A stretch of 23,508 nucleotides of DNA, taken from IMG/VR virus record IMGVR_UViG_2663763227_000016. One strand, given 5' to 3'. This document shows, piece by piece, positions 1 through 23,508 of this stretch. Within the stretch, counting starts at the first letter, position 1. Each line of letters starts with the position of its first letter. The notes below the pieces were generated by a model. The model was not told the DNA's origin, ran no database searches, and was given only the letters and a program-made list of their open reading frames with translations. The DNA is from a virus. Its lineage: Duplodnaviria; Heunggongvirae; Uroviricota; Caudoviricetes. A program made the position numbers and the translations under genes.

Positions 1-1131
1 TCAAATGACCAGTTTTTTCCATTCCTTACCGCGTGCGTCGTTGTAAATATCGGTCATTTTTTGATTCGAATGGCCTAGCAAAATTTTGGTATCAACCCCC
101 TGCTCTCTGAACAATCGCTCTGATAAAGATCTCTGCTCATGGAAAGAGGGAGGGGTGCCATTAGCACGCCAGTTGTAATCCACAGAATCCCGGGCTTTTT
201 TAAATGCAACGGTTAATGTTGCTGGCTTAACCATCCCGCCGCGCTTAGCTGTCCCTTTCGCGTGATGGTGGTGCAATAGCCACGGACTAAGAACGCAATC
301 GCGGCAGGATGACACCACATCATCTAGGGTGAGATTTAATTTATCGCAACGCAGAGCCAGAGGGATGGCAATCCGGGTTCCTGTTTTTTGCTGTTCGACA
401 TGAAGATAACCATCCCGGATATCCGAAAATTGCATTTTGCAAATATCTGAAAGGCGCTGGCCTGTCATCAGTGCCAGCAGCATACCGCGCTGTAAAAAGT
501 AACCATCCTTTTCCGCTGCGTTATAAATCATCATCCACTCATCAAAAGTCAGTCGCTGTCTTGATATCCGCACCTGCGGTTTTTTTGCCGATTCTGCAGG
601 GTTAAAGCCTGGCGGGACATCGCCCGTTTGCTGAGCTTCCCGGAAAACATCGATCAGTACTTTCCTGAAAATTTGTCCCATTCTGTTATGTCCTCTGGCC
701 TTGTACTCTTCCAGTACTGATACCACATCTTTTACGGTTATGGCATCTAACGGTCTGGTGCCAAAACGTTCATCAAATACCCTGAGAGGGGCCGCTTTCT
801 GTTTCAGCGTGTTGAGTTTGATCTCGCCGTTTTCATATCTTTCCTGTTGAATTTTTCTGTAATTATTCAGAAAAATGGTAACGGTTGATGAACCGCCGGT
901 ATCACTAATAATTTTCTCCTGCAGACTGAGCATTTGTTCCATTTGCTGCCGGGCAAGACGGCTGTTCGCTTCTGCTGCAATAGTTTCTGCCAGTTTCTGG
1001 TCAATACTGCCGAGACCGTGATTTTTGCCTGTTATGGGATGCCTGTAACGCCAGTAAACTTTGTTATTTCTTTTGTCAAAATACGGAGATAATCCCGGAA
1101 CATCGGTTTTATATTTTCGCGGGCGCGCCAT
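1..1131 (-). CDS. int: Phage integrase, tyrosine recombinase (complete; stop codon at 1-3)
   Basis: 376-aa ORF on the minus strand. Its C-terminus (HEQRSLSERLF...LLGHSNQKMTDIYNDARGKEWKKLVI) closely matches the lambda Int catalytic region as I recall it, including the tyrosine-containing motif. An overlapping Xis-like gene lies immediately upstream, as in lambdoid int-xis modules. Confidence 0.88.
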   Translation of the reverse strand: MARPRKYKTDVPGLSPYFDKRNNKVYWRYRHPITGKNHGLGSIDQKLAETIAAEANSRLARQQMEQMLSLQEKIISDTGGSSTVTIFLNNYRKIQQERYENGEIKLNTLKQKAAPLRVFDERFGTRPLDAITVKDVVSVLEEYKARGHNRMGQIFRKVLIDVFREAQQTGDVPPGFNPAESAKKPQVRISRQRLTFDEWMMIYNAAEKDGYFLQRGMLLALMTGQRLSDICKMQFSDIRDGYLHVEQQKTGTRIAIPLALRCDKLNLTLDDVVSSCRDCVLSPWLLHHHHAKGTAKRGGMVKPATLTVAFKKARDSVDYNWRANGTPPSFHEQRSLSERLFREQGVDTKILLGHSNQKMTDIYNDARGKEWKKLVI

Positions 1132-1357
1132 CTTCCAGTATCCTCTTCAAAGCAGGGTGATCTGTGGCGATCACCTCCGGCTTGTTTACCATTCCGACAA
1201 AGCGAGCTTGCGGATCCACTCGCCAGCGTCTTCCAACTTTTTTGGGGAGAGGAAATATCATTCCGGCTTTAGCGTATTTACTTAACGTACTCGGAGTAGG
1301 GACCGGTTCACTGAATTCCTCTTTTGCCCACTCAGTGAGCAGAATAAGTCTTGCCAT
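1109..1357 (-). CDS. xis: Excisionase-like protein (Xis)
   Basis: 82-aa basic ORF whose 3' end overlaps the int start by 23 nt, the classic int-xis arrangement. The ribosome-binding site is weak and the call rests on position and size, not on a recognised motif. Confidence 0.5.
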   Translation of the reverse strand: MARLILLTEWAKEEFSEPVPTPSTLSKYAKAGMIFPLPKKVGRRWRVDPQARFVGMVNKPEVIATDHPALKRILEDGAPAKI

Positions 1358-1421
1358 GAGCGTCGTTCGCTAATCATGGTCGCCGCCACTATAGCTGGTG
1401 GGCAACGACCGGGGTTGAACA

Positions 1422-3893
1422 TTAAAAATCAGCCTGATTCGGGATCAGTTTTTGCCAGATAGCTGAAACGTATTTTGCCTGGTAACGGGCATCATCCAGC
1501 GCATTGTGGCGCTCACCTTCGAATGGGATAGCAGTTCTGGCATCGAAGTCTACGGCTTTCCCCAGCTCAACGATTGTGCGTACATCGCGATCGTTGCAGT
1601 AGCGCCACGGGCAGGGGATACCCTGTCGTTCGTATGAACGGCGCAAAATCGTGTTGTCGAAGTTGGCCCCATTACCCCAGACCTGAACAAAAAACTCACC
1701 GGAGTTTTCGTCGATAAATTCCCGCAATTGCAGTAGTGCATCATCTAACGGGATTTCATCGGTCATAATGGCAGACTGCGCTTCACGTGATTGCTTCAGC
1801 CACCATTTAATGACGTCACGATCAATGACTCCGCCAGCAGTATCCAGATCGATGGTCTTGCTAAATTCTGGTCCCATATCTCCGGTTTGCGGATCGAAAA
1901 ATATTGCGCCTATTGAGATAATCGGGGCATCGGGATTTTTTCCCATGGTTTCAAGGTCGATCATCAGATGAATCCCCGCTCTGCTGGTGGATGTGAGATT
2001 ATGATGACTGTTCGCCTTAATTAAGGGATCTGACGCCTCGCCAGTTTCACTATCGCTGGCATGATGCTGATTGCCGCCAGTGTTCTCCTTGTGCTGATGT
2101 GCAGTACCTTCCATTTCCTCCGGATCATTTTCCTGAACTTCAGGCTGATTCTCTTCATCGAATATTTCCTGGTATGTTGCGTCGCCCATCACCGCGCCAC
2201 AATCAGGGCAGTTGCCGCCGCCGGTCTGACCGCAGGCGGTGCAGACTTTTTCCGGTTCCTGTTGCGCCACTGGTTCAGGCTGTTTCGTTTCTGGCTCGTT
2301 TTGTAACGCATTTGGGCTGTTTTGTTCCGCTTTCTGGTCGTTCTGTTCCGTTTCTTGCTGGTTCTGGTTCACAGAATCGCGGGTTTCAATCCCCTTCACC
2401 CATTTCGGATCATTCGGGTCGCTAATCCCTGCAACAAATTCACCACGTGATGCGGCGAGCAACTGATTGGCGTCAGGCTGGCTGATATTGGCTGCCTGCA
2501 TAATTTTCTTTACTTCGTCAGCGGTAACTTTTACCGGTTCTGGTTGTTCAGAATTTTGTGCGGTATTTGCATTTTGCGGTAAGCCTGTGTATGTGCCATT
2601 TTTTCGGGCAAAATATTCTTCTTTTGTGATTTCAGTAGCCCCGGCAGCCAGCGCCTTATCCAGACCAGAAAGTTTGTTTGCGCGACCGTATTTTTCGCAA
2701 TCCTTGTCGGTGAAGAAGAAGTAGAACGGCCCCTCACGCTCTACAGATGGTTCGACTTCCACTTTGCATTCGGTTTTTTCGTTGTCCGGAATTGCCGTTT
2801 CCACTGCATCAGTTTCTGGTACTGGCGACGAGAGAGTGTCAGTTGCGCTCTGATTTGTTCCTTCATCTTCAAACACGCCCTTTGTAGTCAGGTATTCAGT
2901 AATGTATTTGTTCAGTGCCACAGGGTCTTTGTGAATGTCGATCGGACGTTCACGGACAAGGCCAAAAATAGTCTGGCGGTCGTAGCGAAGGGCATCAGGC
3001 TGTTTGCGCATTGATGCCGAGATACGCTTCCAGTCTTCGCGGTCGTTGTCGATAACTTCATTTTTTGCCCAGCGATGGATGCTGCCGTCAATGTTTCCGG
3101 CATCCACATCACCAGGCCAGAGAGCGTAGGCCAGTTCGTCATCCAGTGTTTTCCATGTCTGCTTATATTCGCGACGAATGACTGCAGTGACAGGGGGGAT
3201 TTTTTCTGCTGAGTTTTCAGTGTGCTGTCGGTGGACTCTGGCGCGGGCGAGATCAACAACAGACGTGTATTTTCCGGTTTCCTTGCGTTCACCTTCGCGA
3301 CGTTTTTTCCAGATGCGCATCTCTGCCTGAATTTCGGGCCATTTGGCACCAGGCTTACATTTATGCTTAACCCACCCGATGGCATGCAGCTTAAGCTCCG
3401 GATACATGGCGTTAACTTCTGGCATTTTCATCAACGCTTCAACGATATGTCCGTCGAATGTTGCCATGTCTTCCTGCAACAATTCCTGCGCGCTAATCAC
3501 CATATCAACGGTGATGTTTTCACATGTGTCGAACTTAACCATGACAGCGTTCTGTACTTCAGGGGCCAGCTTGTCAAAAGCGACGTTCATCGGATCTGAT
3601 TCAGTCTCAACCGGGACAAAGGAAGTAGCCCCCTCATCCCAGCGGTTTTCCTGCATATATTCAGCATCCCATGAATCGAGGGCAGGGCGGGGTATACCGG
3701 GTTTATCCTCGCAAACAAGAAATTTATAAGCGCAGTCCTGAGCAGCCGGATAATGCTCCAGGAATTGCCAGTGAAATTTTGCGCGGGCGCGACGTTCATC
3801 ACCGGCTTCAATGGCAGTGGCTACAGCGACTGCACCTTCTTCCTTTATTGCCTGTTCGTCCGGAATGGCGGCGCAAATAAAGACTTTACTCAT
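1422..3893 (-). CDS. Large phage exonuclease with a C-terminal DnaQ-like (DEDDh) 3'-5' exonuclease domain
   Basis: 823-aa ORF with GAGG ribosome-binding site 9 nt upstream of the ATG at 3893. The C-terminal third carries Exo I/II/III-like motifs (MIDLETMG, WGNGANFDNTIL, HNALDDARYQAKY). A central acidic Q/E/N/P-rich linker contains a CxxC...CxxC element. K-12 ydfE is probably an N-terminal fragment of this family. Confidence 0.75.
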   Translation of the reverse strand: MSKVFICAAIPDEQAIKEEGAVAVATAIEAGDERRARAKFHWQFLEHYPAAQDCAYKFLVCEDKPGIPRPALDSWDAEYMQENRWDEGATSFVPVETESDPMNVAFDKLAPEVQNAVMVKFDTCENITVDMVISAQELLQEDMATFDGHIVEALMKMPEVNAMYPELKLHAIGWVKHKCKPGAKWPEIQAEMRIWKKRREGERKETGKYTSVVDLARARVHRQHTENSAEKIPPVTAVIRREYKQTWKTLDDELAYALWPGDVDAGNIDGSIHRWAKNEVIDNDREDWKRISASMRKQPDALRYDRQTIFGLVRERPIDIHKDPVALNKYITEYLTTKGVFEDEGTNQSATDTLSSPVPETDAVETAIPDNEKTECKVEVEPSVEREGPFYFFFTDKDCEKYGRANKLSGLDKALAAGATEITKEEYFARKNGTYTGLPQNANTAQNSEQPEPVKVTADEVKKIMQAANISQPDANQLLAASRGEFVAGISDPNDPKWVKGIETRDSVNQNQQETEQNDQKAEQNSPNALQNEPETKQPEPVAQQEPEKVCTACGQTGGGNCPDCGAVMGDATYQEIFDEENQPEVQENDPEEMEGTAHQHKENTGGNQHHASDSETGEASDPLIKANSHHNLTSTSRAGIHLMIDLETMGKNPDAPIISIGAIFFDPQTGDMGPEFSKTIDLDTAGGVIDRDVIKWWLKQSREAQSAIMTDEIPLDDALLQLREFIDENSGEFFVQVWGNGANFDNTILRRSYERQGIPCPWRYCNDRDVRTIVELGKAVDFDARTAIPFEGERHNALDDARYQAKYVSAIWQKLIPNQADF

Positions 3894-3985
3894 TTTGTTT
3901 TACCTCATTACAGATTTAAGGGTGAACAAATCCCTGCCATTGCTGGCATATAAGAATGAAATCGGATGTTTATTACGGAACTGTT

Positions 3986-4177
3986 TTAAAGACCTGCCGG
4001 GATTTCGCTATTATCCTGGTGAATAACTTTATCGACAGGGTAACAGTTACCGGGAATTTTCTGTTCGGTTGCTGCAGTCACACACTCCTGCATTGTCCTG
4101 TGAACACTGACTGCAATATCAACTGGCTCTCCGGAAACAAGAAAAACTGTCAGAACAAGTGCAAATGCTGTATTCAT
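3986..4177 (-). CDS. ydfD: YdfD-like small membrane protein (reported prophage lysis protein)
   Basis: 63-aa ORF (MNTAFALVLTVFLVSGEP...) with a hydrophobic N-terminus. Its ATG overlaps the dicB stop in an ATGA junction (4174-4177), indicating translational coupling. Gene order matches dicB-ydfD of the K-12 Qin prophage. Confidence 0.65.
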   Translation of the reverse strand: MNTAFALVLTVFLVSGEPVDIAVSVHRTMQECVTAATEQKIPGNCYPVDKVIHQDNSEIPAGL

Positions 4178-4362
4178 TGCCAGCATCCTTTTTGTATCGG
4201 TCGTAAACGGGCCAGCATTGAAAGAATGCATATTTTATTTAATAACTCCCGTTCGTGTTTTCTCTTGTTAATGGCATCTTCAGTAAATACAGGGTTACTG
4301 ATAGTGACACCAATTTCAAAACAACCTTCAGACGTATTAACGTTTGGTAATAACGTTTCCAT
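4174..4362 (-). CDS. dicB: Cell division inhibitor DicB
   Basis: 62-aa ORF METLLPNVNTSEGCFEIGVTISNPVFTEDAINKRKHERELLNKICILSMLARLRPIQKGCWQ, which I recognise as DicB. GAGGA lies 7 nt upstream of the ATG at 4362, and the gene sits directly downstream of the DicF sequence. Confidence 0.85.
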   Translation of the reverse strand: METLLPNVNTSEGCFEIGVTISNPVFTEDAINKRKHERELLNKICILSMLARLRPIQKGCWQ

Positions 4363-4528
4363 TATCGCGTCCTCAACAATGAATTTTGTGATGCGGTGCC
4401 TGGTGCCTCCAGGTGACGTTAACCAGTTAACAATTAACGCCGGATACAGAGAATCCACCCATAACACTGTTTTTGGTTTTAACTGTTCCGCGTGCGCTTA
4501 GCCGCATTCACTGCATCACAAAATTCAC

Positions 4529-4586
4529 TTTAAAAAGGGTGGCAGAGCAGTCACGGAGTAGAACTGATGCCACCAAAGACTACACA
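4529..4586 (-). ncRNA. dicF: DicF small regulatory RNA (ftsZ-targeting), processed from the operon transcript
   Basis: The minus strand reads ...GTAGTCTTTGGTGGCATCAGTTCTACTCCGTGACTGCTCTGCCACCCTTTTTAAAG, nearly identical to my recollection of K-12 DicF. It has the long-range stem GGTGGCA/TGCCACC followed by a U-run. Ends are approximate (+/-5 nt). Confidence 0.8.
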
Positions 4587-4911
4587 TGGATATTGTGGCG
4601 GGGCTGTCACTTAAGCGTATGGTCAGCCTGACAACCCGGTGTCCTCAAGGGGAAGGAATAACCCCGCCATACTTACCGCCGCGCCATTTCGCGGATTGCC
4701 ACAACCGGAAGCGCACGGTCGAATTAAATTTAACGACAAAGTACAGAGAGACGAGCTTCTCCGTGTGCTTTCGCGTTATGCTCTGACTTTTCAGAGAAAT
4801 ATCCTTTCAGTAAACTGTCAGTGCCGGATGTTCACCCGTGTCCGGCGCACGCACTCCACTTCACCCGTGGAGAACTCCTTAATTACCAACCTTAGCTTCG
4901 TTGGTTAGCTA

Positions 4912-5130
4912 TTAACGCGGGTATGTAATCATTCTGGCAATGCTTAATGCCGCTGCTTTTTCCAGATTGGTGATATCCTGCTCCAGAGCGGACAGATTTT
5001 CAGCCTGCTTAGCCCTGGCTTCATTGGCCCATTTCAGATCCTGCGCTGCATTAATTTTCTGGCGCATCCACTCATAAAGTTCATCATCGGTATAGTCTGG
5101 CGCGATGATGACGGGTTCTCGTTTCTGCAT
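4912..5130 (-). CDS. YdfC-like hypothetical protein (first clear gene of the dicB-type operon)
   Basis: 72-aa ORF with a strong AGGAG ribosome-binding site 5 nt upstream of the ATG at 5130. Length and position match ydfC of Qin; identity is from position only. Confidence 0.6.
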   Translation of the reverse strand: MQKREPVIIAPDYTDDELYEWMRQKINAAQDLKWANEARAKQAENLSALEQDITNLEKAAALSIARMITYPR

Positions 5131-5201
5131 GTCGGCTCCTTGTGGTTAGCGTTGCCTGCTTTTAACCACGTCAGGCGAGGTGGTATCCTCTGAGGGGTCT
5201 G

Positions 5202-5558
5202 TTACTCGAGAGGAAATTGGTTATGAGTACAATCAAGTTTTCTTGCCCAGAATGTGGTGGCGAAGTCTTTGACACATCCTTTAAGCCGCAGGGCTCTGAC
5301 AGTTTCGCGGGAGCCATCTGCAAAAATTGTGGTCACCTTGTAACTGAAGATGAGTCCTCGCAGTTCGATGACGAAATCGTTGACAATATCTTCGGTGCAC
5401 TCACCAGAGACTTTCTGAAGTAAAGGCGCATACCGCTTAGTTACCGCTCTGATAATTCTTACCTGTCCGGCAATGGCGCTGATGTCAATATAAAGCGCCA
5501 TTGCTGCTTCTTTGCCGATCCCGGGATGCCTTCCATTCTGATGTTTGACTTCGCCCAC
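5202..5558 (-). CDS. Hypothetical protein, possibly the ydfA/ydfB-equivalent of the dicB-type operon (alternative to the plus-strand zinc-ribbon ORF)
   Basis: 118-aa ORF starting at GTG 5558 with GAGGA 7 nt upstream, in the operon orientation. It sits in the codon-aligned antisense frame of a plausible plus-strand gene, which often stays open artefactually. Confidence 0.3.
   Translation of the reverse strand: MGEVKHQNGRHPGIGKEAAMALYIDISAIAGQVRIIRAVTKRYAPLLQKVSGECTEDIVNDFVIELRGLIFSYKVTTIFADGSRETVRALRLKGCVKDFATTFWARKLDCTHNQFPLE
5223..5423 (+). CDS. Putative small zinc-ribbon protein (CPECGG-x18-CKNCG), antisense to the early left operon
   Basis: 66-aa ORF with GAGAGGAA 7 nt upstream of the ATG, paired CxxC motifs, an acidic C-terminus and ordinary E. 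coli codon choice. It conflicts with the in-register minus-strand ORF 5202-5558; only one of the two is likely real. Confidence 0.4.
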   Translation: MSTIKFSCPECGGEVFDTSFKPQGSDSFAGAICKNCGHLVTEDESSQFDDEIVDNIFGALTRDFLK

Positions 5559-5739
5559 TGAGAAATCCTCTGTTTCCCCTTAACGCCGGGGTAGCGGAAC
5601 AAAAACCTGCTGCATAGTTATTAAAGTTGAACCCTGCCGTCATGTTCTTACGCCTCGGGCTGGCTACTTAACCCCTGACCACTGCTTGGTAACTCGAAGT
5701 ATTGCCCTGCATTCTGTGGGGCGGGGTGGGTGGCAGGTA

Positions 5740-5790
5740 TATAATGTACTTTGCGTTCATTGTTGTAAAGTACTTTTAGTACATTTTGTG
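5740..5790. promoter_or_regulatory. Candidate repressor operator / early-left promoter region (ATGTACT and inverted AGTACAT motifs)
   Basis: ATGTACT at 5744-5750 and its reverse complement at 5779-5785 within AAAGTACTTTTAGTACATTT, overlapping a TATATAAT box. The same 7-mer recurs twice in the repressor/cro intergenic region. Confidence 0.4.
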
Positions 5791-5859
5791 TGTAAAAAAA
5801 TGAGATGGGATAAAGTGAAGCACAAACCCGGAGGAAGGCGCTACCGGATTTATGCTGGT

Positions 5860-6279
5860 TTAAGAGGCTTTTTGTTTTTTCTTTCGTGCTAACTCTTCGT
5901 AAATTGCATTGTACTTCTGTTTTTTCTCTTCAAGAGTTTTTAAAAGTTCATCTGTCTCACTGTCAGGGAGCTCGTCCAGAAGGTCAATGATGATTTTTTG
6001 TCTTGGATTTAACTCCTGATAGAAACGTACCTGTCCACTTTCTTCTGTATCCTCTCCCAAAAGATAGGTTGGTGTTGTTCCTATTAGTGTTGCTAATTCC
6101 CTTAATTTCTCCCGGCGAGGAATTGTTTCGCCATTAAACCATTTGCTAACCGCTTTTGGTGTTAATTTCATTCGACGGGCAATTTCTGCCTGCCTTCCAT
6201 GTTGTTCATAACCAGCGTTTTCACAGGCTAGCGCAAGCCTACTGGCGAACTCTTTACGCGCTTTATCTTCATGAACCAT
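5860..6279 (-). CDS. Prophage repressor, XRE-family HTH (DicA/RacR-like, CI analogue)
   Basis: 139-aa ORF with an N-terminal helix-turn-helix (QAEIARRMKLTPKAVSKWFNGETIP) and an acidic/coiled C-terminal domain (LLDELPDSETDELLKTLEEKK). It is divergent from a Cro-like gene across an 80-bp intergenic region containing repeated ATGTACT motifs. Confidence 0.8.
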   Translation of the reverse strand: MVHEDKARKEFASRLALACENAGYEQHGRQAEIARRMKLTPKAVSKWFNGETIPRREKLRELATLIGTTPTYLLGEDTEESGQVRFYQELNPRQKIIIDLLDELPDSETDELLKTLEEKKQKYNAIYEELARKKKQKAS

Positions 6280-6358
6280 AAGTTCAATGATATTCGCTCT
6301 TGAATGTACTGTCAGTTCTGTTATAGCATGTACTCAAAGTTCACATTGTGAGGGTGAT
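6280..6358. promoter_or_regulatory. Divergent promoter/operator region between the repressor and the Cro-like gene
   Basis: 80-bp intergenic region carrying two direct copies of ATGTACT (6304-6310 and 6328-6334). Confidence 0.45.
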
Positions 6359-6613
6359 ATGAACCAGAAAACACTTGAAGATGTAATCAAAACTGTTCGC
6401 GTTGCTGTTGTGGCCGACGTTTGTGGTGTCAGCCAAAGAGCAATCTATAAATGGATGGATAACGGAAAATTGCCTCGCACAGAATATACCGGCGAAACAA
6501 ATTACGCTGAAAAAATCGCTCTTGCATCAAACGGATTATTTTCTGCCGATGCAATTTTAACTATTGGCAGGAATAAAACTACTACGAAAAAGCTGATGGG
6601 AGTTGATTCATGA
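6359..6613 (+). CDS. Cro-like HTH regulator (YdaS/DicC-like)
   Basis: 84-aa ORF MNQKTLEDVIKTVRVAVVADVCGVSQRAIYKWMDNGKLP..., with GAGGG 5 nt upstream of the ATG. It is divergent from the repressor, and its stop overlaps the next ATG (ATGA at 6610-6613). Confidence 0.7.
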   Translation: MNQKTLEDVIKTVRVAVVADVCGVSQRAIYKWMDNGKLPRTEYTGETNYAEKIALASNGLFSADAILTIGRNKTTTKKLMGVDS

Positions 6614-7035
6614 AAATCAAGCATGAACACATCCGCATGGCGATGAATGCCTGGGCGCATCCGGACGGCGAAAAAGTACCGGCTGCGAAAATTACCAAAG
6701 CGTATTTCGAGCTGGGAATGACGTTCCCGGAACTGTATGACGACAGCCATCCGGAAGCCCTGGCCCGTAATACCCAGAAAATTTTCCGTTGGCTGGATAA
6801 AGACACCCCTGATGCTGTTGAAAAAATGCAGGCTCTGTTACCGGCGATCGAAAAGGCGATGCCGCCTTTGCTGGTGGCCCGTATGCGCAGCCACAGTTCT
6901 GAATATTACCGTGAGATCGTCGAACGGAGGGATCGGCTGGTGAAGGATGTCGATGATTTTGTTGCGTCAGCGGTTGTTTTGTATGACCAGATGAATCGCG
7001 GCGGCCCGGCAGGGAATGCTGTGGTGATGCACTAA
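6610..7035 (+). CDS. YdaT-like protein (proposed CII functional analogue / toxic when overexpressed)
   Basis: 141-aa ORF beginning MKIKHEH, which I recall as the YdaT N-terminus. It is translationally coupled to the Cro-like gene; the order repressor / Cro-like / YdaT-like matches racR-ydaS-ydaT of Rac. Confidence 0.6.
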   Translation: MKIKHEHIRMAMNAWAHPDGEKVPAAKITKAYFELGMTFPELYDDSHPEALARNTQKIFRWLDKDTPDAVEKMQALLPAIEKAMPPLLVARMRSHSSEYYREIVERRDRLVKDVDDFVASAVVLYDQMNRGGPAGNAVVMH

Positions 7036-7057
7036 AAGCACGGTGTTCGGGGGGGTT

Positions 7058-8020
7058 ATGAGCAGCAAGCTTCATGGTCTTGTCTGGGAAGGGTGCGCCT
7101 TCACCGGCATGATCTTATCCAGGGTGGCGGTTATGGCCCGTCTTGCAGACTACAGCAATGACGAGGGCGTGTCATGGCCTGCCATTGAAACTATCCGGCG
7201 TCAGATCGGTGCAAGAAGTGAATCCACAGTGAAATCGGCTATTGCAGAACTGGCGAAAGAGGGCTGGCTGACGAAGGAAGAGCGTAAGGTCGGTGGGCGT
7301 AATGTAAGCAATATCTATCGGCTTAATGTGGAAAAACTCGAAGCAGCTGCGGCGGCGGCGCGTGAGTCATATAAACCGAAAAGAAAAATTAGCCCGGCAA
7401 AAAATGACCCGTTAACAGTTGACCCGTCAAATATTGACCCCTCAACGGTTGACCCGTCAAATTTTGATGGATCAACTGTTGATAAAAAACTGCCGATTAG
7501 GGGGGCGATGATTGACCCCGATCCGTCAGTATTAAAACCTGATCCGTCAGATAAAAGATCTTCTTGTCCGGACGCTTCGCAACCGGACCCGCAGACGGCT
7601 GAACAGGATTTTTTAACCCGACACCCTGACGCGGTTGTGTTCAGTGCGAAAAAACGCCAGTGGGGAAGTCAGGAAGATTTGGTGTGCGCACAGTGGATCT
7701 GGGGACGAATCGTGAGTCTTTACGAGCAGGCGGCCAGCTATGATGGCGAGATCACTAGACCGAAAGAACCCAACTGGACAGCATGGGCCAATGACGTTCG
7801 CACAATGCGGATGCTGGATGGCAGAACTCACAGACAAATTTGTGAAATGTTTGGGCGTCTCCAGCGGGATTCGTTCTGGGTAAAAAACATCATGAGTCCG
7901 GCAAAACTCCGGGAAAAATGGGATGAACTGGTTATCCGCCTGGGGCGTTCGCCTGCGCAGCGTTGCGTGAATCACATTTCTGAACCGGACACTGAAATAC
8001 CGCCGGGATTCAGGGGGTGA
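7058..8020 (+). CDS. Replication initiation protein (O-like / YdaU-like) containing the origin iterons
   Basis: ORF with an N-terminal winged-helix-like region and a central pentapeptide-repeat stretch (TVDPS NIDPS TVDPS NFDGS TVD) encoded by 15-bp direct repeats. It is followed by a DnaC-like loader. Start chosen at ATG 7058 after a G-run; the six-frame ORF track begins the ORF at 7043. Confidence 0.7.
   Translation: MSSKLHGLVWEGCAFTGMILSRVAVMARLADYSNDEGVSWPAIETIRRQIGARSESTVKSAIAELAKEGWLTKEERKVGGRNVSNIYRLNVEKLEAAAAAARESYKPKRKISPAKNDPLTVDPSNIDPSTVDPSNFDGSTVDKKLPIRGAMIDPDPSVLKPDPSDKRSSCPDASQPDPQTAEQDFLTRHPDAVVFSAKKRQWGSQEDLVCAQWIWGRIVSLYEQAASYDGEITRPKEPNWTAWANDVRTMRMLDGRTHRQICEMFGRLQRDSFWVKNIMSPAKLREKWDELVIRLGRSPAQRCVNHISEPDTEIPPGFRG
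7404..7490 (+). repeat. Replication origin iterons: about six tandem 15-bp units (TTGACCCGTCAAnnn), followed by GATC-containing repeats
   Basis: Direct repeats at 7404, 7419, 7434, 7449, 7464 and 7479, all inside the replication gene. GATCCGTCAG occurs twice further downstream (about 7517-7550). Confidence 0.65.
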
Positions 8021-8026
8021 CGTGTC

Positions 8027-8773
8027 ATGAAAAACATTGCGGCAGTTGGGGTTCTTGAACGTATTCGCAGACTTGCACCACAGGGGTCGGTTCCACCGTA
8101 CCGGACGGTGGAGGAGTGGCGGGAATGGCAACTTGCTGAAGGACGAAAACGCAGCGAGGAGATTAACCGCCAGAATCGCCAGTTGCGGGTGGAAAAAATC
8201 CTGAATCGTTCGGGCATCCAGCCTCTGCACAGCAAATGCTCGTTTGCAAATTATCAGGTGCAGAACGACGGGCAAAAATACGCGCTGAGCCAGGCCAAAT
8301 CCATAGCTGACGAACTGATGACCGGGTGCACGAATTTTGTGTTCAGCGGTAAAACCGGCACCGGGAAAAATCACCTTGCAGCGGCGATGGGCAACCGGCT
8401 GATGGTGAAGGGGCGCAGCGTGATTATCGTCACCGTGTCTGACGTCATGAGCGTGTTGCATGACAGCTACGACAACGGCAAATCCGGGGAAAAATTTTTA
8501 CAGGAGCTTTGCGGGGTTGATTTGCTGGTCCTGGATGAAATAGGCGTTCAGCGGGAGACGAAAAACGAGCAGGTGGTATTGCACCAGATAATTGATCGCC
8601 GGACAGCATCACTGTGCAGTGTCGGGATGTTAACAAACCTGAATCATGCCGCAATGAGTACGCTTCTTGGTGAGAGGATTATGGACCGCATGACCATGAA
8701 CGGTGGTCGATGGGTGACGTTTAACTGGGATAGCTGGCGTCCAAATGTCAGCAATATGAGGGTTGTGAAGTAA
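8027..8773 (+). CDS. DnaC-like replicative helicase loader (IstB-like AAA+ ATPase)
   Basis: 248-aa ORF with Walker A (FSGKTGTGKNHLAAAMG) and Walker B (LLVLDEIG) motifs, immediately downstream of the replication initiator. Confidence 0.85.
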   Translation: MKNIAAVGVLERIRRLAPQGSVPPYRTVEEWREWQLAEGRKRSEEINRQNRQLRVEKILNRSGIQPLHSKCSFANYQVQNDGQKYALSQAKSIADELMTGCTNFVFSGKTGTGKNHLAAAMGNRLMVKGRSVIIVTVSDVMSVLHDSYDNGKSGEKFLQELCGVDLLVLDEIGVQRETKNEQVVLHQIIDRRTASLCSVGMLTNLNHAAMSTLLGERIMDRMTMNGGRWVTFNWDSWRPNVSNMRVVK

Positions 8774-8794
8774 TTTTGTCCGGAGGAAATTTTA

Positions 8795-9565
8795 ATGGAA
8801 ACCGTATCTGACGCACTGAAAGCACTGAAAAAAGCCTCTTCACATGTGGTGGCAGCTCGCCTTGGAATCAGTCGTGAAGAGGCTGTCAACGAGCTGTGGG
8901 AACTCAAAAGAAAAGGCGTCGTTGATAAAACTGGTCACACCTGGTTTCTGGCTGGCGAAGGTGAATCCCGGGTAACCGAAGAGCGGCCAGTAAAATCTGA
9001 AGCACAGGATATGCTGACCGGGGAGGTCGAACAAAAAGTTACCGCAGACATGATGATTGAGTTTATCGGTCAGGATGGGGCTAAAACGTGTGAGGAACTG
9101 GCGGGTAAGTTCGGTGTCAGTACTCGCAAGGTTGCTTCCACGCTGGCGGTGGTAACCGCAACGGGGCGGCTGGCACGCGTTAATCAGAACGGTAAATTTC
9201 GTTACTGCATGCCGGGCGATAATTTACCAGCAGAGCCGAAAGCCGCGCTGGTAACGGAAAGTGATGGTAAGGCCTTTCCTCAGCCAGCAGGTGCTGCGTT
9301 ACCAGGCCGGGAAGCCGCAACACAGGAAGAAATTAAAACAGAAACTGTGGCGGACATTGTGCAGTCGTTGCCATCGTTTACCGAAACGCAAGCAGATGAG
9401 CTGATTTTTCCGTCCCTGCGCAGGGCAAACCTGGCGCTGCGCAGGGCGAAAAGTGATGTTCAGAAGTGGGAGCGAGTCTGCGCCGCGCTGCGGGAGCTGA
9501 ACAAGCACCGGGATATTGTTCGACAGATTACTGATTCTTCCCGCCGTGTTGTATCGGAAAAGTGA
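8795..9565 (+). CDS. Hypothetical phage protein with two winged-helix-like repeats
   Basis: 256-aa ORF with GGAGGA 7 nt upstream of the ATG. Two internally similar segments resemble each other (LGISREEAVNELWELKRKGVV and CEELAGKFGVSTRKVASTLAVV). No function recognised. Confidence 0.6.
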   Translation: METVSDALKALKKASSHVVAARLGISREEAVNELWELKRKGVVDKTGHTWFLAGEGESRVTEERPVKSEAQDMLTGEVEQKVTADMMIEFIGQDGAKTCEELAGKFGVSTRKVASTLAVVTATGRLARVNQNGKFRYCMPGDNLPAEPKAALVTESDGKAFPQPAGAALPGREAATQEEIKTETVADIVQSLPSFTETQADELIFPSLRRANLALRRAKSDVQKWERVCAALRELNKHRDIVRQITDSSRRVVSEK

Positions 9566-9580
9566 TTGCCGGAGGCGCTT

Positions 9581-10006
9581 ATGGCAAAAGTATTTACACA
9601 AGAAGAGCGGGAAAAAATTAAAGGGCAGGTTGTTGAACTTGTACGTCTGAGCGGTCGCGAGACGTTACGGCAACTGGAAGCCAAGACAGGTGCGACAAGA
9701 TATCTGATGAGCGTTCTTGCCAGAGAGCTGGTTGCCAGTGGCGATGTATACGACTCTGGTTACGGGTTATTCCCGTCTGAACAGGCGCGTAAGGACTGGC
9801 AAAATGCTCGCAAAAAACTCTCAAGGGCAAAGGTGAAGAAACCTGCAGTGGTTGATCCGGACCTTATCTGGTCGTTACCAGACGGCGAAATACGCCGCTA
9901 CGACAGGCGCCTGAATATAATCTGTCGCGAGTGCCGGAAGAGCGAAGCTATGCAGCGTGTACTGGCATTTTATCAAGGAAATGTTAGGTATTTTAGACGT
10001 TACTAG
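9581..10006 (+). CDS. Hypothetical protein
   Basis: 141-aa ORF with GGAGG 7 nt upstream of the ATG at 9581; the six-frame ORF track starts 15 nt earlier at 9566. Basic C-terminus with a CRECRK motif. Confidence 0.5.
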   Translation: MAKVFTQEEREKIKGQVVELVRLSGRETLRQLEAKTGATRYLMSVLARELVASGDVYDSGYGLFPSEQARKDWQNARKKLSRAKVKKPAVVDPDLIWSLPDGEIRRYDRRLNIICRECRKSEAMQRVLAFYQGNVRYFRRY

Positions 10007-10159
10007 ATTAAAGAGCATTAGTTCAGATGTGAATTGACATTTTCATGGCGCAGGGTAGAGCCAGCGTGGTTGTCCGCTTTGCGTCAAAACCAGATATTAC
10101 CAGATTTAGACATATATTCCCGATAGACCTGCTCTGATGCTACACTCTGTGCTATTTTC

Positions 10160-10846
10160 ATGACCCCAATAAAAATATTTATGACTATTGCTGATTTCAA
10201 ACGGCCTAAATTGGAGCTCCCAAACGGGGCAAACAAACTACTACTGCACTCTTGCTGTGCTCCATGTTCCGGTGAAGTGATGGAGGCGCTTCAGGCCTCG
10301 AGAATCGACTACACCATCTTTTTCTACAACCCGAACATTCATCCTCAGAAAGAGTATTTAATTCGTAAGGATGAAAATATTCGCTTTGCTGAACAACACG
10401 GCGTGCCGTTTATCGATGCTGATTACGACACCGACAACTGGTTTGAACGTGCCAAAGGAATGGAATGGGAGCCTGAGAGGGGGATCCGTTGTACCATGTG
10501 TTTTGACATGCGTTTTGAGCGGACAGCGTTGTACGCTGCTGAAAATGGTTTCAGTGTGATCAGCAGTTCACTGGGCATTTCACGCTGGAAAAATATGCAG
10601 CAGGTTAACGAGTGTGGGCGGCGAGCTGTTGCGCATTATCCGGGTATGGTGTACTGGGATTATAACTGGCGCAAGCAGGGCGGCTCGTCCCGTATGATTG
10701 AAATCAGCAAGCGCGAAAAATTCTATCAGCAGGAATATTGTGGCTGTGTGTATTCTCTGCGCGATACCAATCTACACCGCAAATCTCAGGGACGCCCTCT
10801 TATCAAAATTGGCCAACTCCACTACGGAAAAGAAGAGAAGGAGTGA
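10160..10846 (+). CDS. QueH-like epoxyqueuosine reductase (DUF208 family) moron
   Basis: 228-aa ORF with the N-terminal [11 protein letters not shown] motif I recognise from DUF208/QueH, plus further Cys residues (CTMCFD, CGCVY). There is no clear ribosome-binding site at either candidate start (10160 or 10181). Confidence 0.6.
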
Positions 10847-11083
10847 TTTTATGGATCACCTTTCTGATTGATTTCATATTGGCGAGGTGACGTGAGTTAA
10901 GTAGAATGGCTGCGGGTGCTTGAGGCTATCTGTCTCAGGCATGAACACTGAAAGGCAGATAGAGAAAAGCCCCAGTTAACATTTCGCGTCCTGCAAGACG
11001 CTTAACATTAATCTGAGGCCCAATCTATGTCTCACAAATGTAGGTTAGCCTCTTACGTGCCGAAAGGCAAGGGGAAGCAGGCT

Positions 11084-11239
11084 ATGAAGCAGCAAAAGGC
11101 GATGTTAATCGCCCTGATCGTCATCTGTTTAACCGTCATAGTGACGGCACTGGTAACGAGGAAAGACCTCTGCGAGGTACGACTCCGAACCGGCCAGACG
11201 GAGGTCGCTGTCTTCACAGCTTACGAACCTGAGGAGTAA
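11084..11239 (+). CDS. hokD: Hok/Gef-family type I toxin (HokD/RelF-like)
   Basis: 51-aa ORF MKQQKAMLIALIVICLTVIVTALVTRKDLCEVRLRTGQTEVAVFTAYEPEE, near-identical to Gef/RelF as I recall them. GGGGAAG ribosome-binding site; an in-frame upstream extension (from 11027) resembles a mok-type leader. Confidence 0.85.
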   Translation: MKQQKAMLIALIVICLTVIVTALVTRKDLCEVRLRTGQTEVAVFTAYEPEE

Positions 11240-11308
11240 GAGACCTGGCGGGGGAGAAATCCCTCGCCACCTCTGATGTGTCAGGCATCCTCAACGCACC
11301 CGCACTTA

Positions 11309-11337
11309 ACCCGCTTCGGCGGGTTTTGTTTTTTTCT
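11309..11337 (+). terminator. Rho-independent terminator downstream of hok
   Basis: ACCCGC-TTCG-GCGGGT hairpin followed by TTTGTTTTTTT. Confidence 0.7.
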
Positions 11338-11406
11338 GGCATTCTGGTTTACAATTCGCACGTCAGCCTGAACACCTGACACCTGCTGCGCCAGCAGAGA
11401 AAACAG

Positions 11407-11679
11407 ATGGCGCACAAAACCAAATTTCACAATTCTGATACCGACCTTGCCATCCGGCATGGGCGGCGTTCACACGCATTTAAAACCGACTGGTACCAAC
11501 ACCCACCATGTACTGAAGAACAGGCCGAATGGCTAATTCATAACTACCGCAGACGCGGATACGAGATTAAGAAAGCCCTCAGCCTCGATTATCGTCACTG
11601 GATAATCTCCGTCAGGCTTCCTTACTCTGAACGCCCACCGCGTCCGTCCCGCACATTCCAGCAACGCATCTGGAGGTAA
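11407..11679 (+). CDS. Hypothetical small protein (possibly rem-like by position)
   Basis: 90-aa ORF lying between the hok gene and the DUF968-like gene, as rem does in Qin. Weak ribosome-binding site; identity not recognised from sequence. Confidence 0.45.
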   Translation: MAHKTKFHNSDTDLAIRHGRRSHAFKTDWYQHPPCTEEQAEWLIHNYRRRGYEIKKALSLDYRHWIISVRLPYSERPPRPSRTFQQRIWR

Positions 11680-11680
11680 C

Positions 11681-12736
11681 GTGCGGGTATTACTTCGACC
11701 TGTTCTGGTACCGGAACTCGGGCTGGTGATCGTTAAGCCGGGCCGTGAATCCATGCCGGTATTCCACAATACCCGGGTACTGGTGGAGCCGGAACCGAAA
11801 AGCATGCGTAATCTGCCGTCCGGGGTCGTTCCTGCCGTTCGCCAGCCGCTGGCGGAGGATAAATCATTACTGCCATTTTTCAGCGACGAACGAGTGATTC
11901 GTGCTGCTGGTGGCGCTGGCGCATTGTCTGACTGGTTACTGCGCCATGTTAAATCCTGCCAGTGGCCACACGGCGATTATCACCACAGTGAAACCGTCAT
12001 TCACCGTTATGGTACCGGCGCAATGGTGTTGTGCTGGCACTGCGACAACCAGCTGCGCGACCAGACCTCCGAATCACTCGGGCAACTTGCTCACCAAAAC
12101 CTGTCTGCATGGATGATTGACGTCATACGCCATGCAATGAATGGCTCGCAGGAACGGGAATTATCGCTGGCTGAATTATCCTGGTGGGCGGTCCGCAATC
12201 AGGTGGCGGACGCGCTACCGGAAGCGGTATTACGTCGTTCGCTGGGGTTGCGTGCGGAAAAAATCCGCTCAATGTACCGTGAAAGCGACATCGTACCGGG
12301 AGAGCAGACCGCCACCAGCATACTGAAGCAGCGCACAAAAAATCTTGCGCCGCTGCCTCACGCCCACCAGCAAAACCCGCCACAGGAAAAGACGGTGGTC
12401 AGCATTGCCGTTGATCCGGAGTCACCGGCTCAGTATCTCCAGCGCCAGAAATCACAACGGGAAGAGATGCCTGTATACACGCGTTGGGTAAAAACGCAGA
12501 AATGCATGACGTGTGGCAATCAGGCAGATGATCCGCATCACATCATTGGTCATGGACTGGGAGGGATGGGAACAAAGGCTGATGATTTGTTTGTTATTCC
12601 GCTGTGCCGTAAATGCCATAGCGAACTACACGCCGGGGTAAAAGATTTTGAAGAAAAACACGGCAGCCAGCTGTTGTTGCTGAGTCGTTTTTTAATGCAC
12701 GCGAGAAATTCGGGTGTTCTGAAGTGGAAAGCATAA
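11681..12736 (+). CDS. DUF968-like phage protein (YdfU-like) with a C-terminal HNH-like Cys/His cluster
   Basis: 351-aa ORF starting at GTG 11681 with GGAGG 5 nt upstream. C-terminal CMTCGN...HHIIGHG...CRKCHSELH motif. Its stop abuts the rusA ATG (TAAATG). Confidence 0.7.
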   Translation: MRVLLRPVLVPELGLVIVKPGRESMPVFHNTRVLVEPEPKSMRNLPSGVVPAVRQPLAEDKSLLPFFSDERVIRAAGGAGALSDWLLRHVKSCQWPHGDYHHSETVIHRYGTGAMVLCWHCDNQLRDQTSESLGQLAHQNLSAWMIDVIRHAMNGSQERELSLAELSWWAVRNQVADALPEAVLRRSLGLRAEKIRSMYRESDIVPGEQTATSILKQRTKNLAPLPHAHQQNPPQEKTVVSIAVDPESPAQYLQRQKSQREEMPVYTRWVKTQKCMTCGNQADDPHHIIGHGLGGMGTKADDLFVIPLCRKCHSELHAGVKDFEEKHGSQLLLLSRFLMHARNSGVLKWKA

Positions 12737-13102
12737 ATGACTGAACGCATAGAATTTGTTTTGCCTTACCCGCCAACGGTGAACACTTACTGGCGACGTC
12801 GTGGCAGCACATATTTTGTATCAAAAGTCGGTGAGCGTTATCGCCGTGATGTGGCGCTTATTGTTCGCCAGCAGCAACTGAAATTAAACCTGTCCGGAAG
12901 GCCGGCAATAGAAATTATTGCAGAGCCACCGGATAAGCGCCGTCGTGACCTGGACAATATCCTGAAGGCACCACTGGATGTACTGACGCATGCGGGGCTG
13001 CTCATAGACGACGAGCAGTTTGATGAAATTAATATTGTGCGCGGTCAGCTTGTTCCTGGTGGGCGGTTGGGGATAAAAATCACAGAACTGGAGTACGCAT
13101 GA
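12737..13102 (+). CDS. rusA: Holliday junction resolvase RusA
   Basis: 121-aa ORF containing YPPTVNTYW...RRRDLDNILKAPLDVLTHAGLLIDDEQ...GGRLGIKITELE, closely matching RusA as I recall it. Confidence 0.9.
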   Translation: MTERIEFVLPYPPTVNTYWRRRGSTYFVSKVGERYRRDVALIVRQQQLKLNLSGRPAIEIIAEPPDKRRRDLDNILKAPLDVLTHAGLLIDDEQFDEINIVRGQLVPGGRLGIKITELEYA

Positions 13103-13788
13103 ATAACCAGTATTTACAGTTTGTTCGTGAGCAACTCATGATTGCCACCGCCGATTTGAGTGGATCAACAAAAGGGCAGCTTGAGGCCTGGCAGGAGAAT
13201 GCCATGTTTGATACAGGGCGTTACAGGCGTAAAAAAATCCGGTACCGCGATGAAGTGACTGGAAAAATGATAACGCGGGATAATCCACCAATCCCGGGAA
13301 AGCAATCGCTGGCGAAGGGGGTGTCAATTCCTCTCGTCAGTCCGGTTGAGTTTTCGACATCATCGTGGCGGCGGGCTGTTCTGTCTCTTGAAGAACATCA
13401 TAAAGCCTGGTTGTTGTGGTGTTACAGCGGGAGTATTTGTTGGGAATATCAGATCGCGATAACGCAGTGGGTGTGGAATGAATTTAAAACCCGGTACGGC
13501 ACCAGAAAAATTGCAGGGAAAACGCAGGAGCGCGTGAAGAAGTTGATCTGGCTGGCGGCACAGGATGTCAGAGGATGGATTACCGGGTGTGAGGTCTACC
13601 AGAGACAGGAGCTTGCCAGACTGTGTGGAGTTAAGCCTGATAACTGGAGCCATAATTATGCGAACTACTGGCGTGAGATGTGCGATATTTTTAAGAGTCT
13701 CGATAGAGAATCTGTGATTTGCACCGTGAAAATAAGAGCGCAACAAAAAGCGACTTTTTCACGACGAGATATTGCAAAAGTCAATTAA
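13099..13788 (+). CDS. Putative late-gene antiterminator (Q-like), by position
   Basis: 229-aa ORF overlapping the rusA stop (ATGA), the last gene before a promoter-like TATAAAT box and a strong terminator. I could not match it to lambda Q by sequence. Confidence 0.4.
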   Translation: MNNQYLQFVREQLMIATADLSGSTKGQLEAWQENAMFDTGRYRRKKIRYRDEVTGKMITRDNPPIPGKQSLAKGVSIPLVSPVEFSTSSWRRAVLSLEEHHKAWLLWCYSGSICWEYQIAITQWVWNEFKTRYGTRKIAGKTQERVKKLIWLAAQDVRGWITGCEVYQRQELARLCGVKPDNWSHNYANYWREMCDIFKSLDRESVICTVKIRAQQKATFSRRDIAKVN

Positions 13789-13849
13789 ATAGCGTACGTT
13801 TCGTATAAATCTGATATTTTGCCGATTTTGTACGCGATGGCAAAGTAAG

Positions 13850-13882
13850 AAAAAAAACTGCCGTCAGGCGGTTTTTTTTTAT
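13850..13882 (+). terminator. Intrinsic terminator (tR'-like) downstream of the Q-like gene
   Basis: A8-CTGCC-GTCA-GGCGG-T9: a short GC stem flanked by an A-run and a T-run, so potentially bidirectional. Confidence 0.65.
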
Positions 13883-14002
13883 GCCCAAAATCGCGTCAGT
13901 ACAGTAAACACGCTGGTGGTTGCGAATACGGGTCTTTCAGCTTGCTGGCTTTTTCGACAAGAGTTATTGGTATGTCACGTTAACCGGAAAAAGGAAAAAG
14001 AC

Positions 14003-14200
14003 ATGCTAAAACAGCAGGATATGACAGAAACCGCCAGAGTGGTGTTTAATGAATTAAGCGTTACCGAACCGGCGACAGTCGGGGAGATAGCGCAGAATAC
14101 TTACCTTTCACGCGAACGCTGCCAGTTAATACTGACTCAGCTGGTTATGGCGGGTCTGGCAGACTATCAGTTCGGTTGTTACAGACGCCTTCCGCAGTGA
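14003..14200 (+). CDS. Small hypothetical protein, possibly winged-helix, upstream of the methyltransferase
   Basis: 65-aa ORF MLKQQDMTETARVVFNELSVTEPATVGEIAQNTYLSRERCQLILTQLVMAGLADYQ... with AAGGAAAAAG upstream of the ATG. Confidence 0.45.
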   Translation: MLKQQDMTETARVVFNELSVTEPATVGEIAQNTYLSRERCQLILTQLVMAGLADYQFGCYRRLPQ

Positions 14201-14350
14201 AGGCTTTTTTATTTGTGGTAAATGGGCGGCTGGTGGGTGTTAGGGGCACTTACCAGCCATCTGCTCATGCGTTGGGTTCACAAGCAAACCTCAGGCCCAC
14301 TGCTTTGCGCAAAAGCAGAATGAGCCTATCAGAGACAGGCTTAATGATCC

Positions 14351-15400
14351 ATGCTTAATACTGTAAAAATATCCAGTTGTGAGTTAATCAACGCCGACTG
14401 CCTGGAATTTATCCGGTCGTTACCCGAAAATTCTGTTGACCTGATAGTCACGGACCCGCCGTACTTTAAAGTGAAGCCTGAGGGCTGGGATAACCAGTGG
14501 AAGGGCGACGATGATTACCTGAAGTGGCTGGACCAGTGTCTGGCGCAGTTCTGGCGGGTGCTGAAACCTGTCGGAAGTCTTTACCTGTTCTGTGGTCATC
14601 GCCTGGCATCTGATATCGAAATCATGATGCGTGAACGCTTCAGTGTGCTGAACCATATTATCTGGGCGAAGCCGTCCGGACGCTGGAACGGATGCAACAA
14701 GGAAAGCCTGCGGGCGTATTTCCCCGCCACAGAGCGCATTCTGTTCGCGGAACATTATCAGGGGCCGTATCGTCCGAAAGATGCCGGGTATGCGGCGAAG
14801 GGCAGTGCACTGAAACAGCATGTGATGGCCCCGCTGATTTCTTACTTTCGTGATGCGCGCGCTGCCCTGGGGATAACGGCAAAACAGATTGCAGATGCCA
14901 CAGGAAAGAAAAACATGGTGTCGCACTGGTTCAGTGCCAGTCAGTGGCAGCTACCGAACGAAAGCGATTATCTGAAATTACAGTCGCTGTTTGCCCGGGT
15001 GGCAGAAGAGAAACATCAGCGCGGTGAACTGGAAAAGCCCCACCACCAGCTGGTGGATACGTATACGTCACTGAACCGGCAGTATGTGGAGCTGCAGAGT
15101 GAATATAAGCATCTGCGGCGGTATTTTGGTGTGACGGCGCAGGTGCCGTACACGGATGTGTGGACACATAAACCGGTGCAGTTCTATCCCGGGAAACATC
15201 CGTGCGAAAAACCGGCAGAAATGCTGCAGCAGATAATCAGCGCAAGCAGTCGTCCGGGTGACCTGGTTGCAGATTTTTTTATGGGCTCAGGTTCAACGGT
15301 AAAAGTGGCACTGGCGCTCGGGCGTCGTGCGATTGGCGTTGAACTGGAGACCGGACGTTTTGAGCAGACAGTCAGGGAAGTTCAGGATTTAATCGTTTGA
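14351..15400 (+). CDS. DNA methyltransferase, beta-class amino-methyltransferase (N6-adenine or N4-cytosine), no restriction partner
   Basis: 349-aa ORF with the catalytic DPPY motif (LIVTDPPYF) near the N-terminus and the AdoMet-binding FxGxG motif (DFFMGSGST) near the C-terminus, the beta-class order. No endonuclease gene is adjacent. Confidence 0.85.
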   Translation: MLNTVKISSCELINADCLEFIRSLPENSVDLIVTDPPYFKVKPEGWDNQWKGDDDYLKWLDQCLAQFWRVLKPVGSLYLFCGHRLASDIEIMMRERFSVLNHIIWAKPSGRWNGCNKESLRAYFPATERILFAEHYQGPYRPKDAGYAAKGSALKQHVMAPLISYFRDARAALGITAKQIADATGKKNMVSHWFSASQWQLPNESDYLKLQSLFARVAEEKHQRGELEKPHHQLVDTYTSLNRQYVELQSEYKHLRRYFGVTAQVPYTDVWTHKPVQFYPGKHPCEKPAEMLQQIISASSRPGDLVADFFMGSGSTVKVALALGRRAIGVELETGRFEQTVREVQDLIV

Positions 15401-15449
15401 AACGGATGAGATTGCAGAATTAATTACGCACCATTATTATTCTGCTCCC

Positions 15450-15525
15450 GGCCCTTTAGCTCAGTGGTGAGAGCGAGCGACTCATAATCGCCAGGTCGCT
15501 GGTTCAAATCCAGCAAGGGCCACCA
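15450..15525 (+). tRNA. tRNA with CAU anticodon (Ile2-lysidine type or Met; ileZ-like)
   Basis: Manual cloverleaf: acceptor GGCCCTT/AAGGGCC, D-arm GCTC-AGTGGTGA-GAGC, anticodon loop CTCATAA, T-arm GCTGG-TTCAAAT-CCAGC, encoded CCA. Confidence 0.85.
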
Positions 15526-15532
15526 TCACATA

Positions 15533-15609
15533 CCGCCATTAGCTCATCAGGAAAGAGCGCCAGCTTTCGAAGCTGGTTGCGCGGAGTTCGGGTCCCCGAA
15601 GGCGGTCCA
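15533..15609 (+). tRNA. Possible tRNA-Arg (anticodon UCG), degenerate or pseudo-tRNA
   Basis: Manual fold: D-arm GCTC-ATCAGGAAA-GAGC, perfect anticodon stem CCAGC/GCTGG with loop TTTCGAA, encoded CCA. It has mismatches in the acceptor and T stems, a non-canonical T-loop (TTCGGGT) and starts with C. Confidence 0.45.
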
Positions 15610-15622
15610 TTATCTGTATCCT

Positions 15623-15699
15623 GCGTTGTTAGCTCAGCCGGACAGAGCAATTGCCTTCTAAGCAATCGGTCACTGGTTCGAATCCAGTACAACGCGCCA
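15623..15699 (+). tRNA. tRNA-Arg (anticodon UCU, reads AGA)
   Basis: Canonical cloverleaf: acceptor GCGTTGT/ACAACGC, D-arm GCTC-AGCCGGACA-GAGC, anticodon stem ATTGC/GCAAT with loop CTTCTAA, T-arm ACTGG-TTCGAAT-CCAGT, encoded CCA. Confidence 0.9.
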
Positions 15700-15743
15700 C
15701 ACTTATTTTCCCTGGCTCGCTTTTGCGGGCTTTTTTTAAATGT

Positions 15744-15958
15744 CTCACAATTCAGGCGGTTGACTGTTGTCTGGTTTGCGGGGAGTTTGTTAAAAGAAAC
15801 TGGCATGGTGAATCCCCCTGTGCGGAGGGGCAATCAGCGAGTAGGTATATGGGATAATCGCGGATTCAGGTGCTGGTACTGAATTCACCGGGAGGCACCC
15901 GGCACCATGCAATGGCACATAGCGCCACTCTCCAGCCCCTCTCCGGAGGGGCTTTTCT
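15744..15958 (+). repeat. Structured non-coding module, copy A (TTGACT box, two hairpins, terminator-like GCCCCTC-TCCG-GAGGGGC-TTTT)
   Basis: Shares with copy B, at a 468-bp offset, the blocks CTCACAATTCAG, CATGGTGAATCCCCCTG.GCGGAGGGGC, CACCGGGAGGCACCCGGCACCATG and CCCCTCTCCGGAGGGGCTTT. Confidence 0.6.
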
Positions 15959-16147
15959 GTGCCGGATACATCACAGTTTCTGGAACCTTAGGTACTACAG
16001 TATCAGTCAGGGTGCTATATTTTCAGATGTGATGAAAGCCTGTCAGCAGGCAGGGCGTATCGGAAATGACCCAGTAGAGAAAACGTTGACTCAGATACCG
16101 GTGCTGAGTTACCGGGAAACCGGCATCACATGACCGCTATCCTTCCA

Positions 16148-16174
16148 GGCCCATCCGCTCCGGTGGGCCTTTTT
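16148..16174 (+). terminator. Terminator-like hairpin between the two repeat modules
   Basis: GGCCCA-(10-nt loop)-TGGGCC followed by TTTTT. Confidence 0.5.
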
Positions 16175-16211
16175 ACTGCAGAAAACAGGTTCCCCGTTAA
16201 ATGCTATGTTG

Positions 16212-16444
16212 CTCACAATTCAGTAAGTTGACAGTTGCCTGTCAGACTGGGCATTTGTTAAAAAAATTTCGCATGGTGAATCCCCCTGAGCGGAGGGGCG
16301 ACTGGTGACGGTATAATCTCTGATTATCAAAACGAGAATGACGCGGGTTTAGTGGCACCGGGCTGAACTCACCGGGAGGCACCCGGCACCATGTGCATGA
16401 TGATACAGATACGCGGCTTTAGCCCCTCTCCGGAGGGGCTTTCT
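16212..16444 (+). repeat. Structured non-coding module, copy B (TTGACA box, GGTATAAT, hairpins, terminator-like hairpin)
   Basis: Diverged tandem copy of module A. It contains TTGACA (16229-16234) and a consensus-like TATAAT (16309-16314). Confidence 0.6.
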
Positions 16445-16673
16445 TATGGACAAAAAAAGCCCGCGCTGGGAGACGCGGGCGGCAAGGAATAAACAATAAA
16501 ACGTGAAGTAATATTTCAGCTGGCGAATAATACCCCATAGTAATCACTCTGCGCAACTGCGCGGTCTTTTTCGAATTGCGGGCTGTAGTCTCCCTTCTGC
16601 CATTGTCCTGTAACTTCCGGACTTCAGCCTGCTCCTTATCTGACTCACAACATTATCCCGCCCGGGAGGATTC

Positions 16674-18527
16674 ATGGCATTTAAACACTATGACGTGGTC
16701 AGGGCGGCATCGCCGTCAGACCTTGCGAAACGACTGACACAAAAACTGAAGGAGGGCTGGCAGCCGTTTGGTAGTCCGGTGGCCATAACCCCTTATACCC
16801 TGATGCAGGCGATTGCAGCAGAAGGTGATGTGGTCGTCAGTGGTGCAACTGAGCCGGAGTGGTACTACGTCATCGTACTGGCCGGGCAATCCAATGCCAT
16901 GGCTTACGGTGAAGGGCTTCCGCTTCCGGATTCATACGATGCGCCCCATCCGCGCATTAAGCAACTGGCCCGTCGTAACACAGTGACTCCCGGTGGTGAA
17001 GTATGCGTATTTAACGACATCATTCCTGCTGACCATTGTCTGCATGATGTTCAGGATATGAGTACGATTAACCATCCCCGGGCTGACCTGAGCAAAGGGC
17101 AGTACGGCTGTGTCGGACAGGGCTTACATATTGCCAAAAAACTGCTTCCGTATATCCCTAATAATGCGGGGATCCTGCTGGTACCATGCTGTCGTGGTGG
17201 TTCGGCATTCACCCAGGGCACGGAGGGGACATTCAGCGAGTCCACGGGAGCCAGTCAGGATTCGGCTCGCTGGGGAGTGGGTAAGCCGTTATATCAGGAT
17301 CTGCTTTTCCGCACGAAGGCAGCATTGCAGAAAAACCCGAAAAACGTTTTGCTGGCGATATGCTGGATGCAGGGGGAATTCGATATGACGAATGCCAGTT
17401 ACGCCCAGCAGCCAGCAGCATTTCTTGCAATGGTACAGCAGTTCCGTGCTGACCTTGCCGGGCTGGCGGCGCAGTGTCACGGTGGAAGTCCGGCATCAGT
17501 CCCCTGGATTTGTGGCGACACGACATACGCGTGGAAACAAGAACACGGTACGCAATATGAAGTGGTATATGGTGCATATAAAGGTAAAGAATCCCAGCAG
17601 ATTTATTTTGTTCCCTTTATGACCGATGGTAGCGGAGTTAATACACCGACAAACAACCCGTCAGAAGATCCTGATATTGCCGGGTCTGGTTATTACGGTT
17701 CGGCATCCCGAACGAACAAAAACTGGGTATCATCAAATCGCCCGACGCATTTCAGCTCATGGGCGCGTCGTGGCATTATTCCCGATCGTATGGCAACTGC
17801 TATTCTGAACGTAGCCGGTCGCACCTTAGCCTTCATTAGTGGTAAGGCACCGGAAATCAAACCCTCGCCCGGCGGCGACACGCCATCGGGGCCGTCTGAA
17901 GATGCATCCATACGCACAATCTCCCTGTTGCCGACAGCCGGAGACGCTGCTGCGCAGGGCTGGAGCATTAAGAATGGCGGAATTCAGTTGTCAGATGGTG
18001 TATTTAAGATCACCAAGCAGAGCAATAAAGCCTGGTCCCTGACGCGCCCGGTGGATGACGCAGTCTCCCTGCTGACACGGGGTGGCAGACTGAGCTGTAA
18101 GTTTCGACTGTCAGGCGCACTGACCAACAACCAGTTCGGTCTGGGAATTTATCTGTATACCGATGTAGCGTTACCTGACGTCGTGGCGATGACCGGGACT
18201 GGTAACCCGTTCCTGATGTCGTTCTTCACCCAGACCACAGACGGCAAACTGAATCTGATGCATCACAAGAAAGCAGGAAACACAAAGTTGGGCGAGTTCG
18301 GGAATTACAGTAACGACTGGCAGACGCTGGAGCTGGTGTTCACCGCCGGCAGTGCCACGGTTACTCCGAAACTGAATGGAGTGGCTGGCCCGGCATTCCA
18401 GGTCATAAAAGACAGTCTGACACTGGGGCTGAATGCGCTGACGCTGACGGATATTACCAAAAATGCAGCGTATGGCGTTGAGATAGAAAGTCTGGTGCTG
18501 GAGATAAATGCACCGGCATCATCATAA
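16674..18527 (+). CDS. Prophage sialate O-acetylesterase (NanS-p-like; SGNH/SASA esterase with C-terminal domain)
   Basis: 617-aa ORF with GGGAGGA ribosome-binding site. It carries the SGNH-hydrolase GQSN block (VIVLAGQSNAMAYGEG), and its position (after tRNAs, before the lysis genes) is that of nanS-p in Stx-phage-like prophages. Confidence 0.75.
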   Translation: MAFKHYDVVRAASPSDLAKRLTQKLKEGWQPFGSPVAITPYTLMQAIAAEGDVVVSGATEPEWYYVIVLAGQSNAMAYGEGLPLPDSYDAPHPRIKQLARRNTVTPGGEVCVFNDIIPADHCLHDVQDMSTINHPRADLSKGQYGCVGQGLHIAKKLLPYIPNNAGILLVPCCRGGSAFTQGTEGTFSESTGASQDSARWGVGKPLYQDLLFRTKAALQKNPKNVLLAICWMQGEFDMTNASYAQQPAAFLAMVQQFRADLAGLAAQCHGGSPASVPWICGDTTYAWKQEHGTQYEVVYGAYKGKESQQIYFVPFMTDGSGVNTPTNNPSEDPDIAGSGYYGSASRTNKNWVSSNRPTHFSSWARRGIIPDRMATAILNVAGRTLAFISGKAPEIKPSPGGDTPSGPSEDASIRTISLLPTAGDAAAQGWSIKNGGIQLSDGVFKITKQSNKAWSLTRPVDDAVSLLTRGGRLSCKFRLSGALTNNQFGLGIYLYTDVALPDVVAMTGTGNPFLMSFFTQTTDGKLNLMHHKKAGNTKLGEFGNYSNDWQTLELVFTAGSATVTPKLNGVAGPAFQVIKDSLTLGLNALTLTDITKNAAYGVEIESLVLEINAPASS

Positions 18528-18612
18528 AAAGTGAGCCAGCCAAATGGAAGGTATCGTTAAACTCACCGGTAGTGTCAGTGGGTCGTCTGAGATGCCTGCA
18601 TGAGTTATCAGA

Positions 18613-18642
18613 GCCATCAGTACTTAACTGGTGGCTTTTTTT
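18613..18642 (+). terminator. Intrinsic terminator upstream of the lysis cassette
   Basis: GCCATCAG-TACTTAA-CTGGTGGC stem-loop followed by TTTTTTT. Confidence 0.6.
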
Positions 18643-18677
18643 ATTGTTGTCAGCTTCCGGATAACGGGAGACGGGGT

Positions 18678-18893
18678 ATGTACCAGATGGAAAAAATCAC
18701 AACAGGTGTGTCATACACCACGTCAGCGGTGGGAACGGGCTACTGGTTCCTGCAGTTGCTGGACAGGGTTTCCCCGTCTCAGTGGGCGGCAATAGGCGTG
18801 CTGGGGAGTCTGCTGTTTGGGCTGCTGACATATCTGACTAACCTGTATTTCAAAATCAGAGAGGACCGTCGTAAGGCTGCACGGGGAGAGTAA
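18678..18893 (+). CDS. Class II holin (phage-21 S21-type pinholin) with dual start (antiholin from 18678, holin from 18687)
   Basis: [71 protein letters not shown] matches S21 as I recall it. Two transmembrane segments and the M-x-x-M dual-start motif; the ribosome-binding site is a G-rich run (GGGAG/GGGG) just upstream of the first ATG. Confidence 0.85.
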
Positions 18894-18897
18894 TTCA

Positions 18898-19242
18898 ATG
18901 ACTCAAAACTATGAACTGATTGTGAAAGGGATCCGCAATTTTGAGAATAAAGTTACGGTAACTTTAGCGTTACGGGACAAAAAACGCTTTGACGGTGAAA
19001 TTTTTGACCTGGACATCTCGCTGGACCGTGTTGAAGGTGCCTCGCTGGAGTTTTATGAGGCAGCAGCCAGAAGGAGCATCAGACAGGTCTTCCTGGATGT
19101 TGCTGCCGGGTTATGTGAAGGGGATGAGCAGTCGCCGGAAAAGCGCCCCGTAATTTTAGAGGCGCAGGATGTGTTGATAACCTACAGAGGAAAACTACCG
19201 GGAATAATTACGGGTTCTCTGAAGAGTCCGCCGAAATGGTAA
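18898..19242 (+). CDS. Hypothetical protein inserted between holin and endolysin (possibly YdfR-like)
   Basis: 114-aa ORF starting 4 nt after the holin stop with GGAGAG upstream. Qin carries ydfR at the same position; the family assignment is from memory of gene order only. Confidence 0.5.
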   Translation: MTQNYELIVKGIRNFENKVTVTLALRDKKRFDGEIFDLDISLDRVEGASLEFYEAAARRSIRQVFLDVAAGLCEGDEQSPEKRPVILEAQDVLITYRGKLPGIITGSLKSPPKW

Positions 19243-19480
19243 TTTTACCAGCATATTTTTCATCCAGTAATACGGCAAGCCGCCTGAAAGAGTCTTGTTG
19301 TTCCTGAGACCATTTGGGATTGCATGATTCAAACTGGATTGATGCCAGCGTTGATTGCATCTGTTCCCTTGGAATTGAGAATGCCAGATATGAGAAGGCG
19401 ACGGTAAGGGTATTCACGTCTTCCCGAAGCCTGGAAATGCTGTCGAGCAACTCCTGTAGAGAAATGGTGTTATTGTCCAT
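19208..19480 (-). CDS. Hypothetical protein, antisense within the lysis cassette
   Basis: 90-aa ORF with GAGGA 8 nt upstream of its ATG (19480). Its 3' end overlaps the convergent 114-aa gene by 35 nt. It is divergent from the endolysin across a 105-bp region. Confidence 0.4.
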   Translation of the reverse strand: MDNNTISLQELLDSISRLREDVNTLTVAFSYLAFSIPREQMQSTLASIQFESCNPKWSQEQQDSFRRLAVLLDEKYAGKITISADSSENP

Positions 19481-19585
19481 AAATAATCCTCATGATTGTA
19501 TTGACCTGTTAGCAGCCTGAGGCAACAGGCTGGAACTGATAAACATATCTAGGGCTCAGAAACCGATAAATCCTGATAAATATCC

Positions 19586-20119
19586 ATGAACGCAAAAATC
19601 AGATACGGCCTGTCGGCTGCCGTTTTGGCGCTGATTGCCGCTGGTGCGCCTGCGCCTGACATTCTCGACCAGTTTCTGGATGAAAAGGAAGGTAACCACA
19701 CCACGGAATACCGTGATGGCGCGGGTATCTGGACCATCTGCCGCGGTGCCATCCTGGTGGATGGCAAACCTGTCGTTCCGGGCATGAAGTTGTCGAAGGA
19801 AAAATGCGACCGGGTTAACGCCATTGAGCGTGATAAGGCGCTGGCATGGGTGGAGAAAAACATCAGAGTGCCATTGAGTGAACCCCAGAAAGCGGGGATC
19901 GCGTCATTCTGTCCGTACAACATTGGTCCCGGTAAGTGTTTCCCGTCGACGTTTTATAAACGAATTAATGCAGGTGATCGCAGGGGAGCGTGTGAGGCGA
20001 TTCGCTGGTGGATTAAGGACGGTGGCAGAGACTGCCGTGTCCGCTCAAATAACTGTTATGGTCAGGTATCCCGTCGTGACCAGGAGAGCGCGCTGGCGTG
20101 CTGGGGAATCGACAGATAA
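19586..20119 (+). CDS. SAR endolysin (phage-21 R-type lysozyme, GH24)
   Basis: 177-aa ORF with an N-terminal Gly/Ala-rich weakly hydrophobic signal-anchor-release segment (LSAAVLALIAAGAPAP) followed by the lysozyme catalytic E-x8-D-x5-T triad (EGNHTTEYRDGAGIWT). Confidence 0.85.
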   Translation: MNAKIRYGLSAAVLALIAAGAPAPDILDQFLDEKEGNHTTEYRDGAGIWTICRGAILVDGKPVVPGMKLSKEKCDRVNAIERDKALAWVEKNIRVPLSEPQKAGIASFCPYNIGPGKCFPSTFYKRINAGDRRGACEAIRWWIKDGGRDCRVRSNNCYGQVSRRDQESALACWGIDR

Positions 20120-20211
20120 GCAGAATATTTTGCTGAAAAATAAGGTATGGCCACGCGGGCGGATAACACGAAATCCTGCGAACTGGCGAAACGTAAGTGA
20201 ATAAAAGTAAA

Positions 20212-20248
20212 AACCCCGTTTGTTGGCACCAAGCGGGGTTTTGTGTTT
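20212..20248 (+). terminator. Terminator-like hairpin between endolysin and Rz
   Basis: CCCCGTTTG...CAAGCGGGG stem followed by TTTTGTGTTT. Confidence 0.5.
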
Positions 20249-20278
20249 CCTGACTCCGGAAAAGTCAAAGGAGAAAGT

Positions 20279-20416
20279 GTGTTTGATTTTAGCAAACTGA
20301 TTCGGGAGATTCGAGTGATGGCTGAAAAATTATCCACCTGGAAGTTCATTCTTATCTGGCTGGTGTTTGTGATTATGGCCTCCGGTTATTTCATCGGTCA
20401 GATACGCTGGTGGTGA
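20279..20416 (+). CDS. Small single-pass membrane protein ORF (45 aa) coupled to Rz
   Basis: GTG start with AAGGAG 5 nt upstream, product [45 protein letters not shown]. Its stop (20414-20416) lies 1 nt before the Rz ATG. It is below the size cutoff of the supplied ORF track. Confidence 0.35.
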
Positions 20417-20417
20417 A

Positions 20418-20885
20418 ATGAACCGCGTACTGTGCGTGGTCATCATTGCCCTGCTGGTGGCCTGTGGTGCGCTTAGTCTGGGGCTGAATCATTACCGTGA
20501 TAACGCCATTACCTACAAAGCCCAGCGCGACAAAAATGTCAGAGAACTGAAGCTGGCGAACGCGGCAATTACTGACATGCAGATGCGTCAGCGTGATGTT
20601 GCTGCGCTCGATGCAAAATACACGAAGGAGTTAGCTGATGCGAAAGCTGAAAATGAAACTCTTCGCGCTGACGTTGCCGCTGGTCGTAAGCGCCTGCGTA
20701 TCAACGCCACCTGTCCAGGTCCCGTGCGTGAAGCCACCGGCACCGCCCGCGTGGATAATGCAACCGGCCCCCAACTGGCAGACACCGTTACACGGGATTA
20801 TTTCACCCTCAGAGAGCGGCTGATGACGATGCAGAAGCAACTGGAAGGGGCGCAGGAATATATCCGTACTCAGTGCCTGAAATAA
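20418..20885 (+). CDS. Rz: Rz i-spanin
   Basis: 155-aa ORF with an N-terminal transmembrane segment and coiled-coil-like periplasmic domain, containing an embedded +1-frame lipoprotein ORF. Confidence 0.85.
20638..20823 (+). CDS. Rz1: Rz1 o-spanin lipoprotein, embedded in Rz in the +1 frame
   Basis: 61-aa ORF with GGAG ribosome-binding site, signal peptide plus lipobox (LVVSAC) and a proline-rich mature region ([16 protein letters not shown]). Confidence 0.8.
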
Positions 20886-21508
20886 GTTTTGTTGATGCGC
20901 CGTATCGTCGCTGTATTCCCTCATTAACAGAGACCGCAGCCCGACAGGGAGACTCCTCTGCGCGAGTGTGCGGGGATAATCAAAAACGATACACACCGGG
21001 GTTTACCGCGTTAACGGAGCGCGGCGTTGTCCCCTCATAGTCGCCTGTCCGGTGCGATGGTGGAAGAAACCGGATGTTTATCACTATTAATTGATGACAC
21101 AGAAATGGATTCATTGAATTTCAGCACGTTTTTGTATTCGTGTTATTGAACATCTGTTTATTTTACTTTTAACATATTGATAATAAAAAGAGCTGTAAAT
21201 CTTTAGATGAGTCGATTTTGTCCGGGGAAGTTCAAATGGATTTTATGCTGACGGTTTCTGGTGTGGTTATCCTGTCCATTGCTTATACTGCAGATAAATA
21301 TGGCTGCCATTTGTTATCACGTATTGGCGCTTATTGTTCGTTGATGCTGATTTTCTCGTCGCTTTTTTTTGAGTAAGTTATATTAATTATAACAAATAAT
21401 TTTCTGTGTTATTTTTTCAGGCTATCCCGTCAGAGGGGAAGCCTGTACTGCCGGGGAGCGAATGGAAAACTGATGTGTCCGGTAACTGCGTGTTCTGTGA
21501 ACACCATG

Positions 21509-21694
21509 TTACTTAATTATGTAATTCATACCCGAACTCTCTGTTGACAGCCTTCTTCTGCAGGCTTCAATAACCCACGCTGAAAAGTTTCCTGAACCTT
21601 TCAGATCAAGAGCGATGTTAATTTGTTCAATCATCTGGTTTGGAAATCGGATGTTGCGGGTTGTTGTTCTGCGGGTTCTGTTCTTTGATGACAT
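21509..21694 (-). CDS. Putative ribbon-helix-helix (Arc/MetJ-like) DNA-binding protein
   Basis: 61-aa ORF with a basic N-terminus, a beta-strand-like RNIRFP segment and two helices (QMIEQINIALDL, NFSAWVIEACRRRL) in the ribbon-helix-helix pattern. GGGGAAA upstream of the ATG; it lies in an AT-rich island. Confidence 0.4.
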   Translation of the reverse strand: MSSKNRTRRTTTRNIRFPNQMIEQINIALDLKGSGNFSAWVIEACRRRLSTESSGMNYIIK

Positions 21695-21879
21695 AATGTT
21701 TCCCCATATTCAGTGTTGCTGATTTGTATTATCTGAAGTTGCTTTTACGTTAATTTGATGCAGATCAATTAATACGATACCTGCGTCATAATTGATTATT
21801 TCTCGTGGTTTGATGGCGTACACACATGTTGTGATAAACCTTATATAGATGATAATCATTATCATTTTCGTGGGTCCTT

Positions 21880-22050
21880 TCCGGCGATCCGACCGGTTAC
21901 GGGGCGGCGACCTCGCGGATTTTCACTATTTATGAAAATTTTCCGGGATCCATGTCCGGTTTCTCTGCAAGTTAACCATATGAAAAATATAAAAACATGC
22001 TTTCCATGAACCGGACATGCGCAAAAAATAGACACTAAAACCGGACATGA
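21880..22050 (+). other. cos site: lambda-type cosQ/cosN (12-nt cohesive end GGGCGGCGACCT at 21902-21913) with a cosB bearing three CCGGACATG repeats
   Basis: 21869-21947 is near-identical to my recollection of the lambda cos junction (GGTTACG|GGGCGGCGACCTCGCGG.TTTTC.CTATTTATGAAAATTTTCCGG). Downstream repeats: CATGTCCGG (21951-21959, inverted) and CCGGACATG (22011-22019 and 22041-22049). Confidence 0.75.
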
Positions 22051-22097
22051 CCGGTTTTGTTGTGATTGTGAGGTGAGAGTTTTTTGCGAGGTGAGGA

Positions 22098-22607
22098 GTG
22101 GCTACGCAGACTGAAGTTGCCAGGCATTTAAGTCTGACCGATCGCCAGCTTCGCAGATTGCAGAAATTGCCGGGTGCCCCGATATCGAATAAGCGAGGGC
22201 AACTGGATCTGGATGCCTGGCGCGATTTTTACATATCGTATCTGAGAAGAAGTAAAAACGATGTGCCTGATGGCGATAGCGAAGACGACTATGAGGAGAA
22301 ATTGCTTATTGCCAGATGGGAACTGACAGCAGAACAGGCTGTTACACAGCAGTTAAAAAATGAGGTGTCAAAAGGAAAACTTATTGACACCGGGTTCTGT
22401 ATTTTTGCCCTCAGCAAGCTGGCAATGGCGTTATCCAGTACGCTTGATTCCATCCCTTTATCCATGCAGCGACAGTTTCCTGATTTAACACCGCGCCATC
22501 TTGACCATCTGAAAACCCTTATTGCGAAGGGGGCAAATCAGTGTGCGCGGGCGGGGGATAAATTACCGGATTTACTCGATGAATATATCAGAGCAACAAC
22601 TGAATAA
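22098..22607 (+). CDS. Terminase small subunit (Nu1-like)
   Basis: 169-aa ORF with an N-terminal helix-turn-helix, alignable by eye to lambda Nu1 (ours ...LPLSMQRQFPDLTPRHLDHLK vs lambda ...LPLSVQRRFPELENRHVDFLK). It sits immediately after cos and before the large subunit. The GTG start has a poorly spaced ribosome-binding site, so the exact start is uncertain. Confidence 0.8.
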   Translation: MATQTEVARHLSLTDRQLRRLQKLPGAPISNKRGQLDLDAWRDFYISYLRRSKNDVPDGDSEDDYEEKLLIARWELTAEQAVTQQLKNEVSKGKLIDTGFCIFALSKLAMALSSTLDSIPLSMQRQFPDLTPRHLDHLKTLIAKGANQCARAGDKLPDLLDEYIRATTE

Positions 22608-22608
22608 T

Positions 22609-23508
22609 ATGATGAGTGCTGTCACAACAGCATTACAGCCCCTGATAAGGGCATTGCCGGTGACGCCAGTTGAATGGGCTGATCAAAATTATTATCTGCC
22701 TAAAGAATCTTCATATGGTGAGGGAGAATGGAAAACGCTGCCGTTCCAGATCGCCATCATGAACAGCATGGGGAATGATCAGATCCGGACTGTTAATCTG
22801 ATTAAATCTGCCCGTGTTGGCTATACAAAGATGTTGCTGGGAGTCGCCGGGTATTTTATTGAGCATAAATCCCGAAACAGTCTGCTTTTTCAGCCCACGG
22901 ATTCTGCCGCTGAAGATTTTATGAAGTCTCACGTGGAGGCGACGATTCGCGATGTTCCCTGCCTGAAAAAACTTTCTCCCTGGCTGGGACGTAAACATCG
23001 TGATAATACCATCACGCTGAAACGCTTTTCATCGGGTGTGGGCTTCTGGTGCCTGGGCGGCGCTGCCGCCAAAAACTACCGTGAAAAATCCGTGGACGTG
23101 GTCTGCTATGACGAACTTTCCTCGTTCGAGCCGGATGTCGAAAAAGAGGGCTCGCCAACCCTGCTGGGGGATAAGCGTATTGAGGGCTCGGTATGGCCAA
23201 AATCCATTCGCGGCTCGACGCCTAAAATAAAAGGCTCCTGCCAGATCGAAAAAGCGGCCAACGAGTCGGCGCATTTCATGCGTTTTTATGTGCCCTGCCC
23301 GCACTGTGGGGAGGCGCAGTATCTGAAATTTGGCGATGAGTCCACGCCTTTTGGCCTTAAATGGGAGAAGGACAGCCCCGAAAGCGTTTTCTACCTCTGT
23401 GAACATCATGGCTGCGTGATCCATCAGTCTGATATTAGACGTCAACTAGTTTTGCCGACTCGCGCCAACTATACTGGCCGCCCCCTTCAGTGCGACATCA
23501 AGTCGCGC
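22609..23508 (+). CDS. Terminase large subunit (gpA-like), 3'-truncated by the window edge
   Basis: Open frame from ATGATG at 22609 to the window end (300 codons, no stop). Strong similarity to lambda gpA N-terminal blocks as I recall them (VEWADQNYYLPKESSYGEGEWKTLPFQIAIMN; WCLGGAAAKNYREKSVDV; GDKRIEGSVWPKSIRGSTPK; FMRFYVPCPHCGEAQYLKFGD). Confidence 0.9.
   Translation, partial: MMSAVTTALQPLIRALPVTPVEWADQNYYLPKESSYGEGEWKTLPFQIAIMNSMGNDQIRTVNLIKSARVGYTKMLLGVAGYFIEHKSRNSLLFQPTDSAAEDFMKSHVEATIRDVPCLKKLSPWLGRKHRDNTITLKRFSSGVGFWCLGGAAAKNYREKSVDVVCYDELSSFEPDVEKEGSPTLLGDKRIEGSVWPKSIRGSTPKIKGSCQIEKAANESAHFMRFYVPCPHCGEAQYLKFGDESTPFGLKWEKDSPESVFYLCEHHGCVIHQSDIRRQLVLPTRANYTGRPLQCDIKSR

Follow-up and report, generated by a model that had tools for sequence, protein, structure and literature searches.

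A dicBF cassette with a minority DicF allele in the probable early-left operon of a lambdoid prophage

The dicBF cassette is already known, and it is present in most E. coli genomes. In the Qin prophage of E. coli K-12 it forms the operon ydfABC-dicF-dicB-ydfDE, in which ydfC is followed by 340 nt, dicF, a further 174 nt, dicB, ydfD with a 4-nt overlap, and ydfE. The small RNA DicF of K-12 arises by processing, in which RNase III releases an intermediate of 190 nt and the 5′ end of the 53-nt DicF is set by RNase E, with no internal promoter (bioRxiv 10.1101/2023.04.14.536235); processing by these two enzymes was also reported in PMC5069750. Its 3′ end has been attributed to intrinsic termination, or to an RNase III cut that yields a 72-nt form (PMC5069750; PMC9438474). 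Published mutants assign the regulation of ftsZ to the 3′ end of DicF and that of xylR to the 5′ end (PMC5069750), and the K-12 5′-end mutant DicF3 lost control of pykA and much of its toxicity as well. YdfD of K-12 is labelled as a lysis protein by RefSeq. Several prophage backbones have been reported to carry the cassette, and O157:H7 has multiple copies of it (PMC5069750; PMC7873438). Since it is among the oldest known prophage sRNA/protein pairs and is annotated in records near-identical to the one studied here, finding it once more matters little by itself.

The window, by which we mean the whole 23,508-nt stretch of viral DNA that was analysed (Caudoviricetes; IMG/VR record IMGVR_UViG_2663763227_000016), had been described in an initial annotation as carrying a complete dicB-type module at 4174-5130. 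On the minus strand, from upstream to downstream, we found ydfC (4912-5130), a stretch of about 323 nt without an annotated gene (4589-4911), DicF with its terminator hairpin and U tract (4532-4588), a 174-nt spacer whose structured part spans 4377-4530, dicB (4174-4362), ydfD (3986-4177), and a full-length exonuclease gene (1422-3893) followed by excisionase and integrase genes. The elements thus lie at or next to the positions first proposed; ydfD falls just outside the interval. Scanning of the whole window with the Rfam model RF00039 placed DicF at 4537-4588 on the minus strand over all model positions (1-52/52), with 61.1 bits against a gathering score of 48 and an E value of 2e-11, and a UUUUU tract follows directly 3′ at 4532-4536. 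The earlier recognition of a DicF sequence was thereby borne out. The DicB ORF is undisrupted, and its 62 residues matched Pfam PF05358 over positions 1-62/62 (127.4 bits; cutoff 27) and NCBIfam NF049927 (132.7 bits; cutoff 100). It starts from an ATG preceded by the Shine-Dalgarno sequence GAGGA at 4370-4374; a mechanical ORF list gives a GTG-extended version of 97 aa. The 63-aa YdfD matched Pfam PF07358 (DUF1482) with 88.3 bits (cutoff 25), and its ATG overlaps the dicB stop codon as ATGA (4 nt), in agreement with the translational coupling that had been proposed. The 72-aa YdfC belongs to phrog_1744 and is annotated as ydfC in E. coli APEC O18.

We compared this region with the K-12 Qin operon. 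The two align at 96% nucleotide identity, on the same strand, in the same order and with near-identical spacing; at the protein level the identities are 72/72 for YdfC, 55/62 for DicB, and 59/63 for YdfD. The terminator, the spacer helices and the ATGA coupling are common to both. In a sample of 129 DicF loci, the DicB allele of the window was the second most common one. The DicF 3′ region, the terminator and the DicB ORF, on which the initial assignment hung, are all present. Sequence comparison therefore confirms, far beyond chance, the identity of the cassette as the known dicBF module. The word complete, however, holds for the named elements, all of which are intact, and not for the full operon architecture of K-12: ydfA, ydfB and the DicA/DicC control at dicBp are absent, the repressor upstream is weakly DicA-like, and homology with Qin sets in precisely at the ribosome-binding site of ydfC.

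A close relative of the window is found in E. coli APEC O18, where a prophage beside ompW is 99.9% identical over the cassette region. The gene order of this prophage follows that of the window and comprises integrase, excisionase, exonuclease, repressor and replication genes, Q, and three tRNA genes; PPompW phage records share the neighbouring gene. With the promoter and repressor evidence described below, it is very probable that the window comes from a lambdoid prophage of the ompW-integrating type, whose early-left operon holds an intact dicBF division-inhibition cassette.

The cassette is joined to the exonuclease gene, which is whole in the window and is cut by IS2 in K-12. Homology to K-12 runs unbroken from the start of ydfC (window 5130) to window 3127, which corresponds to L001:5845 in the K-12 region and lies at the edge of IS2E. 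Because homology stops at the IS2 junction, ydfE represents the first ~255 codons of the exonuclease gene; in K-12 it is annotated as a pseudogene with an IS2-derived tail. The 823-aa protein of the window matched phrog_2082 over positions 1-823/823 and contains an Rv2179c-like DEDD-type 3′-5′ exonuclease domain at residues 642-813 (220 bits). The earlier suggestion that ydfE is a fragment of this exonuclease family holds, with the qualification that the catalytic domain is missing from the K-12 piece. Identity with RecE (exodeoxyribonuclease VIII) was considered and rejected, since the RecE equivalog model gave 276 bits against a cutoff of 1269, covered residues 452-626 only, and the catalytic domain is Rv2179c-like instead.

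The sole strongly divergent patch in the K-12 alignment comprises the 5′ ~13 nt of DicF, which are replaced, and 14 nt just upstream, which are deleted. We compared 129 loci with an identical 3′ core of DicF: about 95% are of the K-12 type, UUUCUGGUGACGUUUGGCGG, and a minority are of the window type, CAUGUGUAGUCUUUGGUGG. In the window type, the terminator stem is changed in a compensatory manner from GGCGG/CCGCC to GGUGG/CCACC, and the terminator is kept. With an allele-specific 54-nt query, the window allele was detected in 185 of 5426 complete E. coli genomes (3.4%), always on the chromosome; 19 of the 185 match it at at least 99% identity. In APEC O18 it is the sole dicF copy. The survey of Balasubramanian et al. 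2016 (PMC5069750) was limited to dicF sequences >99% identical to K-12, and hence would not have sampled this 5′ allele. The 5′ segment is variable in the Rfam RF00039 consensus, so membership in the DicF family is unaffected by the replaced seed.

We then examined how the exchange bears on the known targets of DicF. The initial annotation had called for a check of seed complementarity to ftsZ, and the outcome was divided: the ftsZ-pairing 3′ region is kept, with one substitution relative to K-12 (UUUU to UUCU) that lies within it, whereas the 5′ seed GGUGACGUUU, which pairs with xylR in K-12, is replaced. At ftsZ positions −24 to 0, the predicted pairing energy was −17.5 kcal/mol for the window DicF and −16.9 kcal/mol for K-12, neither separable from shuffled targets. 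Duplex energies cannot validate targets here, as even the proven K-12 DicF-ftsZ pairing had a z value of −0.6 against shuffled targets. After these shuffled-target controls, we dropped duplex energies as proof of targets, and our target claims rest on conservation of experimentally defined nucleotides. By this measure, the window DicF still matches pykA perfectly over 8 nt and manX over 10 nt. For xylR, in comparison, the unbroken match of 10 nt in K-12 shrinks to one of at most 6 nt, and the pairing energy weakens from −20.3 to −10.7 kcal/mol, a value poorer than the mean for shuffled targets. We thus predict that the window DicF has lost the xylR interaction of K-12. Repression of ftsZ, pykA and manX through the 3′ part is expected to be kept, with the reservation that regulation of pykA is uncertain, because DicF3 also lost control of pykA.

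A replaced 5′ seed could mean that the allele has acquired a new function, being directed to other mRNAs, with control of ftsZ left to the shared 3′ seed. The 5′ ~13 nt were exchanged as a block with the 3′ seed and the terminator left in place, the 5′ end of K-12 DicF is a functional seed that accounts for much of the toxicity, and the allele is stable in 3.4% of genomes and stands alone in APEC O18. However, the new 5′ segment pairs with the four known targets at background level, and its variability in the Rfam consensus leaves room for neutral drift or a recombination scar. We consider this interpretation less likely than not. Should the window DicF keep control of ftsZ, lose that of xylR and perhaps gain other targets, it would be a natural counterpart of the laboratory DicF3 mutant. 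APEC O18-type strains, whose sole dicF copy is the window allele, offer a natural test of 5′-seed-dependent DicF phenotypes.

The stretch between ydfC and DicF had been suggested, at about 320 nt, to be the processing precursor of DicF. This agrees with the published processing in K-12. The precursor role is thus already known from K-12, and by analogy DicF would be processed from the same stretch in the window. The untranslated region from ydfC to dicB (4363-4911) folds better than shuffled sequences (z −2.94), and a hairpin lies at ~4672-4721 in the precursor stretch. Judged from the coordinates, this hairpin probably marks the position of the K-12 RNase III cut that forms the 5′ end of the 190-nt intermediate. 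The sequence around the K-12 processing sites is nearly identical in the window; the RNase E position itself is changed and, with the 14 nt upstream deleted, the mature 5′ end of the window allele is uncertain. Covariation in the precursor across loci gave little either way, as the helices are almost invariant.

The spacer between DicF and dicB is also structured. In its predicted fold, the arms 4509-4529 and 4378-4398 pair into a closing helix of 21 bp, with one A.C mismatch in the window, and there are three hairpins besides. Alignment of 33 unique spacers showed that the closing helix and the three hairpins are almost invariant, whereas the centre is hypervariable. By coordinate arithmetic, the 5′ arm of the helix (L001:4443-4463) contains the published 3′ end of the 72-nt DicF (L001:4454), and 4 nt separate the end of the 3′ arm from the Shine-Dalgarno sequence of dicB. 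The position of the 72-nt end makes the helix a likely RNase III site, at which a cut would split DicF from the dicB mRNA.

In a permissive Rfam scan, the spacer gave a full-length match to STnc100 (RF02076) with 32.7 bits and an E value of 6e-5. As this score is below the gathering cutoff of 47, the spacer is to be regarded as related to STnc100 and is not filed as a member. Two STnc100 copies, with 165 and 136 bits, are present in the late region of the same prophage, one copy spanning 16242-16451. They share with the spacer the closing helix, the first hairpin, and a CCNGG-AGGCA-CCNGG hairpin, and 12 of 37 pairs are changed on both sides between the spacer and these copies, that is, in a compensatory manner. 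A covariance model built from spacers only hit both STnc100 copies, at 45.5 and 44.7 bits (E ~1e-10, a rough value), and the next unrelated hit had 13 bits. These sequence and structure comparisons lead us to the conclusion that the spacer is related to the core of STnc100. Unlike STnc100/PasD, the spacer is embedded in an mRNA, where an sRNA and a coding gene flank it; it lacks a terminator of its own, and its closing helix, at 21 bp, is much longer. No link to dicBF is drawn in the STnc100/PasD literature that we examined. A resemblance of the spacer and STnc100 hairpins to the HK022 put antiterminator RNAs (putL and putR) was also considered and rejected, as the STnc100 model had no match at E up to 1 in HK022 26-38 kb, which covers PL and PR.

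These structured stretches might instead encode products of their own: the 323-nt stretch a small protein, or the spacer an independent sRNA akin to STnc100. Mechanical plus-strand ORFs are found at 4586-4786 and 4639-4908, the spacer is related to a family described as sRNA, and a fragment of ~130 nt would be freed if RNase III cut each arm of the closing helix. However, the 323-nt stretch differs from the 340 nt of K-12 by indels of 14 (a deletion), 3 and 1 nt, which break any ORF in it and argue against a conserved one, and the RefSeq annotation is blank there in both K-12 and APEC O18. As for the spacer, the terminator of STnc100 is missing from it and its end leads into the ribosome-binding site of dicB, and STnc100 itself has no proven function in the literature. 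An encoded product of either kind is therefore improbable, and we retain the reading of the two stretches as a DicF precursor and a structured spacer.

The kinship of the spacer with STnc100 raises a testable idea about a common trait of the poorly understood STnc100/PasD RNAs, namely a long helix cleaved by RNase III. If this were true, STnc100/PasD and the spacer would be RNase III processing cassettes, or the spacer would yield an RNA of its own. We regard it as possible, though on balance doubtful, that both proposals hold jointly, with the window carrying an undescribed DicF seed-swap allele (ftsZ kept, xylR lost, perhaps new targets gained) next to a spacer of the STnc100/PasD lineage. 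The 5′-seed allele and the relation of the spacer to STnc100 are small additions beyond the known cassette.

To see how the cassette could be expressed, we scrutinized the region upstream of ydfC. A candidate pL is located on the minus strand at 5741-5769, directly left of the repressor gene, with the −35 sequence TTTACA, a 17-nt spacer and the −10 sequence CATTAT; it agrees with the consensus at 9 of 12 positions, and such scans alone are at chance level. Overlapping it at 5744-5758 is a 15-nt operator-like motif, ATGTACT-N5-GTTC. Two more copies of this motif, at 6304-6318 and 6328-6342, lie in the pR region that separates the repressor gene from the cro-like gene. As they occur in both promoter regions, these repeats connect pL with the resident repressor. 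The latter is a 139-aa helix-turn-helix protein (5860-6279, minus strand; Pfam HTH_3) that matches the DicA family weakly, with 56.8 bits against a cutoff of 101, and it likely controls pL. We infer that the site at 5741-5769 is pL under this repressor, and that the cassette would be part of the early-left operon, expressed on induction.

Downstream of the candidate pL is a conserved leader block of 159 nt (5573-5731, minus strand). It is present in 72 of 133 DicF-bearing loci and is ~95-99% identical in nearly all of them, with differing flanks; K-12 retains its last 28 nt, just before ydfA. The leader was rejected as a structured RNA, as it had no stable fold (z +1.27) and no Rfam match. Between pL and ydfC, a Zn-ribbon gene annotated on the plus strand (5223-5423; NCBIfam ECs_2282_CxxC, 57.3 bits, cutoff 37) lies opposite to an antisense ORF on the minus strand (5202-5558). 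Searches with both proteins by tblastn against phage genomes returned the same 14 near-identical records, and substitution analysis at 5202-5558 had 3 informative sites only. We lean toward the Zn-ribbon gene as the coding one, because it passes a curated NCBIfam cutoff and the antisense ORF matches only a PHROG of near-identical members.

The comparisons above establish what the cassette is, that it is intact, how it is laid out, how frequent its DicF allele is and that its structure is conserved; promoter, expression, processing sites and target effects are predictions. On the basis of this layout, we propose the following course of events. Inactivation of the repressor would allow leftward transcription from pL (~5741-5769) through ydfC into the untranslated stretch, from which RNase III and then RNase E would cut out DicF. 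The 3′ end of DicF would be formed by its own intrinsic terminator, or by the RNase III cut in the 21-bp spacer helix, and transcripts reading through the terminator would encode DicB, the coupled YdfD, and then the exonuclease, Xis and Int. The 3′ part of DicF would pair with the ribosome-binding region of ftsZ, with pykA and with manX, leading to their repression. DicB, as assumed from homology, would block FtsZ-ring formation via MinC, and YdfD, on the same assumption, would act as a lysis protein.

The cassette may, on the other hand, be silent baggage that is intact in sequence and neither expressed nor processed in this prophage. Since Qin homology starts at the ydfC ribosome-binding site, what lies upstream is different, with another repressor, an opposite-strand gene, and no ydfA or ydfB; the context of the RNase E site is altered, 14 nt are deleted, and the K-12 operon itself is repressed under standard conditions. 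But many prophage contexts preserve the three ORFs, the spacer helices and, by way of a compensatory change, the terminator; the operator repeats link pL to the resident repressor, and the DicF allele persists in 185 genomes with at most one or two changes in 54 nt. A silent cassette is accordingly very unlikely, and an early-left operon under repressor control remains our preferred account.

The cassette is widespread. Of 5426 complete E. coli genomes, 4697 (87%) matched the 1351-nt region 3900-5250, 2708 of them over at least 80% of its length, and the number of copies per genome has a median of 2 and a maximum of 10. The best genome matches are 99.9% identical and annotated with ydfC, dicB and DUF1482/ydfD. 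In a one-genome-per-species collection, the exact 20-nt DicF core was confined to Escherichia and Shigella, except for two metagenome bins that are probably contaminated.

Among the described systems, the lambdoid prophages of O157:H7 Sakai and EDL933 carry the same cassette in varied backbones, and the O157 copies match the window at ~95.7%. With genes for integrase, excisionase, repressor, replication and Q, the prophage around the cassette seems much less degraded than Qin. Lambda Kil and Rac KilR are early-left-operon products that block FtsZ-dependent division. These proteins are unrelated to those of dicBF and have no sRNA partner, so that the likeness is one of functional analogy only, in which Kil, KilR and the dicBF cassette occupy the same place in the phage programme.

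Comparison of the DicF-dicB spacer (4377-4530, minus strand) with the two copies of the prophage sRNA STnc100 in the window (15774-15964 and 16242-16451, both plus strand) indicates that the spacer and the STnc100 core are related in sequence and structure. The match of the spacer to STnc100 lay under the Rfam cutoff, and the reciprocal match was obtained from a model built on spacers only. Compensatory pairs were seen between the spacer and the STnc100 copies. No mention of this kinship was found in the accessible STnc100 literature.

The tandem STnc100 copies (15774-16451) are preceded on the plus strand by three tRNA genes (15450-15696), and followed by a SASA-family esterase gene, whose annotation was taken from the near-identical APEC O18 prophage. 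In Stx phages, the stx genes occupy the position equivalent to this tRNA/STnc100/esterase region. At the equivalent position of the APEC O18 prophage, stx was absent from the annotation. In one published study (PMC12370729), an STnc100 copy is located 75 nt downstream of stx2.

The exonuclease encoded at 1422-3893 (minus strand) is a mosaic protein. Its N-terminus is YdfE-like and its middle part (residues 452-626) resembles RecE, while at the C-terminus an Rv2179c-like DEDD-type 3'-5' exonuclease domain replaces the RecE nuclease domain. A recT-like partner was absent between the exonuclease gene and xis. The prophage also carries a type I toxin-antitoxin pair, composed of the sok antitoxin RNA (10914-11089, plus strand; 120.5 bits in Rfam) and an adjoining hokD-type toxin gene, the APEC O18 counterpart of which is annotated as hokD.

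Inspection of the regulatory sequences revealed that a 15-nt motif, ATGTACT-N5-GTTC, occurs three times, at 5744-5758, 6304-6318, and 6328-6342, and that an inverted pair related to it lies at 5766-5785. The motif copies and the pair are probably operators of the 139-aa repressor, at pL (the candidate early-left promoter) and pR/pRM alike. Directly downstream of the candidate pL, a 159-nt block (5573-5731, read on the minus strand) is present in 72 of the 133 DicF-bearing loci, with about 95-99% identity in nearly all carriers, and with flanks that differ among loci. Neither a stable fold nor an Rfam match was found for this block. Its 5' part is C-rich (CCACCCACCCCGCCCCACA), and one might speculate that it could serve for Rho loading. 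Just upstream of ydfC, a 37-nt segment (5153-5189) is 100% identical in several loci otherwise divergent upstream (L056, L059, L104, L115, and L127), and may represent either the joint of a past recombination or a leader of ydfC that has been conserved.

Two ORFs, at 5202-5558 (minus strand) and 5223-5423 (plus strand), overlap in antisense orientation, and either may be the one translated. The predicted plus-strand product is a Zn-ribbon protein with the motif CPECGG...CKNCGH, scoring above the NCBIfam ECs_2282_CxxC cutoff. For the minus-strand ORF, which matches phrog_21318 (E = 4e-66), the start codon would be either GTG at 5558 or ATG at 5501. Compared with the K-12 dicBF operon, where the final 28 nt alone of the 159-nt block is kept, ahead of ydfA, this minus-strand ORF lies at the exact position of ydfA, with the same conserved ribosome-binding sequence in front.

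Follow-up and report, generated by a model that had tools for sequence, protein, structure and literature searches.

The stretch of DNA analysed here (23,508 nucleotides, referred to as the window) is an E. coli prophage of the lambdoid, Qin/DicB type. A minus-strand ORF was found in the first-gene slot of a repressor-controlled early leftward operon, and a smaller plus-strand ORF encoding a putative zinc-ribbon protein lies wholly within it. The features of the region are listed below.

5860–6279, minus strand: helix-turn-helix (HTH) repressor
5769–5741, minus strand: early leftward promoter-like site, TTTACA-17-CATTAT, found by promoter scan
5573–5769, minus strand: this promoter-like site together with the conserved 5′ leader preceding the minus gene
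5566–5571, minus strand: Shine-Dalgarno sequence AGAGGA for GTG 5558, with which the conserved operon leader ends
5202–5558, minus strand: early-operon gene, 118 aa, GTG start at 5558 and stop codon at 5202–5204
5424–5501, minus strand: N-terminal 26 codons of the minus core, outside the plus ORF
5469–5513, plus strand: conserved hairpin with arms GGCAATGGCGCT and AGCGCCATTGCT, a 13-nt loop and a T-rich tail (stem 5469–5505, tail to 5513)
5223–5423, plus strand: putative zinc-ribbon gene, 66 aa, ATG start at 5223 and stop codon at 5421–5423
5210–5215, plus strand: Shine-Dalgarno sequence GAGGAA, 7 nt before the ATG of the plus gene
5154–5195, plus strand: left boundary block of about 45 nt, facing the plus gene
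4912–5130, minus strand: ydfC, 3′ of the antisense pair in the operon
4537–4588, minus strand: DicF (Rfam, 61 bits)

In sister prophages dicB and ydfD follow further downstream, and an Rfam search of positions 5050–5900 gave no match. The operon leader was present in 4,061 of 5,426 complete E. coli genomes, K-12 Rac included, and its end, which carries the Shine-Dalgarno sequence, also serves the first gene in ydfA-type and Rac prophages. The antisense pair itself was carried by 936 of the 5,426 genomes, or about one in six, and the carriers include O157:H7 strains and PPompW/Stx2a phages.

The overlap comprises 201 nt, and the plus gene is nested in the minus ORF in exact codon register. Position 1 of each plus codon faces position 3 of a minus codon, and position 2 faces position 2, so that substitution patterns can separate the two frames. 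Each ORF has a start codon and a Shine-Dalgarno sequence on its own strand, and both Shine-Dalgarno sequences are conserved. Because annotation pipelines forbid long antisense overlaps, each public record shows only one of the two proteins, and which one it is differs from genome to genome. In RefSeq it is usually the plus ORF, identical or near-identical proteins being named 'ECs_2282 family putative zinc-binding protein', while GenBank phage records annotate the minus ORF; in the RefSeq record of strain UTME-2 the 99-aa minus ORF is the one annotated, though the plus ORF is intact there too.

The mechanical ORF call for the plus gene begins at TTG 5217, upstream of ATG 5223. The 66-aa product is a Cys4 protein with a CPEC motif (C8 and C11), a CKNC motif (C33 and C36) and an acidic C-terminal half, and its sequence follows the pattern MSTIKFSCPECGG...CKNCGH...EDESSQFDDEIVDNIF... 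It matched the NCBIfam model NF047912, 'ECs_2282 family putative zinc-binding protein', with 57.3 bits against a cut-off of 37 (E = 1e-15), residues 4–59 aligning to profile positions 1–56 of 60. The four cysteines are invariant or nearly so in 10 members of this family; metal binding is only inferred. A weak resemblance to the N-terminus of PHROG 4852 was also detected (E = 1e-9). The structure model of the protein was poor (pLDDT 53.5). Small metal-dependent ribbons for which only shallow alignments exist are often modelled poorly. A PDB sequence search with the plus alignment found no match, and a profile scan of genome contigs with the same alignment returned only two spurious zinc-finger matches.

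Several candidate relatives of the plus protein were rejected. It shares with the Lar family of zinc ribbons (TIGR03655 and phrog_6422) the character of a small prophage early-region CxxC...CxxC protein, but scored only 15.7 bits against the TIGR03655 cut-off of 39.6 (E = 0.014) and E = 0.008 with phrog_6422, a generic resemblance. A PADLOC match to PDC-M14A (E = 0.002) was a weak zinc-ribbon match only, and the N-terminal zinc ribbon of an SNF2 helicase (locus L122) showed no more than generic similarity.

The conserved core of the minus gene is a 99-aa protein starting at the internal ATG 5501. The minus ORF matched PHROG 21318, a family of unknown function, with E = 1.9e-66, residues 1–99 aligning to profile positions 1–99 of 99. 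The Shine-Dalgarno sequence ahead of ATG 5501 is weak in the window and strong in other lineages, and in divergent lineages good sequences of this kind precede the minus ATG (GGAGAGGAAATG, GGAGGCAGGAAAAATG and GAGGTGAAAAATG). Within the E. coli clade GTG 5558 is a better minus start than ATG 5501. An AlphaFold2 model of the 99-aa protein, based on a shallow alignment of 20 sequences, reached a pLDDT of 86.8 and a pTM of 0.72, and the predicted alpha/beta fold consists of three successive helices, a beta-hairpin and a further helix. Fold searches with the model found no convincing relative, and a PDB sequence search with the minus alignment gave no match. The family had no relatives outside the cassette, forming 8 clusters among 1.84 billion representatives. 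A caveat on this support for the minus protein is that a conserved gene, when translated antisense, also gives an alignment that looks conserved.

An initial annotation, made from the sequence alone, had described two codon-aligned ORFs on opposite strands at this place, and their coordinates and register were confirmed. Its statement that both have acceptable ribosome-binding sites also held, in that both sites are conserved, but the Shine-Dalgarno sequence at ATG 5501 is weak in the window. The span 5202–5558, under which the pair had been entered, is that of the minus ORF and not of the plus one. The plus product had been taken for a genuine zinc ribbon, which the NF047912 match upheld; the CxxC pairs had been placed 18 residues apart, which was incorrect, the spacing being 21 residues (C11 to C33). 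Finally, the minus ORF had been assigned to the place where ydfA/ydfB-type genes are expected. The position was borne out by sister prophages, and homology was not, since neither translation matched DUF1391 (YdfA) or YdfB in Pfam and NCBIfam.

Searches with each of the two proteins returned homologues in prophages of Escherichia, Citrobacter, Klebsiella and Enterobacter. From 133 usable loci, whose DNA was retrieved, 50–52 distinct core sequences were obtained, of which 52 were compared. These loci align without gaps from 30 nt 5′ of the plus ATG to 100 nt past the plus stop, and both ORFs were present in every lineage in the same codon-aligned register. For the plus gene, the length of 66 codons, the start, the Shine-Dalgarno sequence and the four cysteines were constant across lineages down to 45% identity. 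The Shine-Dalgarno sequence (AGGA or GGAGG) keeps its spacing to the ATG in nearly all lineages, and it is conserved also where it falls past the minus stop codon, as it does in most of them. The minus frame was open in all 133 loci. Nonsense alleles of the plus ORF occurred in 19 of the 133 and derive from two independent events, E14*, found for example in PPompW/Stx2a phages, and E44*, found in locus L079; some prophages can therefore do without the zinc-ribbon gene.

Conservation of the arrangement extends considerably deeper. In the lineages L140 and L143 the plus protein is about 45–50% and the minus protein about 38–45% identical, with both ORFs intact. More distant zinc-ribbon homologues, with only 29–34% identity and lengths of 63 and 71–77 aa, have the same codon-aligned arrangement, and in two Klebsiella-phage lineages with zinc ribbons in this identity range both ORFs are again intact. 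The four deep homologues (L140, L143, L146 and L147) all retain the codon-aligned pair together with the four cysteines of the plus protein, so that both ORFs remain open down to about 30% protein identity. The two partners share one distribution, always co-occur and travel as one unit. The cassette is part of the leftward operon, next to the repressor, in prophages of E. coli, C. freundii, K. michiganensis, Enterobacter and the L140 type. In K. variicola, C. amalonaticus and L101 its place is in the rightward operon, between cro, which it follows directly, and the replication genes. In every context the minus gene is co-directional with its operon and the zinc-ribbon gene is opposed to it.

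Selection was examined with a codon model that has a separate omega for each frame, the rate of a substitution being multiplied by omega_plus if it is nonsynonymous in the plus frame and by omega_minus if it is nonsynonymous in the minus frame, and with tree-based counts. In the overlap (plus codons 2–66) omega_plus was 0.26 (LRT 93.7) and omega_minus was 0.53 (LRT 16.4–16.8, p = 4e-5); across runs omega_plus ranged from 0.23 to 0.26 with LRT values of 82–94, which rejects a model with omega_plus = 1. Substitutions were concentrated at the third positions of plus codons (123, versus 69 at first and 28 at second positions). Cysteine is retained at the Cys codons even where the opposing minus residue alternates between Ala and Thr.

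These results bear on the explanation that only the minus gene is real, the plus ORF being a chance antisense frame whose Cys codons mirror conserved Ala and Thr codons of the minus gene. In favour of it are the two independent nonsense alleles in the plus ORF with none in the minus ORF, the poor model of the plus protein, the phage records that annotate the minus ORF only, and the orientation of the plus gene antisense to the operon without a consensus promoter. Against it stand the rejection of omega_plus = 1, the concentration of substitutions at plus third positions and the retention of cysteine while the opposite residue changes. Furthermore, the 66-codon length, the ATG and the Shine-Dalgarno sequence are conserved, the last even where it falls outside the minus ORF. 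The protein matches a curated HMM and resembles the N-terminus of PHROG 4852, and the conserved upstream block and the conserved 3′ hairpin, which is favoured on plus-strand RNA, are both described below. We consider this explanation very unlikely.

The opposite explanation is that only the zinc-ribbon gene is real and that the minus ORF is its shadow, picked by gene callers as the longer of the two. Its basis is that a codon-aligned antisense frame is the one most prone to long chance ORFs. In its support, a six-frame count in the overlap was dominated by the plus frame (z = 7.6), and it gave a naive dN/dS of 0.73 (z = 0.4) for the minus frame, which matches the value expected of a shadow frame. 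RefSeq mostly annotates the plus ORF, and the minus family has neither a homologue beyond the cassette nor a fold match. We rejected the naive count as proof that the minus frame is unconstrained in the overlap, as the count is powerless here: a true shadow frame in the control region gives 0.78. The case for minus coding within the overlap therefore rests on the joint maximum-likelihood model, a simulated null, a BLOSUM test and the avoidance of stop codons.

Where the minus ORF is not overlapped by the plus ORF, its coding character could be read directly. In the 25 minus codons at 5424–5498 omega_minus was 0.385 (LRT 27.3, p = 2e-7), and the shadow omega_plus was 0.78 (p = 0.23). A six-frame count over 5424–5501 likewise ranked the minus frame best (z = 4.8, dN/dS 0.36). 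The 3′ hairpin was considered as the cause of conservation in this part and was rejected, since the 15 codons at 5424–5468, which lie outside the hairpin, still show the coding signal (omega_minus 0.46, p = 4e-4; shadow omega_plus 1.06). The low minus omega with a neutral shadow frame shows that the minus ORF is clearly coding where it stands alone.

Within the overlap, a single-omega model can pull the omega of a shadow frame below 1, and the null was therefore simulated. Selection on the plus frame only was simulated on the same tree with BLOSUM-weighted acceptance and four site classes in 120 replicates. Under this null, omega_minus had a median of 0.87 and a 1st percentile of 0.60, and the largest LRT was 10.9; the observed omega_minus of 0.536 with an LRT of 16.4 lay beyond all 120 simulations. 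The signal was unevenly distributed, with an omega_minus of 0.37 (p = 2.5e-5) in the first half of the overlap and 0.73 in the second half, not significantly below 1 (p = 0.14). For substitutions synonymous in the plus frame, the resulting minus replacements had a mean BLOSUM62 score of 0.74, versus 0.115 ± 0.147 for the possible ones, and none of 5,000 resamplings scored as high. The reciprocal test at minus-silent sites gave a mean of 0.741 versus 0.039 for plus replacements, and the shadow frame of the control region was not significant in this test (p = 0.08). Both frames are thus under purifying selection in the overlap, the minus signal being weaker in its second half.

Retention of the reading frames was also far from what chance would give. 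With selection on the plus frame only, 3 of 1,000 simulations left the minus frame free of stops in all 52 leaves; typically, about 30 leaves gained a minus-frame stop. The codons TCA, CTA and TTA, which create antisense stops, accounted for 0/77 in the plus frame except at the natural end of the minus ORF, whereas the other four-fold families were 24% A-ending; the minus frame presented the mirror image. With random synonymous codons, the probability of an open antisense frame over 66 codons was about 0.04–0.35 per lineage. Taken jointly over five deeply separated lineages it was 1.4e-4 for the minus frame being open given the plus frame and 2e-5 for the plus frame being open given the minus frame, so that the co-occurrence is far above chance.

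The shadow-ORF explanation is unlikely in the face of this evidence. It is contradicted by minus coding where the plus ORF is absent, by an omega_minus in the overlap beyond every null simulation, by conservative minus replacements at plus-silent sites and by a minus frame that is open in every locus and in lineages at about 30% identity. It is further opposed by the conserved minus start codon and Shine-Dalgarno sequence, by the confidently predicted minus fold and by the co-direction of the minus gene with the operon in every context. On this comparative and model evidence the minus ORF is likely to be a real, conserved and probably folded protein, its expression being inferred.

The initial annotation had left the coding strand unresolved, had proposed comparing substitutions across homologous prophages and searching with both translations, and had named constraint on one frame alone as the outcome that would remove the overlap question. 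Both analyses were run. Constraint was found in both frames, so that this outcome was not met, and the searches placed the plus protein in NF047912 and the minus protein in PHROG 21318. It had not foreseen that the minus ORF is probably a real, conserved and folded protein, nor that the pair forms one cassette across lambdoid phages of several genera. A separate 52-codon minus-strand ORF that it reported at 5485–5643 does exist, but is not a conserved protein, which was likewise unforeseen. The ATG and the first ~18 codons of this ORF (MTAGFNF...) lie in the conserved leader and are common to prophages, and through frameshifts and fusions its length in different prophages is 18, 20, 51–52, 60 or 78 codons. 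It is at most a short leader ORF.

We also characterized the two conserved non-coding elements that flank the plus gene. The boundary block at 5154–5195 contains an inverted repeat, GCCTG-N13-CAGGC (5154–5176), and promoter-like elements consisting of TTAACC (5162–5167), a 16-nt spacing and TGgTATCCT (5181–5189). The block is conserved in all lineages, the sequence immediately upstream of it being unrelated, and it is kept even in Klebsiella phage L146, in which the zinc ribbon is 29% identical. In L140 the repeat has compensating changes (GCCGGG..CCCGGC). A consensus promoter scan made no call at 5154–5195. The block resembles an extended −10 promoter with an operator-like palindrome; this is inferred from its sequence, and its function as a promoter is likewise an inference.

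The hairpin at 5469–5513 lies 45–85 nt past the plus stop and is present in all lineages, and its 3′ arm carries the minus start codon ATG 5501. In the alignment 80% of the cells were paired, with compensatory UA/CG and GC/AU pairs, and none of 500 shuffles reached the observed covariation score. The 10–32 pair is G-U in 9 of 14 sequences and pairs only in plus-strand RNA. Across lineages the loop measures 11–13 nt; a strong T-tract is limited to some lineages, such as L098 (T8), and that of the window is weak. The 13-nt loop and the U-tract of the window are atypical for an intrinsic terminator, and a terminator scan did not list the hairpin at 5469–5513. We read the hairpin as the probable 3′ end of the plus transcript, a role as its terminator being inferred from the sequence only.

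Collectively, these data make it likely, with a probability of roughly 0.78, that positions 5154–5558 constitute a mobile cassette of two real antisense genes, the plus gene being fully nested in the minus gene. All of the evidence is comparative or predictive, and expression of either gene is inferred. From the anatomy of the locus and from precedents, a scheme of expression can be proposed. The operon runs in the order promoter (about 5769–5741), conserved leader, minus gene (99–118 aa), ydfC, DicF and dicB, and on derepression the early transcript would include the minus gene and lead to its expression. For the plus gene, convergent transcription from a promoter of its own is inferred, most plausibly when the early operon is repressed, as in a lysogen. 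The plus mRNA would then be a full-length antisense of the minus coding region, and transcriptional interference together with RNA pairing may make the expression of the two proteins mutually antagonistic. We offer this scheme, with the minus gene expressed along with the early operon, the plus gene expressed when the operon is off, and antagonism between them, as a working hypothesis against which the odds lean slightly.

A third alternative is that both ORFs are translated and that only the interaction of the RNAs matters, the plus transcript acting mainly as an antisense brake on leaky expression of ydfC-DicF-dicB and its peptide being incidental. In its favour, such a transcript would be complementary to the minus coding region over its full length, with its 3′ end at the minus start codon. 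Conservation is also higher in the non-coding upstream block than in the coding sequence, and nonsense alleles are tolerated in the plus ORF. However, strong selection on the plus protein at the amino-acid level and an invariant Cys4 arrangement would not be expected of an incidental peptide, and we regard this alternative as unlikely. The reading with two functional proteins, which we prefer, can be extended to a bolder one that remains only a possibility. Here the cassette would be an ancient self-contained switch between two proteins, with the zinc ribbon made in the lysogen and the alpha/beta protein made on induction, in which the transcripts silence each other and both proteins act on one process, such as exclusion or defence, or control of the early operon. 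If that were true, the pair would be the most deeply conserved case known of fully nested antisense genes in bacteria or their phages and a natural model for the co-evolution of two proteins on one sequence. Irrespective of the bolder reading, the cassette lies directly upstream of DicF and dicB, so that a convergent promoter could influence the leaky expression of these cell-division inhibitors.

The closest parallel to the cassette was found in Pseudomonas phage Fc02, in which the small gene olg1 (Olg1, 7.9 kDa), located in the lysis-lysogeny region, is expressed in the lysogen and transcribed with the repressor (PMC9936078). It overlaps, on the opposite strand, gene 10, the second gene of the early lytic operon after ner, and both genes make protein when expressed (PMC9936078). 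The layout is shared: in each temperate phage, an early-operon gene next to the immunity region contains a small gene on its opposite strand. However, the proteins are unrelated and Fc02 is a Mu-like phage. The evidence for Fc02 is experimental, from plasmid expression and exclusion assays, whereas that for the E. coli cassette is comparative only, and neither superinfection exclusion nor any other activity of the cassette has been shown. Nesting in the E. coli cassette is complete, codon-aligned and conserved across several genera, which distinguishes it further from the Fc02 pair.

Antisense overlapping genes with their own promoter, Shine-Dalgarno sequence and terminator have been described as embedded ORFs in E. 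coli O157:H7 and P. aeruginosa (ano, oloz0137/4542/5029; PMC5960689, PMC9927249, PMC8850804), and purifying selection has also been reported for the P. aeruginosa pairs in this group of papers. We did not find the cassette locus in these papers, nor any description of it in the searchable literature. In those cases a young, taxonomically restricted ORF lies in a widespread 'mother' gene that usually lacks such an ORF. In the E. coli cassette, by contrast, the two genes have equal distributions, constantly co-occur, stay intact to about 30% identity and move as a unit. Whether antisense overlapping proteins in bacteria are functional is still an open question (PMC7457138). Against the background of young and restricted genes that have been examined so far, the cassette pair stands out by its shared distribution, its persistence at ~30% identity and the reciprocal purifying selection on its frames. 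Dual-coding cases of this kind are rare, and the cassette pair is an unusually well supported one. It is also a tractable test case, because stops specific to one frame and silent in the other exist, one of them natural: the E44* allele of L079 changes Glu44 from GAG to TAG and is silent in the minus frame (CTC to CTA).

Two further comparisons concern the site at which the cassette is found. The ydfA/ydfB genes of Qin-type prophages likewise have the conserved leader on one side and ydfC-DicF-dicB on the other; they and the antisense cassette are alternative occupants of one position. The sieB gene of Rac, lambda and P22-type prophages resembles the plus gene in being oriented against the early leftward operon near the immunity region. 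sieB is expressed in the lysogen. It differs in that it shares no codons with an opposite-strand gene and has no sequence similarity to the cassette. In K-12 Rac, sieB lies on the strand opposite kilR, ydaF and racR and overlaps ydaF by just ~4 nt, and in the Enterobacter locus L095 a SieB gene adjoins the cassette and shares its strand with the zinc-ribbon gene.

In the L003, L067-L087 group and L079 homologous loci, the zinc-ribbon gene carries naturally occurring nonsense codons. E14* (GAA to TAA) was carried by 18 loci, records of PPompW/Stx2a phages among them, and E44* (GAG to TAG) by one; in the frame of the antisense minus gene, E44* was silent and E14* exchanged F for L. When RefSeq genomes were inspected, we found that the NCBI pipeline had annotated the plus (zinc-ribbon) ORF in L004 and L139 and the minus ORF in L005, and that both ORFs were intact in all three. 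Both proteins are therefore present in RefSeq (WP_016235604.1 / WP_001092153.1 and WP_012817750.1), and none of the records examined annotated them jointly.

The cassette formed by these nested genes includes a conserved non-coding element:

5154-5195: non-coding block 5′ to the zinc-ribbon gene, containing the palindrome GCCTG-N13-CAGGC

Comparison of the window with L146, L140, L143, L093 and L125 revealed that this block was more conserved than both coding sequences. In L140 the palindrome was present as a compensating variant, GCCGGG..CCCGGC, in place of GCCTG-N13-CAGGC.

Two further features lie on the minus strand, at the start of the early leftward operon:

5573-5733, minus strand: leader at the 5′ end of the early leftward operon, nearly identical in the prophages compared
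5485-5643, minus strand: short upstream ORF with a conserved ATG at 5643, beginning MTAGFNF...

The leader was nearly identical between the window prophage, Qin-type prophages and the Rac prophage of K-12. Among 5426 complete E. coli genomes, 4061 contained a match to it, which is without annotation there. Its conservation was too high for a covariation test, and no Rfam match to it was found. The upstream ORF varied from 18 to 78 codons between prophages, and in some it was fused in frame to ydfA. In the window it ends within the conserved hairpin whose 3′ arm carries the minus-gene ATG 5501, 14 nt beyond that codon. Coupling of the upstream ORF to minus-gene initiation is possible but conjectural.

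In prophages of Klebsiella and C. amalonaticus (L089, L090 and L101) the cassette lies directly 3′ of cro, the slot occupied by cII in lambda, and the rightward operon and the minus gene share direction. Elsewhere (L005, L139, L097, L140 and L094) the gap between repressor and cassette was a hot spot for cargo, which, depending on the prophage, was HigB/HigA, RelE/RelB, ParE/PaaA2, YedD or an HSDR_N-domain gene. The minus protein of the Enterobacter L096, L125 group has a predicted N-terminal extension of about 32 residues with a CxxC motif of its own (CKSCGY / CPHCGF), and copies in C. freundii carry the annotation of a 174-aa form; these extensions are putative.

Rfam also gave matches elsewhere in the window (10914-11089, 15450-15696 and 15774-16451). 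A sok antitoxin RNA scored 120 bits and two copies of the sRNA STnc100 scored 136 and 165 bits; the remaining hits were three tRNA genes.

Follow-up and report, generated by a model that had tools for sequence, protein, structure and literature searches.

The segment at about positions 7404-7565 is very likely the replication origin of a lambdoid E. coli prophage, encoded in the linker of the prophage's own O-like initiator gene, as judged from sequence comparison. It lies in a stretch of 23.5 kb that was analysed at its full length and is called the window below. A preliminary description had proposed origin iterons in the replication gene, as with the lambda O gene. This proposal is backed by the position of the repeats at codon 116, by constraint at the nucleotide level, by orientation flips, by clade-specific repeats and by stepwise changes of copy number. 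The ori-lambda type of design is familiar, but in the family of this initiator it seems to be undescribed. We found no description in the literature of an origin of SfII, SfIV or the initiator's family, no paper on the motif in a phage context, and no rep_origin feature beneath the matches in 57 phage records.

The initiator gene, its domains and the adjacent loader gene are located as follows.
7058-8020, + strand: replication initiator gene, 320 aa (ORF list; Pfam HTH_36; PHROG 391; RefSeq CDS in APEC O18)
7058-7372, + strand: N-terminal winged-helix DNA-binding domain, aa 1-105 (HTH_36 at aa 30-76; AF2)
7379-7594, + strand: interdomain linker, predicted to be disordered, aa 108-179 (AF2 pLDDT <50, without secondary structure)
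7601-7957, + strand: C-terminal domain, homologue of the C-terminal part of lambda O (BLASTP, tblastn)
8027-8773, + strand: DnaC-like helicase-loader gene (Pfam IstB_IS21 and Bac_DnaA; PRK12377; PHROG 50)

The initiator ORF has an additional GTG start at 7043. RefSeq annotates the protein as "helix-turn-helix domain-containing protein", and its full-length match to PHROG 391 (E 2e-115) carries the annotation "replication initiation O-like". In the AF2 model the N-terminal domain has the order H-H-H-H-E-E-H with pLDDT of about 70-90, and it is presumed to be the reader of the iterons. Foldseek returned only generic winged-helix regulators for this domain (E about 1e-2), with the DnaD N-terminal domain at rank 25. 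In the linker, pLDDT falls to 30-39 in the repeat region; codons 116-140 encode the repeats and codons 155-168 the GATC block. The C-terminal domain (aa 182-300) aligns to aa 171-277 of lambda O with 39% identity over 119 aa (E 5e-26), and tblastn with this domain gave matches in lambda, DE3 and Stx phages. The C-terminal half of lambda O is the part that interacts with P, the loader. The N-terminal domain matched HTH_36 but neither Phage_rep_O (PF04492) nor TIGR01610, both of which are matched by lambda O. By homology, then, the initiator is O-like in its design and C-terminal domain and not in its putative origin-reading domain. The presumed partner of the initiator is the DnaC-like loader (NCBIfam PRK12377; DnaC, E 2e-89, but with 299 bits below the 357-bit cut-off). 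Among 5,426 complete E. coli genomes, about 1,500, O157:H7 and APEC strains included, carry the initiator allele at full length, and the wider family is spread across Enterobacterales prophages.

The repeats and the A/T-rich DNA behind them are arranged as follows; the units are given with their start positions.
7404-7475, no strand: iteron array, five 12-bp palindromic units with 15-bp spacing, starting at 7404/7419/7434/7449/7464
7404: unit 1, ATGACCCGTTAA, two mismatches to TTGA-N4-TCAA
7419: unit 2, TTGACCCGTCAA, exact TTGA-N4-TCAA
7434: unit 3, TTGACCCCTCAA, exact TTGA-N4-TCAA
7449: unit 4, TTGACCCGTCAA, exact TTGA-N4-TCAA
7464: unit 5, TTGATGGATCAA, exact TTGA-N4-TCAA, with a TGGA centre that departs from the SSSS consensus
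7479: unit 6, TTGATAAAAAAC, left arm only, degenerate, with an A-run
7479-7523, no strand: degenerate unit 6 (TTGATAAAAAAC) followed by a decayed head-to-head pair, TTAGGGGGGCGA-TGA-TTGACCCCGATC
7520-7561, no strand: A/T-rich GATC block, with GATCCGTCAG at 7520-7529, GATCCGTCAG at 7541-7550 and AGATCT at 7556-7561
7526-7565, no strand: candidate unwinding element, 68% A+T, the 40-mer with the lowest stability in the gene (nearest-neighbour profile)

TTGA-N4-TCAA occurs at four exact sites in the 23.5-kb window, all of them in tandem with 15-bp spacing at 7419-7475, and a weaker unit flanks this run on either side. The consensus of the array is TTGA-SSSS-TCAA (S = G or C). The coordinates and sequences of the six tandem 15-bp units described earlier were reproduced; the count of six is generous, as four units are strong, one is fair and one is a half unit. 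Repeat-finder statistics had been suggested as a check; at 7393-7482 Tandem Repeats Finder detected a period of 15, with about 71% matches, and one of 30, with 80-84%. TTGANNNNTCAA occurs four times in the whole window, always within the array; dinucleotide shuffles gave a mean of 0.67, and none of 100 reached four. Outside the array, the search of the 23.5 kb gave no further iteron copy, in the cI/cro region or elsewhere. In Edwardsiella and Erwinia the counterpart of the decayed pair is a clean palindrome, GGGGTCAA-TGG-TTGACCCC. The array folds better than shuffled sequence (z = -3.6), but a hairpin or cruciform was rejected as separate evidence because tandem palindromic units fold automatically.

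The units were also correctly described as lying in frame in the replication gene (ORF 7058-8020) and being read as pentapeptides, NDPLT VDPSN IDPST VDPSN FDGST VDKKL. Whether the DNA or the peptide is under selection can be judged from 71 homologous loci, of which 47 are non-redundant, with a median nucleotide identity of 63% in the N-terminal domain. The repeats stand at equal position and with equal period in the 71 loci. In the 47 non-redundant homologues, the median fraction of the most frequent codon is 0.49 in 77 columns of the N-terminal domain and 0.97 in 35 columns of the linker (Mann-Whitney p=3e-14). The per-column codon table places the nearly fixed synonymous codons at aa 116-177, corresponding to 7403-7588 inside the linker, and synonymous freedom resumes past aa 180. 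In the SfIV-type clade, 32 loci contribute 141 units. Their arms, TCTGAC and TCAAAA, have an information content of 1.1-2.0 bits, third codon positions included; for positions 1 and 3 of the centre codon, which encodes A, P, T, G or V, the content is about 0.5 bit. Units of the window's own clade have CCCC (14 units) or GGGG (13 units) at the centre.

The orientation of the palindrome decides which peptide is made, (I/V)DP(S/P) or VEG(S/L). Edwardsiella, Erwinia and Morganella have the palindrome in both orientations, so DPS repeats turn into EGS. Over all relatives the peptide repeat is DPS, EGS, DAS, DTS or DGS while the arms of the DNA motif are kept, the opposite of the outcome that would have spoken against origin iterons, namely homologues with the protein repeats kept and the 15-mers lost. 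A conserved, folded amino-acid repeat, as in a structural pentapeptide repeat protein, was not seen in this variable region of predicted disorder. The comparison of repeat number among relatives, which had also been suggested, gave two to ten units, and copy number changes in 15-bp steps; in E. coli, proteins of 320, 315, 310 and 305 aa occur as alleles set apart by 5-aa indels within the array. Most clades of the N-terminal domain have a repeat consensus of their own; at the equivalent site, other clades have the palindromic repeats CCTCCAGAATCTGGAGG and TCTGAAC.TTCAGA, and mEp460 has five copies of CATYGGKTCAAAAYG. Because synonymous codons are fixed, arms are kept while centres are free, orientation flips, the repeat type is specific to the clade and copy number moves in steps of 15 bp, the homologues indicate that selection on the linker repeats acts at the nucleotide level, for a putative initiator-binding array. 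We propose that the DPSxx pentapeptides are a by-product of the in-frame DNA motif and not a selected protein feature.

These features suggest the following course of initiation. From the gene order, in which cro-like and YdaT-like genes stand with the initiator and point rightward, the initiator would be transcribed rightward together with them. Dimers of the winged-helix N-terminal domain would bind the four to five palindromic TTGA-N4-TCAA iterons and form an O-some-like complex. The adjoining A/T-rich block with GATC sites (about 7524-7565) would then melt, and, as its homology suggests, the lambda-O-like C-terminal domain would recruit the host helicase via the neighbouring DnaC-like loader. 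A Dam/SeqA-dependent layer may come on top through the two to three conserved GATC sites; we regard this as a secondary hypothesis. The candidate unwinding element is a modest one, with a stability of -46.9 kcal/mol, compared with a window mean of -55.2 (sd 4.1); it is about 2 sd below the mean and outside the extreme 1% of the window, and the lambda tract has 76% A+T. When aligned to the right end of the lambda A/T-rich tract, the SfIV block gave a score that none of 500 shuffles reached, whereas the alignment of the window's block with lambda DNA was not significant (63 of 500 shuffles reached the score). The 16-kb circle pZ1322PEC0161-2, which consists of exactly this early region, was considered as natural evidence of replication and rejected: its rep and ydaT genes have homopolymer frameshifts of the kind that unpolished long-read assemblies typically contain, which makes the circle unreliable as evidence of autonomous replication.

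The closest parallels to this arrangement are found in lambda and related phages. In lambda, four iterons start at codon 116 of O, after the N-terminal domain, and the repeats in the window likewise start at codon 116. Lambda and the Stx phages 933W and P27 (six iterons) have an origin in the middle of the initiator gene, with iterons of dyad symmetry and then an A/T-rich tract, and the window shares this design. The number of iterons varies from four to six (PMC7466680). In the window's family as in lambda, the N-terminal domain and the iterons travel as one specificity unit, and the homologous C-terminal domain is exchangeable; in the window, the mosaic joint with other O-family genes lies directly past the block, at 7553. 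The systems differ in several respects. The N-terminal domain is of the Phage_rep_O/TIGR01610 type in lambda and an HTH_36 winged helix in the window. Lambda and the Stx phages have longer palindromic iterons about 20-24 bp apart, whereas the 12-bp palindromes of the window have a tighter spacing of 15 bp, which puts neighbouring sites on different faces of the helix, a point against the proposed complex. The lambda tract is more strongly A/T-rich and without GATC; that of the window is weaker and has two to three conserved GATC sites. The partner of the lambda initiator is P, that of the window's is a DnaC-like ATPase, and sister clades have a P-like gene.

The mEp460-type initiators ("primosomal protein I"/O family) have a C-terminal domain 86-92% identical to that of the window and the same order of N-terminal domain, repeats, A/T-rich DNA and C-terminal domain. 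Their N-terminal domain and repeats (CATYGGKTCAAAAYG, spaced about 21-24 bp) are unrelated to those of the window, and they are without the GATCCGTCAG pair. SfII, SfIV, phiNP and phiP27 (PHROG 391) are nearer: the N-terminal domain has about 53% identity, 15-bp iterons with the core TGACnnnTCA stand at equal offset, and the same GATC block is present with a palindrome ahead of it. In these phages, however, the arms are TCTGAC/TCAAAA and not TTGA/TCAA, the GATC sites are 24 and not 21 bp apart, a Dam gene often lies directly downstream, and, unlike in the window, no loader gene is adjacent. A more distant relationship is seen with the Gram-positive replisome organisers of the SPP1 G38P type. 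These phages carry the origin inside their own replisome-organiser gene. G38P-type proteins have a winged-helix N-terminal domain, and the window's initiator has weak DnaD_N similarity; part of its C-terminal domain (query aa 61-119) is common to Bacillus phage "replisome organizer"/DnaD proteins, with 45-52% identity.

The GATC sites described earlier, two copies of GATCCGTCAG and one AGATCT, were found in place. With the GATC at 7470 they give four sites in about 88 bp, and no other 100-bp stretch of the 23.5 kb has GATC at such density. The cluster does not reach significance within the window: under random placement, the probability that any four of the 64 sites fall within 87 bp is about 0.09 and that any three fall within 37 bp about 0.25, and a second cluster of three in 37 bp lies at 22749-22782. 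The block is non-random only by its conservation in relatives. The 62-nt block has a mean of 2.15 GATC, compared with 0.18 per 62 nt elsewhere in the gene (about 12-fold), and at least two GATC, 18, 21 or 24 bp apart, are present in 40 of 46 non-redundant loci, where the neighbouring bases are equally conserved. The GATCCGTCAG units are one-mismatch variants of the iteron core TGACCCGTCA.

It is plausible, though we consider it less likely than not, that the GATC pair in the unwinding block makes initiation from this origin methylation-dependent. Such coupling to Dam had been suggested from the sites in the window. It could operate through sequestration of hemimethylated DNA by SeqA, for which oriC and P1 oriR are models, or through an effect of methylation on binding or melting, of which V. 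cholerae oriII is an example. In those origins GATC sites are clustered at or beside the unwinding or initiator-binding part, and the candidate block, likewise in a Dam-positive host group, may be alike in this respect; the window differs in having only two to four GATC and no enrichment of DnaA boxes. The conserved pair and its enrichment favour the suggestion. In addition, GATC outlasts change of the surrounding motif (for example GATCCACAAG in loci L066 and L068). All homologues compared (70/70 and 60/60) use GAT for the Asp of the block, whereas the Asp of the iterons is mostly encoded by GAC (78-90%). In 35 of about 76 loci a Dam-family gene (PF05869) follows rep downstream at a distance of no more than about 3 kb, often abutting it, a count made without a lambdoid early-region control. 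On the other side, the cluster is not significant in the window (probability about 0.09), GATC is conserved no more than its neighbours in a block whose codons are all fixed, and the GATCCGTCAG units resemble the iteron core. The second GATC is lost (GAACC) in six of 46 loci. The right end of the lambda tract can be aligned with part of the block; there the homologous lambda segment has ATTC and not ATCC, and the lambda origin is without GATC. The methylase of the window itself (14351-15400) belongs to the N6_N4_Mtase family. The idea of a lambdoid origin that carries its own adenine-methylation switch, whose firing would follow, or be sequestered by, the methylation of the block, is put forward only tentatively. 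If it is true, the phage times or licenses its replication by means of Dam, either its own or that of the host, a layer that is absent at the lambda origin.

The conserved DNA could instead be a module-boundary linker, which promotes homologous exchange among mosaic lambdoid genomes or was itself recently exchanged, and not an origin. Mosaic joints do lie at the block: among E. coli O-family genes, what is shared is confined to 7553-8018 (86-91% identity), the SfII type shares 7520 onward, and a GGGGATCC...GATCC block is common to clades with differing iterons. Recent exchange, however, would conserve all positions and not fixed arms with free centres, and it does not account for units that flip in orientation and vary in number, or for an iteron type that is clade-specific and tracks the N-terminal domain. 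Codon position and C-terminal homology are moreover shared with the proven origin of lambda, and O-type genes are expected to exchange at origin borders anyway. We therefore consider this explanation improbable.

It is very improbable that the array consists of operator-like sites, bound by Rep or another regulator and serving autoregulation or a roadblock on the loader and nin-region genes, with the origin elsewhere. Iterons in many replicons double as autoregulatory sites, and here palindromic units lie beside the gene for a winged-helix protein. The array, however, is in the middle of the gene and not at a promoter; no promoter-like or terminator-like site was found in 6900-8100, which also rejects the TTGAC repeats as -35 boxes of sigma-70. 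The motif recurs neither in the cI/cro region nor elsewhere in the 23.5 kb, and no other candidate that combines repeats with A/T-rich DNA was found near the replication genes. The FNR box is TTGAT-N4-ATCAA; boxes of the FNR/CRP type were rejected because the array has 5-bp arms 2 bp apart, a spacing that does not fit. An RNA element was likewise rejected, as Rfam gave only a sub-threshold chance match to mir-250. DnaA boxes of the TTWTNCACA type are not enriched (TGTGGAAAA at 7327 and one at 5789, about 1.4 being expected by chance), and no IHF consensus was found in 6000-9000.

Selection of the DPSxx pentapeptide for linker function, with identical codons arising from slippage or concerted evolution, would suit in-frame repeats in a Pro/Ser/Asp-rich linker and indels in multiples of 5 aa, but it is hardly credible, since the amino-acid repeat varies over kept DNA arms, synonymous sites are fixed across genera whose N-terminal domains have diverged to about 63% nucleotide identity, and concerted evolution in one genome cannot keep codons across Providencia, Rahnella, Klebsiella and Escherichia.

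An origin in the linker of the initiator gene would have several implications. Despite its wide spread, the prophage initiator carries no annotation beyond "helix-turn-helix domain-containing protein", and the records show no origin feature; a placed origin would give a defined target for studies of prophage induction and replication. Origins in O-like genes may, as a rule, be located by looking for fixed synonymous codons in the interdomain linker. The natural pairs of N-terminal domain and iterons would form a set for the study of specificity, and a synonymous change of GAT to GAC would offer a clean genetic handle on Dam control of a lambdoid origin. A caution for annotators is that the length polymorphism of these proteins, like their "pentapeptide repeats", would follow from selection at the DNA level. 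If the reading is true, this initiator family is an unusually clean case of amino acids dictated by a DNA-binding site, including the strand flips that turn DPS into EGS.

The window is a lambdoid prophage of E. coli. Its replication initiator gene (rep) is 100% identical to a gene on the APEC O18 chromosome, where the prophage adjoins ompW, and full-length copies of rep occur in about 1,500 of 5,426 complete E. coli genomes. The genes around rep are arranged as follows.

5860-6279, minus strand: cI-like repressor
6287-6613: cro-like gene
6610-7035: YdaT-like gene
7058-8020, plus strand: 'helix-turn-helix' gene of 320 residues (rep)
8027-8773: DnaC-like ATPase

The early region also carries an apparent cargo gene, QueH (epoxyqueuosine reductase; 10160-10846), downstream of DUF1627 and DUF977 genes; in the matching region of the APEC O18 annotation the hokD toxin gene comes after QueH. 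A gene for a 349-residue N6_N4_Mtase (PF01555) DNA methyltransferase (14351-15400) closely precedes a cluster of tRNA genes, which the APEC O18 annotation gives as Ile, Arg, Arg.

Inside rep, an array of 15-bp units (iterons) is followed by a block rich in GATC.

7404: unit 1, ATGACCCGTTAA
7419: unit 2, TTGACCCGTCAA
7434: unit 3, TTGACCCCTCAA
7449: unit 4, TTGACCCGTCAA
7464: unit 5, TTGATGGATCAA
7479: unit 6, TTGATAAAAAAC
7520 and 7541: GATCCGTCAG, 3' of the array
7556: AGATCT, 3' of the array

The coordinates and sequences of the six tandem units in the preliminary description are correct, but the sixth is merely a half-site. The GATC cluster that it pointed out is the densest of the window but by itself is not significant (P about 0.09). 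Tandem Repeats Finder gave periods of 15 and 30 across the array. The units are palindromes of the form TTGA-N4-TCAA, which occurs four times in the entire window, every time within the array; at least four were found in 0 of 100 shuffles. Unrelated to the iterons are a 24-bp unit present twice at 5742-5789, just past the 3' end of the cI-like gene, and a 21-bp unit present four times at 2280-2366 (both from Tandem Repeats Finder). Another cluster, three GATC within 37 bp, lies at 22749-22782. A DnaA-box-like TGTGGAAAA (reverse complement TTTTCCACA) is found at 7327-7335, 77 bp upstream of the iterons; two such sites were observed in the window and about 1.4 are estimated by chance. The hairpin potential of the array and an Rfam match were set aside as by-products or chance.

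The Rep protein aligns along its entire length with PHROG 391 ('replication initiation O-like'; E 2e-115). Its N-domain is an HTH_36 winged helix, residues 108-179 are predicted to be unstructured (AlphaFold, pLDDT 30-39), and its C-terminal domain and the C-terminal half of lambda O are homologues (39% identity, E 5e-26). In lambda O, the N-domain (PF04492 / TIGR01610) extends to residue 115, and codon 116 is where the first iteron begins. The window repeats begin at codon 116 as well, so that they and the GATC block lie in the interdomain linker, which is the exact place of ori-lambda. The window initiator shares its C-domain with lambda O, but strict orthology to lambda O does not hold because the origin-reading domain is of another family. 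Its last ~20 residues (...EPDTEIPPGFRG; 7958-8020) have a weak match (E 0.004) in the C-terminus of DnaT, a primosomal protein of the host. This tail, which echoes the host dnaT-dnaC gene pair, probably accounts for 'primosomal protein I' annotations.

Scanning one genome per species yielded 71 homologous loci, which with few exceptions belong to Enterobacterales. TGACnnGTCA or a variant of it is present at the same gene offset and with 15-bp spacing in nearly all of them, and this type of motif is almost absent from their 6 kb flanks. An operator role of the repeats is unlikely, because no promoter was found near them in the window (6900-8100) and no further copies were found in its 23.5 kb.

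Synonymous codon use was compared for each column of the codon alignment of the homologues. The commonest codon is used by about half of the sequences in N-domain columns and by nearly all in linker columns; the linker serine is TCA in 66 of 66 homologues, and aspartate at the two GATC positions is GAT in 70 of 70 and 60 of 60. After removal of near-identical sequences (n = 47; median N-domain nucleotide identity 63%), the median top-codon fraction was 0.49 in the N-domain versus 0.97 in the linker (Mann-Whitney p = 3e-14). Synonymous freedom resumes past residue 180. In the SfIV-type clade (141 units from 32 loci), the arms TCTGAC and TCAAAA hold 1.1-2.0 bits, third codon positions included, and the centre codon, which encodes Ala, Pro, Thr, Gly or Val, holds about 0.5 bit at its first and third positions. 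Conserved arms around a free centre are the mark of a binding site with two half-sites, and fit neither a recently transferred segment nor a selected peptide. This pattern and the clade specificity of the iterons contradict the view that the repeats are a mere 'linker' for recombination or a segment exchanged in recent times. In the window clade (Edwardsiella, Erwinia, Morganella and Escherichia), one palindrome occurs in both orientations, with the centre CCCC 14 times and GGGG 13 times, so the protein units read (I/V)DP(S/P) in some and VEG(S/L) in others. These orientation flips are the strongest single observation for constraint on the DNA, and together with the fixed synonymous sites they contradict selection on a repeat in the protein. 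Homologues retaining the protein repeats with the 15-mers lost would have spoken against the origin iterons of the preliminary description; the reverse was found.

The type of repeat differs among the N-domain clades.

Window clade: TTGA-SSSS-TCAA
SfIV clade: TCTGAC-NNN-TCAAAA
Two smaller clades: CCTCCAGAATCTGGAGG
One further clade: TCTGAAC.TTCAGA

Initiators of the mEp460 type have a C-domain 86-92% identical to that of the window, an unrelated N-domain and, where the window has its iterons, five repeats of an unrelated form, CATYGGKTCAAAAYG. Within E. coli, these genes resemble the window from 7553 onward, just 3' of the block. Thus, the N-domain and the repeats move together as a unit whereas the C-domain can be exchanged, as is the case in O proteins. 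E. coli alleles of 320, 315, 310 and 305 residues differ by 5-residue indels within the array, and one of 303 residues has also lost one GATCCGTCAG unit. Relatives have 2-10 units.

In all clades, the array ends in a palindrome followed by GGGGATCC(G/A)TCAGTAA...GATCC...AAAA. Among 46 non-redundant loci, the 62-nt block has a mean of 2.15 GATC versus 0.18 per 62 nt elsewhere in the gene, and 40 have at least two in the block, spaced by 18, 21 or 24 bp. GATC is retained despite changed flanking bases, such as GATCCACAAG in Citrobacter. No 40-mer of the gene is less stable than the window block, and the SfIV block aligns to the right end of the lambda A/T-rich tract with a score reached by 0 of 500 shuffles; the block is therefore read as a candidate for the unwinding part of the origin. 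Lambda and this initiator family differ in their N-domains and iterons, yet likeness in sequence suggests that their origins are homologous in the right half. The lambda O segment GATTATTCGTCAGAGAATTCTGGCGAATCC (1157-1185 of the lambda O locus) resembles the CCGTCAGAATCTGGCGGGGATCCGTCAG palindrome and block of the family (about 1560-1640 of homologous locus L003).

Methylation-dependent origins have precedents in V. cholerae oriII and P1 (PMC2865523). Of about 76 related loci, 35 have a gene for a Dam-family (PF05869) adenine methyltransferase downstream of rep, no more than about 3 kb away and often abutting it; this count was taken over related loci alone.

L005, 2520-3173: Dam-family gene
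L004, 2346-3227: Dam-family gene
L002, 2910-3563: Dam-family gene
32 further loci, including L029 (from 3861) and L046 (from 3873): Dam-family gene

In the window, no such gene is present at this place. The GATC sites are conserved no better than neighbouring bases, the second is lost in 6 loci, and the lambda counterpart has none. A methylation-dependent layer acting through these sites is thus only tentatively proposed, and we consider it plausible but less likely than not.

The window element very probably works like ori-lambda. Gene order, domain architecture, repeat position and nucleotide-level constraint are shown by the analysis; in the mechanism that we propose, dimers of the winged-helix N-domain would bind four or five iterons, the A/T-rich GATC block would melt, and the O-like C-domain would bring in the host helicase via the neighbouring DnaC-like loader. 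The 15-bp iteron spacing (1.4 helical turns), compared with about 20-24 bp in lambda, implies a complex whose geometry may be unlike that of lambda. Close relatives have swapped the gene that comes after the initiator: 9 loci, window included, have a DnaC-like gene there, and another 9, the nearest non-E. coli relatives of the window, have a lambda-P-like one. Partner genes lie at 8027-8773 in the window, about 4040-4660 in L006-L010 and L034, and about 3840-4600 in L066 and L068. Most remaining loci have no partner gene in the adjacent position, and in the E. coli allele L001 DUF977 directly follows the initiator. An E. coli 'plasmid' record (NZ_CP148542.1; 15,977-bp circle, rep at 1675-2637, no replicon type listed) resembles a lambda-dv. 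Its whole content is the cI / cro / YdaT / rep / DnaC-like ... Q / lysis region found in prophages of this type. Its rep and ydaT have homopolymer frameshifts, so the record counts for little as evidence and could be artefactual or an assembly left unpolished.

In papers and database features, with older subscription-journal papers outside the scope, no origin of this initiator family was found. An origin at the rep linker is what a specialist would expect. Overlapping constraint on DNA and protein is seen here with unusual clarity, and the origin reading has a testable extension in the conserved GATC pair and the adjoining Dam gene.

Follow-up and report, generated by a model that had tools for sequence, protein, structure and literature searches.

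A queH cassette carried by prophages and IncF plasmids as a possible route to cobalamin-independent queuosine finishing in Escherichia coli

Introduction

A lambdoid prophage of Escherichia coli carries a gene that, by family, is a genuine and intact queH, and the same gene recurs in other prophages and on IncF plasmids as part of a small mobile cassette. The gene lies in a 23,508-nucleotide stretch of virus DNA (IMG/VR record IMGVR_UViG_2663763227_000016; Caudoviricetes), which we analyzed as a whole, refer to as the window, and number from its first letter. Our main reading, to which we give a probability of about 0.6, is that the cassette derives from a chromosome, moves with its own promoter among prophages and IncF plasmids, and encodes a functional QueH that would provide B12-independent finishing of queuosine (Q) beside the QueG of its host.

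E. coli cannot make cobalamin de novo. In tRNA Asp, Asn, His, and Tyr, QueA makes epoxyqueuosine at position 34 (oQ34); the reduction of oQ to Q by QueG depends on cobalamin (PMC4646009, citing Frey 1988). QueH is a cobamide-independent alternative to QueG (PMC6461909). The enzyme is thus already known, and it is annotated in RefSeq; its mobile setting is the less familiar part. A literature search turned up no paper that describes QueH on an E. coli prophage or plasmid, and the main QueH papers may mention it.

Results

The window aligns collinearly with a prophage that RefSeq annotates in E. coli AR_0013 (locus L001), matching it at 99.6% over 6599-21824 and at 94% over 1-3949. The AR_0013 prophage is lambdoid and has inserted next to ompW. 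The gene order begins with integrase, excisionase, exonuclease, dicB with DicF RNA, repressor and cro-like genes, YdaT, and the O-like and DnaC-like genes. It continues with DUF1627, DUF977, queH, hok/sok, DUF968/HNH, RusA, and the Q antiterminator, and then with a DNA methyltransferase, three tRNA genes, two STnc100 RNAs, a SASA esterase, lysis genes, and a Nu1-like gene. The preliminary description had placed queH in a nin-like region between replication genes and a hok toxin. Both statements were borne out: the prophage is lambdoid, replication genes (DnaC-like, DUF1627, and DUF977) lie upstream, and hok/mok/sok lies downstream.

The two immediate neighbors of queH form the borders of the slot in which it sits. 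On the left, the DUF977 gene (9566..10006, + strand; Pfam DUF977, E=1e-27) is the last replication-side gene, and it precedes queH in all of the prophage contexts examined. On the right, the hok/mok/sok type I toxin-antitoxin locus (10879..11239, + strand) is a neighbor that lies outside the cassette. Within this locus, Rfam places sok at 10914-11089 (120 bits) and the mok ORF spans 11027-11239; hokD is annotated in L001, and a promoter-like site is present on the hok side at 10879-10907. The three tRNA genes (15450-15699, + strand; CAT, Arg-TCG, and Arg-TCT) are found much farther along, downstream of the Q antiterminator and the DNA methyltransferase. ARAGORN calls the CAT tRNA Met, and RefSeq calls it Ile.

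Several other features of the window were recorded along the way. A DicF antisense sRNA (4537-4588, - strand; 61 bits) is encoded within the early leftward region, and the twin locus L001 has an adjoining dicB-like gene. Two copies of the STnc100 sRNA (15774-15964 and 16242-16451, + strand; 136 and 165 bits) are located between the three tRNA genes and the SASA/DUF1737 esterase gene. Stx phages carry stx at this STnc100/esterase position; the window has no stx gene there. After 21824 the window diverges from L001, with the window running into a Nu1-like small terminase gene (22098-22607) and L001 into an IS3 fragment and a group II intron. Four ORFs of 90 to 181 amino acids matched no Pfam family (11407-11679, +; 3956-4501, +; 5202-5558, -; 13916-14200, +). 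Of these, the first follows hok immediately, overlapping a RefSeq "hypothetical protein."

The queH gene lies in an ORF of 228 amino acids (10160-10846, + strand) that contains the CCAPC motif and offers two candidate start codons. The start is almost certainly ATG 10181 and not ATG 10160, judging from the conservation of the two codons. ATG 10181 is kept in all copies compared, and RefSeq begins the protein at this codon (WP_000150294.1, 221 amino acids, named "epoxyqueuosine reductase QueH"). We rejected ATG 10160 because it reads ATT in a diverged allele (L005) and because homologues begin at Met8 of the 228-amino-acid ORF, the residue to which the N termini of 19 homologues align. The coding sequence is then 10181..10846 (+ strand), 221 amino acids plus the stop, and encodes a cobalamin-independent epoxyqueuosine reductase family protein; the in-frame 5' extension at 10160..10180 (+ strand) is probably untranslated leader. 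The length of 228 amino acids given in the preliminary description is shortened to 221 on the grounds that ATG 10181 is conserved and that RefSeq agrees. The coordinates it gave, running from the stop of the preceding gene at 10006 to the queH stop at 10846, were accurate. So was its remark that the gene has no obvious ribosome-binding site, since no Shine-Dalgarno sequence precedes either ATG 10160 or ATG 10181.

The QueH/DUF208 assignment that had been proposed for this product stood up to a profile search. Pfam PF02677 (QueH) matched at E=2e-65 and 220.6 bits, against a gathering cutoff of 23.5, over profile positions 1 to 174 of 175, and the conserved cysteines and the predicted fold described below agree. 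The structure of T. maritima QueH (7lc5) was matched at E=4e-22, and the family as a whole comprises 4749 clusters (50% identity) at E≤1e-3. An NCBIfam hmmscan of the product gave no family match, though RefSeq names the protein QueH, so the RefSeq name must rest on evidence other than an NCBIfam model. In PHROGs, the product was assigned to phrog_3217, which is labeled "unknown function" and which our assignment identifies as QueH. The phrog_3217 profile (188 positions) begins only at residue 41 of the 228-amino-acid ORF. Judging from this late start, many phage annotations of phrog_3217 seem to begin at an internal Met and so lose the CCAPC motif.

Next, we examined the cysteine residues in an alignment of 33 diverse QueH members (33-72% identity, T. 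maritima included). Six cysteines, C25, C26, C104, C107, C187, and C189 in the 221-amino-acid numbering, were invariant in 33 of 33 sequences. Their T. maritima equivalents are C9, C10, C87, C90, C169, and C171 (CC, CxxC, and CGC). The six conserved cysteines reportedly bind a [4Fe-4S] cluster and an adjacent iron in the T. maritima structure. A seventh cysteine, C29 of CCAPC, is Cys in at least 90% of the 33 members, T. maritima being an exception with Asp13. An AlphaFold model built from a 20-sequence alignment was of moderate confidence (mean pLDDT 73.5, pTM 0.75). With this model, Foldseek returned T. maritima QueH at PDB ranks 1 to 5 (E=2e-9; TM 0.76, normalized to target), followed by matches to the TtuA, NcsA, TilS, and LarE group at E ~1e-4. 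The prophage protein resembles T. maritima QueH (PDB 7LC5/7LC7/9DEU) in family HMM, in the order of its six cysteines (CC...CxxC...CGC), and in predicted fold, and the presumed reaction, oQ34 to Q34, is the same. However, the two proteins are only ~30% identical, they differ at Cys29 versus Asp13, and the T. maritima gene belongs to the core genome whereas this one is prophage borne. From these features we infer that the product would be enzymatically active in E. coli.

The limits of the cassette were drawn by comparison with queH-less relatives. The mobile unit spans 10099..10848 (+ strand, ~750 bp), its right limit falls directly after the queH stop codon, and the minimal core common to the copies is 10132-10848. 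Phage Tritos has window positions 9578-10098 and 10849-11327, with a different cargo of 2 kb in between, and PPompW prophages match the hok side only. The Tritos cargo (L002 3528-5571) encodes a 444-amino-acid hypothetical protein on the opposite strand. In phage vB_EcoS-683R6, the cargo that follows the same DUF977 gene (L004 3510-6476) consists of kinase, FtsH-like, and S8 peptidase genes; this set may be a defense system, which is a guess from the annotation names. The suggestion that queH resembles a moron, that is, an insertable cargo unit, fits these comparisons, since related phages lack queH or hold other cargo in the slot. The GC content is 0.41 to 0.48 over 9950-10550, versus 0.50 to 0.57 in the flanking genes, and is 0.49 to 0.52 in the 3' half of queH. 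A search for terminal direct or inverted repeats of the transposon or integron kind found only short ones at chance level, none of them at the cassette limits.

At least four prophage contexts contain the cassette, as do IncF plasmids from Klebsiella and Salmonella. Phage HannyBb, the only deposited phage genome with this allele group, shares 10065-10852 and has different replication genes. The match to a Qin-like prophage of "E. coli strain B" also starts at 10065. A prophage with Thr and Gly tRNA genes and a 96% allele shares the whole query (10007-10900), and the 90%-identical allele (L005) shares 10132-10850 with unrelated sequence upstream. Among the plasmids, a Salmonella IncFII plasmid (L020 6001-6669) shares 10085-10850 and a Klebsiella IncF plasmid (L019 7001-7669) shares 10116-10853. 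On both of these conjugative plasmids queH is solitary among unrelated neighbors and is accompanied by the TGCTACACT element described below, and no phage genes are listed around it in the 13- to 15-kb stretches inspected. The strain B copy (L006, NZ_CP115178.1) is a 92.6% queH allele in a cryptic Qin-like prophage with dicC, hokD, and rem. For BL21(DE3) (NC_012971.2), the match was 52 nt long and lies beyond the cassette, and so this strain is without queH.

The closest relatives outside E. coli are chromosomal QueH proteins of Erwinia, Providencia, and Proteus, which are 82 to 87% identical over 201 aligned columns. These genes sit in the core genome: the Erwinia neighborhood reads purL-queH-glrK, and the Providencia gene lies between tmcA and purC. 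In a neighbor-joining tree (without support values), the mobile copies, prophage and plasmid together, formed one clade nested among Enterobacterales chromosomal sequences. In our preferred reading, the cassette was captured from an Enterobacterales chromosome. The mobile protein is like the chromosomal ones (those of Erwinia, Providencia, Proteus, Gibbsiella, and Photorhabdus) in identity, in length, and in N terminus, and upstream of the gene either TGCTACACT or TATACT lies at about the same distance. Chromosomal Enterobacterales QueH is typically the sole oQ reductase. In contrast to the chromosomal genes with their stable core neighborhoods, the prophage copy is accessory, mobile, and redundant with QueG.

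One chromosomal relative has a further feature of its neighborhood that we record here. In Gibbsiella, queH (L018 5001-5654) lies ~4 kb from yciB-yciC-(YkgJ-like)-ompW (7512-10570), and this ompW neighborhood is the one beside which the E. coli prophage is integrated; coincidence is possible. Aberrant excision from an ompW-adjacent chromosomal queH in the Gibbsiella order was considered as an origin and set aside; the gene sits in the middle of the prophage and not at an attachment end.

The cassette has a putative promoter of its own at 10117..10146 (+ strand), ending 34 nt before ATG 10181. Its layout is of the extended -10 type: TTCCCG at 10117-10122, an 18-nt spacer, TG at 10138-10139, and TACACT at 10141-10146. 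Across six mobile copies, whose DNA diverges by up to 17%, CTGATGCTACAC was invariant (6/6), and the full TGCTACACT was present in five; the exception, the 90% allele L005, ends in A (TACACA, not TACACT). TTCCCG was retained in four of the six. The same kind of element precedes queH on chromosomes. In Erwinia, TGCTACACT lies 31 nt before the ATG, and other chromosomal copies have -10-like hexamers 27 to 37 nt upstream: TATACT in Providencia, TGATATATT in Gibbsiella, and TACACT at about the same distance in one unassigned copy. In copy L011, TGCTAAAAT was seen by eye ~35 nt before the conserved Met. This pattern suggests that the -10-like element is the native promoter of queH and travels with the gene, in which case the lysogen would transcribe queH from it. 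A scan for the two-hexamer consensus called no sigma-70 promoter upstream of queH on the + strand.

The leader between this element and the start codon is AU rich (…AATAAAAATATTTATG). Most chromosomal relatives likewise have an AU-rich leader without a Shine-Dalgarno sequence, and Gibbsiella has one. A riboswitch or other RNA element upstream was considered and rejected: Rfam at gathering threshold was empty near queH, and when 9950-10260 was scanned permissively, the sole result was a chance microRNA match (E=0.14). The fold of the leader was no better than that of shuffled sequence (z=0.0).

On the + strand, no intrinsic terminator was found on either side of queH; the only one found lies at 11308-11325, after hok. 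Transcription could therefore run through from the early rightward operon, and this might supply most or all of the queH transcript. Such a transcript is the starting point for a different reading, which takes up the idea of the preliminary description that the gene tunes translation and in which queH, expressed only from the early operon after induction, turns host oQ-tRNA into Q-tRNA and so helps the phage, with its own tRNAs, to decode its messages in the lytic cycle. The gene does lie in the rightward early, nin-like region and shares its strand with the replication genes, with no terminator between them and no canonical promoter called, and the phage does have three tRNA genes. We nevertheless consider this reading unlikely. 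The phage tRNAs (CAT/Ile, Arg-TCG, and Arg-TCT) are not QueH substrates, the cassette is also found with other tRNA sets and on the IncF plasmids whose inspected stretches list no phage genes, the conserved -10-like element accompanies queH and stands before chromosomal copies as well, and related ompW prophages are without the gene.

The same evidence speaks against the link between queH and the phage tRNA genes that the preliminary description had drawn. Those tRNAs decode Ile-AUA and Arg codons, and none of them is a substrate of QueH, which acts on tRNA Asp, Asn, His, and Tyr; the same cassette is present in prophages with Thr and Gly tRNAs and on IncF plasmids. Since the cassette occurs beside other tRNA sets and on plasmids, its presence is independent of the tRNA genes or the translation program of this phage. 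A functional coupling of queH with the phage tRNA genes was thus rejected on two counts, the wrong anticodons and the occurrence of the cassette without them.

To see how widely the cassette is carried, we compared it with 5426 complete E. coli genomes. It was matched in 1032 of them, with 984 matches near full length and 704 at ≥99% identity, and the carriers include ST131 strains and one O157:H7 strain. queG was present in 5426 of 5426; because it is universal, any E. coli that carries queH has it as a second oQ reductase. A QueH-like sequence was also found on 302 plasmid records, of which 99 are from Klebsiella and 67 from Escherichia.

These counts could also be read as those of a neutral passenger, a housekeeping gene that entered by illegitimate recombination, hitchhikes with its carriers, and is useless in QueG-positive hosts. 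Universal queG means that the reaction is already covered, the 704 matches of 1032 at ≥99% identity fit recent clonal spread, and we know of no phenotype that separates oQ from Q in E. coli. However, the gene does not look neutral. Among five prophage alleles, dN/dS (Nei-Gojobori) was 0.04 to 0.08 at dS of up to 0.45, which indicates that queH has been under strong purifying selection while mobile. The ORF was intact in every copy inspected, all of the metal-ligand cysteines were kept, and the same minimal unit of promoter-like element plus ORF has been retained in unrelated prophages and IncF plasmids. Given these observations, the neutral reading is disfavored, and we regard it as improbable.

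Discussion

The reading that we prefer, a functional QueH in a mobile cassette that was taken from a chromosome, can be put as a series of steps. The product of 10181-10846 would be a functional iron-sulfur, cobalamin-independent QueH that converts the oQ34 of tRNA Asp, Asn, His, and Tyr to Q34. As payload, the ORF would share a compact ~750-bp cassette with the promoter-like element and a leader of 34 nt that lacks a Shine-Dalgarno sequence. This cassette would move among IncF plasmids and among lambdoid prophages, in which it occupies the slot bordered by DUF977 and hok/sok. Because QueG needs cobalamin and E. coli cannot make it, the cassette would give its carrier B12-independent finishing of Q when cobalamin is scarce.

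Why such a cassette would spread is a separate matter, on which our proposal is a tentative one, held with much less confidence than the preferred reading itself. For QueG-positive Enterobacteriaceae in nature, cobalamin may often be out of reach; QueG would then stall at oQ, and finishing Q may have a real fitness value. Since no phenotype known to us distinguishes oQ from Q, the fitness benefit of Q over oQ is hypothetical.

A new function for the protein, on a substrate other than tRNA-oQ, for example in 7-deazaguanine modification of DNA or in phage defense or counterdefense, is highly unlikely: DNA modification through the 7-deazaguanine pathway is known from phages (PMC6884629), and the slot holds other cargo in the related phages vB_EcoS-683R6 and Tritos, but the protein is 82 to 87% identical to housekeeping QueH with its ligand residues all kept, Pfam scans of the window ORFs and the annotated 25-kb twin locus L001 contained no other queuosine or 7-deazaguanine genes (no DpdA/Tgt, QueC, QueD, or QueE), and PADLOC gave no match for QueH. 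Membership of a defense system was likewise rejected for queH together with its neighbors, for which PADLOC was empty save for weak HTH-type noise on the DUF1627 protein. Unlike the preQ0/DpdA clusters of phages, queH is a single last-step, tRNA-specific gene that comes without DpdA or preQ0 synthesis genes.

A mobile QueH beside QueG can be compared with several known arrangements. The two enzymes serve the same pathway step in the same cells, as queG is found in every one of the E. coli genomes. They are unlike each other in fold, which is unrelated, and in cofactor: QueG is cobalamin dependent (PMC4646009) and QueH is not (PMC6461909). Staphylococcus aureus has both QueG and QueH, with different expression profiles (PMC13443448). 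There, as in the E. coli carriers, two enzymes with different cofactors are expected to share the last step within a single cell. Both S. aureus genes, however, are reported as part of the ordinary genome (PMC13443448), whereas in E. coli queH is carried by a prophage or plasmid and occurs in only about one-fifth of strains. The cassette is also like phage morons and auxiliary metabolic genes in that a host-derived metabolic gene sits between phage modules and is polymorphic among relatives. It is unlike phage morons in that queH has no terminator of its own and the same cassette occurs on plasmids too.

Taken together, these results suggest that about one-fifth of complete E. coli genomes, those that match the cassette, carry a second, cobalamin-independent enzyme for finishing Q that is under strong purifying selection, while QueG is kept in all of them. 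If the cassette does spread because finishing Q has fitness value, strong purifying selection on a mobile and seemingly "redundant" enzyme of the last step would supply, for the first time, genetic evidence against the equivalence of Q and oQ in vivo, and the tRNA modification status of natural E. coli strains would vary with their mobile elements. Carriers and noncarriers of the cassette would offer a simple strain comparison for how much oQ versus Q matters and for whether B12 limits QueG in natural niches.

Follow-up and report, generated by a model that had tools for sequence, protein, structure and literature searches.

The window analyzed here, a stretch of 23,508 nt (23.5 kb), derives from a lambdoid prophage of E. 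coli, as judged by the gene content around hok. Its genes begin with integrase, excisionase, exonuclease, dicB together with DicF, repressor-region and replication genes, and QueH, and continue with hok, DUF968, RusA, Q, a DNA methylase, three tRNAs, an esterase, and holin/lysozyme/Rz. The segment from ca. 10879 to 11335 very probably constitutes a type I toxin-antitoxin cassette (hok/mok/sok, HokD/HokW lineage) that is complete and autonomous. By gene order, the cassette is a small accessory insert in the nin region, between the QueH gene and the DUF968-RusA-Q genes. Elements of this kind are known, and public genomes already carry annotated copies identical to it. A 551-bp stretch that includes hok has 100% identical matches in many E. 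coli chromosomes, where the coding sequence is annotated as hokD, and at least 80% of this query is present in 3345 of 5426 complete genomes. In phage records, the similarity typically runs from ~10894 to ~11311-11333 and is flanked by differing genes, so that these ~440 bp behave as one self-contained cassette.

A tblastn search across all 23.5 kb of the window recovered no homologue of RelB or RelE (best E > 1), in agreement with the original prediction that relBE does not flank the toxin gene. The relBEF arrangement of K-12, where hok directly follows relB-relE and lacks a leader or sok of its own, is thus not the one seen here, and the window carries a full leader at the place of the K-12 relE junction.

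In the early-left region of the prophage, the DicF antisense sRNA gene (4537-4588, minus strand; Rfam, 61 bits) adjoins dicB. The STnc100 sRNA is present in two tandem copies (15774-15964 and 16242-16451; Rfam, 136 and 165 bits), which lie downstream of Q, the DNA methylase, and the three tRNA genes (15450-15696) and are followed by an esterase gene of the SASA/NanS-like type. This site is the place of the stx genes in Stx-converting phages, and no stx is present there in this prophage. A 90-aa ORF downstream of hok (11407-11679, plus strand) has no Pfam match.

The hok toxin and the mok frame

The coding part of the locus and the gene that precedes it are as follows.

10160-10846, QueH gene, just before hok
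11015-11018, plus strand, mok SD (GAGG), 8 nt upstream of the mok ATG
11027-11239, plus strand, mok reading frame from the ORF list, 70 codons, in frame with hok
11069-11074, plus strand, hok SD (AAGGGG)
11084-11239, plus strand, hok toxin CDS of the HokD/RelF type, 51 aa plus stop

The 70-codon ORF reported in the original prediction (11027-11239) exists, but it represents the mok frame; the start codon of hok is an internal ATG, at 11084, and the last 51 codons of the ORF encode the Hok/Gef toxin. The assignment of the toxin to the Hok/Gef family, close to RelF, was correct. The whole Pfam HOK_GEF profile (PF01848) is matched with 80.6 bits (cut-off, 22), and the peptide is 98% identical to K-12 HokD/RelF (50/51 residues, the difference being I34L), 90% identical to HokW of 933W, and 43% identical to R1 Hok. 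It keeps 21 of the 21 columns that are invariant in a five-sequence Hok alignment, and has the size (~50 aa), the N-terminal transmembrane helix, and the TRK-LCE-R-G-EVA-F core of small Hok/Gef membrane toxins. The NCBIfam Hok subfamily models remained below their cut-offs on the window toxin (49 against 73), and the toxin was therefore named from the Pfam match and from RefSeq, where the identical protein is HokD (WP_000813262.1).

The mok ATG is separated from the hok ATG by 57 nt, and hence the two are in the same frame; mokW of 933W is likewise annotated in frame. Among 48 family loci with a locatable mok, the frame is shared with hok in 25, shifted to +1 in 18, which constitute a 58-nt class, and replaced by a short upstream ORF in 5. 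R1 mok presumably lies in the +1 frame at 58 nt, in agreement with that class. The upstream mok frame has its own SD, and by analogy its translation would be coupled to that of hok. As a side observation, the hok Tyr47 codon (11222-11225) reads TAC followed by G, a motif kept in 159 of the 168 related cassettes described below; editing at this codon would provide the second cysteine of the toxin.

The hok mRNA and its predicted folds

The elements of the hok transcript were located as follows.

10879-10907, plus strand, hok mRNA promoter: -35 TTGGCG (10879-10884), 17-nt spacer, -10 TAGAAT (10902-10907)
10914-11335, plus strand, predicted full-length hok mRNA, ~422 nt, with the 5' end set by homology and the 3' end by the terminator T-run
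10914-10925, plus strand, tac (translational activator element), GGGUGCUUGAGG
10916-10942, plus strand, metastable 5' hairpin of the nascent transcript, whose 3' arm holds the 5' copy of TCAGGCAT
10935-10942, plus strand, 5' copy of the octamer TCAGGCAT, in the 3' arm of the metastable hairpin
10967-10975, plus strand, ucb (upstream complementary box, anti-SD of mok), AAGCCCCAG
11015-11052, plus strand, Sok-target hairpin: mok SD GAGG (11015-11018) paired with dcb GCCUC (11048-11052), loop CUCACAA (11031-11037)
11246-11269, plus strand, GC-rich 3' hairpin right after the stop codon, predicted 10-bp stem
11281-11288, plus strand, 3' copy of the octamer TCAGGCAT, immediately 5' of fbi
11289-11301, plus strand, fbi (fold-back inhibitory element), CCUCAACGCACCC
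11308-11335, plus strand, intrinsic terminator of the hok mRNA: 7-bp stem (11308-11325) with 5 G-C pairs, followed by TTGTTTTTTT

A generic scan of 10700-11500 returned a sole sigma-70-like site, TTGGCG-17-TAGAAT (9 of 12 consensus matches), and a sole terminator-like site, at 11308-11325 with a T-run to 11335. The promoter is predicted to be weak; its -10 hexamer and the bases that follow align with 933W, Rac, and R1-like loci, and the 5' end of the R1 hok mRNA is GGCGCUU (numbering in PMC9841398). The terminator is conserved in K-12 hokD and in Rac hok. Rfam family RF01794 matches 10914-11089 on the plus strand with 120.5 bits against a gathering score of 59, across the tac stem and the mok-SD/dcb target hairpin. 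A leader and a terminator belonging to the toxin gene itself, both anticipated by the original prediction, are thus present. Although RF01794 is labeled "sok antitoxin", we rejected the match as evidence for an antisense RNA: the consensus of the family is hok-sense and ends at the hok AUG, and the match is therefore evidence for the conserved hok leader. The label is a trap for automated annotation, since the matched strand is that of the toxin mRNA and not that of the antitoxin.

By analogy with R1, where the final stem-loop guards the truncated mRNA against 3' exonucleases (PMC9841398), the GC-rich hairpin at 11246-11269 probably protects the 3' end of the processed transcript. The terminator faces the same way as the replication, QueH, DUF968, RusA, and Q genes, which places it on the early-right path to Q, and it may double as a nin-region terminator. 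Antiterminated read-through past 11308-11335 would meet the Sok promoter head-on. In RefSeq, a minus-strand gene for a hypothetical protein of 59 aa (11281-11460) overlaps fbi and the terminator of hok; this is probably a spurious call.

In the predicted fold of 10914-11335, tac and fbi form 12 bp with one bulged C (P = 1.00), and the full-length hok mRNA, with both ends paired, has an MFE of -173.7 kcal/mol. The original prediction had suspected a fold-back of this type on account of an octamer shared by the leader and the 3' end. The octamer is shared, with exactly two occurrences of TCAGGCAT in the window, and the fold-back is present in the predicted structure, but the pairing partners are GGGUGCUUGAGG and CCUCAACGCACCC. 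The two octamer copies are a direct repeat of the same sense and therefore do not pair with each other, and the repeat alone is not significant, because at least one 8-mer in common with the leader also turns up in 17% of shuffled versions of the 3' segment; TCAGGCAT was rejected as the tac/fbi pairing on both counts. The 5' copy, being the 3' arm of the metastable hairpin, is in the predicted fold the anti-tac sequence, while the 3' copy provides only an imperfect extension of the fold-back helix, against 10926-10932.

Conservation of the long-range pairing was assessed in a sample of 80 loci encoding Hok relatives, taken from species-representative genomes. A pattern search recovered the tac motif in 39 of 57 distinct family loci plus the window. 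Broad duplex and local-alignment searches of 5' against 3' windows were uninformative, as GC-rich terminators score high even after shuffling. A search anchored on the tac 12-mer, in which the best complement was sought within 140 nt after the stop codon of the 39 loci with a recognizable tac, gave a clean result where the broad-window searches had not. The best complement was located 45-70 nt after the stop in all but one of the 39 loci, and in 32/39 it was matched or exceeded by no more than 3 of 100 shuffles. Covariation of tac and fbi is seen across these 39 loci, which come from several genera, and the window conforms to it. The variants are GGGUGC/GCACCC (hokC- and hokD-type), GGCGC/GCGCC (R1-type), and GGGCGC/GCGCCC (a Pantoea locus). 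The long-range 5'/3' pairing of tac with fbi is thus indicated by both the fold and the compensatory variants.

Each of the alternative pairings of the family (the metastable hairpin, tac/ucb, ucb/mok-SD, and mok-SD/dcb) was also seen in predicted folds. The first 33 nt of the transcript form an 11-bp hairpin, 10916-10926 with 10932-10942, that accounts for 90% of the ensemble (-16.9 kcal/mol, z = -4.6). When the 3' end was removed in silico (to 11288 or 11276), tac moved to ucb at 10967-10973, and in the same truncated folds the mok SD paired with dcb at 11048-11052. Both the tac/ucb stem and the metastable hairpin are predicted with z of ~-4.5. The ucb/mok-SD pairing is dominant only when the consensus A is placed at position 11073, and is a 35% minority with the G of the window. 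Within the loop of the target hairpin, CUCA is a YUNR motif (U-turn). The dcb overlaps the Sok promoter in the window, as it does in R1 (PMC9841398). A transient tac hairpin, matched by the 5' hairpin of the window, has been described for R1, and the state that combines tac/ucb with mok-SD/dcb is the open, Sok-binding conformation of the published model (PMC9841398).

The Sok gene and the integrity of the cassette

Two features were assigned to the strand opposite hok.

11035 to 10965, minus strand, Sok antisense RNA gene, ~71 nt, with ends transferred from the sokW annotation of 933W
11070 to 11042, minus strand, Sok promoter: -35 TTGCCT (11070-11065), 17-nt spacer, -10 TAACCT (11047-11042)

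In 933W, sokW is annotated at coordinates homologous to window positions 11035 down to 10965. The stretch 11037-11072, which includes the Sok promoter, is base-for-base identical to 933W/Sp5. This promoter has been validated in Sp5 by Takada et al., who used primer YO-421 to convert AGGTTA to CGGCTC in the -10 hexamer of sokW and thereby obtained a promoter-less mutant (PMC8621323). Loss of the sokW promoter unmasked HokW toxicity, which was partially relieved by sokW in trans, and sokW RNA was detected on Northern blots (PMC8621323). The Sok promoter architecture occurs at the same offset from the hok ATG in most family loci, and is missing precisely in the relE-hok fusions. Our promoter call is based on this positional conservation and on the exact identity to the validated sokW promoter.

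The predicted Sok RNA consists of a free 5' tail of ~9 nt and a long hairpin followed by a U-rich tail, CUUUUCUC (-29.6 kcal/mol, z = -4.9). Its 5' tail is complementary to the CUCACAA loop of the target hairpin (11031-11037). The putative gene therefore has the layout of a cis-encoded Sok, with a promoter on the opposite strand, a location in the mok-hok interval, and coverage of the mok translation initiation region.

The original prediction had seen neither a promoter nor a terminator for Sok, and had concluded that the locus may be antitoxin-less or inactive. Both elements are in fact found on the minus strand, and the predicted Sok gene runs antisense to the mok start with all elements apparently intact. 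A generic promoter and terminator scan of the minus strand of 10700-11500 also found nothing; it misses the Sok promoter because the -10 hexamer TAACCT matches the consensus at only 3/6 positions. Sok genes escape generic scans and reading by eye, as the -10 element is weak and the promoter lies inside the leader of the toxin itself. The alignment to characterized hok/sok loci that had been proposed as a check located mok, tac, fbi, and the Sok promoter.

An orphan or decayed hok without a functional Sok, silent like some chromosomal hok genes, would be consistent with the empty minus-strand scan and with the fact that K-12 hokD, the closest named gene, lacks sok, mok, and tac. We consider this very improbable. 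No part of Sok is missing (promoter, transcribed region, terminator hairpin), the mok SD and ATG, tac, ucb, dcb, and fbi are intact, and no frameshifts or stops were found in the window cassette. Decay was further evaluated in 168 related IMG/VR cassettes, chosen through an exact 38-mer at the hok start and hence subject to some ascertainment bias; the elements were retained as follows.

51-aa Hok intact, 158/168 related IMG/VR cassettes
tac intact, 160/168 related IMG/VR cassettes
fbi intact, 152/168 related IMG/VR cassettes
exact Sok promoter, 163/168 related IMG/VR cassettes

Each element is thus kept in 152-163 of the 168 cassettes, and most of the shortfalls are probably cassettes cut by contig ends. 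Frameshifts or stops in homologues and loss of the fold-back elements, which the original prediction had named as signs of decay, are not what these counts reveal. The exact toxin sequence of the window is found in 31 of the 168 contigs. On present sequence evidence, the locus is neither orphaned nor decayed, and every regulatory element of the hok/sok family is present.

Known relatives, regulation, and role

Cassettes of this type are already annotated in 933W and Sp5 (VT2-Sakai), and hokW-sokW has been studied experimentally. The hokW-mokW-sokW locus of these phages is ~93% identical to the window at the DNA level over 10894-11311. Each carried by a lambdoid prophage, the loci have one and the same Sok promoter sequence, matching tac, fbi, ucb, and dcb elements, an in-frame mok spaced 57 nt from hok, and Hok peptides with 90% identity. 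The two loci differ at the toxin C-terminus (HokD-like FTAYEPEE in the window, FVDYESEK in HokW) and by several substitutions in the Sok/target region, which affect 10/71 Sok positions. Unlike 933W, which diverges after fbi, the window has its own rho-independent terminator, and its hok SD carries G11073. The two cassettes also sit at different places in their phage genomes: the nin region in the window, but near the right end of the 933W record.

The closest relative of the toxin, K-12 hokD (relF) of the Qin cryptic prophage, shares 50/51 residues with it; the resemblance extends to a nearly identical 3' UTR, fbi, and terminator and to a related set of downstream neighbors (rem, ydfU/DUF968). 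Homology between K-12 hokD and the window ends ~16 nt upstream of the hok ATG, where K-12 has relB-relE in place of the promoter, tac, ucb, mok start, Sok gene, and Sok promoter, all of which the window possesses. From this comparison K-12 hokD reads as the truncated form, and the window as the complete hokD-type locus. The useful outcome is a correction: what had been taken for an orphan toxin is a complete hokD-type locus, mapped element by element to the base.

The K-12-type arrangement of relB-relE-hok, with no tac, mok, or sok, was also observed in one unclassified Enterobacteriaceae genome and one Kluyvera genome, with RelBE 95-100% identical and Hok only 70-80% identical.

relB-relE-hok arrangement: sample loci L009, L014, L029, and L034; junction sequence in L077 and L085; compare L002:1775-1850

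These sequences suggest a maintained operon arrangement or repeated recombination and not a one-off decay.

R1 hok/sok (parB) has the same element order and the same predicted folding pathway as the window, with a metastable hairpin, a closed tac/fbi form, and an open tac/ucb form. The mok SD/dcb target hairpin and a Sok promoter placed inside the mok leader, where it overlaps dcb, are also common to both (PMC9841398). The R1 locus is plasmid-borne, with proven post-segregational killing; its Hok is 43% identical, its tac/fbi pair is GGCGC/GCGCC as against GGGUGC/GCACCC in the window, and the Sok-complementary hairpin of the window has a 16-nt insertion relative to R1. Loci of the hokC (gef)/mokC/sokC type share with the window the tac sequence GGGUGCUUGAGG, the GCACCC half of fbi, and an in-frame mok, with Hok ~80% identical. 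They have a shorter leader (tac at -150, compared to -170 in the window) and other Sok promoter hexamers, and are chromosomal, not prophage-borne.

Put together, the sequence and the predicted folds point to the following scheme. A weak promoter would produce a hok mRNA of ~420 nt, whose nascent 5' end would first fold into a local hairpin; in the complete transcript, the 5' tac would pair with the 3' fbi, and upon loss of the 3' end tac would switch to ucb. The convergent promoter, identical to the validated sokW promoter, would drive a ~71-nt Sok RNA antisense to the mok start region. By extension from R1 and Sp5, the full-length mRNA should be stable, untranslatable, and not bound by Sok. 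Slow exonucleolytic trimming from the 3' end would open it, after which unstable Sok would bind the target hairpin and RNase III would destroy the duplex. Should the Sok supply fall, Mok and Hok would be translated, and the 51-aa membrane peptide would depolarize the inner membrane. For R1, slow 3' processing, the instability of Sok, cleavage by RNase III, and toxicity once Sok is lost have all been shown (PMC9841398), and the same chain has been shown in part for hokW-sokW (PMC8621323).

The likely role, by analogy with the near-identical hokW-sokW, is to speed up lysis and phage release after SOS induction; prophage stabilization is another possible role. Treatment with mitomycin C lowers sokW and raises HokW in a way that depends on RecA, and deletion of hokW-sokW halves Sp5 phage release (PMC8621323). 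The role seen in Sp5/933W may not be transferable to the window, because the cassette sits elsewhere in those phage genomes. A main role in defense, by abortive infection or superinfection exclusion triggered when an infecting phage stops host transcription and Sok decays, appears rather improbable. A phage-defense role of R1 hok/sok is cited in PMC8621323 and in the Hok survey of bioRxiv 10.1101/2025.08.07.668861, and the latter reports a ca. four-fold enrichment of hok genes in prophages, but the same survey saw no enrichment of hok near defense systems.

An intact anatomy is no guarantee of a phenotype, given that the chromosomal hokA, hokB, and hokC reportedly showed neither post-segregational killing nor activation by rifampicin (cited in bioRxiv 10.1101/2025.08.07.668861). 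The cassette of the window could likewise be intact and transcribed but phenotypically silent, a selfish prophage hitch-hiker that Sok represses permanently and that neither kills nor helps lysis. G11073, which weakens the hok SD and is predicted to lead to its sequestration, would fit such a state. We regard it as conceivable but unlikely: near-identical hokW-sokW is toxic once sokW is silenced and contributes to Sp5 release (PMC8621323), the RNA elements are strongly conserved over hundreds of prophage copies, and the G allele is recurrent and not a one-off lesion, being present in 48 IMG/VR contigs. A role in lysis and phage release remains our preferred reading.

The G at 11073, just upstream of the Sok -35 hexamer, changes the hok SD from AAGGAG to AAGGGG and results in Mok E16G; the A allele is found in at least 120 IMG/VR contigs, as against the 48 with G. 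With A11073, the full-length mRNA is predicted to adopt the textbook closed form, in which ucb pairs with the mok SD (P = 0.98-0.99). With G11073, ucb is on the hok SD in 62% of the full-length ensemble, with the mok-SD/dcb hairpin already formed, and the ucb/mok-SD pairing drops to 0.35. The energy difference, 0.2 kcal/mol, is within the error of the model, and the predicted effect is a lead and not a finding; regulation may differ in detail. If the effect is real, ucb would sequester the SD of hok and not that of mok, the Sok-target hairpin would be exposed in the full-length mRNA from the outset, and the main product would be a 70-aa in-frame fusion of Mok and Hok. Read-through at induction, if it occurs, could override control by fbi and the terminator and also occlude the convergent Sok promoter. 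That G11073 is a regulatory variant and that, jointly with it, antiterminated read-through ties toxin release to prophage induction is a long shot.

Follow-up and report, generated by a model that had tools for sequence, protein, structure and literature searches.

A conserved structured RNA and a small winged-helix protein gene upstream of M.EcoGII-family methyltransferase genes: candidate controls of a toxic prophage enzyme

Introduction

M.EcoGII and M.EcoGI, from an E. coli O104:H4 prophage, and their homologue in phage 1720a-02 are 349-aa DNA methyltransferases with beta-class motif order that are encoded in prophage late regions. Members of the M.EcoGII family methylate adenine in DNA, and also in RNA, regardless of the surrounding sequence (PMC5778455, PMC11551740), and the reconstructed ancestors of the family are non-specific as well (PMC11551740). 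M.EcoGII is in wide use as a tool to map chromatin and RNA, and is the textbook case of a ‘Trojan-horse’ anti-restriction methylase. An enzyme of this type is toxic if expressed (PMC5778455), and lysogens do not express close homologues (PMC5778455, PMC4659465, PMC6602927): RT-PCR gave no transcript for the homologue in ST131 (PMC4659465), and O111 lysogens lacked a methylation motif from theirs (PMC6602927). Silence and toxicity are also covered in a review (PMC12707154). The way in which phages control so toxic an enzyme is still undescribed; our literature search found nothing on the regulation of M.EcoGII-type genes, and the published work on M.EcoGII and the 1720a-02 enzyme leaves the upstream small open reading frame (ORF) and RNA element reported here undescribed.

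Several described systems offer points of comparison. The com-mom genes of phage Mu, whose Mom product is explicitly paired with M.EcoGII in the same review (PMC12707154), also provide a temperate phage with a toxic DNA-modification enzyme that is silent in the lysogen, and a small regulatory gene and an RNA structure precede the enzyme gene. In type I toxin-antitoxin loci (hok/sok, symE/symR), and in P22 sar and lambda OOP, a structured RNA lies opposite the 5′ UTR of a harmful gene. The controller (C) proteins of restriction-modification systems are small proteins with a DNA-binding fold encoded just 5′ of a methyltransferase gene; they are Xre-type helix-turn-helix dimers that time restriction-enzyme expression via C-boxes. 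Here, we compare these systems with a methyltransferase locus in IMG/VR record IMGVR_UViG_2663763227_000016 (Caudoviricetes), the whole 23 508-nt stretch of which we refer to as the window (Table 1).

Table 1. Features of the methyltransferase locus, with positions in the window
Feature	Position	Strand	Evidence
Q antiterminator gene, marking the start of the late operon	13099-13788	+	PF06323 Phage_antiter_Q, E 1.4e-83
tR′-like intrinsic terminator, potentially bidirectional	13860-13881	+	Terminator scan and sequence
Conserved non-coding stretch, CTTGCTG-N16/17-CAGAGTTATYTGTATGTCAC followed by a Shine-Dalgarno sequence	13925-14002	+	Alignment of 27 species-level loci
Small winged-helix protein, 65 aa, phrog_331 (PHROG without assigned function)	14003-14200	+	ORF, profile match, AF2
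Terminator-like hairpin and U-run overlapping the small-ORF stop codon	14187-14214	+	Terminator scan
Structured RNA core, ~100 nt	14219-14318	- (favoured, unproven)	Covariance model 121 bits, covariation
P0	14223-14227 with 14295-14299		
P1	14228-14239 with 14247-14258		
P2	14260-14269 with 14279-14288		
P3, dyad-symmetric hairpin	14300-14306 with 14312-14318		
Candidate extended -10 element for the minus-strand RNA, TGATAGGCT (minus) = AGCCTATCA (plus)	14323-14331	-	Conservation
M.EcoGII-family beta-class N6-adenine DNA methyltransferase, 349 aa	14351-15400	+	Pfam and sequence comparison

Results and Discussion

An M.EcoGII-family enzyme expressed late

The initial annotation of the window had described a solitary beta-class DNA methyltransferase in the late operon, with DPPY and FxGxG motifs and a target specificity that could not be read. 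The class is confirmed. PF01555 (N6_N4_Mtase) covers residues 29-340 with an E-value of 2.6e-44, and DPPY (motif IV, residues 35-38, nt 14453-14464) is followed by the target-recognition domain and then by FMGSG (FxGxG, motif I, residues 310-314, nt 15278-15292); since motif IV lies N-terminal to motif I, the motif order is that of the beta class. Sequence matches in the PDB are RsrI, CcrM and MboIIA. Identity to M.EcoGII is about 94% (329 identities in a 350-column alignment), the reference being a machine-read sequence from the supplement of PMC11551740 in which reading slips are visible. The phage 1720a-02 enzyme, named very similar to M.EcoGII by Murray et al. (PMC5778455), is identical at 330 of 348 positions (95%). 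An exact look-up showed a hand-corrected M.EcoGII sequence to be absent from the collection, so the identity figure rests on the machine-read supplement together with the 1720a-02 homologue. The close identity runs over the full length of the protein; in the target-recognition region (residues about 160-237), a homology search of which had been suggested as a check, the alignment has 75 of 78 positions identical to M.EcoGII and three different. None of the about 20 substitutions relative to M.EcoGII falls in DPPY or FxGxG, and the present allele is predicted to be active. Homology thus places the methylase in the M.EcoGII family, and from its near-identity to M.EcoGII and the 1720a-02 enzyme the specificity can, after all, be inferred: it is probably essentially non-specific N6-adenine methylation in nearly any context (PMC5778455, PMC11551740). 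The methylase family and its prevalence in E. coli are the already known part of the locus, which is carried by 2443 of 5426 complete E. coli genomes (45%) with a median of two copies, apparently defective prophages included.

The gene neighbours agree with the late-operon position and with the solitary state of the methylase. Upstream of the cassette lie DUF968/HNH, RusA and Q genes, and downstream three tRNAs, a sialate-esterase-like gene, holin, lysozyme, Rz and Nu1 genes; no restriction enzyme gene was found among the annotated neighbours, and PADLOC gave no matches among the flanking proteins. The tR′-like terminator that follows Q has an A-run on one side and a T-run on the other, which makes it potentially bidirectional. 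On the minus strand, positions 13845-13921 give a weak STnc370 match (39 bits, below the 54-bit cut-off). The stem of the second hairpin, at the end of the small ORF, is kept across other genera through compensatory changes (GCCTTC/GAAGGC, GCCTCC/GGGGGC, GCCTCC/GGAGGC and CTGTCG/CGGCAG). With Q, the tR′ terminator and this second hairpin and U-run all preceding the methylase, only Q-modified polymerase would be expected to transcribe it efficiently after induction, and such a need would explain the silence of homologues in lysogens. No convincing -10 element was found in the 27-locus alignment of the conserved non-coding stretch, and a sigma-70 promoter 5′ of the small ORF was rejected for want of an acceptable one; a second candidate, between the terminator hairpin and the RNA element, was rejected because it had neither an acceptable -10 element nor room.

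Late expression after induction is indicated by this position and supported by the published data on homologues, and the present methylase, solitary and in a prophage context, would likewise be silent in the lysogen, judging from its place behind tR′ and from its homologues (PMC4659465, PMC6602927). Expression at this stage would hypermethylate progeny DNA, which could then escape many adenine-sensitive restriction systems in the next host. Protection of progeny DNA from restriction is the accepted view of the role of the family, was named in the initial annotation, and is the purpose that we infer here. A literature search that included Stx phages found no published evidence of hypermethylated virion DNA in such phages.

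A small winged-helix protein paired with the methylase

The 65-aa ORF noted upstream of the methylase as a putative winged-helix protein proves to be well founded. AAGGA lies eight nt 5′ of its ATG, and it matches the phrog_331 profile with an E-value of 1.4e-37 (3.5e-27 for the divergent ORF of the Klebsiella-phage locus L121). Comparisons with other genera gave pN of 0.07-0.18 for the closer and 0.34-0.44 for the most distant, against saturated pS of 0.64-0.88; by this contrast the small protein is real and under purifying selection. AF2 models it with a pLDDT of 93 in a canonical winged-helix topology. A start at 13916, the first coordinate given in the initial annotation, does not hold: the 94-aa version beginning at this GTG is not conserved, and in the orthologue from Klebsiella a TAA stop lies in frame five codons 5′ of the ATG.

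The protein is slightly acidic. A fold search of the PDB returned only generic winged-helix matches (best E 1e-3), to MarR/OhrR, IclR, the N-terminal domains of O-methyltransferases and SelB, and no family could be assigned from them. Its best Pfam match, TrmB (PF01978), scores 18.0 bits against a gathering cut-off of 25.6 bits, and no HTH_3 match was found in Pfam.

Small ORF, a spacer of 147-154 nt and methylase occur together in 24 of 25 species-level Enterobacterales loci regardless of the flanking genes, and in divergent classes a phrog_331 homologue lies upstream of the methylase (hhalign probability 95.6%). The partnership extends to most, though not all, of the sampled divergent phage lineages, and this synteny supports a functional link between the small ORF and the methylase. 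Their pairing appears not to have been described before. The earlier suggestion that the small protein could be a controller therefore stands in part: the link to the methylase is upheld, whereas a C-protein in the restriction-modification sense is not, since the fold is a winged helix rather than Xre/HTH_3 and no restriction gene was found nearby.

A structured RNA in the spacer

The 150-nt spacer between the small ORF and the methylase contains an element with the architecture of a three-way junction and a dyad-symmetric hairpin. A covariance model finds a single match per locus in 71 loci and also matches Vibrio phage VHML; the 1720a-02 locus has both the element and the small ORF, as here. 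Pairing is possible in 87.1% of cells compared with 75.3 ± 0.4 in shuffles, 28 of 35 pairs have changed on both sides (17.8 ± 1.8 in shuffles), and covariation reaches 0.302, against 0.107 in shuffles and at most 0.066 in slid controls. The covariation is significant on a sequence-only alignment too. Nucleotide identity of the element is 75-84% while the flanking synonymous sites are saturated, and in these alignments it is the most conserved feature of the locus. The initial annotation had passed over the structured RNA in this spacer.

A coding reading of the spacer (33-aa and 60-aa ORFs) was rejected because the frames are not kept, the spacer lengths differing by non-multiples of three. 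A known riboswitch, ribozyme or sRNA was also rejected on the basis of Rfam 15: the window element gave no significant match at E ≤ 10, with one chance-level minus-strand hit to P26 (E 2.5), and seven diverse loci gave no matches on the element at E ≤ 0.1. Our literature search found nothing on an sRNA at this position, and the element is apparently undescribed.

Strand of the RNA

Transcription from the minus strand, antisense to the methylase 5′ UTR, is favoured by the pairing data but not proven. Paired cells rise from 87.1% on the plus strand to 93.4% on the minus strand (A.C cells 204, G.U cells 64), where a C.A/A.C tandem that is conserved in P2 turns into G.U/U.G. De novo folding of 29 diverse sequences with RNAalifold gives -21.2 kcal/mol and 22 pairs for the minus strand and -6.0 kcal/mol and five pairs for the plus strand; single-sequence folding does not discriminate between the strands (z -2.84 vs -2.82). 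Of 65 distinct sequences, 64 have a TAnnCT hexamer at a constant distance of 5-6 nt beyond P3; it varies solely at positions 3-4 and has TGn upstream of it in 57 of 64, so that TGnTAnnCT is invariant in the places expected of a -10 element and keeps its distance from P3. The hexamer of the window, TAGGCT, is G+C-rich and matches TATAAT at only 3/6 positions, with a weak -35 region. A convincing minus-strand terminator was not found after the RNA, where only 2-4 U are present. A canonical minus-strand promoter in the 5′ coding region of the methylase was rejected, its 8/12 matches being weak and inconsistently positioned. Set beside type I and other cis-antisense RNAs, the candidate thus has the better minus-strand pairing and a conserved promoter-like motif together with a weak -35 region and terminator. 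It differs from hok/sok, symE/symR, P22 sar and lambda OOP in leaving the start codon uncovered, and from the type I and cis-antisense families held in Rfam in that it matches none of them.

The same element could instead act on the sense strand, in the methylase mRNA: as a structured 5′ UTR that either binds a protein or behaves like a riboswitch, it would mask a weak translation start until a factor, for instance the small winged-helix protein, exposed it, much as Com does for mom mRNA. We regard this as rather unlikely, although several features suit it. In many classes the element ends at a constant 22 nt before the methylase ATG, a distance that a sense-strand leader would explain equally well, and this ATG has no preceding Shine-Dalgarno sequence. 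When a single sequence is folded, the GGUCA loop of P2 can base-pair with UGAUC immediately 5′ of the AUG, but the bases involved are invariant and so lie beyond covariation testing. P1 contains G.U pairs that speak for the plus strand, possible compensatory variants are seen in a further helix, P4 (AGCCU/AGGCU, AGUCU/AGACU, GAGCA/UGCUU and GAGCG/CGCUU), and in Com-class relatives the element lies 5′ of the com-like ORF. Against these stand the poorer pairing and much weaker consensus fold of the plus strand, with the C.A/A.C tandem in P2, and the absence of any match to Rfam riboswitch or leader families. The register of P4 changes between classes.

A proposed control circuit

Because unscheduled expression of the methylase is toxic, additional control would be expected. 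We lean slightly towards a cassette of three parts opening the late operon of the lambdoid prophage, namely a late methylase, an antisense RNA lock and a small-protein key. The second lock would be the ~100-nt RNA, transcribed from the opposite strand and antisense to the methylase 5′ UTR in the manner of a type I antitoxin or P22 sar RNA; its promoter would be the extended -10 element, 20-28 nt 5′ of the methylase ATG. We infer this role from the conservation, position and preferred strand of the element. The part of the key is speculative: the winged-helix protein, translated first off the late transcript, is a candidate for releasing the lock, possibly by binding to P3, the dyad-symmetric hairpin with which the antisense RNA would begin. 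Vibrio phage VHML counts against such a circuit. Its ORF17 adenine methyltransferase is 56% identical to the L121 methylase and has the RNA element directly upstream (53 bits), as in the present family, but VHML is a myovirus rather than a lambdoid phage, has no adjacent phrog_331 gene, and has a normal Shine-Dalgarno sequence before the ORF17 ATG. Considered together, the small protein and the structured RNA probably keep the toxic methylase off until induction, by a mechanism proposed here from comparative sequence analysis.

The arrangement resembles Mu com-mom in outline and differs from it in each part. The small protein is a winged helix without the CxxC...CxxC zinc ribbon of Com, the RNA is a ~100-nt three-way junction, probably on the opposite strand, where that of Mu is a single hairpin, and the enzyme is a methyltransferase where Mom is an acetamido-transferase. 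Com-type ORFs (phrog_6417 ‘translational regulator’, E 3.3e-05) do occur between the RNA element and the methylase in relatives, being restricted to L155, L157, L159, L166, L175 and L179, so the methylase family appears to be under layered control, as is Mu mom.

A broader proposal can be made only tentatively, namely that the spacer defines a new family of structured sRNAs, found from Vibrio to E. coli phages, that together with the phrog_331 protein serves as a safety switch, or antitoxin-like lock, for M.EcoGII-family methyltransferases. If true, a large PHROG would gain its first function, nearly half of complete E. coli genomes would carry a candidate RNA family of this kind, and the conserved RNA and its partner protein would make up a concrete, testable regulatory circuit at the native locus.

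Methylase and antisense RNA might also form an addiction module akin to a toxin-antitoxin pair, killing cells that lose the prophage instead of, or besides, protecting DNA. The toxicity of the expressed methylase (PMC5778455), the complementarity of the candidate RNA to its 5′ UTR and the abundance of the locus in E. coli, including in apparently defective prophages, would all be in keeping with this reading. It is nevertheless improbable, as a stable toxin mRNA is not expected in lysogens when sense transcription is apparently Q-dependent and RT-PCR detected none (PMC4659465).

Database annotations of the two genes, ‘site-specific DNA-methyltransferase (adenine-specific)’ and ‘TrmB family transcriptional regulator’, point to an ordinary orphan sequence-specific methyltransferase that has a controller resembling a C-protein upstream and perhaps an epigenetic role in lysogens. 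We consider this very improbable in view of the 94-95% identity to characterised non-specific enzymes (PMC5778455), the lack of a restriction gene, and a small protein that is not HTH_3 and scores below the TrmB cut-off. Both routine labels are misleading at the present locus. An epigenetic role in the lysogen, which the initial annotation had allowed, is unlikely with close homologues silent there (PMC5778455, PMC4659465, PMC6602927).

It is scarcely credible that the small ORF and spacer are conserved only incidentally, as a recombination module boundary common to lambdoid phages and unrelated to the methylase. E. coli loci in IMG/VR do share a small ORF of 100% identity although identity of their methylases spans 85 to 99.7%, which is the pattern of a mosaic junction. 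However, the RNA helices covary, the element is conserved amid saturated synonymous sites, the triad recurs in phage classes whose flanking genes are unrelated, and in the Vibrio myovirus the RNA element occurs with no phrog_331 gene beside it.

Methylase of the M.EcoGII family at the head of the late operon

By its gene order, the window covers the left and central portion of a lambdoid prophage, in which a terminator follows Q and so sets the methylase locus right at the beginning of the late operon that depends on Q. Cargo genes occupy this same place in Stx phages; no stx gene is present at the late-operon head in the window. The methyltransferase matches PF01555 (E 2.6e-44) and carries DPPY (residues 35-38) before FMGSG (residues 310-314), and therefore has the beta-class motif order that the initial annotation assigned to it. 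The described lack of a nearby restriction endonuclease is also borne out, with no restriction enzyme, or anything resembling one, and no known defence component among the proteins flanking the methylase. The statement that target specificity could not be read from the sequence proved wrong. The enzyme shares about 94% identity with M.EcoGII (329 identities in a 350-column alignment, using a sequence from a machine-read PDF with visible slips in the supplement of PMC11551740, so that the true identity may be slightly higher) and 95% identical to the enzyme of phage 1720a-02, which Murray et al. cite as a very similar enzyme (PMC5778455). M.EcoGII methylates adenine regardless of context, is silent in its own lysogen and is harmful on expression (PMC5778455). 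The ST131 and O111 homologues are annotated as non-specific, and lysogens gave no transcript or no methylation motif (PMC4659465, PMC6602927). Because the reconstructed ancestors of the family are likewise non-specific (PMC11551740), non-specificity is a property of the family and not of one allele. Beyond the identity of the enzyme and its late-operon position, which these comparisons establish, the published work on close homologues leads us to infer that the window methylase methylates adenine non-specifically, stays silent in lysogens, is toxic and has a role against restriction. The methylase is thus already known, and the locus DNA occurs in 2443 of 5426 complete E. coli genomes (median two copies) and in 48 phage records, mostly of Stx2 phages; as first described, it amounts to an ordinary, very common gene with one mistaken inference about specificity.

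Features of the window and of compared loci
Feature	Position	Strand	Remarks
Integrase	1-1131	-	
DEDDh-domain protein	1422-3893	-	823 aa
cI-like repressor and cro-like gene			After integrase in gene order
DicF RNA match	4537-4588	-	Early-left region; 61 bits
Replication genes			Between cro-like gene and DUF968/HNH gene
sok antitoxin RNA match	10914-11089	+	120 bits
DUF968/HNH gene, then RusA			Precede Q and the methylase locus
Q	13099-13788		Precedes the methylase locus
STnc370 match, weak	13845-13921	-	Full length; 39.4 bits (cut-off 54), E 5.6e-4
Intrinsic terminator	13860-13881		3' of Q; terminator scan
Conserved stretch	13925-14002	+	About 75 nt 5' of small ORF
Small ORF	14003-14200	+	65 aa
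Hairpin and U-run	14187-14214		Overlaps small-ORF stop codon
RNA element	14219-14318		Helices P0-P3
Helix P3	14300-14318		
Methyltransferase	14351-15400	+	349 aa
tRNA cluster	15450-15699	+	Three genes, 3' of methylase locus; anticodons CAT, Arg-TCG, Arg-TCT
STnc100, first copy	15774-15964	+	136 bits
STnc100, second copy	16242-16451	+	165 bits
Sialate-esterase-like gene			Downstream of tRNAs
P21-type holin, lysozyme, Rz, Nu1			Last in listed gene order, after esterase-like gene
Mu Com-like ORF, locus L155	1358-1483		Zinc ribbon
Mu Com-like ORF, locus L157	1362-1487		Zinc ribbon
Mu Com-like ORF, locus L159	1358-1483		Zinc ribbon
Probable remnant, locus L104	2980-3302		Small ORF and complete RNA element (94 bits)
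Probable remnant, locus L012	2764-3355		Small ORF and decayed RNA element (30 bits)

A structured RNA in the spacer

The spacer from the small-ORF stop codon to the methylase ATG is the most conserved part of the locus, retaining large near-invariant blocks even where the small protein is at 37-41% identity. Indel lengths in it do not divide by three, which marks the spacer as non-coding, and the RNA element keeps a nucleotide identity of 75-84% in comparisons that saturate synonymous sites in the genes on either side. A covariance model of 34 sequences describes four helices, in which P0 closes a three-way junction with P1 and P2 and is followed by the hairpin P3. The model finds exactly one site per locus at 71 loci, always adjoining the methylase operon, and also matches 5' of ORF17 of Vibrio phage VHML (53 bits). 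In an alignment fitted to the model, 87.1% of cells are paired versus 75.3 +/- 0.4 under shuffling, both partners change in 28 of 35 pairs versus 17.8 +/- 1.8, and the covariation score is 0.302 versus 0.107, with slid-partner controls at or below 0.066. The count was repeated on a sequence-only MAFFT alignment of a closer set, where covariation (0.135 versus 0.078 +/- 0.005) again lies above all controls. Covariation across the compared sequences therefore supports an RNA structure. The element has no match in Rfam 15, either in the window or at seven diverse loci, and no description of it was found in the literature. The locus thus apparently holds an undescribed, widely conserved structured RNA together with a partner protein without known function, which gives it moderate interest beyond the known methylase.

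On the plus strand, the element would be a sense leader in the 5' UTR of the methylase mRNA; on the minus strand, it would be an RNA antisense to that region. Pairing is poorer in the sense reading (87.1% versus 93.4%), as 204 plus-strand A.C cells turn into G.U on the minus strand against 64 cells with plus-strand G.U, and a tandem C.A/A.C that is conserved in P2 turns into two successive wobble pairs on the minus strand. The de novo fold of the plus strand is also weaker: RNAalifold on 29 diverse sequences gives -6.0 kcal/mol and 5 pairs, against -21.2 kcal/mol and 22 pairs, 9 with compensatory changes, for the minus strand. The third test concerns an invariant plus-strand block, AGCCTAnCA, which reads TGnTAGGCT on the minus strand. 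Of 65 distinct sequences, 64 carry the hexamer TAnnCT, always 5-6 nt from P3; the hexamer varies at positions 3 and 4 only, and 57 of the 64 have TGn directly 5' of it. Such conservation is the pattern of an extended -10 element, from which a candidate transcript would start at P3. The sense leader remains a serious rival, since the candidate -10 hexamer is G+C-rich, the -35 region is weak and overlaps the methylase ATG, only 2-4 U follow the last helix on the minus strand, the G.U pairs of P1 suit the plus strand, and a possible plus-strand helix P4 has a few compensatory variants. With three tests for the minus strand and these several points against it, we favour a minus-strand antisense RNA while keeping the sense leader as its rival. 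It may also be that each strand has a part to play, as is the case for classical cis-antisense pairs.

Of 34 distinct P3 variants (loci L082-L181), 32 have a dyad symmetry that includes the apex, centred on GCGC, TGCA, GTAC, TCGA or ACGT, while a centred palindrome of at least 8 nt occurs in 0 of 46 P1 variants and 0 of 49 P2 variants. Three readings suggest themselves: the dyad is an operator in the DNA to which a dimeric protein binds, it forms a kissing loop, or templated mutation produced it as a by-product; an operator would sit at the predicted start of the antisense RNA. We infer that the RNA element puts an additional lock on methylase expression, most probably by acting as an antisense RNA to the 5' UTR. 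More speculatively, the winged-helix protein, as the first product of the late transcript, could release this lock, perhaps via the P3 dyad, and strong Q-dependent sense transcription through the antisense promoter might reinforce the switch.

The small winged-helix protein

The 65-aa ORF stands as first described and has a good Shine-Dalgarno sequence; a longer, 94-aa reading starting at 13916 is not conserved. The AF2 model is confident (pLDDT 93) and has the form of a canonical winged helix; a fold search returned generic winged-helix matches only, and a Pfam search of the protein only matches below their cut-offs. The family is narrow, with 61 cluster representatives among 1.84 billion, many of them fragments, and its PHROG, phrog_331, has no assigned function. 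A scan of one genome per species, with genera including Kluyvera, Salmonella, Klebsiella, Citrobacter, Buttiauxella, Mixta, Erwinia, Rosenbergiella and Plesiomonas, gave 25 loci, 24 of which combine the small ORF with the methylase across a spacer of 147-154 nt. Their flanks vary, with other Q families upstream and HicAB or a holin replacing the tRNAs downstream. Against other genera, pS of the small ORF is saturated (0.64-0.88), and pN rises from 0.07-0.18 in closer genera to 0.34-0.44 in the most distant. A scan of viral contigs with the Plesiomonas enzyme brought out methylase classes at a greater distance, and these too have an upstream ORF of 75-98 aa. It is a homologue of the window protein (hhalign probability 95.6%, E 1e-8; phrog_331 E 3.5e-27), and a terminator hairpin usually stands between it and the spacer. 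By these comparisons, the small ORF is a conserved partner of the methylase, and the association of small protein, RNA element and methylase is conserved in most sampled lineages, with the RNA element its most constant member.

Compensatory changes keep the stem of the hairpin at the small-ORF stop codon. The stretch 5' of the ORF, conserved across genera, has a promoter-like layout of CTTGCTG, a variable spacer of 16-17 nt and then CAGAGTTATCTGTATGTCAC, and holds no acceptable -10 hexamer. At 79 of the 80 IMG/VR E. coli loci L002-L081 the small ORF shows 100% identity, while the adjoining methylase ranges from 84.7 to 99.7% identity, a contrast that points either to a mosaic junction within or immediately ahead of the methylase gene or to a far tighter constraint on the upstream part.

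Other arrangements and neighbouring RNAs

Six relatives (L155, L157, L159, L166, L175, L179) have a Mu Com-like CxxC...CxxC ORF of 40-41 aa directly 5' of the methyltransferase, and the RNA element lies upstream of it in five of the six (not L179). Of these ORFs, that of L155 was scanned, and its match is to phrog_6417 ('translational regulator'), to which the Mu Com regulators belong. Control of the Com type therefore exists in the methylase family. Two other, unrelated conserved leader types precede methylase relatives at L161, L164, L167, L174, L178 and L180, and at L148 and L150-L154. In one type, GCCTTGAGTACCTGAGACCCAG...TTCAAGGCTCT precedes a good Shine-Dalgarno sequence, and a second is G+C-rich and lies 3' of a terminator; the RNA covariance model matches neither. 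At L104 and L012, unrelated genes replace the methylase, and these loci are probably recombination remnants.

The CAT tRNA is called Met by ARAGORN and annotated Ile (ileZ) in RefSeq homologues; the cluster is the ileZ-argN-argO set typical of Stx-type phages. The interval from the tRNAs to the esterase gene is the site of stxAB in Stx phages. In the window, both STnc100 copies (an Rfam family) lie in it, and terminator-like hairpins come after each of them. Convergent prophage sRNAs were described at the stxAB site by Tree et al. (PMC4104026). The weak match to the Enterobacterial sRNA STnc370 overlaps the A-run/T-run terminator 3' of Q, and the sok match implies a predicted hok/sok-type module in the nin region. 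The 823-aa protein ends in an Rv2179c-like 3'-5' exoribonuclease (DEDDh) domain (E 2.1e-65), preceded by a large N-terminal part without a match.

Follow-up and report, generated by a model that had tools for sequence, protein, structure and literature searches.

tRNA genes located 3' of the late antiterminator gene Q are a general feature of lambdoid phages (PMC3636060). The cassettes of phages 21, SfI, Sf6, and ST64T, which encode tRNA-Asn(GUU) and/or tRNA-Thr(UGU) and so differ in tRNA species from the cluster studied here, occupy the same niche after Q and before the lysis genes, and a supply of tRNAs for rare codons has likewise been proposed as their rationale (PMC3636060). The same paper cites a 1997 report (its reference 28, Schmidt et al. 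1997) of an ileX-like gene adjoining stx2. A second role has come from work on host defense: phage tRNAs evade anticodon nucleases (PMC10264068), phage tRNA-Lys(UUU) counters PARIS (PMC12445682; PMC10264068), and the tRNA-Thr(UGU) of lambdoid phage 21 was shown experimentally to protect against P2-OLD (PMC12445682). The described cluster closest to ours is that of phage 933W, whose record (NC_000924) names the genes ileZ, argN (with the note "CGG?"), and argO (with the note "AGG?") and annotates pT as a putative tRNA promoter, terminators on both sides of the cluster, and stx2AB immediately 3' of it. Our use of these gene names is based on this GenBank annotation; a literature search on the names ileZ, argN, and argO, or on 933W tRNA genes combined with rare codons, returned nothing relevant. 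The 933W/Stx2 phage tRNA cluster is reportedly the subject of Plunkett et al. in 1999 and of Schmidt et al. in 1997.

The DNA analyzed here, henceforth the window, is a stretch of 23,508 nt from a virus of the class Caudoviricetes (IMG/VR record IMGVR_UViG_2663763227_000016), and it is 100% identical to the chromosome of Escherichia coli AR_0013, where it is part of a lambdoid, stx-less, defective prophage integrated beside ompW. The first genes of this prophage encode an integrase, an excisionase, an exonuclease, and dicB (with the DicF RNA); these are followed by repressor-region and replication genes and then by queH, hokD/sok, a DUF968 gene, and rusA, and further on by Q, a DNA methyltransferase gene, three tRNA genes, a gene for a SASA/NanS-p-type esterase, and genes for holin and lysozyme (table 1). 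In AR_0013 one lysis gene is frameshifted, and the stretch that separates the lysis genes from terminase holds a group II intron and remnants of IS3-family elements. As in 933W, the tRNA cluster is located 3' of Q and the methylase gene and 5' of the nanS-p/lysis genes. In Stx phages, stx is found at this site. Downstream of its cluster 933W has stx, whereas the window has no stx genes and carries two copies of STnc100 3' of the cluster instead; the Q type of the window also differs from that of 933W, and the window prophage is defective.

In the 23.5-kb window ARAGORN identified three tRNA genes and no others, each on the plus strand, and the Rfam model RF00005 matched the same three genes above its gathering score of 29 (table 1). 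The E values for the whole window were 2.3e-14 for the gene with a CAU anticodon, 3.4e-06 for the gene with UCG, and 1.1e-13 for the gene with UCU, so none of the three is a chance match. An earlier note, made from the sequence without database searches, had placed a three-tRNA cluster at 15450-15699, and the coordinates returned by both programs agree with it. RefSeq annotation by PGAP labels the three genes in AR_0013 as tRNA-Ile, tRNA-Arg, and tRNA-Arg; ARAGORN labels the first of them tRNA-Met(CAT). Two open reading frames that overlap the cluster, at 15504-15833 on the minus strand and 15577-15882 on the plus strand, were considered as genes and rejected.

Table 1. Features of the tRNA cluster and its surroundings, with positions in the window
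Feature	Positions	Strand	Evidence	Remarks
Q	13099-13788		PGAP, Pfam	229 aa, PF06323
DNA methyltransferase (N6_N4 methylase)	14351-15400		PGAP, Pfam
pT, putative sigma-70 promoter	15412-15440	+	homologous to 933W pT; conserved across loci	17-nt spacer; 9 nt before ileZ
pT, -35 element	15412-15417	+		TTGCAG
pT, -10 element	15435-15440	+		TATTAT
ileZ, tRNA with CAU anticodon	15450-15525	+	ARAGORN; Rfam, 72.5 bits; 933W homology; PGAP tRNA-Ile
argN, tRNA-Arg(UCG), damaged allele	15533-15609	+	ARAGORN; Rfam, 42.9 bits; 933W homology
argN anticodon	15567-15569	+	ARAGORN, cmscan	UCG
argN lesion 1, A52	15585	+	G in intact alleles	T-stem mismatch A52·C62 (C62 at 15595)
argN lesion 2, G58	15591	+	A in intact alleles	T-loop pair U54·A58 lost
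argN lesion 3, A67	15600	+	U in intact alleles	acceptor-stem mismatch A6·A67 (A6 at 15538)
argO, tRNA-Arg(UCU)	15623-15699	+	ARAGORN; Rfam, 70.1 bits; 933W homology
Intrinsic terminator-like hairpin and T-run	15714-15738	+	terminator scan; 933W homology
SASA/NanS-p-type esterase	16674-18527		PGAP, Pfam	holin and lysozyme genes follow

A megablast search with the cluster matched 289 phage records, mostly of Stx2-converting phages, in which the genes are labeled ileZ/argN/argO or tRNA-Ile/Met plus two tRNA-Arg and are usually preceded by a methylase gene. Of 5,426 complete E. coli genomes, 3,061 also contain the cluster region, in as many as 13 copies each, and the cluster copies in complete genomes total 7,597. 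Judged by homology, the cluster is the already known ileZ-argN-argO cluster of Stx-type and other lambdoid Escherichia prophages, which has carried its names and annotation since the 933W genome and whose exact window sequence is annotated in RefSeq. Both the window and 933W have the same three genes in the same order, with similar spacing (spacers of 7 and 13 nt in the window and of 9 and 13 nt in 933W) and the same putative promoter and terminator. Identity to 933W is 76/76 (100%) for ileZ and 76/77 (98.7%) for argO, and falls to 69/77 (89.6%) for argN.

The elements of pT were found in the form TTGNNN, 17 nt, TATTAT at 9-10 nt 5' of ileZ in 123 of 125 loci among the matches listed, a non-random and redundant sample that was anchored on an exact 32-mer at the 3' end of ileZ and that includes 30 upstream contexts. 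A generic promoter scan of the window did not flag pT, the -35 element of which has just 3/6 matches. 3' of argO, the terminator scan identified a G+C-rich 7-pair stem (GGCTCGC/GCGGGCT) followed by TTTTTTT, and for the 933W counterpart of this hairpin the annotation gives a possible rho-independent terminator. In O157:H7, an identical tRNA module is found behind another Q gene and without the methylase gene. The conserved promoter and terminator indicate that the tRNA module travels with both of its own signals; on the strength of this conservation the cluster appears to be an autonomous tRNA operon for which pT would drive transcription, probably supplemented by Q-antiterminated read-through from the Q-dependent late promoter.

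The two outer genes are canonical tRNA genes with the anticodons CAU and UCU, as the earlier note had described them. A core tRNA-Ile(CAU) gene is present in each of the 5,426 complete E. coli genomes, and ileZ shares 85-92% identity with it; this resemblance, together with the PGAP label, assigns the body of ileZ to the tRNA-Ile2 type and not to the tRNA-Met type. ileZ has C4-G69 and C5-G68, the pairs that are presumably read by TilS. We infer that ileZ is a tRNA-Ile2 paralog in which C34 is converted to lysidine and which, if so modified, would read AUA. argO has no broken pairs and a canonical T-loop, differs from argO of 933W only at position 37, and is predicted to read AGA and, weakly, AGG. 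The host has tRNAs of both kinds, encoded by ileX and ileY (tRNA-Ile2, with a lysidine-CAU anticodon) and by argU (tRNA-Arg UCU, the same anticodon as argO), and the codons read by these tRNAs, as by those of ileZ and argO, are rare in the host's own genes. ileZ and argO differ from them in being additional copies that a prophage carries within a single small operon. For argN we know of no host counterpart, as to our knowledge E. coli K-12 has no tRNA-Arg(UCG).

To assess codon demand, we compared the prophage genes with a host sample of 15,398 codons, drawn from 39 core genes of the same genome. AUA, AGA, and AGG are rare in the host sample and enriched 3-10-fold in the prophage genes: odds ratios (prophage vs. 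host) are 5.0, 10.4, and 7.7, respectively, in early/regulatory genes and 3.3, 6.3, and 4.0 in late genes. The corresponding values for CGG are 2.3 and 2.3 and those for CGA are 1.5 and 1.7, the latter two not significant. The earlier note had suggested that all three tRNAs decode codons that are rare in E. coli and that a comparison of late genes with the host would bear on this. The argument stands for AUA, AGA, and AGG, and thus for the outer tRNAs, and is weakest for the middle gene, the codons of which are only about 2-fold enriched. E. coli reads CGA and CGG with its ICG and CCG tRNAs, and the small excess of these codons together with the presence of these host tRNAs fits weak selection on argN. 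The best reading is that ileZ and argO are the working members of the operon.

argN covers positions 1-71 of the 71 positions of RF00005 with a local E value of 1.3e-08, and its score places it in the tRNA family. The possibility had been raised that tRNA predictors would score the middle gene far below threshold; ARAGORN, Rfam (42.9 bits against 29), and the RefSeq annotation all accept it. It has the UCG anticodon and the perfect anticodon stem (CCAGC/GCUGG) that the earlier note had read from the sequence, as well as a perfect D-stem, and the acceptor- and T-stem mismatches and the non-canonical T-loop of that reading correspond to A6·A67, A52·C62, and G58, the two mismatches being confirmed by cmscan. 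Among the 39 distinct alleles in the matches listed, pair 52:62 is unpaired in 8 and pair 6:67 in 9. The T-loop is UUCGGGU in the window and UUCGAGU or UUCAAGU in intact alleles. argN keeps U8, A14, G18G19, A20, A21, U33, G53, U54U55C56, C61, and an encoded CCA, and the sole exception among the conserved tertiary nucleotides is A58, a near-universal nucleotide in tRNAs, which is G. The identity nucleotides for ArgRS are A20 and C35 with G36 or U36, and all of them are found in argN, in which the D-loop AUCAGGAAA supplies A20 and the anticodon is U34 C35 G36; the discriminator is U73, where host Arg tRNAs have A or G. Given the nucleotides that are kept, charging and some function of the window argN are possible. 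Relative to the intact consensus, it differs by G52A, A58G, U67A, and C32U, three of which break structure; relative to 933W argN, the same four changes are accompanied by changes in the D-loop and variable loop.

Intact argN alleles have perfect stems, with the acceptor stem CCGCCAU/AUGGCGG and the T-stem CGGGG/CCCCG (or CCUCG), and score 54-58 bits with Rfam (58.4 for the allele L012, 56.0 for L006, and 54.8 for 933W). The scores then descend from 54.0 bits for L036, of which G58 is the sole defect, to 42.9 for the window type and 37.5 for L056, which is the window type with the additional change G50A, and to less than 29 for heavily mutated (L005), scrambled, deleted, or fused copies. The existence of intact alleles means that the defects are lesions on one allele and not features of the family. 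G58 is also found on three alleles with otherwise perfect stems (L027, L036, and L072), and G58 alone may therefore be tolerated. When Arg alleles are compared with Lys(UUU)-type relatives, compensatory double changes are found at four stem pairs (4:69, 7:66, 27:43, and 30:40), and 96% of stem cells in argN and Lys-type alleles are paired overall versus 29-53% when the partners are slid, which argues that argN belongs to a genuine tRNA lineage whose evolution was structurally constrained. The D-stem and anticodon arm of argN are identical to those of cellular tRNA-Arg(UCG) genes of Planctomycetota, Omnitrophota, and Terriglobia. In a scan of species-representative genome contigs argN itself was found only in Escherichia; the other genome matches were ordinary cellular tRNA-Arg(UCG) genes with a shared anticodon arm, and no donor lineage could be named.

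To follow the fate of the position after ileZ, we classified this slot in 116 loci among the matches listed, a sample that is non-random and redundant. Intact Arg(UCG) was found in 35 loci, an aberrant T-loop with intact stems in 7, the window type in 16 (4 of which have further lesions, namely G10U, G50A, and CCA to UCA), and otherwise defective copies in 4. Unrecognizable remnants with a scrambled anticodon arm, internal deletions, or argN::argO fusions account for 37 loci. The slot holds a Lys(UUU)-like gene with C33 and a T-stem mismatch in 13 loci, an intact Lys(UUU) gene in 2, and a UCU anticodon on the argN backbone in 1, and argN is absent from 1 locus. Across these 116 listed loci, ileZ and argO stay intact while the argN slot is intact in about one third. 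Among 29 ungapped haplotypes in the matches listed, nucleotide diversity is 0.087 in argN, 0.017 in argO, and 0.169 in the intervening spacer, and a broken pair is found in argN in 11 and in argO in 4 of the 29. Among the listed members of the window-type clade, 6 sites of argN segregate and 8 argN alleles occur; the corresponding numbers for argO are 2 and 2. The near-invariance of ileZ and argO, the decay of argN, and the codon counts suggest selection for decoding of AUA and AGA/AGG and not of CGA/CGG.

The damaged and dead alleles are widespread. The exact window allele is found in 560 of the 5,426 complete E. coli genomes, where it is annotated as tRNA-Arg, and is absent from the 50,697 deposited phage records; O157:H7 PV15-279 is a carrier besides AR_0013. 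Both of the prophages with window-type argN that we inspected are disrupted by IS elements. For comparison, the exact 933W allele is found in 275 of the same 5,426 genomes. A scrambled argN remnant is present in exact form in 912 of them and with any match in 1,813, all unannotated, and it is also carried by the isolated viable phages mEp460, phiP27, and others, which shows that argN is dispensable for phage growth. In its structure-breaking substitutions, in a diversity that exceeds that of the neighboring tRNA genes, and in having scrambled, deleted, or fused sister copies, the window argN resembles the tRNA pseudogenes of grounded prophages; it differs from them in that its damage is slight and every predictor calls it a tRNA, and it has probably, but not certainly, lost its function.

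Secondary structure prediction with ViennaRNA gave the cloverleaf of the window argN an energy of -20.0 kcal/mol, compared with -28.3 to -31.3 kcal/mol for intact alleles, and placed it 9 kcal/mol above the minimum-energy fold. In the preferred fold, the acceptor stem is cut to 5 bp and the T-arm is replaced by a hairpin that pairs UUCGG (positions 54-58) with CCGAA (positions 63-67), and A58G and U67A jointly extend this alternative 5-bp hairpin. These energies ignore tertiary contacts and modifications, minimum-energy folding returns no cloverleaf for ileZ, argO, or the intact 933W argN either, and the latter also has a low canonical T-arm probability; read as relative support, the predictions point weakly to an impaired fold of the window argN.

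Taken together, the comparative data lean toward a decaying argN over an unusual functional tRNA, the two options between which the earlier note had left the middle gene, and its hedge still holds. We favor the reading that the window argN is an impaired, early-stage pseudogene that has probably lost its function, and assign it a probability of roughly 0.65. That the gene is instead a fully functional, if unusual, tRNA-Arg(UCG), whose mismatches are tolerated and which is matured, charged by ArgRS, and able to read CGA and CGG, appears unlikely to us but deserves serious weight. The A·C and A·A mismatches sit in a G+C-rich 12-bp acceptor/T helix, the anticodon arm and the ArgRS identity nucleotides A20, C35, and G36 are intact, and the gene scores above the thresholds of ARAGORN and Rfam. 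Moreover, a functional tRNA of this kind would add decoding capacity to E. coli, which has no UCG tRNA of its own, CGG is 2.3-fold enriched in prophage genes, and the spread of the exact allele, annotated as tRNA-Arg, to 560 genomes could mean that it is tolerated or useful and not merely hitch-hiking. Against this, all three substitutions that separate it from intact alleles fall on structural positions and its score is 12-15 bits under theirs, members of its allele family have acquired the extra lesions G10U, G50A, and CCA to UCA, and the folding model strongly disfavors the cloverleaf. The allele is found in none of the deposited phage genomes, and sister prophages and viable phages manage without argN. 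A literature search for data on how argN alleles are expressed, processed, or aminoacylated found none.

The variety of the slot after ileZ permits a different explanation of the same changes, namely that the slot is a fast-turnover counter-defense cassette, the tRNAs of which would shield host tRNAs that are under attack by anticodon nucleases or stand in for them, and that the hairpin formed by A58G and U67A was selected because it makes argN a nuclease-resistant tRNA or a tRNA-like decoy. Other prophages carry Lys(UUU)-Thr(UGU)-Gly(UCC), Arg(CCG), or the argN backbone with UCU in this slot, and the Lys-UUU and Thr-UGU anticodons are targets of PARIS/PrrC and P2-OLD. Two of the three substitutions in the window argN jointly extend the alternative hairpin, and among the listed haplotypes argN is 5 times as diverse as argO. 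The hairpin is, however, a post hoc observation, the resistance mutations that are known map to the anticodon stem-loop, where argN is most conserved, and the changes in the window argN break general tRNA architecture. Deletions, scrambling, and fusions of argN are common, which is expected of decay and not of adaptation, and no nuclease directed at Arg(UCG) applies to a host that has no such tRNA. The tRNA-Thr of phage 21 has an anti-P2-OLD role that was shown (PMC12445682), and nothing comparable is known for ileZ, argN, or argO. A counter-defense role for the window argN is therefore speculative, and we consider it very improbable. The last alternative, that the middle sequence is not derived from a tRNA at all but is a spacer resembling one by chance, could draw on its score, the lowest of the three genes, and on its mismatches; it was rejected, with next to no probability left to it, in view of the Rfam E values (3.4e-06 for the whole window and 1.3e-08 locally), the clear homology to intact tRNA-Arg(UCG) alleles, and the compensatory pair changes in the family.

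Under the favored reading of argN as a decaying gene, the operon would work as follows. The transcript would be a three-tRNA precursor that is cleaved by RNase P and trimmed, as is established for tRNAs; host TilS would add lysidine to ileZ, enabling it to read AUA, and argO would read AGA and AGG. ileZ and argO would thus supply tRNAs for codons that are over-used 3-10-fold by prophage genes. argN began as a genuine tRNA-Arg(UCG) for CGA and CGG, and the window allele would represent an early stage of its decay: with its ArgRS identity set kept but its acceptor/T helix and T-loop weakened, it is probably poorly folded, matured, and retained, would contribute little or no decoding, and may serve mostly as a spacer.

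The degenerate middle member of the cluster is a common damaged argN allele and represents one stage of a widespread decay series. Annotation pipelines label this allele as an ordinary tRNA-Arg in 560 genomes and leave its scrambled sister unannotated in 1,813, and counts of "prophage tRNA-Arg(UCG)" genes in E. coli therefore overstate the number of functional genes. The variety of cassettes found after ileZ, which includes Lys-UUU and Thr-UGU, ties this niche to work on phage tRNAs in counter-defense, and as in sister prophages the same ileZ is followed by Lys(UUU)-Thr(UGU)-Gly(UCC), the niche may serve defense evasion besides codon supply.

In complete E. coli genomes, the slot directly after ileZ is most commonly occupied by a scrambled argN remnant, an unrecognisable copy of the tRNA-Arg(UCG) gene that is the middle member of the ileZ-argN-argO operon. 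We find this remnant in 1,813 complete E. coli genomes; it carries no annotation in RefSeq, and it is also present in the viable phages mEp460 and phiP27. The features located in the window and in the related locus L002, which was collected by anchoring on the 3' end of ileZ, are listed in the table.

Features in the window and in the related locus L002
Feature	Location	Strand	Remark
DicF RNA	window 4537-4588	-	adjoins dicB
QueH homologue	window 10181-10846	+	epoxyqueuosine reductase (tRNA-modification enzyme)
sok antitoxin RNA	window 10914-11089	+	with hokD
Predicted hairpin UUCGG/CCGAA	window 15587-15600		within argN; 5 bp, loop GUCC; folding model
STnc100 sRNA, tandem copy 1	window 15774-15964	+	Rfam, 136 bits
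STnc100 sRNA, tandem copy 2	window 16242-16451	+	Rfam, 165 bits
IS3-family transposase remnant and group II intron reverse transcriptase (ltrA) start	window 21866-23508	-	
Scrambled argN remnant	L002 1627-1726		80 nt; anticodon arm replaced

A different state of the slot was identified in three further loci (L022, L049, and L093), where ileZ is followed by a hybrid gene composed of the argN 5' half and the argO 3' half, with the junction inside the anticodon loop. The acceptor strands of this hybrid are mismatched, and it received no tRNA call in any of the three loci. It is apparently the product of a deletion in which argN and argO recombined with each other.

In other prophages the same ileZ is followed by a Lys(UUU)-Thr(UGU)-Gly(UCC) cassette, a solitary Lys(UUU), an Arg(CCG)-Gly(UCC) cassette, or an argN backbone with the anticodon switched to UCU. 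Taken together, these four kinds of arrangement were found in L008, L045, L052 and at least 10 more IMG/VR loci, as well as in L003, L021, and L031. Among these loci, the most frequent Lys(UUU) copy scores 44.4 bits and has C33 in place of U33 and a T-stem mismatch. The anticodons Lys-UUU and Thr-UGU are targets of PARIS/PrrC and P2-OLD.

In the window argN, two of the three lesions (A58G and U67A) lengthen an earlier 3-bp complementarity into the tabulated hairpin, which the folding model favours over the canonical T-arm (probability 0.78 vs 0.01). This predicted gain may be a coincidence.

The window prophage is defective: it is interrupted between the lysis genes and the terminase by the IS3-family remnant and ltrA start, and an Rz-like lysis gene (~20418-20885) contains a frameshift. 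The queH homologue lies in the early/nin region, with the tRNA operon a few kb downstream; sok/hokD and DicF/dicB are usual cargo in Qin/Rac-like lambdoid prophages.

Both STnc100 copies in the window are closed by an identical terminator-like hairpin (AGCCCCTCTCCGGAGGGGCT); the pair is flanked by the tRNA operon on one side and by the esterase gene nanS-p on the other. Whereas the window has two copies, the Stx2 phage 933W has a single one, immediately 3' of stxB and beside the anti-sRNA AsxR; in other relatives, AgvB adjoins STnc100. The stx insertion point therefore falls in the interval from the tRNA terminator to STnc100.

Follow-up and report, generated by a model that had tools for sequence, protein, structure and literature searches.

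The interval between the tRNA genes and the esterase gene

In Stx phages, the toxin genes lie between the tRNA genes and an esterase gene of the late region, which raises the question of what occupies this position when no toxin genes are present. We examined a 970-bp interval of this kind in a 23,508-nucleotide stretch of Caudoviricetes DNA (IMG/VR record IMGVR_UViG_2663763227_000016; the whole stretch is called the window). Alignment with the Stx2a phage Stx2_95 confirmed the late-region order proposed in an earlier note on this DNA (Q, methyltransferase, three tRNAs, esterase and lysis genes) as well as the location of stx between the tRNAs and the esterase gene. Window positions 13854–15741 and 16213–16998 were collinear with positions 1782–3669 and 5005–5845, respectively, of the Stx2_95 locus (L003), with stx2AB between the two segments. 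Since collinearity stops at 15741, the last shared base before the stx cassette, and resumes at 16213, the toxin slot of the window holds the first two of the three plus-strand units described below (copy 1 and the middle unit; Table 1). The earlier description of the interval as equivalent to the Stx slot was thus accurate, its flanks being those of stxAB: the tRNA cluster and a terminator on the left, and an STnc100 unit and the esterase gene on the right. The equivalent of this left-hand terminator in phi24B is annotated as a terminator upstream of the stx genes.

The interval had been said to contain no convincing ORF, and we agree: its overlapping ORFs (87–109 aa) matched zero Pfam families, and the candidate coding ORFs at 15870–16133 (+), 15504–15833 (−) and 15577–15882 (+), which had no Pfam match, were rejected. 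In RefSeq, the sole annotation is a fragmentary pseudo "hypothetical protein" located opposite copy 1 on the other strand, and the STnc100-type copies are unannotated. ExPEC and APEC strains, including CE10 and APEC O18, carry the same sequence with 100% identity.

All elements listed in the earlier note were recovered, at most a few bases from where it had placed them. The direct repeat (15744–15831 versus 16212–16299) extends over 88 nt with 80% identity and a spacing of 468, and each copy has its TTGAC(T/A) box. Two further repeat blocks were detected, one with 97% identity and a spacing of 484 (15879–15909 versus 16363–16393) and one that is identical in both copies (15934–15955 and 16421–16442). 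The interval contains 10 terminator-like sites, compared with 1.6 ± 1.4 expected from shuffled sequences; the extra terminators reported near 16148–16174 and, on the minus strand, 16450–16480 correspond to hairpins at 16147–16170 and 16480–16459. A third, diverged unit (16027–16176) and a convergent minus-strand RNA gene (~16452–16640) had been overlooked.

Table 1. Coordinates of features in and around the interval (window positions)
Feature	Position	Strand	Parts and basis
tRNA Met/Ile(CAT)	15450–15525		
tRNA Arg(TCG)	15533–15609		
tRNA Arg(TCT)	15623–15699		
Intrinsic terminator ending the three-tRNA cluster	15714–15738	+	stem 15714–15731 plus T7 run
Copy 1 upstream/leader region	15744–15802	+	CTCACAATTCAG box 15744–15755; TTGACT 15760–15765; −35-like TTGTCT 15767–15772; repeat and conservation profile (57 distinct upstream regions)
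Copy 1 extended −10 TGtTAAAAG	15788–15796	+	
STnc100 copy 1	15803–15958	+	four-helix scaffold 15803–15910; variable single-stranded tail 15911–15933; terminator 15934–15953 + U-run; Rfam match span 15774–15964
Middle unit extended −10-like element TGcTATATT	16013–16021	+	same in both alleles
Middle unit (third, strongly diverged STnc100/PasD-like unit)	16027–16176	+	scaffold 16027–16131; unpaired tail GACCGCUAUCCUUCC 16132–16146; terminator 16147–16170 + U-run; Rfam sub-threshold match and independent model
Copy 2 upstream/leader region	16212–16270	+	CTCACAATTCAG 16212–16223; TTGACA 16228–16233; TTGCCT 16235–16240; repeat and conservation profile of upstream regions
Copy 2 extended −10 TGtTAAAAA	16256–16264	+	
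STnc100 copy 2	16271–16447	+	scaffold 16271–16394; variable tail 16395–16420; terminator 16421–16440; Rfam match span 16242–16451
Putative convergent sRNA gene	16452–16640	−	5′ end uncertain (about 16630–16645, possibly further upstream); terminator 16480–16459 + U7; seed-like CCUUGCC 16487–16481
Terminator-like hairpin just 5′ of the esterase gene, within the minus-strand RNA gene	16549–16572	+	
Terminator-like hairpins	15714–15731, 15934–15953, 16147–16170, 16421–16440, 16549–16564	+	
Terminator-like hairpin	16480–16459	−	
Sialate O-acetylesterase, NanS-p type	16674–18527	+	DUF1737 + SASA + DUF6645; downstream boundary gene

Two full-length STnc100 units

Both modules are full-length members of the STnc100 family (RF02076; 206 model positions, curated gathering score of 47 bits), far above threshold and chance. 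Copy 1 scored 136.3 bits (E 2.6e-30) and copy 2 scored 165.4 bits (E 9e-38), each over model positions 1–206; because both match the whole model, their resemblance to each other is far beyond chance. An independent covariance model of our own (R1) gave 109.9 and 112.3 bits, respectively, and the minimum free energy (MFE) fold of copy 1 reproduced the same architecture (z −2.2). The STnc100-type unit of Stx phages is located 3′ of stxB; that of Stx2_95 is 79.8% identical to copy 2 versus 69% to copy 1, and by position as well as by this sequence comparison, copy 2 is orthologous to the sRNA 3′ of stxB.

These matches bear out the proposal that the modules are small RNA genes, as their homologues EcOnc27 and PasD are Hfq-bound and detected by Northern blotting. 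STnc100 corresponds to EcOnc27 in EHEC (Sakai prophage Sp5) and is related to EPEC PasD, all of them prophage sRNAs. EcOnc27 gives Northern bands of about 235/247 nt and shows Hfq-dependent stability (PMC4104026 supplement), and an STnc100 homologue has been detected by qPCR in outer membrane vesicles. Copies 1 and 2 share with EcOnc27/STnc100 the late-region position just 5′ of the sialate esterase gene, the strand, the scaffold and the terminator. They differ in that two full copies and a diverged third stand in tandem here without stx, and in their pre-terminator tails: the EcOnc27 probe, which matches the phi24B/Sp5-type STnc100 at 35/35 positions, has no match anywhere in the window.

No canonical sigma-70 promoter was detected by a simple promoter scan of the interval's plus strand. 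The putative promoters of the plus-strand units are instead proposed from their extended −10 elements, which are conserved, and from the 5′ end of PasD, for which read coverage sets the transcription start at the G of GCAUGG. In contrast, the probe for EcOnc13 is directed at −45 to −10 of an STnc100-type unit. This position and the EcOnc27 band sizes imply either processing or a longer RNA whose start is close to the CTCACAATTCAG box (about −60), so that the transcription start is ambiguous; the TTGAC box at −43 to −38 is a canonical −35 for neither candidate start.

A diverged third unit between the two copies

The "extra" terminator at 16147–16170 is the 3′ end of a third, diverged STnc100 paralogue, as confirmed with the independent model. 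With Rfam STnc100, this middle unit (16003–16176) scored 30.1 bits (E 1.7e-4), under the gathering score of 47, and was therefore filed as a diverged relative at PasD-like divergence. With R1, it scored 31.0 bits (E 8.4e-6), the next-best noise being 10.5 bits. PasD1/2 scored comparably (37.7–41.4 bits with Rfam STnc100 and 42.3 bits with R1). The MFE fold of the middle unit had a z of −2.7. It was found in 673 of 5426 complete E. coli genomes as two alleles with 86% identity, and in every fetched locus that holds it, it lies between two strong STnc100 copies; 341 of the 5426 genomes contain the trio of copy 1, middle unit and copy 2.

PasD1 and PasD2 of EPEC E2348/69 (Pearl Mizrahi et al. 2021; Zhu, Shabalina and Storz 2026 preprint) are Northern-validated, Hfq-bound RNAs of 172–173 nt beginning GCAUGGUGAAUCC (PMC8550237). 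They resemble the window units in scaffold plan, in the 5′ motif GCAUGGUGAAUCC, in locus (between Q and the esterase or holin gene) and, like the middle unit, in sub-threshold STnc100 scores. However, in BLAST comparisons with the window, only their first 26–42 nt aligned (79–83% identity), and the window has neither the seed UGUGAG nor the terminator of PasD. PasD copies are reported never to occur in tandem (minimum distance 74 kb), whereas the window units are 224–244 nt apart from start to start. No PasA homologue was found downstream of the esterase gene in the window. An identification of the middle unit with PasD was rejected, since the sole BLAST matches of PasD1/2 in the window were to the 5′ motif in copies 1 and 2.

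A probable convergent RNA gene on the minus strand

Judging by sequence homology, the minus-strand RNA belongs to the EcOnc08/21/42 group. Its 3′ part, including the terminator, is identical at 50/54 positions to the EPEC RNA E2348C_1409.E2348C_1408.IGR, and the target of the EcOnc08/21/42 Northern probe matches window positions 16556–16526 at 28/31. EcOnc08/21/42 of EHEC Sp4 is the same RNA as E2348C_1409.E2348C_1408.IGR of the syntenic EPEC PP6, and it lies, as here, directly 5′ of and convergent to the esterase gene. The EPEC RNA is Hfq-bound, with partners that include cfa and dppA and a target motif of GGCAAGG; the seed-like CCUUGCC conserved in the window is the exact complement of this motif. 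Homologue lengths are ~182 nt (EPEC estimate) and ~271 nt (EHEC Northern), and the 5′ end here is uncertain; a promoter-like site lies upstream at 16680–16652.

The layout is identical to that of the convergent pairs of Tree et al. 2014 (AsxR, AgvB), described as "convergent sRNAs at the moron site 3' of pR'"; in these, sRNAs on the plus and minus strands end back to back in the space from the moron CDS to the conserved ORF downstream. The pairs differ in the minus-strand member, which here is of the EcOnc08/21/42 group and not an anti-sRNA of the AsxR/AgvB type. AsxR/AgvB membership is defined by a conserved ~42-nt 3′ region and a match to the Rfam model, and an assignment to this family was rejected: RF02703 and RF02702 had no match at E ≤ 5 on either strand of 15690–16690, compared with an 88-bit AsxR match at the equivalent place in phi24B. 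The OmrA-B model matched weakly (25 bits, E 0.025), mostly at the terminator.

A conserved four-helix scaffold

The consensus structure of STnc100 (closing helix, three hairpins and terminator) is kept, as seen in Rfam alignments, MFE folds and covariation. The MFE folds reproduced the scaffold architecture without alignment input, with modest z values (−1.4 to −2.7). Among 18 phage-derived scaffolds there was little covariation information: compensatory changes were confined to P2, and the other three helices were invariant because the set had been picked by an exact 16-nt pattern. A wider set of 83 scaffolds from many Enterobacterales genera was collected by a degenerate-motif scan of species-representative genomes. 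In this set, compensatory changes occurred in all four helices across genera and at 22 of 27 pairs, with 95.2% of cells paired, a percentage inflated by the fitting of the alignment to the model. The covariation score was 0.50 versus ≤0.08 for slid partners, and 0/500 shuffles reached it.

A terminator follows 43 of 81 scaffolds at a median distance of 27 nt, and TGnTA-type −10 elements are present on many of the 81. Between scaffold and terminator, the tail sequence differs from allele to allele but is conserved within each. The scaffold (~110 nt) occurs in arrays of up to six, also on a Pantoea plasmid, and in the dicF–dicB spacer. We had considered the long helix closing the scaffold in this spacer as the known RNase III site of DicF maturation; this idea was dropped, as the literature places the site upstream of DicF.

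One tentative reading is that the ~110-nt four-helix scaffold (P0–P1–insert–P2–P3), which STnc100, PasD and the middle unit share, is a distinct structured RNA domain of mobile elements in Enterobacterales, wider than the present Rfam family, that acts as a modular 5′ chassis. On the same speculative reading, the scaffold might receive grafted seed-plus-terminator tails by recombination and be amplified to arrays of two to six, and it could serve without a terminator as a dicB leader in the dicF–dicB spacer of Qin-type prophages.

A probable cluster of small-RNA genes and its alternatives

Four independent small-RNA genes probably make up the 970-bp interval, clustered in the moron slot of a lambdoid prophage late operon. 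Family membership, structure, synteny, junctions and homologies are observed; by analogy with the homologues, we infer the expression, transcription starts, Hfq dependence and targets of the window copies. Three of them (STnc100 copy 1, the diverged paralogue and STnc100 copy 2) are arranged head to tail along the late strand and share a plan: an extended −10-like element, a 5′ scaffold of ~105–125 nt (closing helix P0, hairpin P1, a variable insert and hairpins P2 and P3), a mostly unpaired, allele-specific tail of 15–30 nt, and an intrinsic terminator. The fourth, on the other strand, converges on copy 2 and ends back to back with it. In the lysogen, each gene would be transcribed from its own sigma-70 promoter to its own terminator, giving stable RNAs of ~150–240 nt that may bind Hfq via the terminator U-tail and base-pair with host and prophage mRNAs via the variable tail just 5′ of the terminator. 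The PasD seed sits in this tail, and CCUUGCC has the corresponding place in the minus-strand RNA; with the variable tail as the seed region, different paralogues would thus carry different seeds on a common chassis. Upon induction, Q-modified RNA polymerase from pR′ beside Q (~13800–13880) would read past all terminators and on into the esterase and lysis genes. The stxAB cassette of Stx phages fills the exact place of copy 1 and the middle unit.

It is improbable that the units are mainly a cis-acting stack of terminators (insulators) shielding the esterase and lysis genes from read-through from the tRNA promoter and elsewhere, with RNAs that have no trans function. Five plus-strand terminator-like hairpins within 850 bp, versus 1.6 expected, stand directly 5′ of these genes, insulation would be useful where lethal lysis genes follow a constitutive tRNA cluster, and we found no function or verified target of STnc100 in the published literature. 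However, a terminator needs only ~30 nt, whereas the ~110-nt scaffold is kept across genera with covariation in four helices; the within-allele conservation of the tails, the abundance of the homologues as Hfq-bound RNAs with many RIL-seq partners and, possibly, the arrays on the Pantoea plasmid also argue against pure insulation. An insulator role is compatible with trans function.

That the interval is a non-functional recombination scar, made of decaying duplicates from repeated moron exchange and conserved because recent, is very improbable. The locus is highly mosaic, with alleles of internal and 3′ segments recombining freely; in EPEC PP6, one copy is interrupted by an IS element, and stx, cat and other cargo are found at the same junction. 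The suggestion of a scar left by cargo exchange holds only loosely: the locus is a hotspot of recombination and morons, but the sequences are conserved structured genes and not debris: compensatory changes keep all four helices across many genera, the middle unit retains its promoter-like element, scaffold and terminator in both alleles, and the homologues are expressed and Hfq-bound. Homologous prophages do not consistently show the unduplicated single-copy region that would have told against the earlier note: some relatives have one copy (phi296, Stx phages), but many carry tandem arrays.

The suggestion of duplicated late promoter/terminator (qut-like) units, in which tandem pR′ + qut + tR′ copies yield short RNAs as by-products of Q antitermination like lambda 6S RNA or StxS, is extremely improbable: each unit does have, on the late strand, a promoter-like region and ~150–240 nt further on a strong intrinsic terminator, and would yield a terminated short RNA that Q-modified polymerase reads through, with StxS, an Hfq-dependent regulator, as precedent for a regulatory pR′–tR′ RNA (PMC7547250), but a late promoter unit lies directly downstream of Q and is specific to its type, whereas these units are ~2 kb from Q, the same conserved unit follows three unrelated Q families (PF06323, PF06530 and PF03589), and in Stx phages it sits 3′ of stxB although stx expression relies on the upstream pR′. 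Lambda 6S RNA and StxS adjoin Q upstream of the tRNAs, are Q-specific and have no sequence or structural similarity to the STnc100 units. The Q gene of the window has its own terminator within 70–85 nt (13860–13872 plus T9), and Q with ~90 nt ending in this terminator (13099–13879) forms one mosaic module, with breakpoints at 13854 (Stx2_95) and 13879 (EPEC PP6) showing that Q and the short region move together. In Sp5, pR′–tR′ has been mapped upstream of the tRNAs (PMC7547250). From the sequence, pR′/tR′ likely adjoins Q ~2 kb upstream of the interval, with a candidate region at 13800–13880.

Implications

The cluster is real but represents largely known biology, its RNAs belonging to types previously reported from prophages of pathogenic E. 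coli; current concepts are unchanged because the family, the locus architecture and the link to Hfq have been published. As to genome annotation, RefSeq leaves these real genes blank or places spurious pseudo-ORFs over them; hundreds of ExPEC and APEC genomes contain them. As to phage biology, extra regulatory RNAs can take the place of a toxin in the moron slot, and the sRNA 3′ of stxB is not cargo but a constant neighbour of this slot. If the chassis reading is true, the near-invariant residues at junctions and in loops (GUGAAU, AGGCACC and GGCAC) would point to a specific, undescribed partner or activity, for example a protein, an enzyme that processes the RNA or a determinant of stability. 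Should the paralogues differ in seed while sharing one chassis, prophages would have a quick means of rewiring host post-transcriptional regulation, through the amplification of units in tandem and the shuffling of alleles at this locus.

Results

The window comes from a lambdoid prophage, of which it covers the early-to-late portion. E. coli CE10 (O7:K1), APEC O18, and further ExPEC-type genomes contain a 100% identical copy of its 1.3-kb tRNA-to-esterase stretch; of 5426 complete E. coli genomes, 341 carry at least 80% of this stretch. An earlier note had described a duplicated module and several terminators in place of a convincing ORF in this stretch, and its observation as a whole was confirmed. 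A repeat finder recovered the tandem module as matches of 15744-15831 to 16212-16299 (80% identity, spacing 468), 15879-15909 to 16363-16393 (97%), and 15934-15955 to 16421-16442 (identical), and the ORFs overlapping the gap had no Pfam match. A terminator scan found 10 terminator-like sites against 1.6 expected, including every site named in the note, among them the minus-strand terminator at 16480-16459. Annotations conflict for the CAT-anticodon tRNA at 15450-15525, which is Met according to ARAGORN and tRNA-Ile (ileZ) in RefSeq and phage records.

Features discussed in the text (positions in the window unless a fetched locus is named)
Feature	Coordinates	Strand	Details
DicF	4537-4588	minus	61.1 bits (Rfam)
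hok/sok-type locus	10914-11089		sok 120.5 bits (Rfam); hokD annotated in CE10
Q	13099-13788		
TATAAA, -10-like	13804-13809		
Terminator after Q	13860-13872		followed by T9 run
Three tRNAs	15450-15699		ARAGORN
STnc100 copy 1	15774-15964	plus	136.3 bits (Rfam)
Middle unit, extended -10	16013-16021		well formed, TGcTATATT
STnc100 copy 2	16242-16451	plus	165.4 bits (Rfam)
Esterase ORF	start 16674		
Pantoea sp. App145 plasmid pAPP145_2 arrays	L194 950-1988; L172 3116-4485		

An Rfam scan of the window at curated thresholds identified both modules as full-length matches to STnc100 (RF02076; gathering score 47), a prophage sRNA family, bearing out the note's suggestion of small RNA genes. STnc100 is related to the EPEC sRNAs PasD1/2, is associated with Q and a sialate esterase gene, and has no function yet known (2026 preprint, Storz laboratory). 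Because the EcOnc27 Northern probe matches the phi24B/Sp5-type STnc100 copy at 35 of 35 positions, STnc100 corresponds to EcOnc27 of EHEC Sakai, which is ~235/247 nt on Northern blots, the 247-nt form being destabilised (PMC4104026 supplement). Convergent sRNA genes between a moron CDS and a conserved downstream ORF, 3' of pR', have been described in Sp5 (3' of stx2B) and seven other Sakai prophages (Tree et al. 2014). PasD1/2 are 172-173 nt long, Hfq-bound, and Northern-validated (PMC8550237); PasD is reported never to be tandem, in contrast to the STnc100-type arrays in the window and elsewhere. "Hypothetical protein" ORFs or pseudogene fragments are annotated opposite STnc100 in the window (15793-15918, minus strand; 6394-6519 in locus L001) and in phi24B (L002 4745-4940), and these small annotations are probably artefacts of unannotated RNA genes.

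A permissive Rfam search of the interval gave a third STnc100 match between the two copies, full-length but weak (16003-16176; 30.1 bits, E 1.7e-4). R1, an independent covariance model built from 18 non-redundant scaffolds (the ~110-nt four-helix part) with this middle unit and PasD excluded, scored it at 31.0 bits (E 8.4e-6) in the whole window with filters off, the next-best noise reaching 10.5 bits. For comparison, PasD1/2, which are validated relatives, reach similar scores (37.7-41.4 bits under Rfam, 42.3 under R1). The predicted fold of the middle unit recovers the family architecture, and its 3' end is the terminator at 16147-16170. Its two alleles share 86% identity and together occur in 673 genomes, and two strong copies flank it in every fetched locus containing it. 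Both terminators that the note had counted as extra are present, and they end two more genes, the middle unit and a minus-strand RNA.

Across 84 distinct units taken from viral contigs, two blocks are almost invariant, GCAUGGUGAAUCCCCCUGUGCGGAGGGGC and UCACCGGGAGGCACCCGGCACCAUG. They lie on either side of an internal insert, and a pre-terminator tail comes after them; insert and tail each have many alleles, in mixed combinations. The two blocks fold into a closing helix plus three hairpins (P1, P2, and P3). Among 83 scaffolds from many Enterobacterales genera, in an alignment that was itself fitted to the model, 95.2% of cells held a standard pair (37-49% with slid partners), 22 of 27 pairs distributed over all four helices showed compensatory change (6-11 with slid partners), and the covariation score was 0.50 (at most 0.08 with slid partners), a value attained by 0 of 500 shuffles.

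The PasD seed lies in the tail between scaffold and terminator, and the three tails in the window all differ from one another. In other genera, a terminator comes after about half of the scaffolds (median distance 27 nt), and TGnTA-type -10 elements lie directly upstream of many. From these features we infer that each unit would be an independent sigma-70 gene whose product binds Hfq, with the tail as the base-pairing region; in lytic growth, Q-modified polymerase would read through the units. One candidate start is the PasD 5' end, the G of GCAUGG, which fits a conserved TGtTAAAA at -15 to -7. How large EcOnc27 is and where the EcOnc13 probe lies instead point to a longer form, which would start near the CTCACAATTCAG box (about -60), the position at which the repeat unit begins. 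The TTGAC box noted earlier lies at -43 to -38.

The note had also offered duplicated late promoter/terminator (qut-like) units. The Q proteins encoded upstream of STnc100/PasD units belong to three unrelated families, PF06323 (the window and EPEC PP2), PF06530 (phi24B and Stx2_95), and PF03589 (fetched locus L008 and EPEC PP4), and a Q-specific qut site could not be so shared; a late promoter/qut identity is therefore very unlikely. The late promoter and tR' module is instead probably at 13789-13880, directly after Q. Since homology with other phages breaks at 13854 and 13879, Q and the adjoining short region behave as a single module. In Sp5, mapping places the pR'-tR' RNA StxS upstream of both stx2AB and the tRNA promoter (PMC7547250).

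The proposed equivalence to the Stx slot was upheld by comparison with the Stx2a phage Stx2_95 (L003), which has the same gene order (DUF968 gene, Q, small ORF, methylase, three tRNAs) and then stx2A, stx2B, and the esterase gene. The two sequences are collinear over 13854-15741 (93.6% identity) and then from 16213 onward (79.8%), with the 1.3-kb stx2AB cassette exactly between the points matching 15741 and 16213. As collinearity resumes beyond stx2AB, copy 2 is the orthologue of the STnc100 gene 3' of stxB, and copy 1 and the middle unit fill the toxin position. The stx-negative phage phi296 has one copy only. In EPEC E2348/69 prophage PP6 (L007 1600-3151), a copy-1 allele, identical to that of the window over its 3' 138 nt, is interrupted by ISEc13; the 8-bp overlap at the junction is probably a target-site duplication.

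The minus-strand RNA ends at the 16480-16459 terminator, and its 3' 54 nt match the EPEC RIL-seq RNA E2348C_1409.E2348C_1408.IGR at 50 of 54 positions. That RNA is Hfq-bound, with cfa, dppA, and others as partners sharing the target motif GGCAAGG, of which CCUUGCC in the window RNA (16487-16481) is the exact complement. The EHEC homologues are EcOnc08/21/42, whose Northern probe target lies at 16556-16526 (28/31). An AsxR/AgvB-type anti-sRNA identity was ruled out by the permissive Rfam search of the interval. A plus-strand terminator-like hairpin (16549-16572) lies inside the gene for this RNA, and the sole promoter-like site for the RNA (16652-16680) overlaps the esterase start codon.

Among the fetched loci, nine contain the window-type trio and four contain a second allelic trio; locus L013 has four scaffolds in tandem (2326-3350). 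Arrays of three to six are present in Superficieibacter (L193, L189) and on a Pantoea plasmid, and such arrays on a plasmid and on chromosomes of other genera indicate that the scaffold extends well past E. coli and Salmonella. Amplification into arrays is common.

R1 also detected a fourth, full-length scaffold in the window (4516-4391, minus strand; 58.9 bits, E 2e-12), which lies immediately 3' of DicF and ends ~40 nt before the start codon of dicB (4351); Rfam STnc100 gave a sub-threshold 32.7 bits. Compensatory changes preserve four of its four helices, flanking bases lengthen the closing helix to ~19 bp, and no terminator lies 3' of it. A DicF-plus-spacer query containing it (4380-4600) was at least 80% covered in ~4300 E. 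coli genomes, BL21 and K-12 derivatives among them. No description of this scaffold was found in the dicBF paper; the RNase III site of DicF maturation is upstream of DicF, so the spacer structure apparently falls outside that work. With DicF and the hok/sok-type locus, the 23.5-kb prophage holds at least seven small-RNA elements. The identical prophage of CE10 has an annotated QueH (epoxyqueuosine reductase, a tRNA-modification enzyme), apparently ORF 10160-10846 by inferred coordinate match, a few kb upstream of the phage tRNA cluster.

Discussion

The feature is real. Its units are ordinary members of a class that has already been published, as has the architecture of the locus. Our additions are modest: we recognise a third diverged paralogue, identify the convergent RNA, place the stx junctions exactly, provide covariation support, and find the scaffold to be more widely distributed. 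Were the minus-strand RNA to match its EHEC homologue in length (~271 nt), it would run antisense to the 5' end of the esterase gene.

Follow-up and report, generated by a model that had tools for sequence, protein, structure and literature searches.

What are two additional genes, one of them reversed, doing between the holin and the endolysin of an E. coli prophage whose lysis cassette is of the best-studied type? Phage 21 has its holin and endolysin genes side by side. In the window, by which we mean the whole 23,508-nt stretch of Caudoviricetes DNA analysed here (IMG/VR record IMGVR_UViG_2663763227_000016), 692 bp and two genes lie between the holin stop and the endolysin start, although the cassette resembles that of phage 21 (S21/R21) in its type of holin, its type of lysozyme and the Rz/Rz1 pair downstream. 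The holin gene (positions 18678-18893, plus strand) encodes 71 residues of the class II, phage 21 S type (Pfam PF04971, E=2.3e-32), and in an APEC O18 record that is 99.8% identical to the window PGAP annotates this 71-aa form, at the matching position, as 'class II holin family protein'. Its N-terminus reads MYQM, which we take, from the sequence and from the 71- and 68-residue forms of S21, to be a dual start at codons 1 and 4. The endolysin gene (19586-20119, plus strand; PF00959, E=5e-23) encodes a phage lysozyme whose PDB relatives are the P21-type lysozyme (3hde/3hdf) and RrrD (4zpu); from its Ala/Gly-rich N-terminal segment it is presumably of the SAR type. The Rz spanin gene (20418-20885, plus strand; PF03245, E=4.2e-51) ends the cassette, with the Rz1 frame of the ORF list embedded in it (20638-20823, plus strand).

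Within this setting the plus-strand gene (18898-19242, 114 aa) begins 4 nt (TTCA) past the holin stop at 18893, and the minus-strand gene (19480-19208, 90 aa) converges on it, with 35 nt (19208-19242) common to both 3' ends. The reversed gene has its own ribosome-binding site, GAGGA at 19491-19487 on the minus strand, 6 nt 5' of the ATG and conserved among E. coli copies, and a 105-bp divergent spacer (19481-19585) separates it from the endolysin ATG at 19586. These coordinates and the phage-21-like lysis context were both proposed in the preliminary description, and recomputation of every position together with the profile and structure matches bore them out. Both genes are annotated by NCBI PGAP in genomes 99.8% identical to the window, the reversed product as WP_000369850.1, whose family carries the UniRef name 'Ybl58'. 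Beyond that description, the analysis yielded the boundaries of an insertion, alternative cassettes at the same junction and a conserved C-terminal tail in the forward partner.

The plus-strand gene is a regular component of such cassettes. A guess that it encodes a DUF1327 protein was correct: PF07041 matches residues 1-111 at E=1.7e-42, with 144 bits against a cut-off of 25, and phrog_406 matches the full length at E=7.6e-68. Many E. coli prophages have this gene, ydfR, at the same place in the late operon, flanked by class II holin and lysozyme genes. The K-12 Qin prophage (essQ-ydfR-rrrQ), BP-4795 and vB_EcoS-689R5 share this order, and in them too ydfR starts 4 nt past the holin stop. Unlike the window, these three cassettes have no reversed gene, and ydfR abuts or nearly abuts the lysozyme gene, in Qin with a 4-nt overlap and no insert. 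In an AF2 model of the window protein, residues 1-71 form a beta-beta-beta-alpha domain and residues 69-114 a tail that is predicted to be disordered and ends in ITGSLKSPPKW; the tail is conserved as strongly as the folded domain (alignment A6). Residues 1-74 are 80% identical to K-12 YdfR and show no similarity to it beyond that point, the C-terminal 30 residues of the K-12 protein being different. In the literature searched, YdfR is treated experimentally in one paper only, and we found no mention of the reversed gene. Residues 1-72 of K-12 YdfR bind the N-terminal catalytic half of RNase E by two-hybrid and pull-down assays, RNA co-purifies with the protein, and its overproduction is reported to change only a few transcripts (PMC13232886). 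By analogy with this paralogue, which has another C-terminus and whose link to RNase E comes from that single paper, the window ydfR product most likely targets RNA metabolism of the host at a late stage of infection and does not serve to disrupt the envelope, its gene being read together with the lysis genes as an ordinary part of the late operon would be.

Is the reversed ORF a gene at all? It had been suggested that one of the two ORFs might be spurious; for the minus-strand ORF this would mean a frame lying by accident opposite non-coding DNA or opposite a plus-strand coding sequence. Its product has no Pfam family or known function, and a few copies are frameshifted or contain stops, as an accidental frame would allow. 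The sequence comparisons nevertheless make this reading almost certainly wrong. The 90-aa protein matches phrog_2411 over residues 1-90 of 90 (E=1.1e-58), distant members match too, and the frame is still open in other genera at 25-60% amino-acid identity. Across 10 homologues the differences at the three codon positions number 502, 452 and 1096, the third position having about twice as many as either of the others, and the median dN/dS in the gene's own frame is 0.23. Four of the five other frames have a median above 1; the antisense frame that shares wobble positions with the gene gives 0.20 but contains 10 stops, and each of the five holds 10-54 stops against 1 in the gene's own frame. The reversed gene is under purifying selection, and with the Pfam match of ydfR both ORFs are conserved and coding.

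The pair is also widespread. All 80 copies of the reversed gene on viral contigs are intact, and the order S-ydfR-rev-R is kept wherever the contig is long enough, with all three flanking genes visible in 73 of the 80, so that the conservation across prophages proposed as a check was found. Among complete E. coli genomes 1207 of 5426 (22%) carry the reversed gene, including BL21, APEC and ST131 strains. An arrangement thought unusual is therefore common, though unstudied.

The origin of the arrangement is visible at the junction between ydfR and the endolysin gene R. In vB_EcoS-689R5 and BP-4795 the order is holin-ydfR-R and ydfR lies just 50-63 bp from R. Aligned with these empty junctions, the window contains an inserted cassette of ~290 bp (~19237-19527): homology of the insert-free phages stops at ~19236 and restarts at ~19528. 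On the insert are codons 1-81 of the reversed gene together with the ribosome-binding site and ~45 bp upstream; ydfR takes its final two codons and its stop (KW and stop) from the left end of the insert. Since positions 19208-19236 are ydfR sequence common to the insert-free phages, the terminal ~9 codons of the reversed ORF, and its stop, come from the strand antisense to ydfR. The cassette itself provides no stop for the inserted ORF, which therefore reads 28 nt into the ydfR antisense, while ydfR gained a new two-codon end from the cassette. Judged from these alignments, the 35-nt overlap is a by-product of insertion. The junction is polymorphic in nature. In 1367 genomes it is empty, with the ydfR tail followed by the lysozyme gene; in 1152-1207 genomes it is filled with the phrog_2411 reversed gene; and in 294-314 genomes it holds a reversed gene of phrog_2572 together with an extension of ydfR.

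Presence or absence at exactly this junction, between genes that are otherwise adjacent, agrees with one option raised earlier, that the reversed gene is a moron. The insert also differs in base composition from its flanks, although modestly (44% GC versus 48-55%). Lambda bor and lom are classical lambdoid morons, after the concept of Hendrix and Juhala. Like them, the reversed gene is an extra gene of lower GC content between genes that are neighbours in sister phages, it is oriented independently of the late operon, and copies remain in degraded prophages and in islands. Unlike bor and lom, it shows no clear promoter or terminator in our scans, it overlaps the 3' end of a neighbouring late gene whose tail is conserved along with it, and its product is predicted to be cytoplasmic rather than an envelope protein.

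Relatives of the reversed gene occur well outside lysis cassettes. One copy, on a plasmid (L002), is homologous to window positions 19241-19491 only. Others, one copy each, adjoin iha, lie downstream of an AIDA-like autotransporter, sit in reverse orientation between the tail genes gpM and gpL, and are found in the core chromosome between dinI and bssS; comparisons with these copies give dN/dS values of 0.16-0.36. In Citrobacter and Stx2k phages the gene is again beside holin genes, and the Citrobacter copy is adjoined by HicAB, a separate system. Because relatives occupy tail-operon, iha, plasmid and chromosomal contexts, we regard the reversed gene as an accessory (moron) gene and not as a part of the lysis clock or a toxin-antitoxin partner.

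How such a gene is expressed can be considered from its position. Since Q-dependent late transcription runs in the opposite direction, the reversed gene must, as we infer from its orientation, have a transcript of its own, with the 105-bp spacer as its presumed promoter region; most likely it would then also be expressed in the lysogen. In the phage contexts examined (the window, L005, L017 and L021) the spacer upstream of the reversed gene measures 105-190 bp, in late operons where neighbouring genes mostly abut or overlap. The window spacer contains a conserved -10-like TACAAT (19500-19495, minus strand) with a weak -35, TTGCCT, at 19-nt spacing. A consensus sigma-70 scan of 19481-19585 found no site with at least 9 of 12 matches, and a hexamer scan of 12 regions upstream of reversed genes found no convincing promoter in any context. 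A hairpin in the spacer (CAGCCTG-AGGCAA-CAGGCTG, 19513-19532) folds no better than shuffled sequence, and an Rfam search of 18898-19585 returned no family. A possible terminator of the reversed transcript lies inside ydfR (19165-19139, minus strand), with a 7-bp GC-rich stem, a 9-nt loop and UUUU; the surrounding region (19130-19250, minus strand) has z = -2.07. The consensus scan missed this candidate because its loop exceeds 8 nt, and the same hairpin is also present in insert-free phages.

The reversed protein is acidic (pI 4.5), has no transmembrane segment and is predicted to be soluble; its highest Kyte-Doolittle 19-residue window is 0.75 and its N-terminus is not signal peptide-like. 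Throughout the family the pI is 4.4-6.1 and transmembrane segments are absent. An AF2 model with pLDDT 69 predicts helices at residues 8-35, 38-51 and 59-77, with residues 79-90 below 50, a C-terminus that is also variable among homologues. Profile searches of Pfam, NCBIfam and PADLOC gave nothing above threshold, Foldseek against PDB and BFVD yielded no match better than E=0.45, and a PDB sequence profile search was empty. An NCBIfam match to the anti-silencing protein Mip covered 15 residues (E=0.037, 13.7 bits versus a cut-off of 50) and was set aside as chance. Comparison by hhalign of phrog_2411 with phrog_2572, phrog_6806 and the 83-aa ORF of L109 gave probabilities of 0.6%, 0.2% and 6%, values that do not show homology. 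The broad alignment A4 was too divergent for locus searches. Since no relative of known function was matched by sequence or structure, any activity given to the protein is a guess.

Taken together, these observations favor a mosaic origin of the holin-endolysin spacer as the probable explanation, in which the late gene ydfR and a reversed moron on a ~290-bp insert have separate histories. The moron would encode a soluble acidic three-helix protein, most likely one that binds another protein, and its role would not be tied to lysis timing. The position of the gene between holin and endolysin, convergent with late transcription, could instead serve to limit leaky or premature lysis, with either the gene or its transcript, extending antisense through ydfR and the holin gene, damping the lysis genes by transcriptional interference, as antisense RNA or through an antiholin-like factor. 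The Citrobacter and Stx2k copies beside holin genes fit such a role, and the terminator-like hairpin at 19165-19139 is weak enough that the transcript could reach ydfR. However, selection acts on the protein sequence and not on transcription only. An antiholin would be expected to have a membrane segment or periplasmic targeting and to be confined to lysis cassettes, whereas this protein has neither feature; its relatives include a plasmid copy as well as tail-operon, island and core-chromosome copies that have no lysis genes nearby. Insert-free cassettes are moreover as frequent as filled ones. A role in lysis timing, another option of the preliminary description, is unlikely on this evidence, and we consider leak control improbable.

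More improbable still is that YdfR and the reversed protein act as a toxin-antitoxin or abortive-infection pair; a toxin-antitoxin-like pair had been put forward in the preliminary description and was not supported. The two genes are small, adjacent and overlapping, one running backwards as in some type I systems, and HicAB lies beside the Citrobacter copy, though as its own system. Type II pairs are co-directional, co-transcribed and inseparable, whereas these genes converge and each is common without the other. Neither protein matches a toxin, antitoxin or defence profile in PADLOC, Pfam or NCBIfam, and Rfam places no antitoxin RNA at the locus. The text available from the K-12 study reports no toxicity on overproduction of YdfR, unlike YegJ, which arrested growth in the same work (PMC13232886).

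A rival that bears more directly on the moron reading arises from the forward partner. Four phage contexts have a forward ORF that converges on a phrog_2411 member and terminates in the motif I-T/F-G-S/D-L-K-x-P. The four ORFs are E. coli YdfR, a 238-aa ORF in Citrobacter, a 71-aa coiled-coil ORF between gpM and gpL and a 66-aa ORF near a terminase, and their N-termini have no recognisable relationship. A regular expression for the motif matched 41 of 6728 six-frame peptides, all of them these partners, although the expression was built from the very sequences it later matched. Tail codons differ synonymously between contexts, which indicates selection on the tail peptide, and the tails are 30-45% identical (counted by eye), in step with the 38-60% identity of the reversed proteins. 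We also considered the Citrobacter 238-aa ORF as a DUF1327 protein; BLASTP and Pfam gave this no support, the last ~35 residues alone being YdfR-like. If the moron stood entirely by itself, a shared tail motif would not be expected; the motif thus points to a link between the reversed gene and the ydfR tail.

The link may extend to exchange of the two parts together. The gpM-gpL gene has a constant 47-aa N-terminus and alternative tails, and the three examined are each followed by a different reversed small ORF; at ydfR, too, alternative tails are paired with alternative reversed genes. These pairings are hints of exchangeable cassettes made of a tail and a reversed gene. On this explanation the forward C-terminal tail and the reversed gene are a functional unit in which the three-helix protein binds the disordered YdfR tail as an inhibitor, immunity-like factor, chaperone or sensor, and whole cassettes pass between phages. 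That the tail is conserved like a folded domain and yet predicted to be disordered would suit a binding partner. Several observations weigh against it. The tail is very common without the reversed gene (the 1367 genomes with an empty junction, BP-4795, Stx phages), and the reversed gene is also common without the tail and still under selection. An HMM of the E. coli tail recognised the other partners weakly (E 0.24 to 5.5), and at a fifth member, L023, the forward partner does not end in the motif. Recombination breakpoints within the forward gene could by themselves account for co-transfer. We therefore hold a cognate pair to be possible but doubtful, behind the mosaic of ydfR and an independent moron. 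Somewhat more tentative again is the general form of the idea, that lambdoid prophages of Enterobacterales carry exchangeable two-part late-operon cassettes in which a late protein, either the YdfR of the lysis cassette or the coiled-coil protein encoded between gpM and gpL, receives a short disordered tail, and a reversed, independently expressed small helical protein binds that tail.

Polymorphic toxin systems provide a comparison for such cassettes. In the operons of pore-forming colicins a reversed immunity gene lies between the colicin gene and the lysis gene. The window locus resembles colicin operons, and CDI and Rhs loci, in having a constant N-terminal part, an exchangeable C-terminal end and then a small, cognate-looking gene, with alternative ends paired with alternative small genes; as in the colicin operons, the small gene points backwards and immediately precedes the lysis functions. 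A variable end that changes with the adjacent small gene was seen at two host genes, a small sample. Unlike the ends of colicin, CDI and Rhs proteins, the variable end is only 11-97 residues long, and the one modelled is predicted to be disordered and has no toxin domain. The end often occurs without a small gene and the small gene without the end, as the 1367 genomes with the tail directly before the lysozyme gene illustrate. Colicin immunity proteins of this kind are membrane proteins, whereas the reversed protein is predicted to be soluble and its binding to the tail is hypothetical.

Three findings, the selected coding status of the reversed ORF, its place on a defined ~290-bp insert and the existence of empty and alternative alleles in nature, count strongly against reading this locus as a lysis timer or a toxin-antitoxin pair, and they supply clean constructs for experiments. 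If the tail and the reversed protein are not cognate, the reversed gene is one more common, ordinary moron. If a tail/binder system does exist, a resident prophage could use it to control or sense a late protein, here a putative binder of RNase E, or to discriminate its own from a related phage. A truly cognate pair would add a new type of exchangeable module to those seen in the late operons of phages, and through it prophage accessory genes might connect to RNase E biology.

The holin gene at 18678-18893 (plus strand; stop at 18893) encodes a class II holin of the phage 21 type in its 71-aa form (PF04971, E=2.3e-32), and PGAP calls a 71-aa holin at the equivalent position of an E. coli APEC O18 prophage that is 99.8% identical to the window over this stretch. 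Four bases past the holin end starts ydfR (18898-19242, plus strand, 114 aa), which converges with a reversed gene (19480-19208, minus strand, 90 aa) carrying a GAGGA six bases upstream of its ATG. The two 3' ends have 35 nt in common, and 105 bp separate the reversed gene from the ATG (19586) of the plus-strand endolysin, a phage lysozyme (PF00959) with related solved structures 3hde/3hdf and RrrD 4zpu; Rz (PF03245) has Rz1 embedded in it. Both ORFs, the 4-nt gap, overlap, ribosome-binding site and spacer had been placed exactly in the preliminary description, and the domain matches and structural relatives confirm the holin and endolysin flanks that it described. The window is a lambdoid prophage laid out as in Shiga-toxin phages: Q, methyltransferase, three tRNAs, sialate-esterase-like gene, lysis genes and terminase.

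Several further features were recorded along this layout. A direct repeat, GATAAATCCTGATAAAT (19555-19585), lies directly 5' of the lysozyme ATG and is kept in insert-bearing and insert-free phages; no Shine-Dalgarno is evident there, just upstream of that ATG. Terminator-like hairpins with T-runs occur on the plus strand in the late operon just 5' of the holin gene (18610-18638) and in the 298-bp lysozyme-Rz gap (20210-20242), which also holds a 57-aa ORF with a hydrophobic C-terminus (20243-20416) and in related phages contains ant or other genes. In one rearranged cassette (L055, 2362-4785), the holin gene is followed by a 116-aa ydfR with the insert-free end, a lysozyme gene and half of Rz, joined to the final 39 codons of a ydfR tail; after this come the reversed gene and another lysozyme gene. 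Between the methyltransferase and esterase genes (15450-16674), the stx site in Shiga-toxin phages, no toxin gene was found; the interval carries three tRNA genes (15450-15699; ARAGORN Met(cat), Arg(tcg) and Arg(tct), the first named tRNA-Ile by PGAP) followed by two sRNAs of the STnc100 family (15774-15964 and 16242-16451). Rfam matches in the prophage early region were a sok antitoxin RNA of the hok/sok type (10914-11089, 120 bits) and the DicF sRNA (4537-4588, 61 bits).

Both ORFs are genuine genes. The plus-strand ORF is ydfR, as the suggested DUF1327 match bears out (144 bits against a Pfam cut-off of 25), and it matches phrog_406 over its full length. All 90 residues of the minus-strand product are covered by phrog_2411 (E=1.1e-58); it belongs to no Pfam family, and is named "hypothetical protein" by PGAP and Ybl58 in UniRef. 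We tallied substitutions per codon position in ten homologues with 57-100% amino-acid identity and found counts of 502/452/1096 in its own frame, with a median dN/dS of 0.23 and one stop among the ten sequences. The other five frames each contained 10-54 stops and four had a median dN/dS above 1; the antisense frame sharing wobble positions gave 0.20, yet had 10 stops. With all 80 copies from viral contigs intact as well, the third-position excess and own-frame dN/dS contradict the earlier suspicion that one ORF might be spurious. A complete HMMER scan of 1.84 billion representative proteins recovered only 19 clusters of the reversed protein, all short save one, a probable coiled-coil false positive. 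Even members as distant as 25-40% identity retain this length and the core motif AFSYLAFS..E....T..L.FES.N.

Alignment to phages vB_EcoS-689R5 and BP-4795, where the order is holin, ydfR (116 or 114 aa), lysozyme and the last two are only 63 or 50 bp apart, indicates that the minus-strand ORF is an insertion at the ydfR 3' end. Homology ends past the ...SLK(S/T)PP codons (~19236) and restarts at ~19528, 58 bp 5' of the lysozyme ATG, and the insert is therefore ~290 bp long. From the reversed ORF it contains codons 1-81, together with the ribosome-binding site and ~45 bp upstream, and its GC content is 44%, compared with 48-55% on either side. For its final nine codons and stop (19208-19236), the reversed ORF uses ydfR sequence found in insert-free phages too, while the last two codons (KW) and stop of ydfR come from the insert, insert-free versions ending in ESQP or LA. 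The 35-nt overlap is thus mechanical, because the insert ORF ends within ydfR sequence and ydfR ends within the insert, and the reversed protein has a variable, predicted-disordered C-terminus because its last codons are borrowed from ydfR.

Counts over complete E. coli genomes gave 1367 with a contiguous empty junction and 1152-1207 with this insert; a third allele, in 294-314, combines an extended ydfR with a different reversed gene. In that allele ydfR continues for 70-97 coiled-coil-like residues past ...SLKTPP, ends in ...FEESKSLQ and overlaps by 53 nt a reversed 86-aa gene of family phrog_2572; we saw it in phages PhiR5_1 (L015 2001-2844) and PhiR63_1 (L014 2001-2760). K-12 Qin represents a fourth state, in which homology to the window breaks at ~19104, the C-terminal 30 residues of ydfR differ and the gene shares 4 nt with rrrQ.

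The reversed gene also occurs in other surroundings. In an Stx2k phage it follows a class II holin and ydfR and precedes a second, unrelated holin/M15-peptidase cassette. A 60%-identical homologue in a Citrobacter prophage (L005) is reversed just 5' of a lambda-S-type holin, CHAP endolysin and DUF2514 spanin; a 38%-identical member in Atlantibacter hermannii-type prophages (L017) sits in reverse orientation among the tail genes, between gpM and gpL; and another phrog_2411 member is reversed 5' of two unknown genes and terminase. The Citrobacter prophage also has, at the stx position of Stx phages (L005 5087-6847) just 5' of a 238-aa ORF, a pertussis-toxin-S1-like ADP-ribosyltransferase gene and a reversed HicA/HicB pair. 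Two paralogues are diverged, though intact: one is on a chromosomal island, oriented divergently to iha, an adhesin/siderophore receptor gene (L003 3946-4218), and the other is on a 78-kb plasmid, 3' of an AIDA-like autotransporter (L002 3971-4240), where homology to the window is confined to 19241-19491, essentially the insert. Homology at iha takes in the first 22 nt of the phage lysozyme gene, and this copy is therefore a captured prophage fragment; its exact protein is on at least 1000 contigs. Two distant members (~30% identity; L025 4001-4279 and L016 5001-5294) are stand-alone core-chromosome genes, one between dinI and bssS in the pyrC-dinI-bssS-solA neighbourhood. In comparisons that take in these copies dN/dS is still 0.16-0.36, and retention of the reversed gene therefore depends on neither ydfR nor lysis genes.

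The reversed protein is soluble and acidic (pI 4.5; family 4.4-6.1), with no membrane segment in sequence analysis. AlphaFold2 predicts three helices (8-35, 38-51 and 59-77) at moderate confidence (pLDDT 69). The model resembled no structure in PDB or BFVD, Pfam, NCBIfam, PADLOC and PDB sequences gave no profile matches, and no functional homologue emerged from these profile and structure searches. In the model of the 114-aa YdfR, residues 5-71 form three strands and a helix, and the tail at 69-114 is as conserved as the folded part despite a pLDDT of ~30. Over residues 1-74 it shares 80% identity with K-12 YdfR. Two-hybrid and pull-down experiments in a 2026 study (PMC13232886) showed that residues 1-72 of the K-12 protein bind the catalytic, N-terminal half of RNase E, and RNA co-purified with K-12 YdfR. 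By analogy with this paralogue, YdfR probably acts on RNase E or RNA, not the envelope.

The preliminary description had offered a toxin-antitoxin-like pair or a moron. We reject the former, since the genes converge, each is often found by itself and PADLOC has no matching profile; in addition, overproduced K-12 YdfR altered few transcripts, with toxicity not mentioned in the available part of that study (PMC13232886). An antiholin-like lysis regulator is likewise rejected, given the missing membrane segment and a family not confined to lysis cassettes. The reversed gene fits the moron pattern in a lambdoid late operon, because it is an extra gene at a junction closed in sister phages, its insert is lower in GC than the flanks, it opposes the Q-dependent late transcript, it has a 105-190 bp upstream spacer in operons whose neighbours mostly abut or overlap, and it survives in islands and in degraded prophages such as BL21 Rac. 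As a moron it would be transcribed independently, probably in the lysogen too, and its product would work through binding a protein. The ydfR gene itself is a late gene read together with the lysis genes. This reading is weakened by consensus and hexamer scans of the upstream regions, which found no good sigma-70 promoter, only a conserved TACAAT 14 nt 5' of the ATG that is paired, at 19-nt spacing, with a weak -35. On the minus strand, a hairpin with U4 inside ydfR (19165-19139) could end the reversed transcript.

A rival explanation, which we regard as possible though rather doubtful, is that the exchanged unit is a cognate cassette of a late-protein C-terminal tail and a reversed small gene. 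In its favor, the ORFs convergent with phrog_2411 members in four phage contexts have N-terminal parts without recognisable relationship and carry the same terminal peptide: TYRGKLPGIITGSLKSPPKW in E. coli YdfR, KIEGKIRNEKITGSLRVPMKL in the Citrobacter 238-aa ORF, SIKGNIFSDQIFGDLKKPPSY in a 71-aa ORF between gpM and gpL, and VIKGGQLRYKRLTGDILIPLES in a 66-aa ORF near terminase, each followed by the stop. Tail codons differ at synonymous sites across contexts, and selection therefore acts on the forward peptide. Six-frame translation of all fetched DNA gave 6728 distinct peptides (424,035 residues), of which a regular expression for the core motif matched 41, all of them YdfR or these partner ORFs; written after the tails were seen, the expression shows specificity, not independent discovery. 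The small coiled-coil gpM-gpL gene combines a constant 47-residue N-terminus with at least six alternative ends, and the three examined each lie beside a different reversed, 3'-overlapping small ORF (phrog_2411 at L017 5001-5476, phrog_6806 at L112 2501-2882 and an unassigned 83-aa ORF at L109 2501-2933), a variety that mirrors the ydfR alleles. The layout recalls pore-forming colicin operons, whose immunity gene is reversed and separates the colicin gene from the lysis gene. Against a strict pair, however, the tail very often lacks the reversed gene (the 1367 empty-junction genomes), and the reversed gene occurs without the tail at the iha, AIDA-like and core-chromosome copies, with no convergent partner ORF carrying the motif at the last (L025, L016). 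A fifth phrog_2411 member has a partner ORF without the terminal motif, tail HMM scores are weak for other partners, and recombination breakpoint positions alone could give co-transfer.

Databases already list both genes as hypothetical families, and the arrangement, initially thought unusual, is common, the reversed gene being carried by 1207 of 5426 complete E. coli genomes. The literature searched yielded nothing on the reversed gene and one paper treating YdfR experimentally (PMC13232886). The reading we favor is that of an uncharacterised moron in the lambdoid late operon, and the part worth following is the pattern of a tail plus a reversed gene as a cassette.
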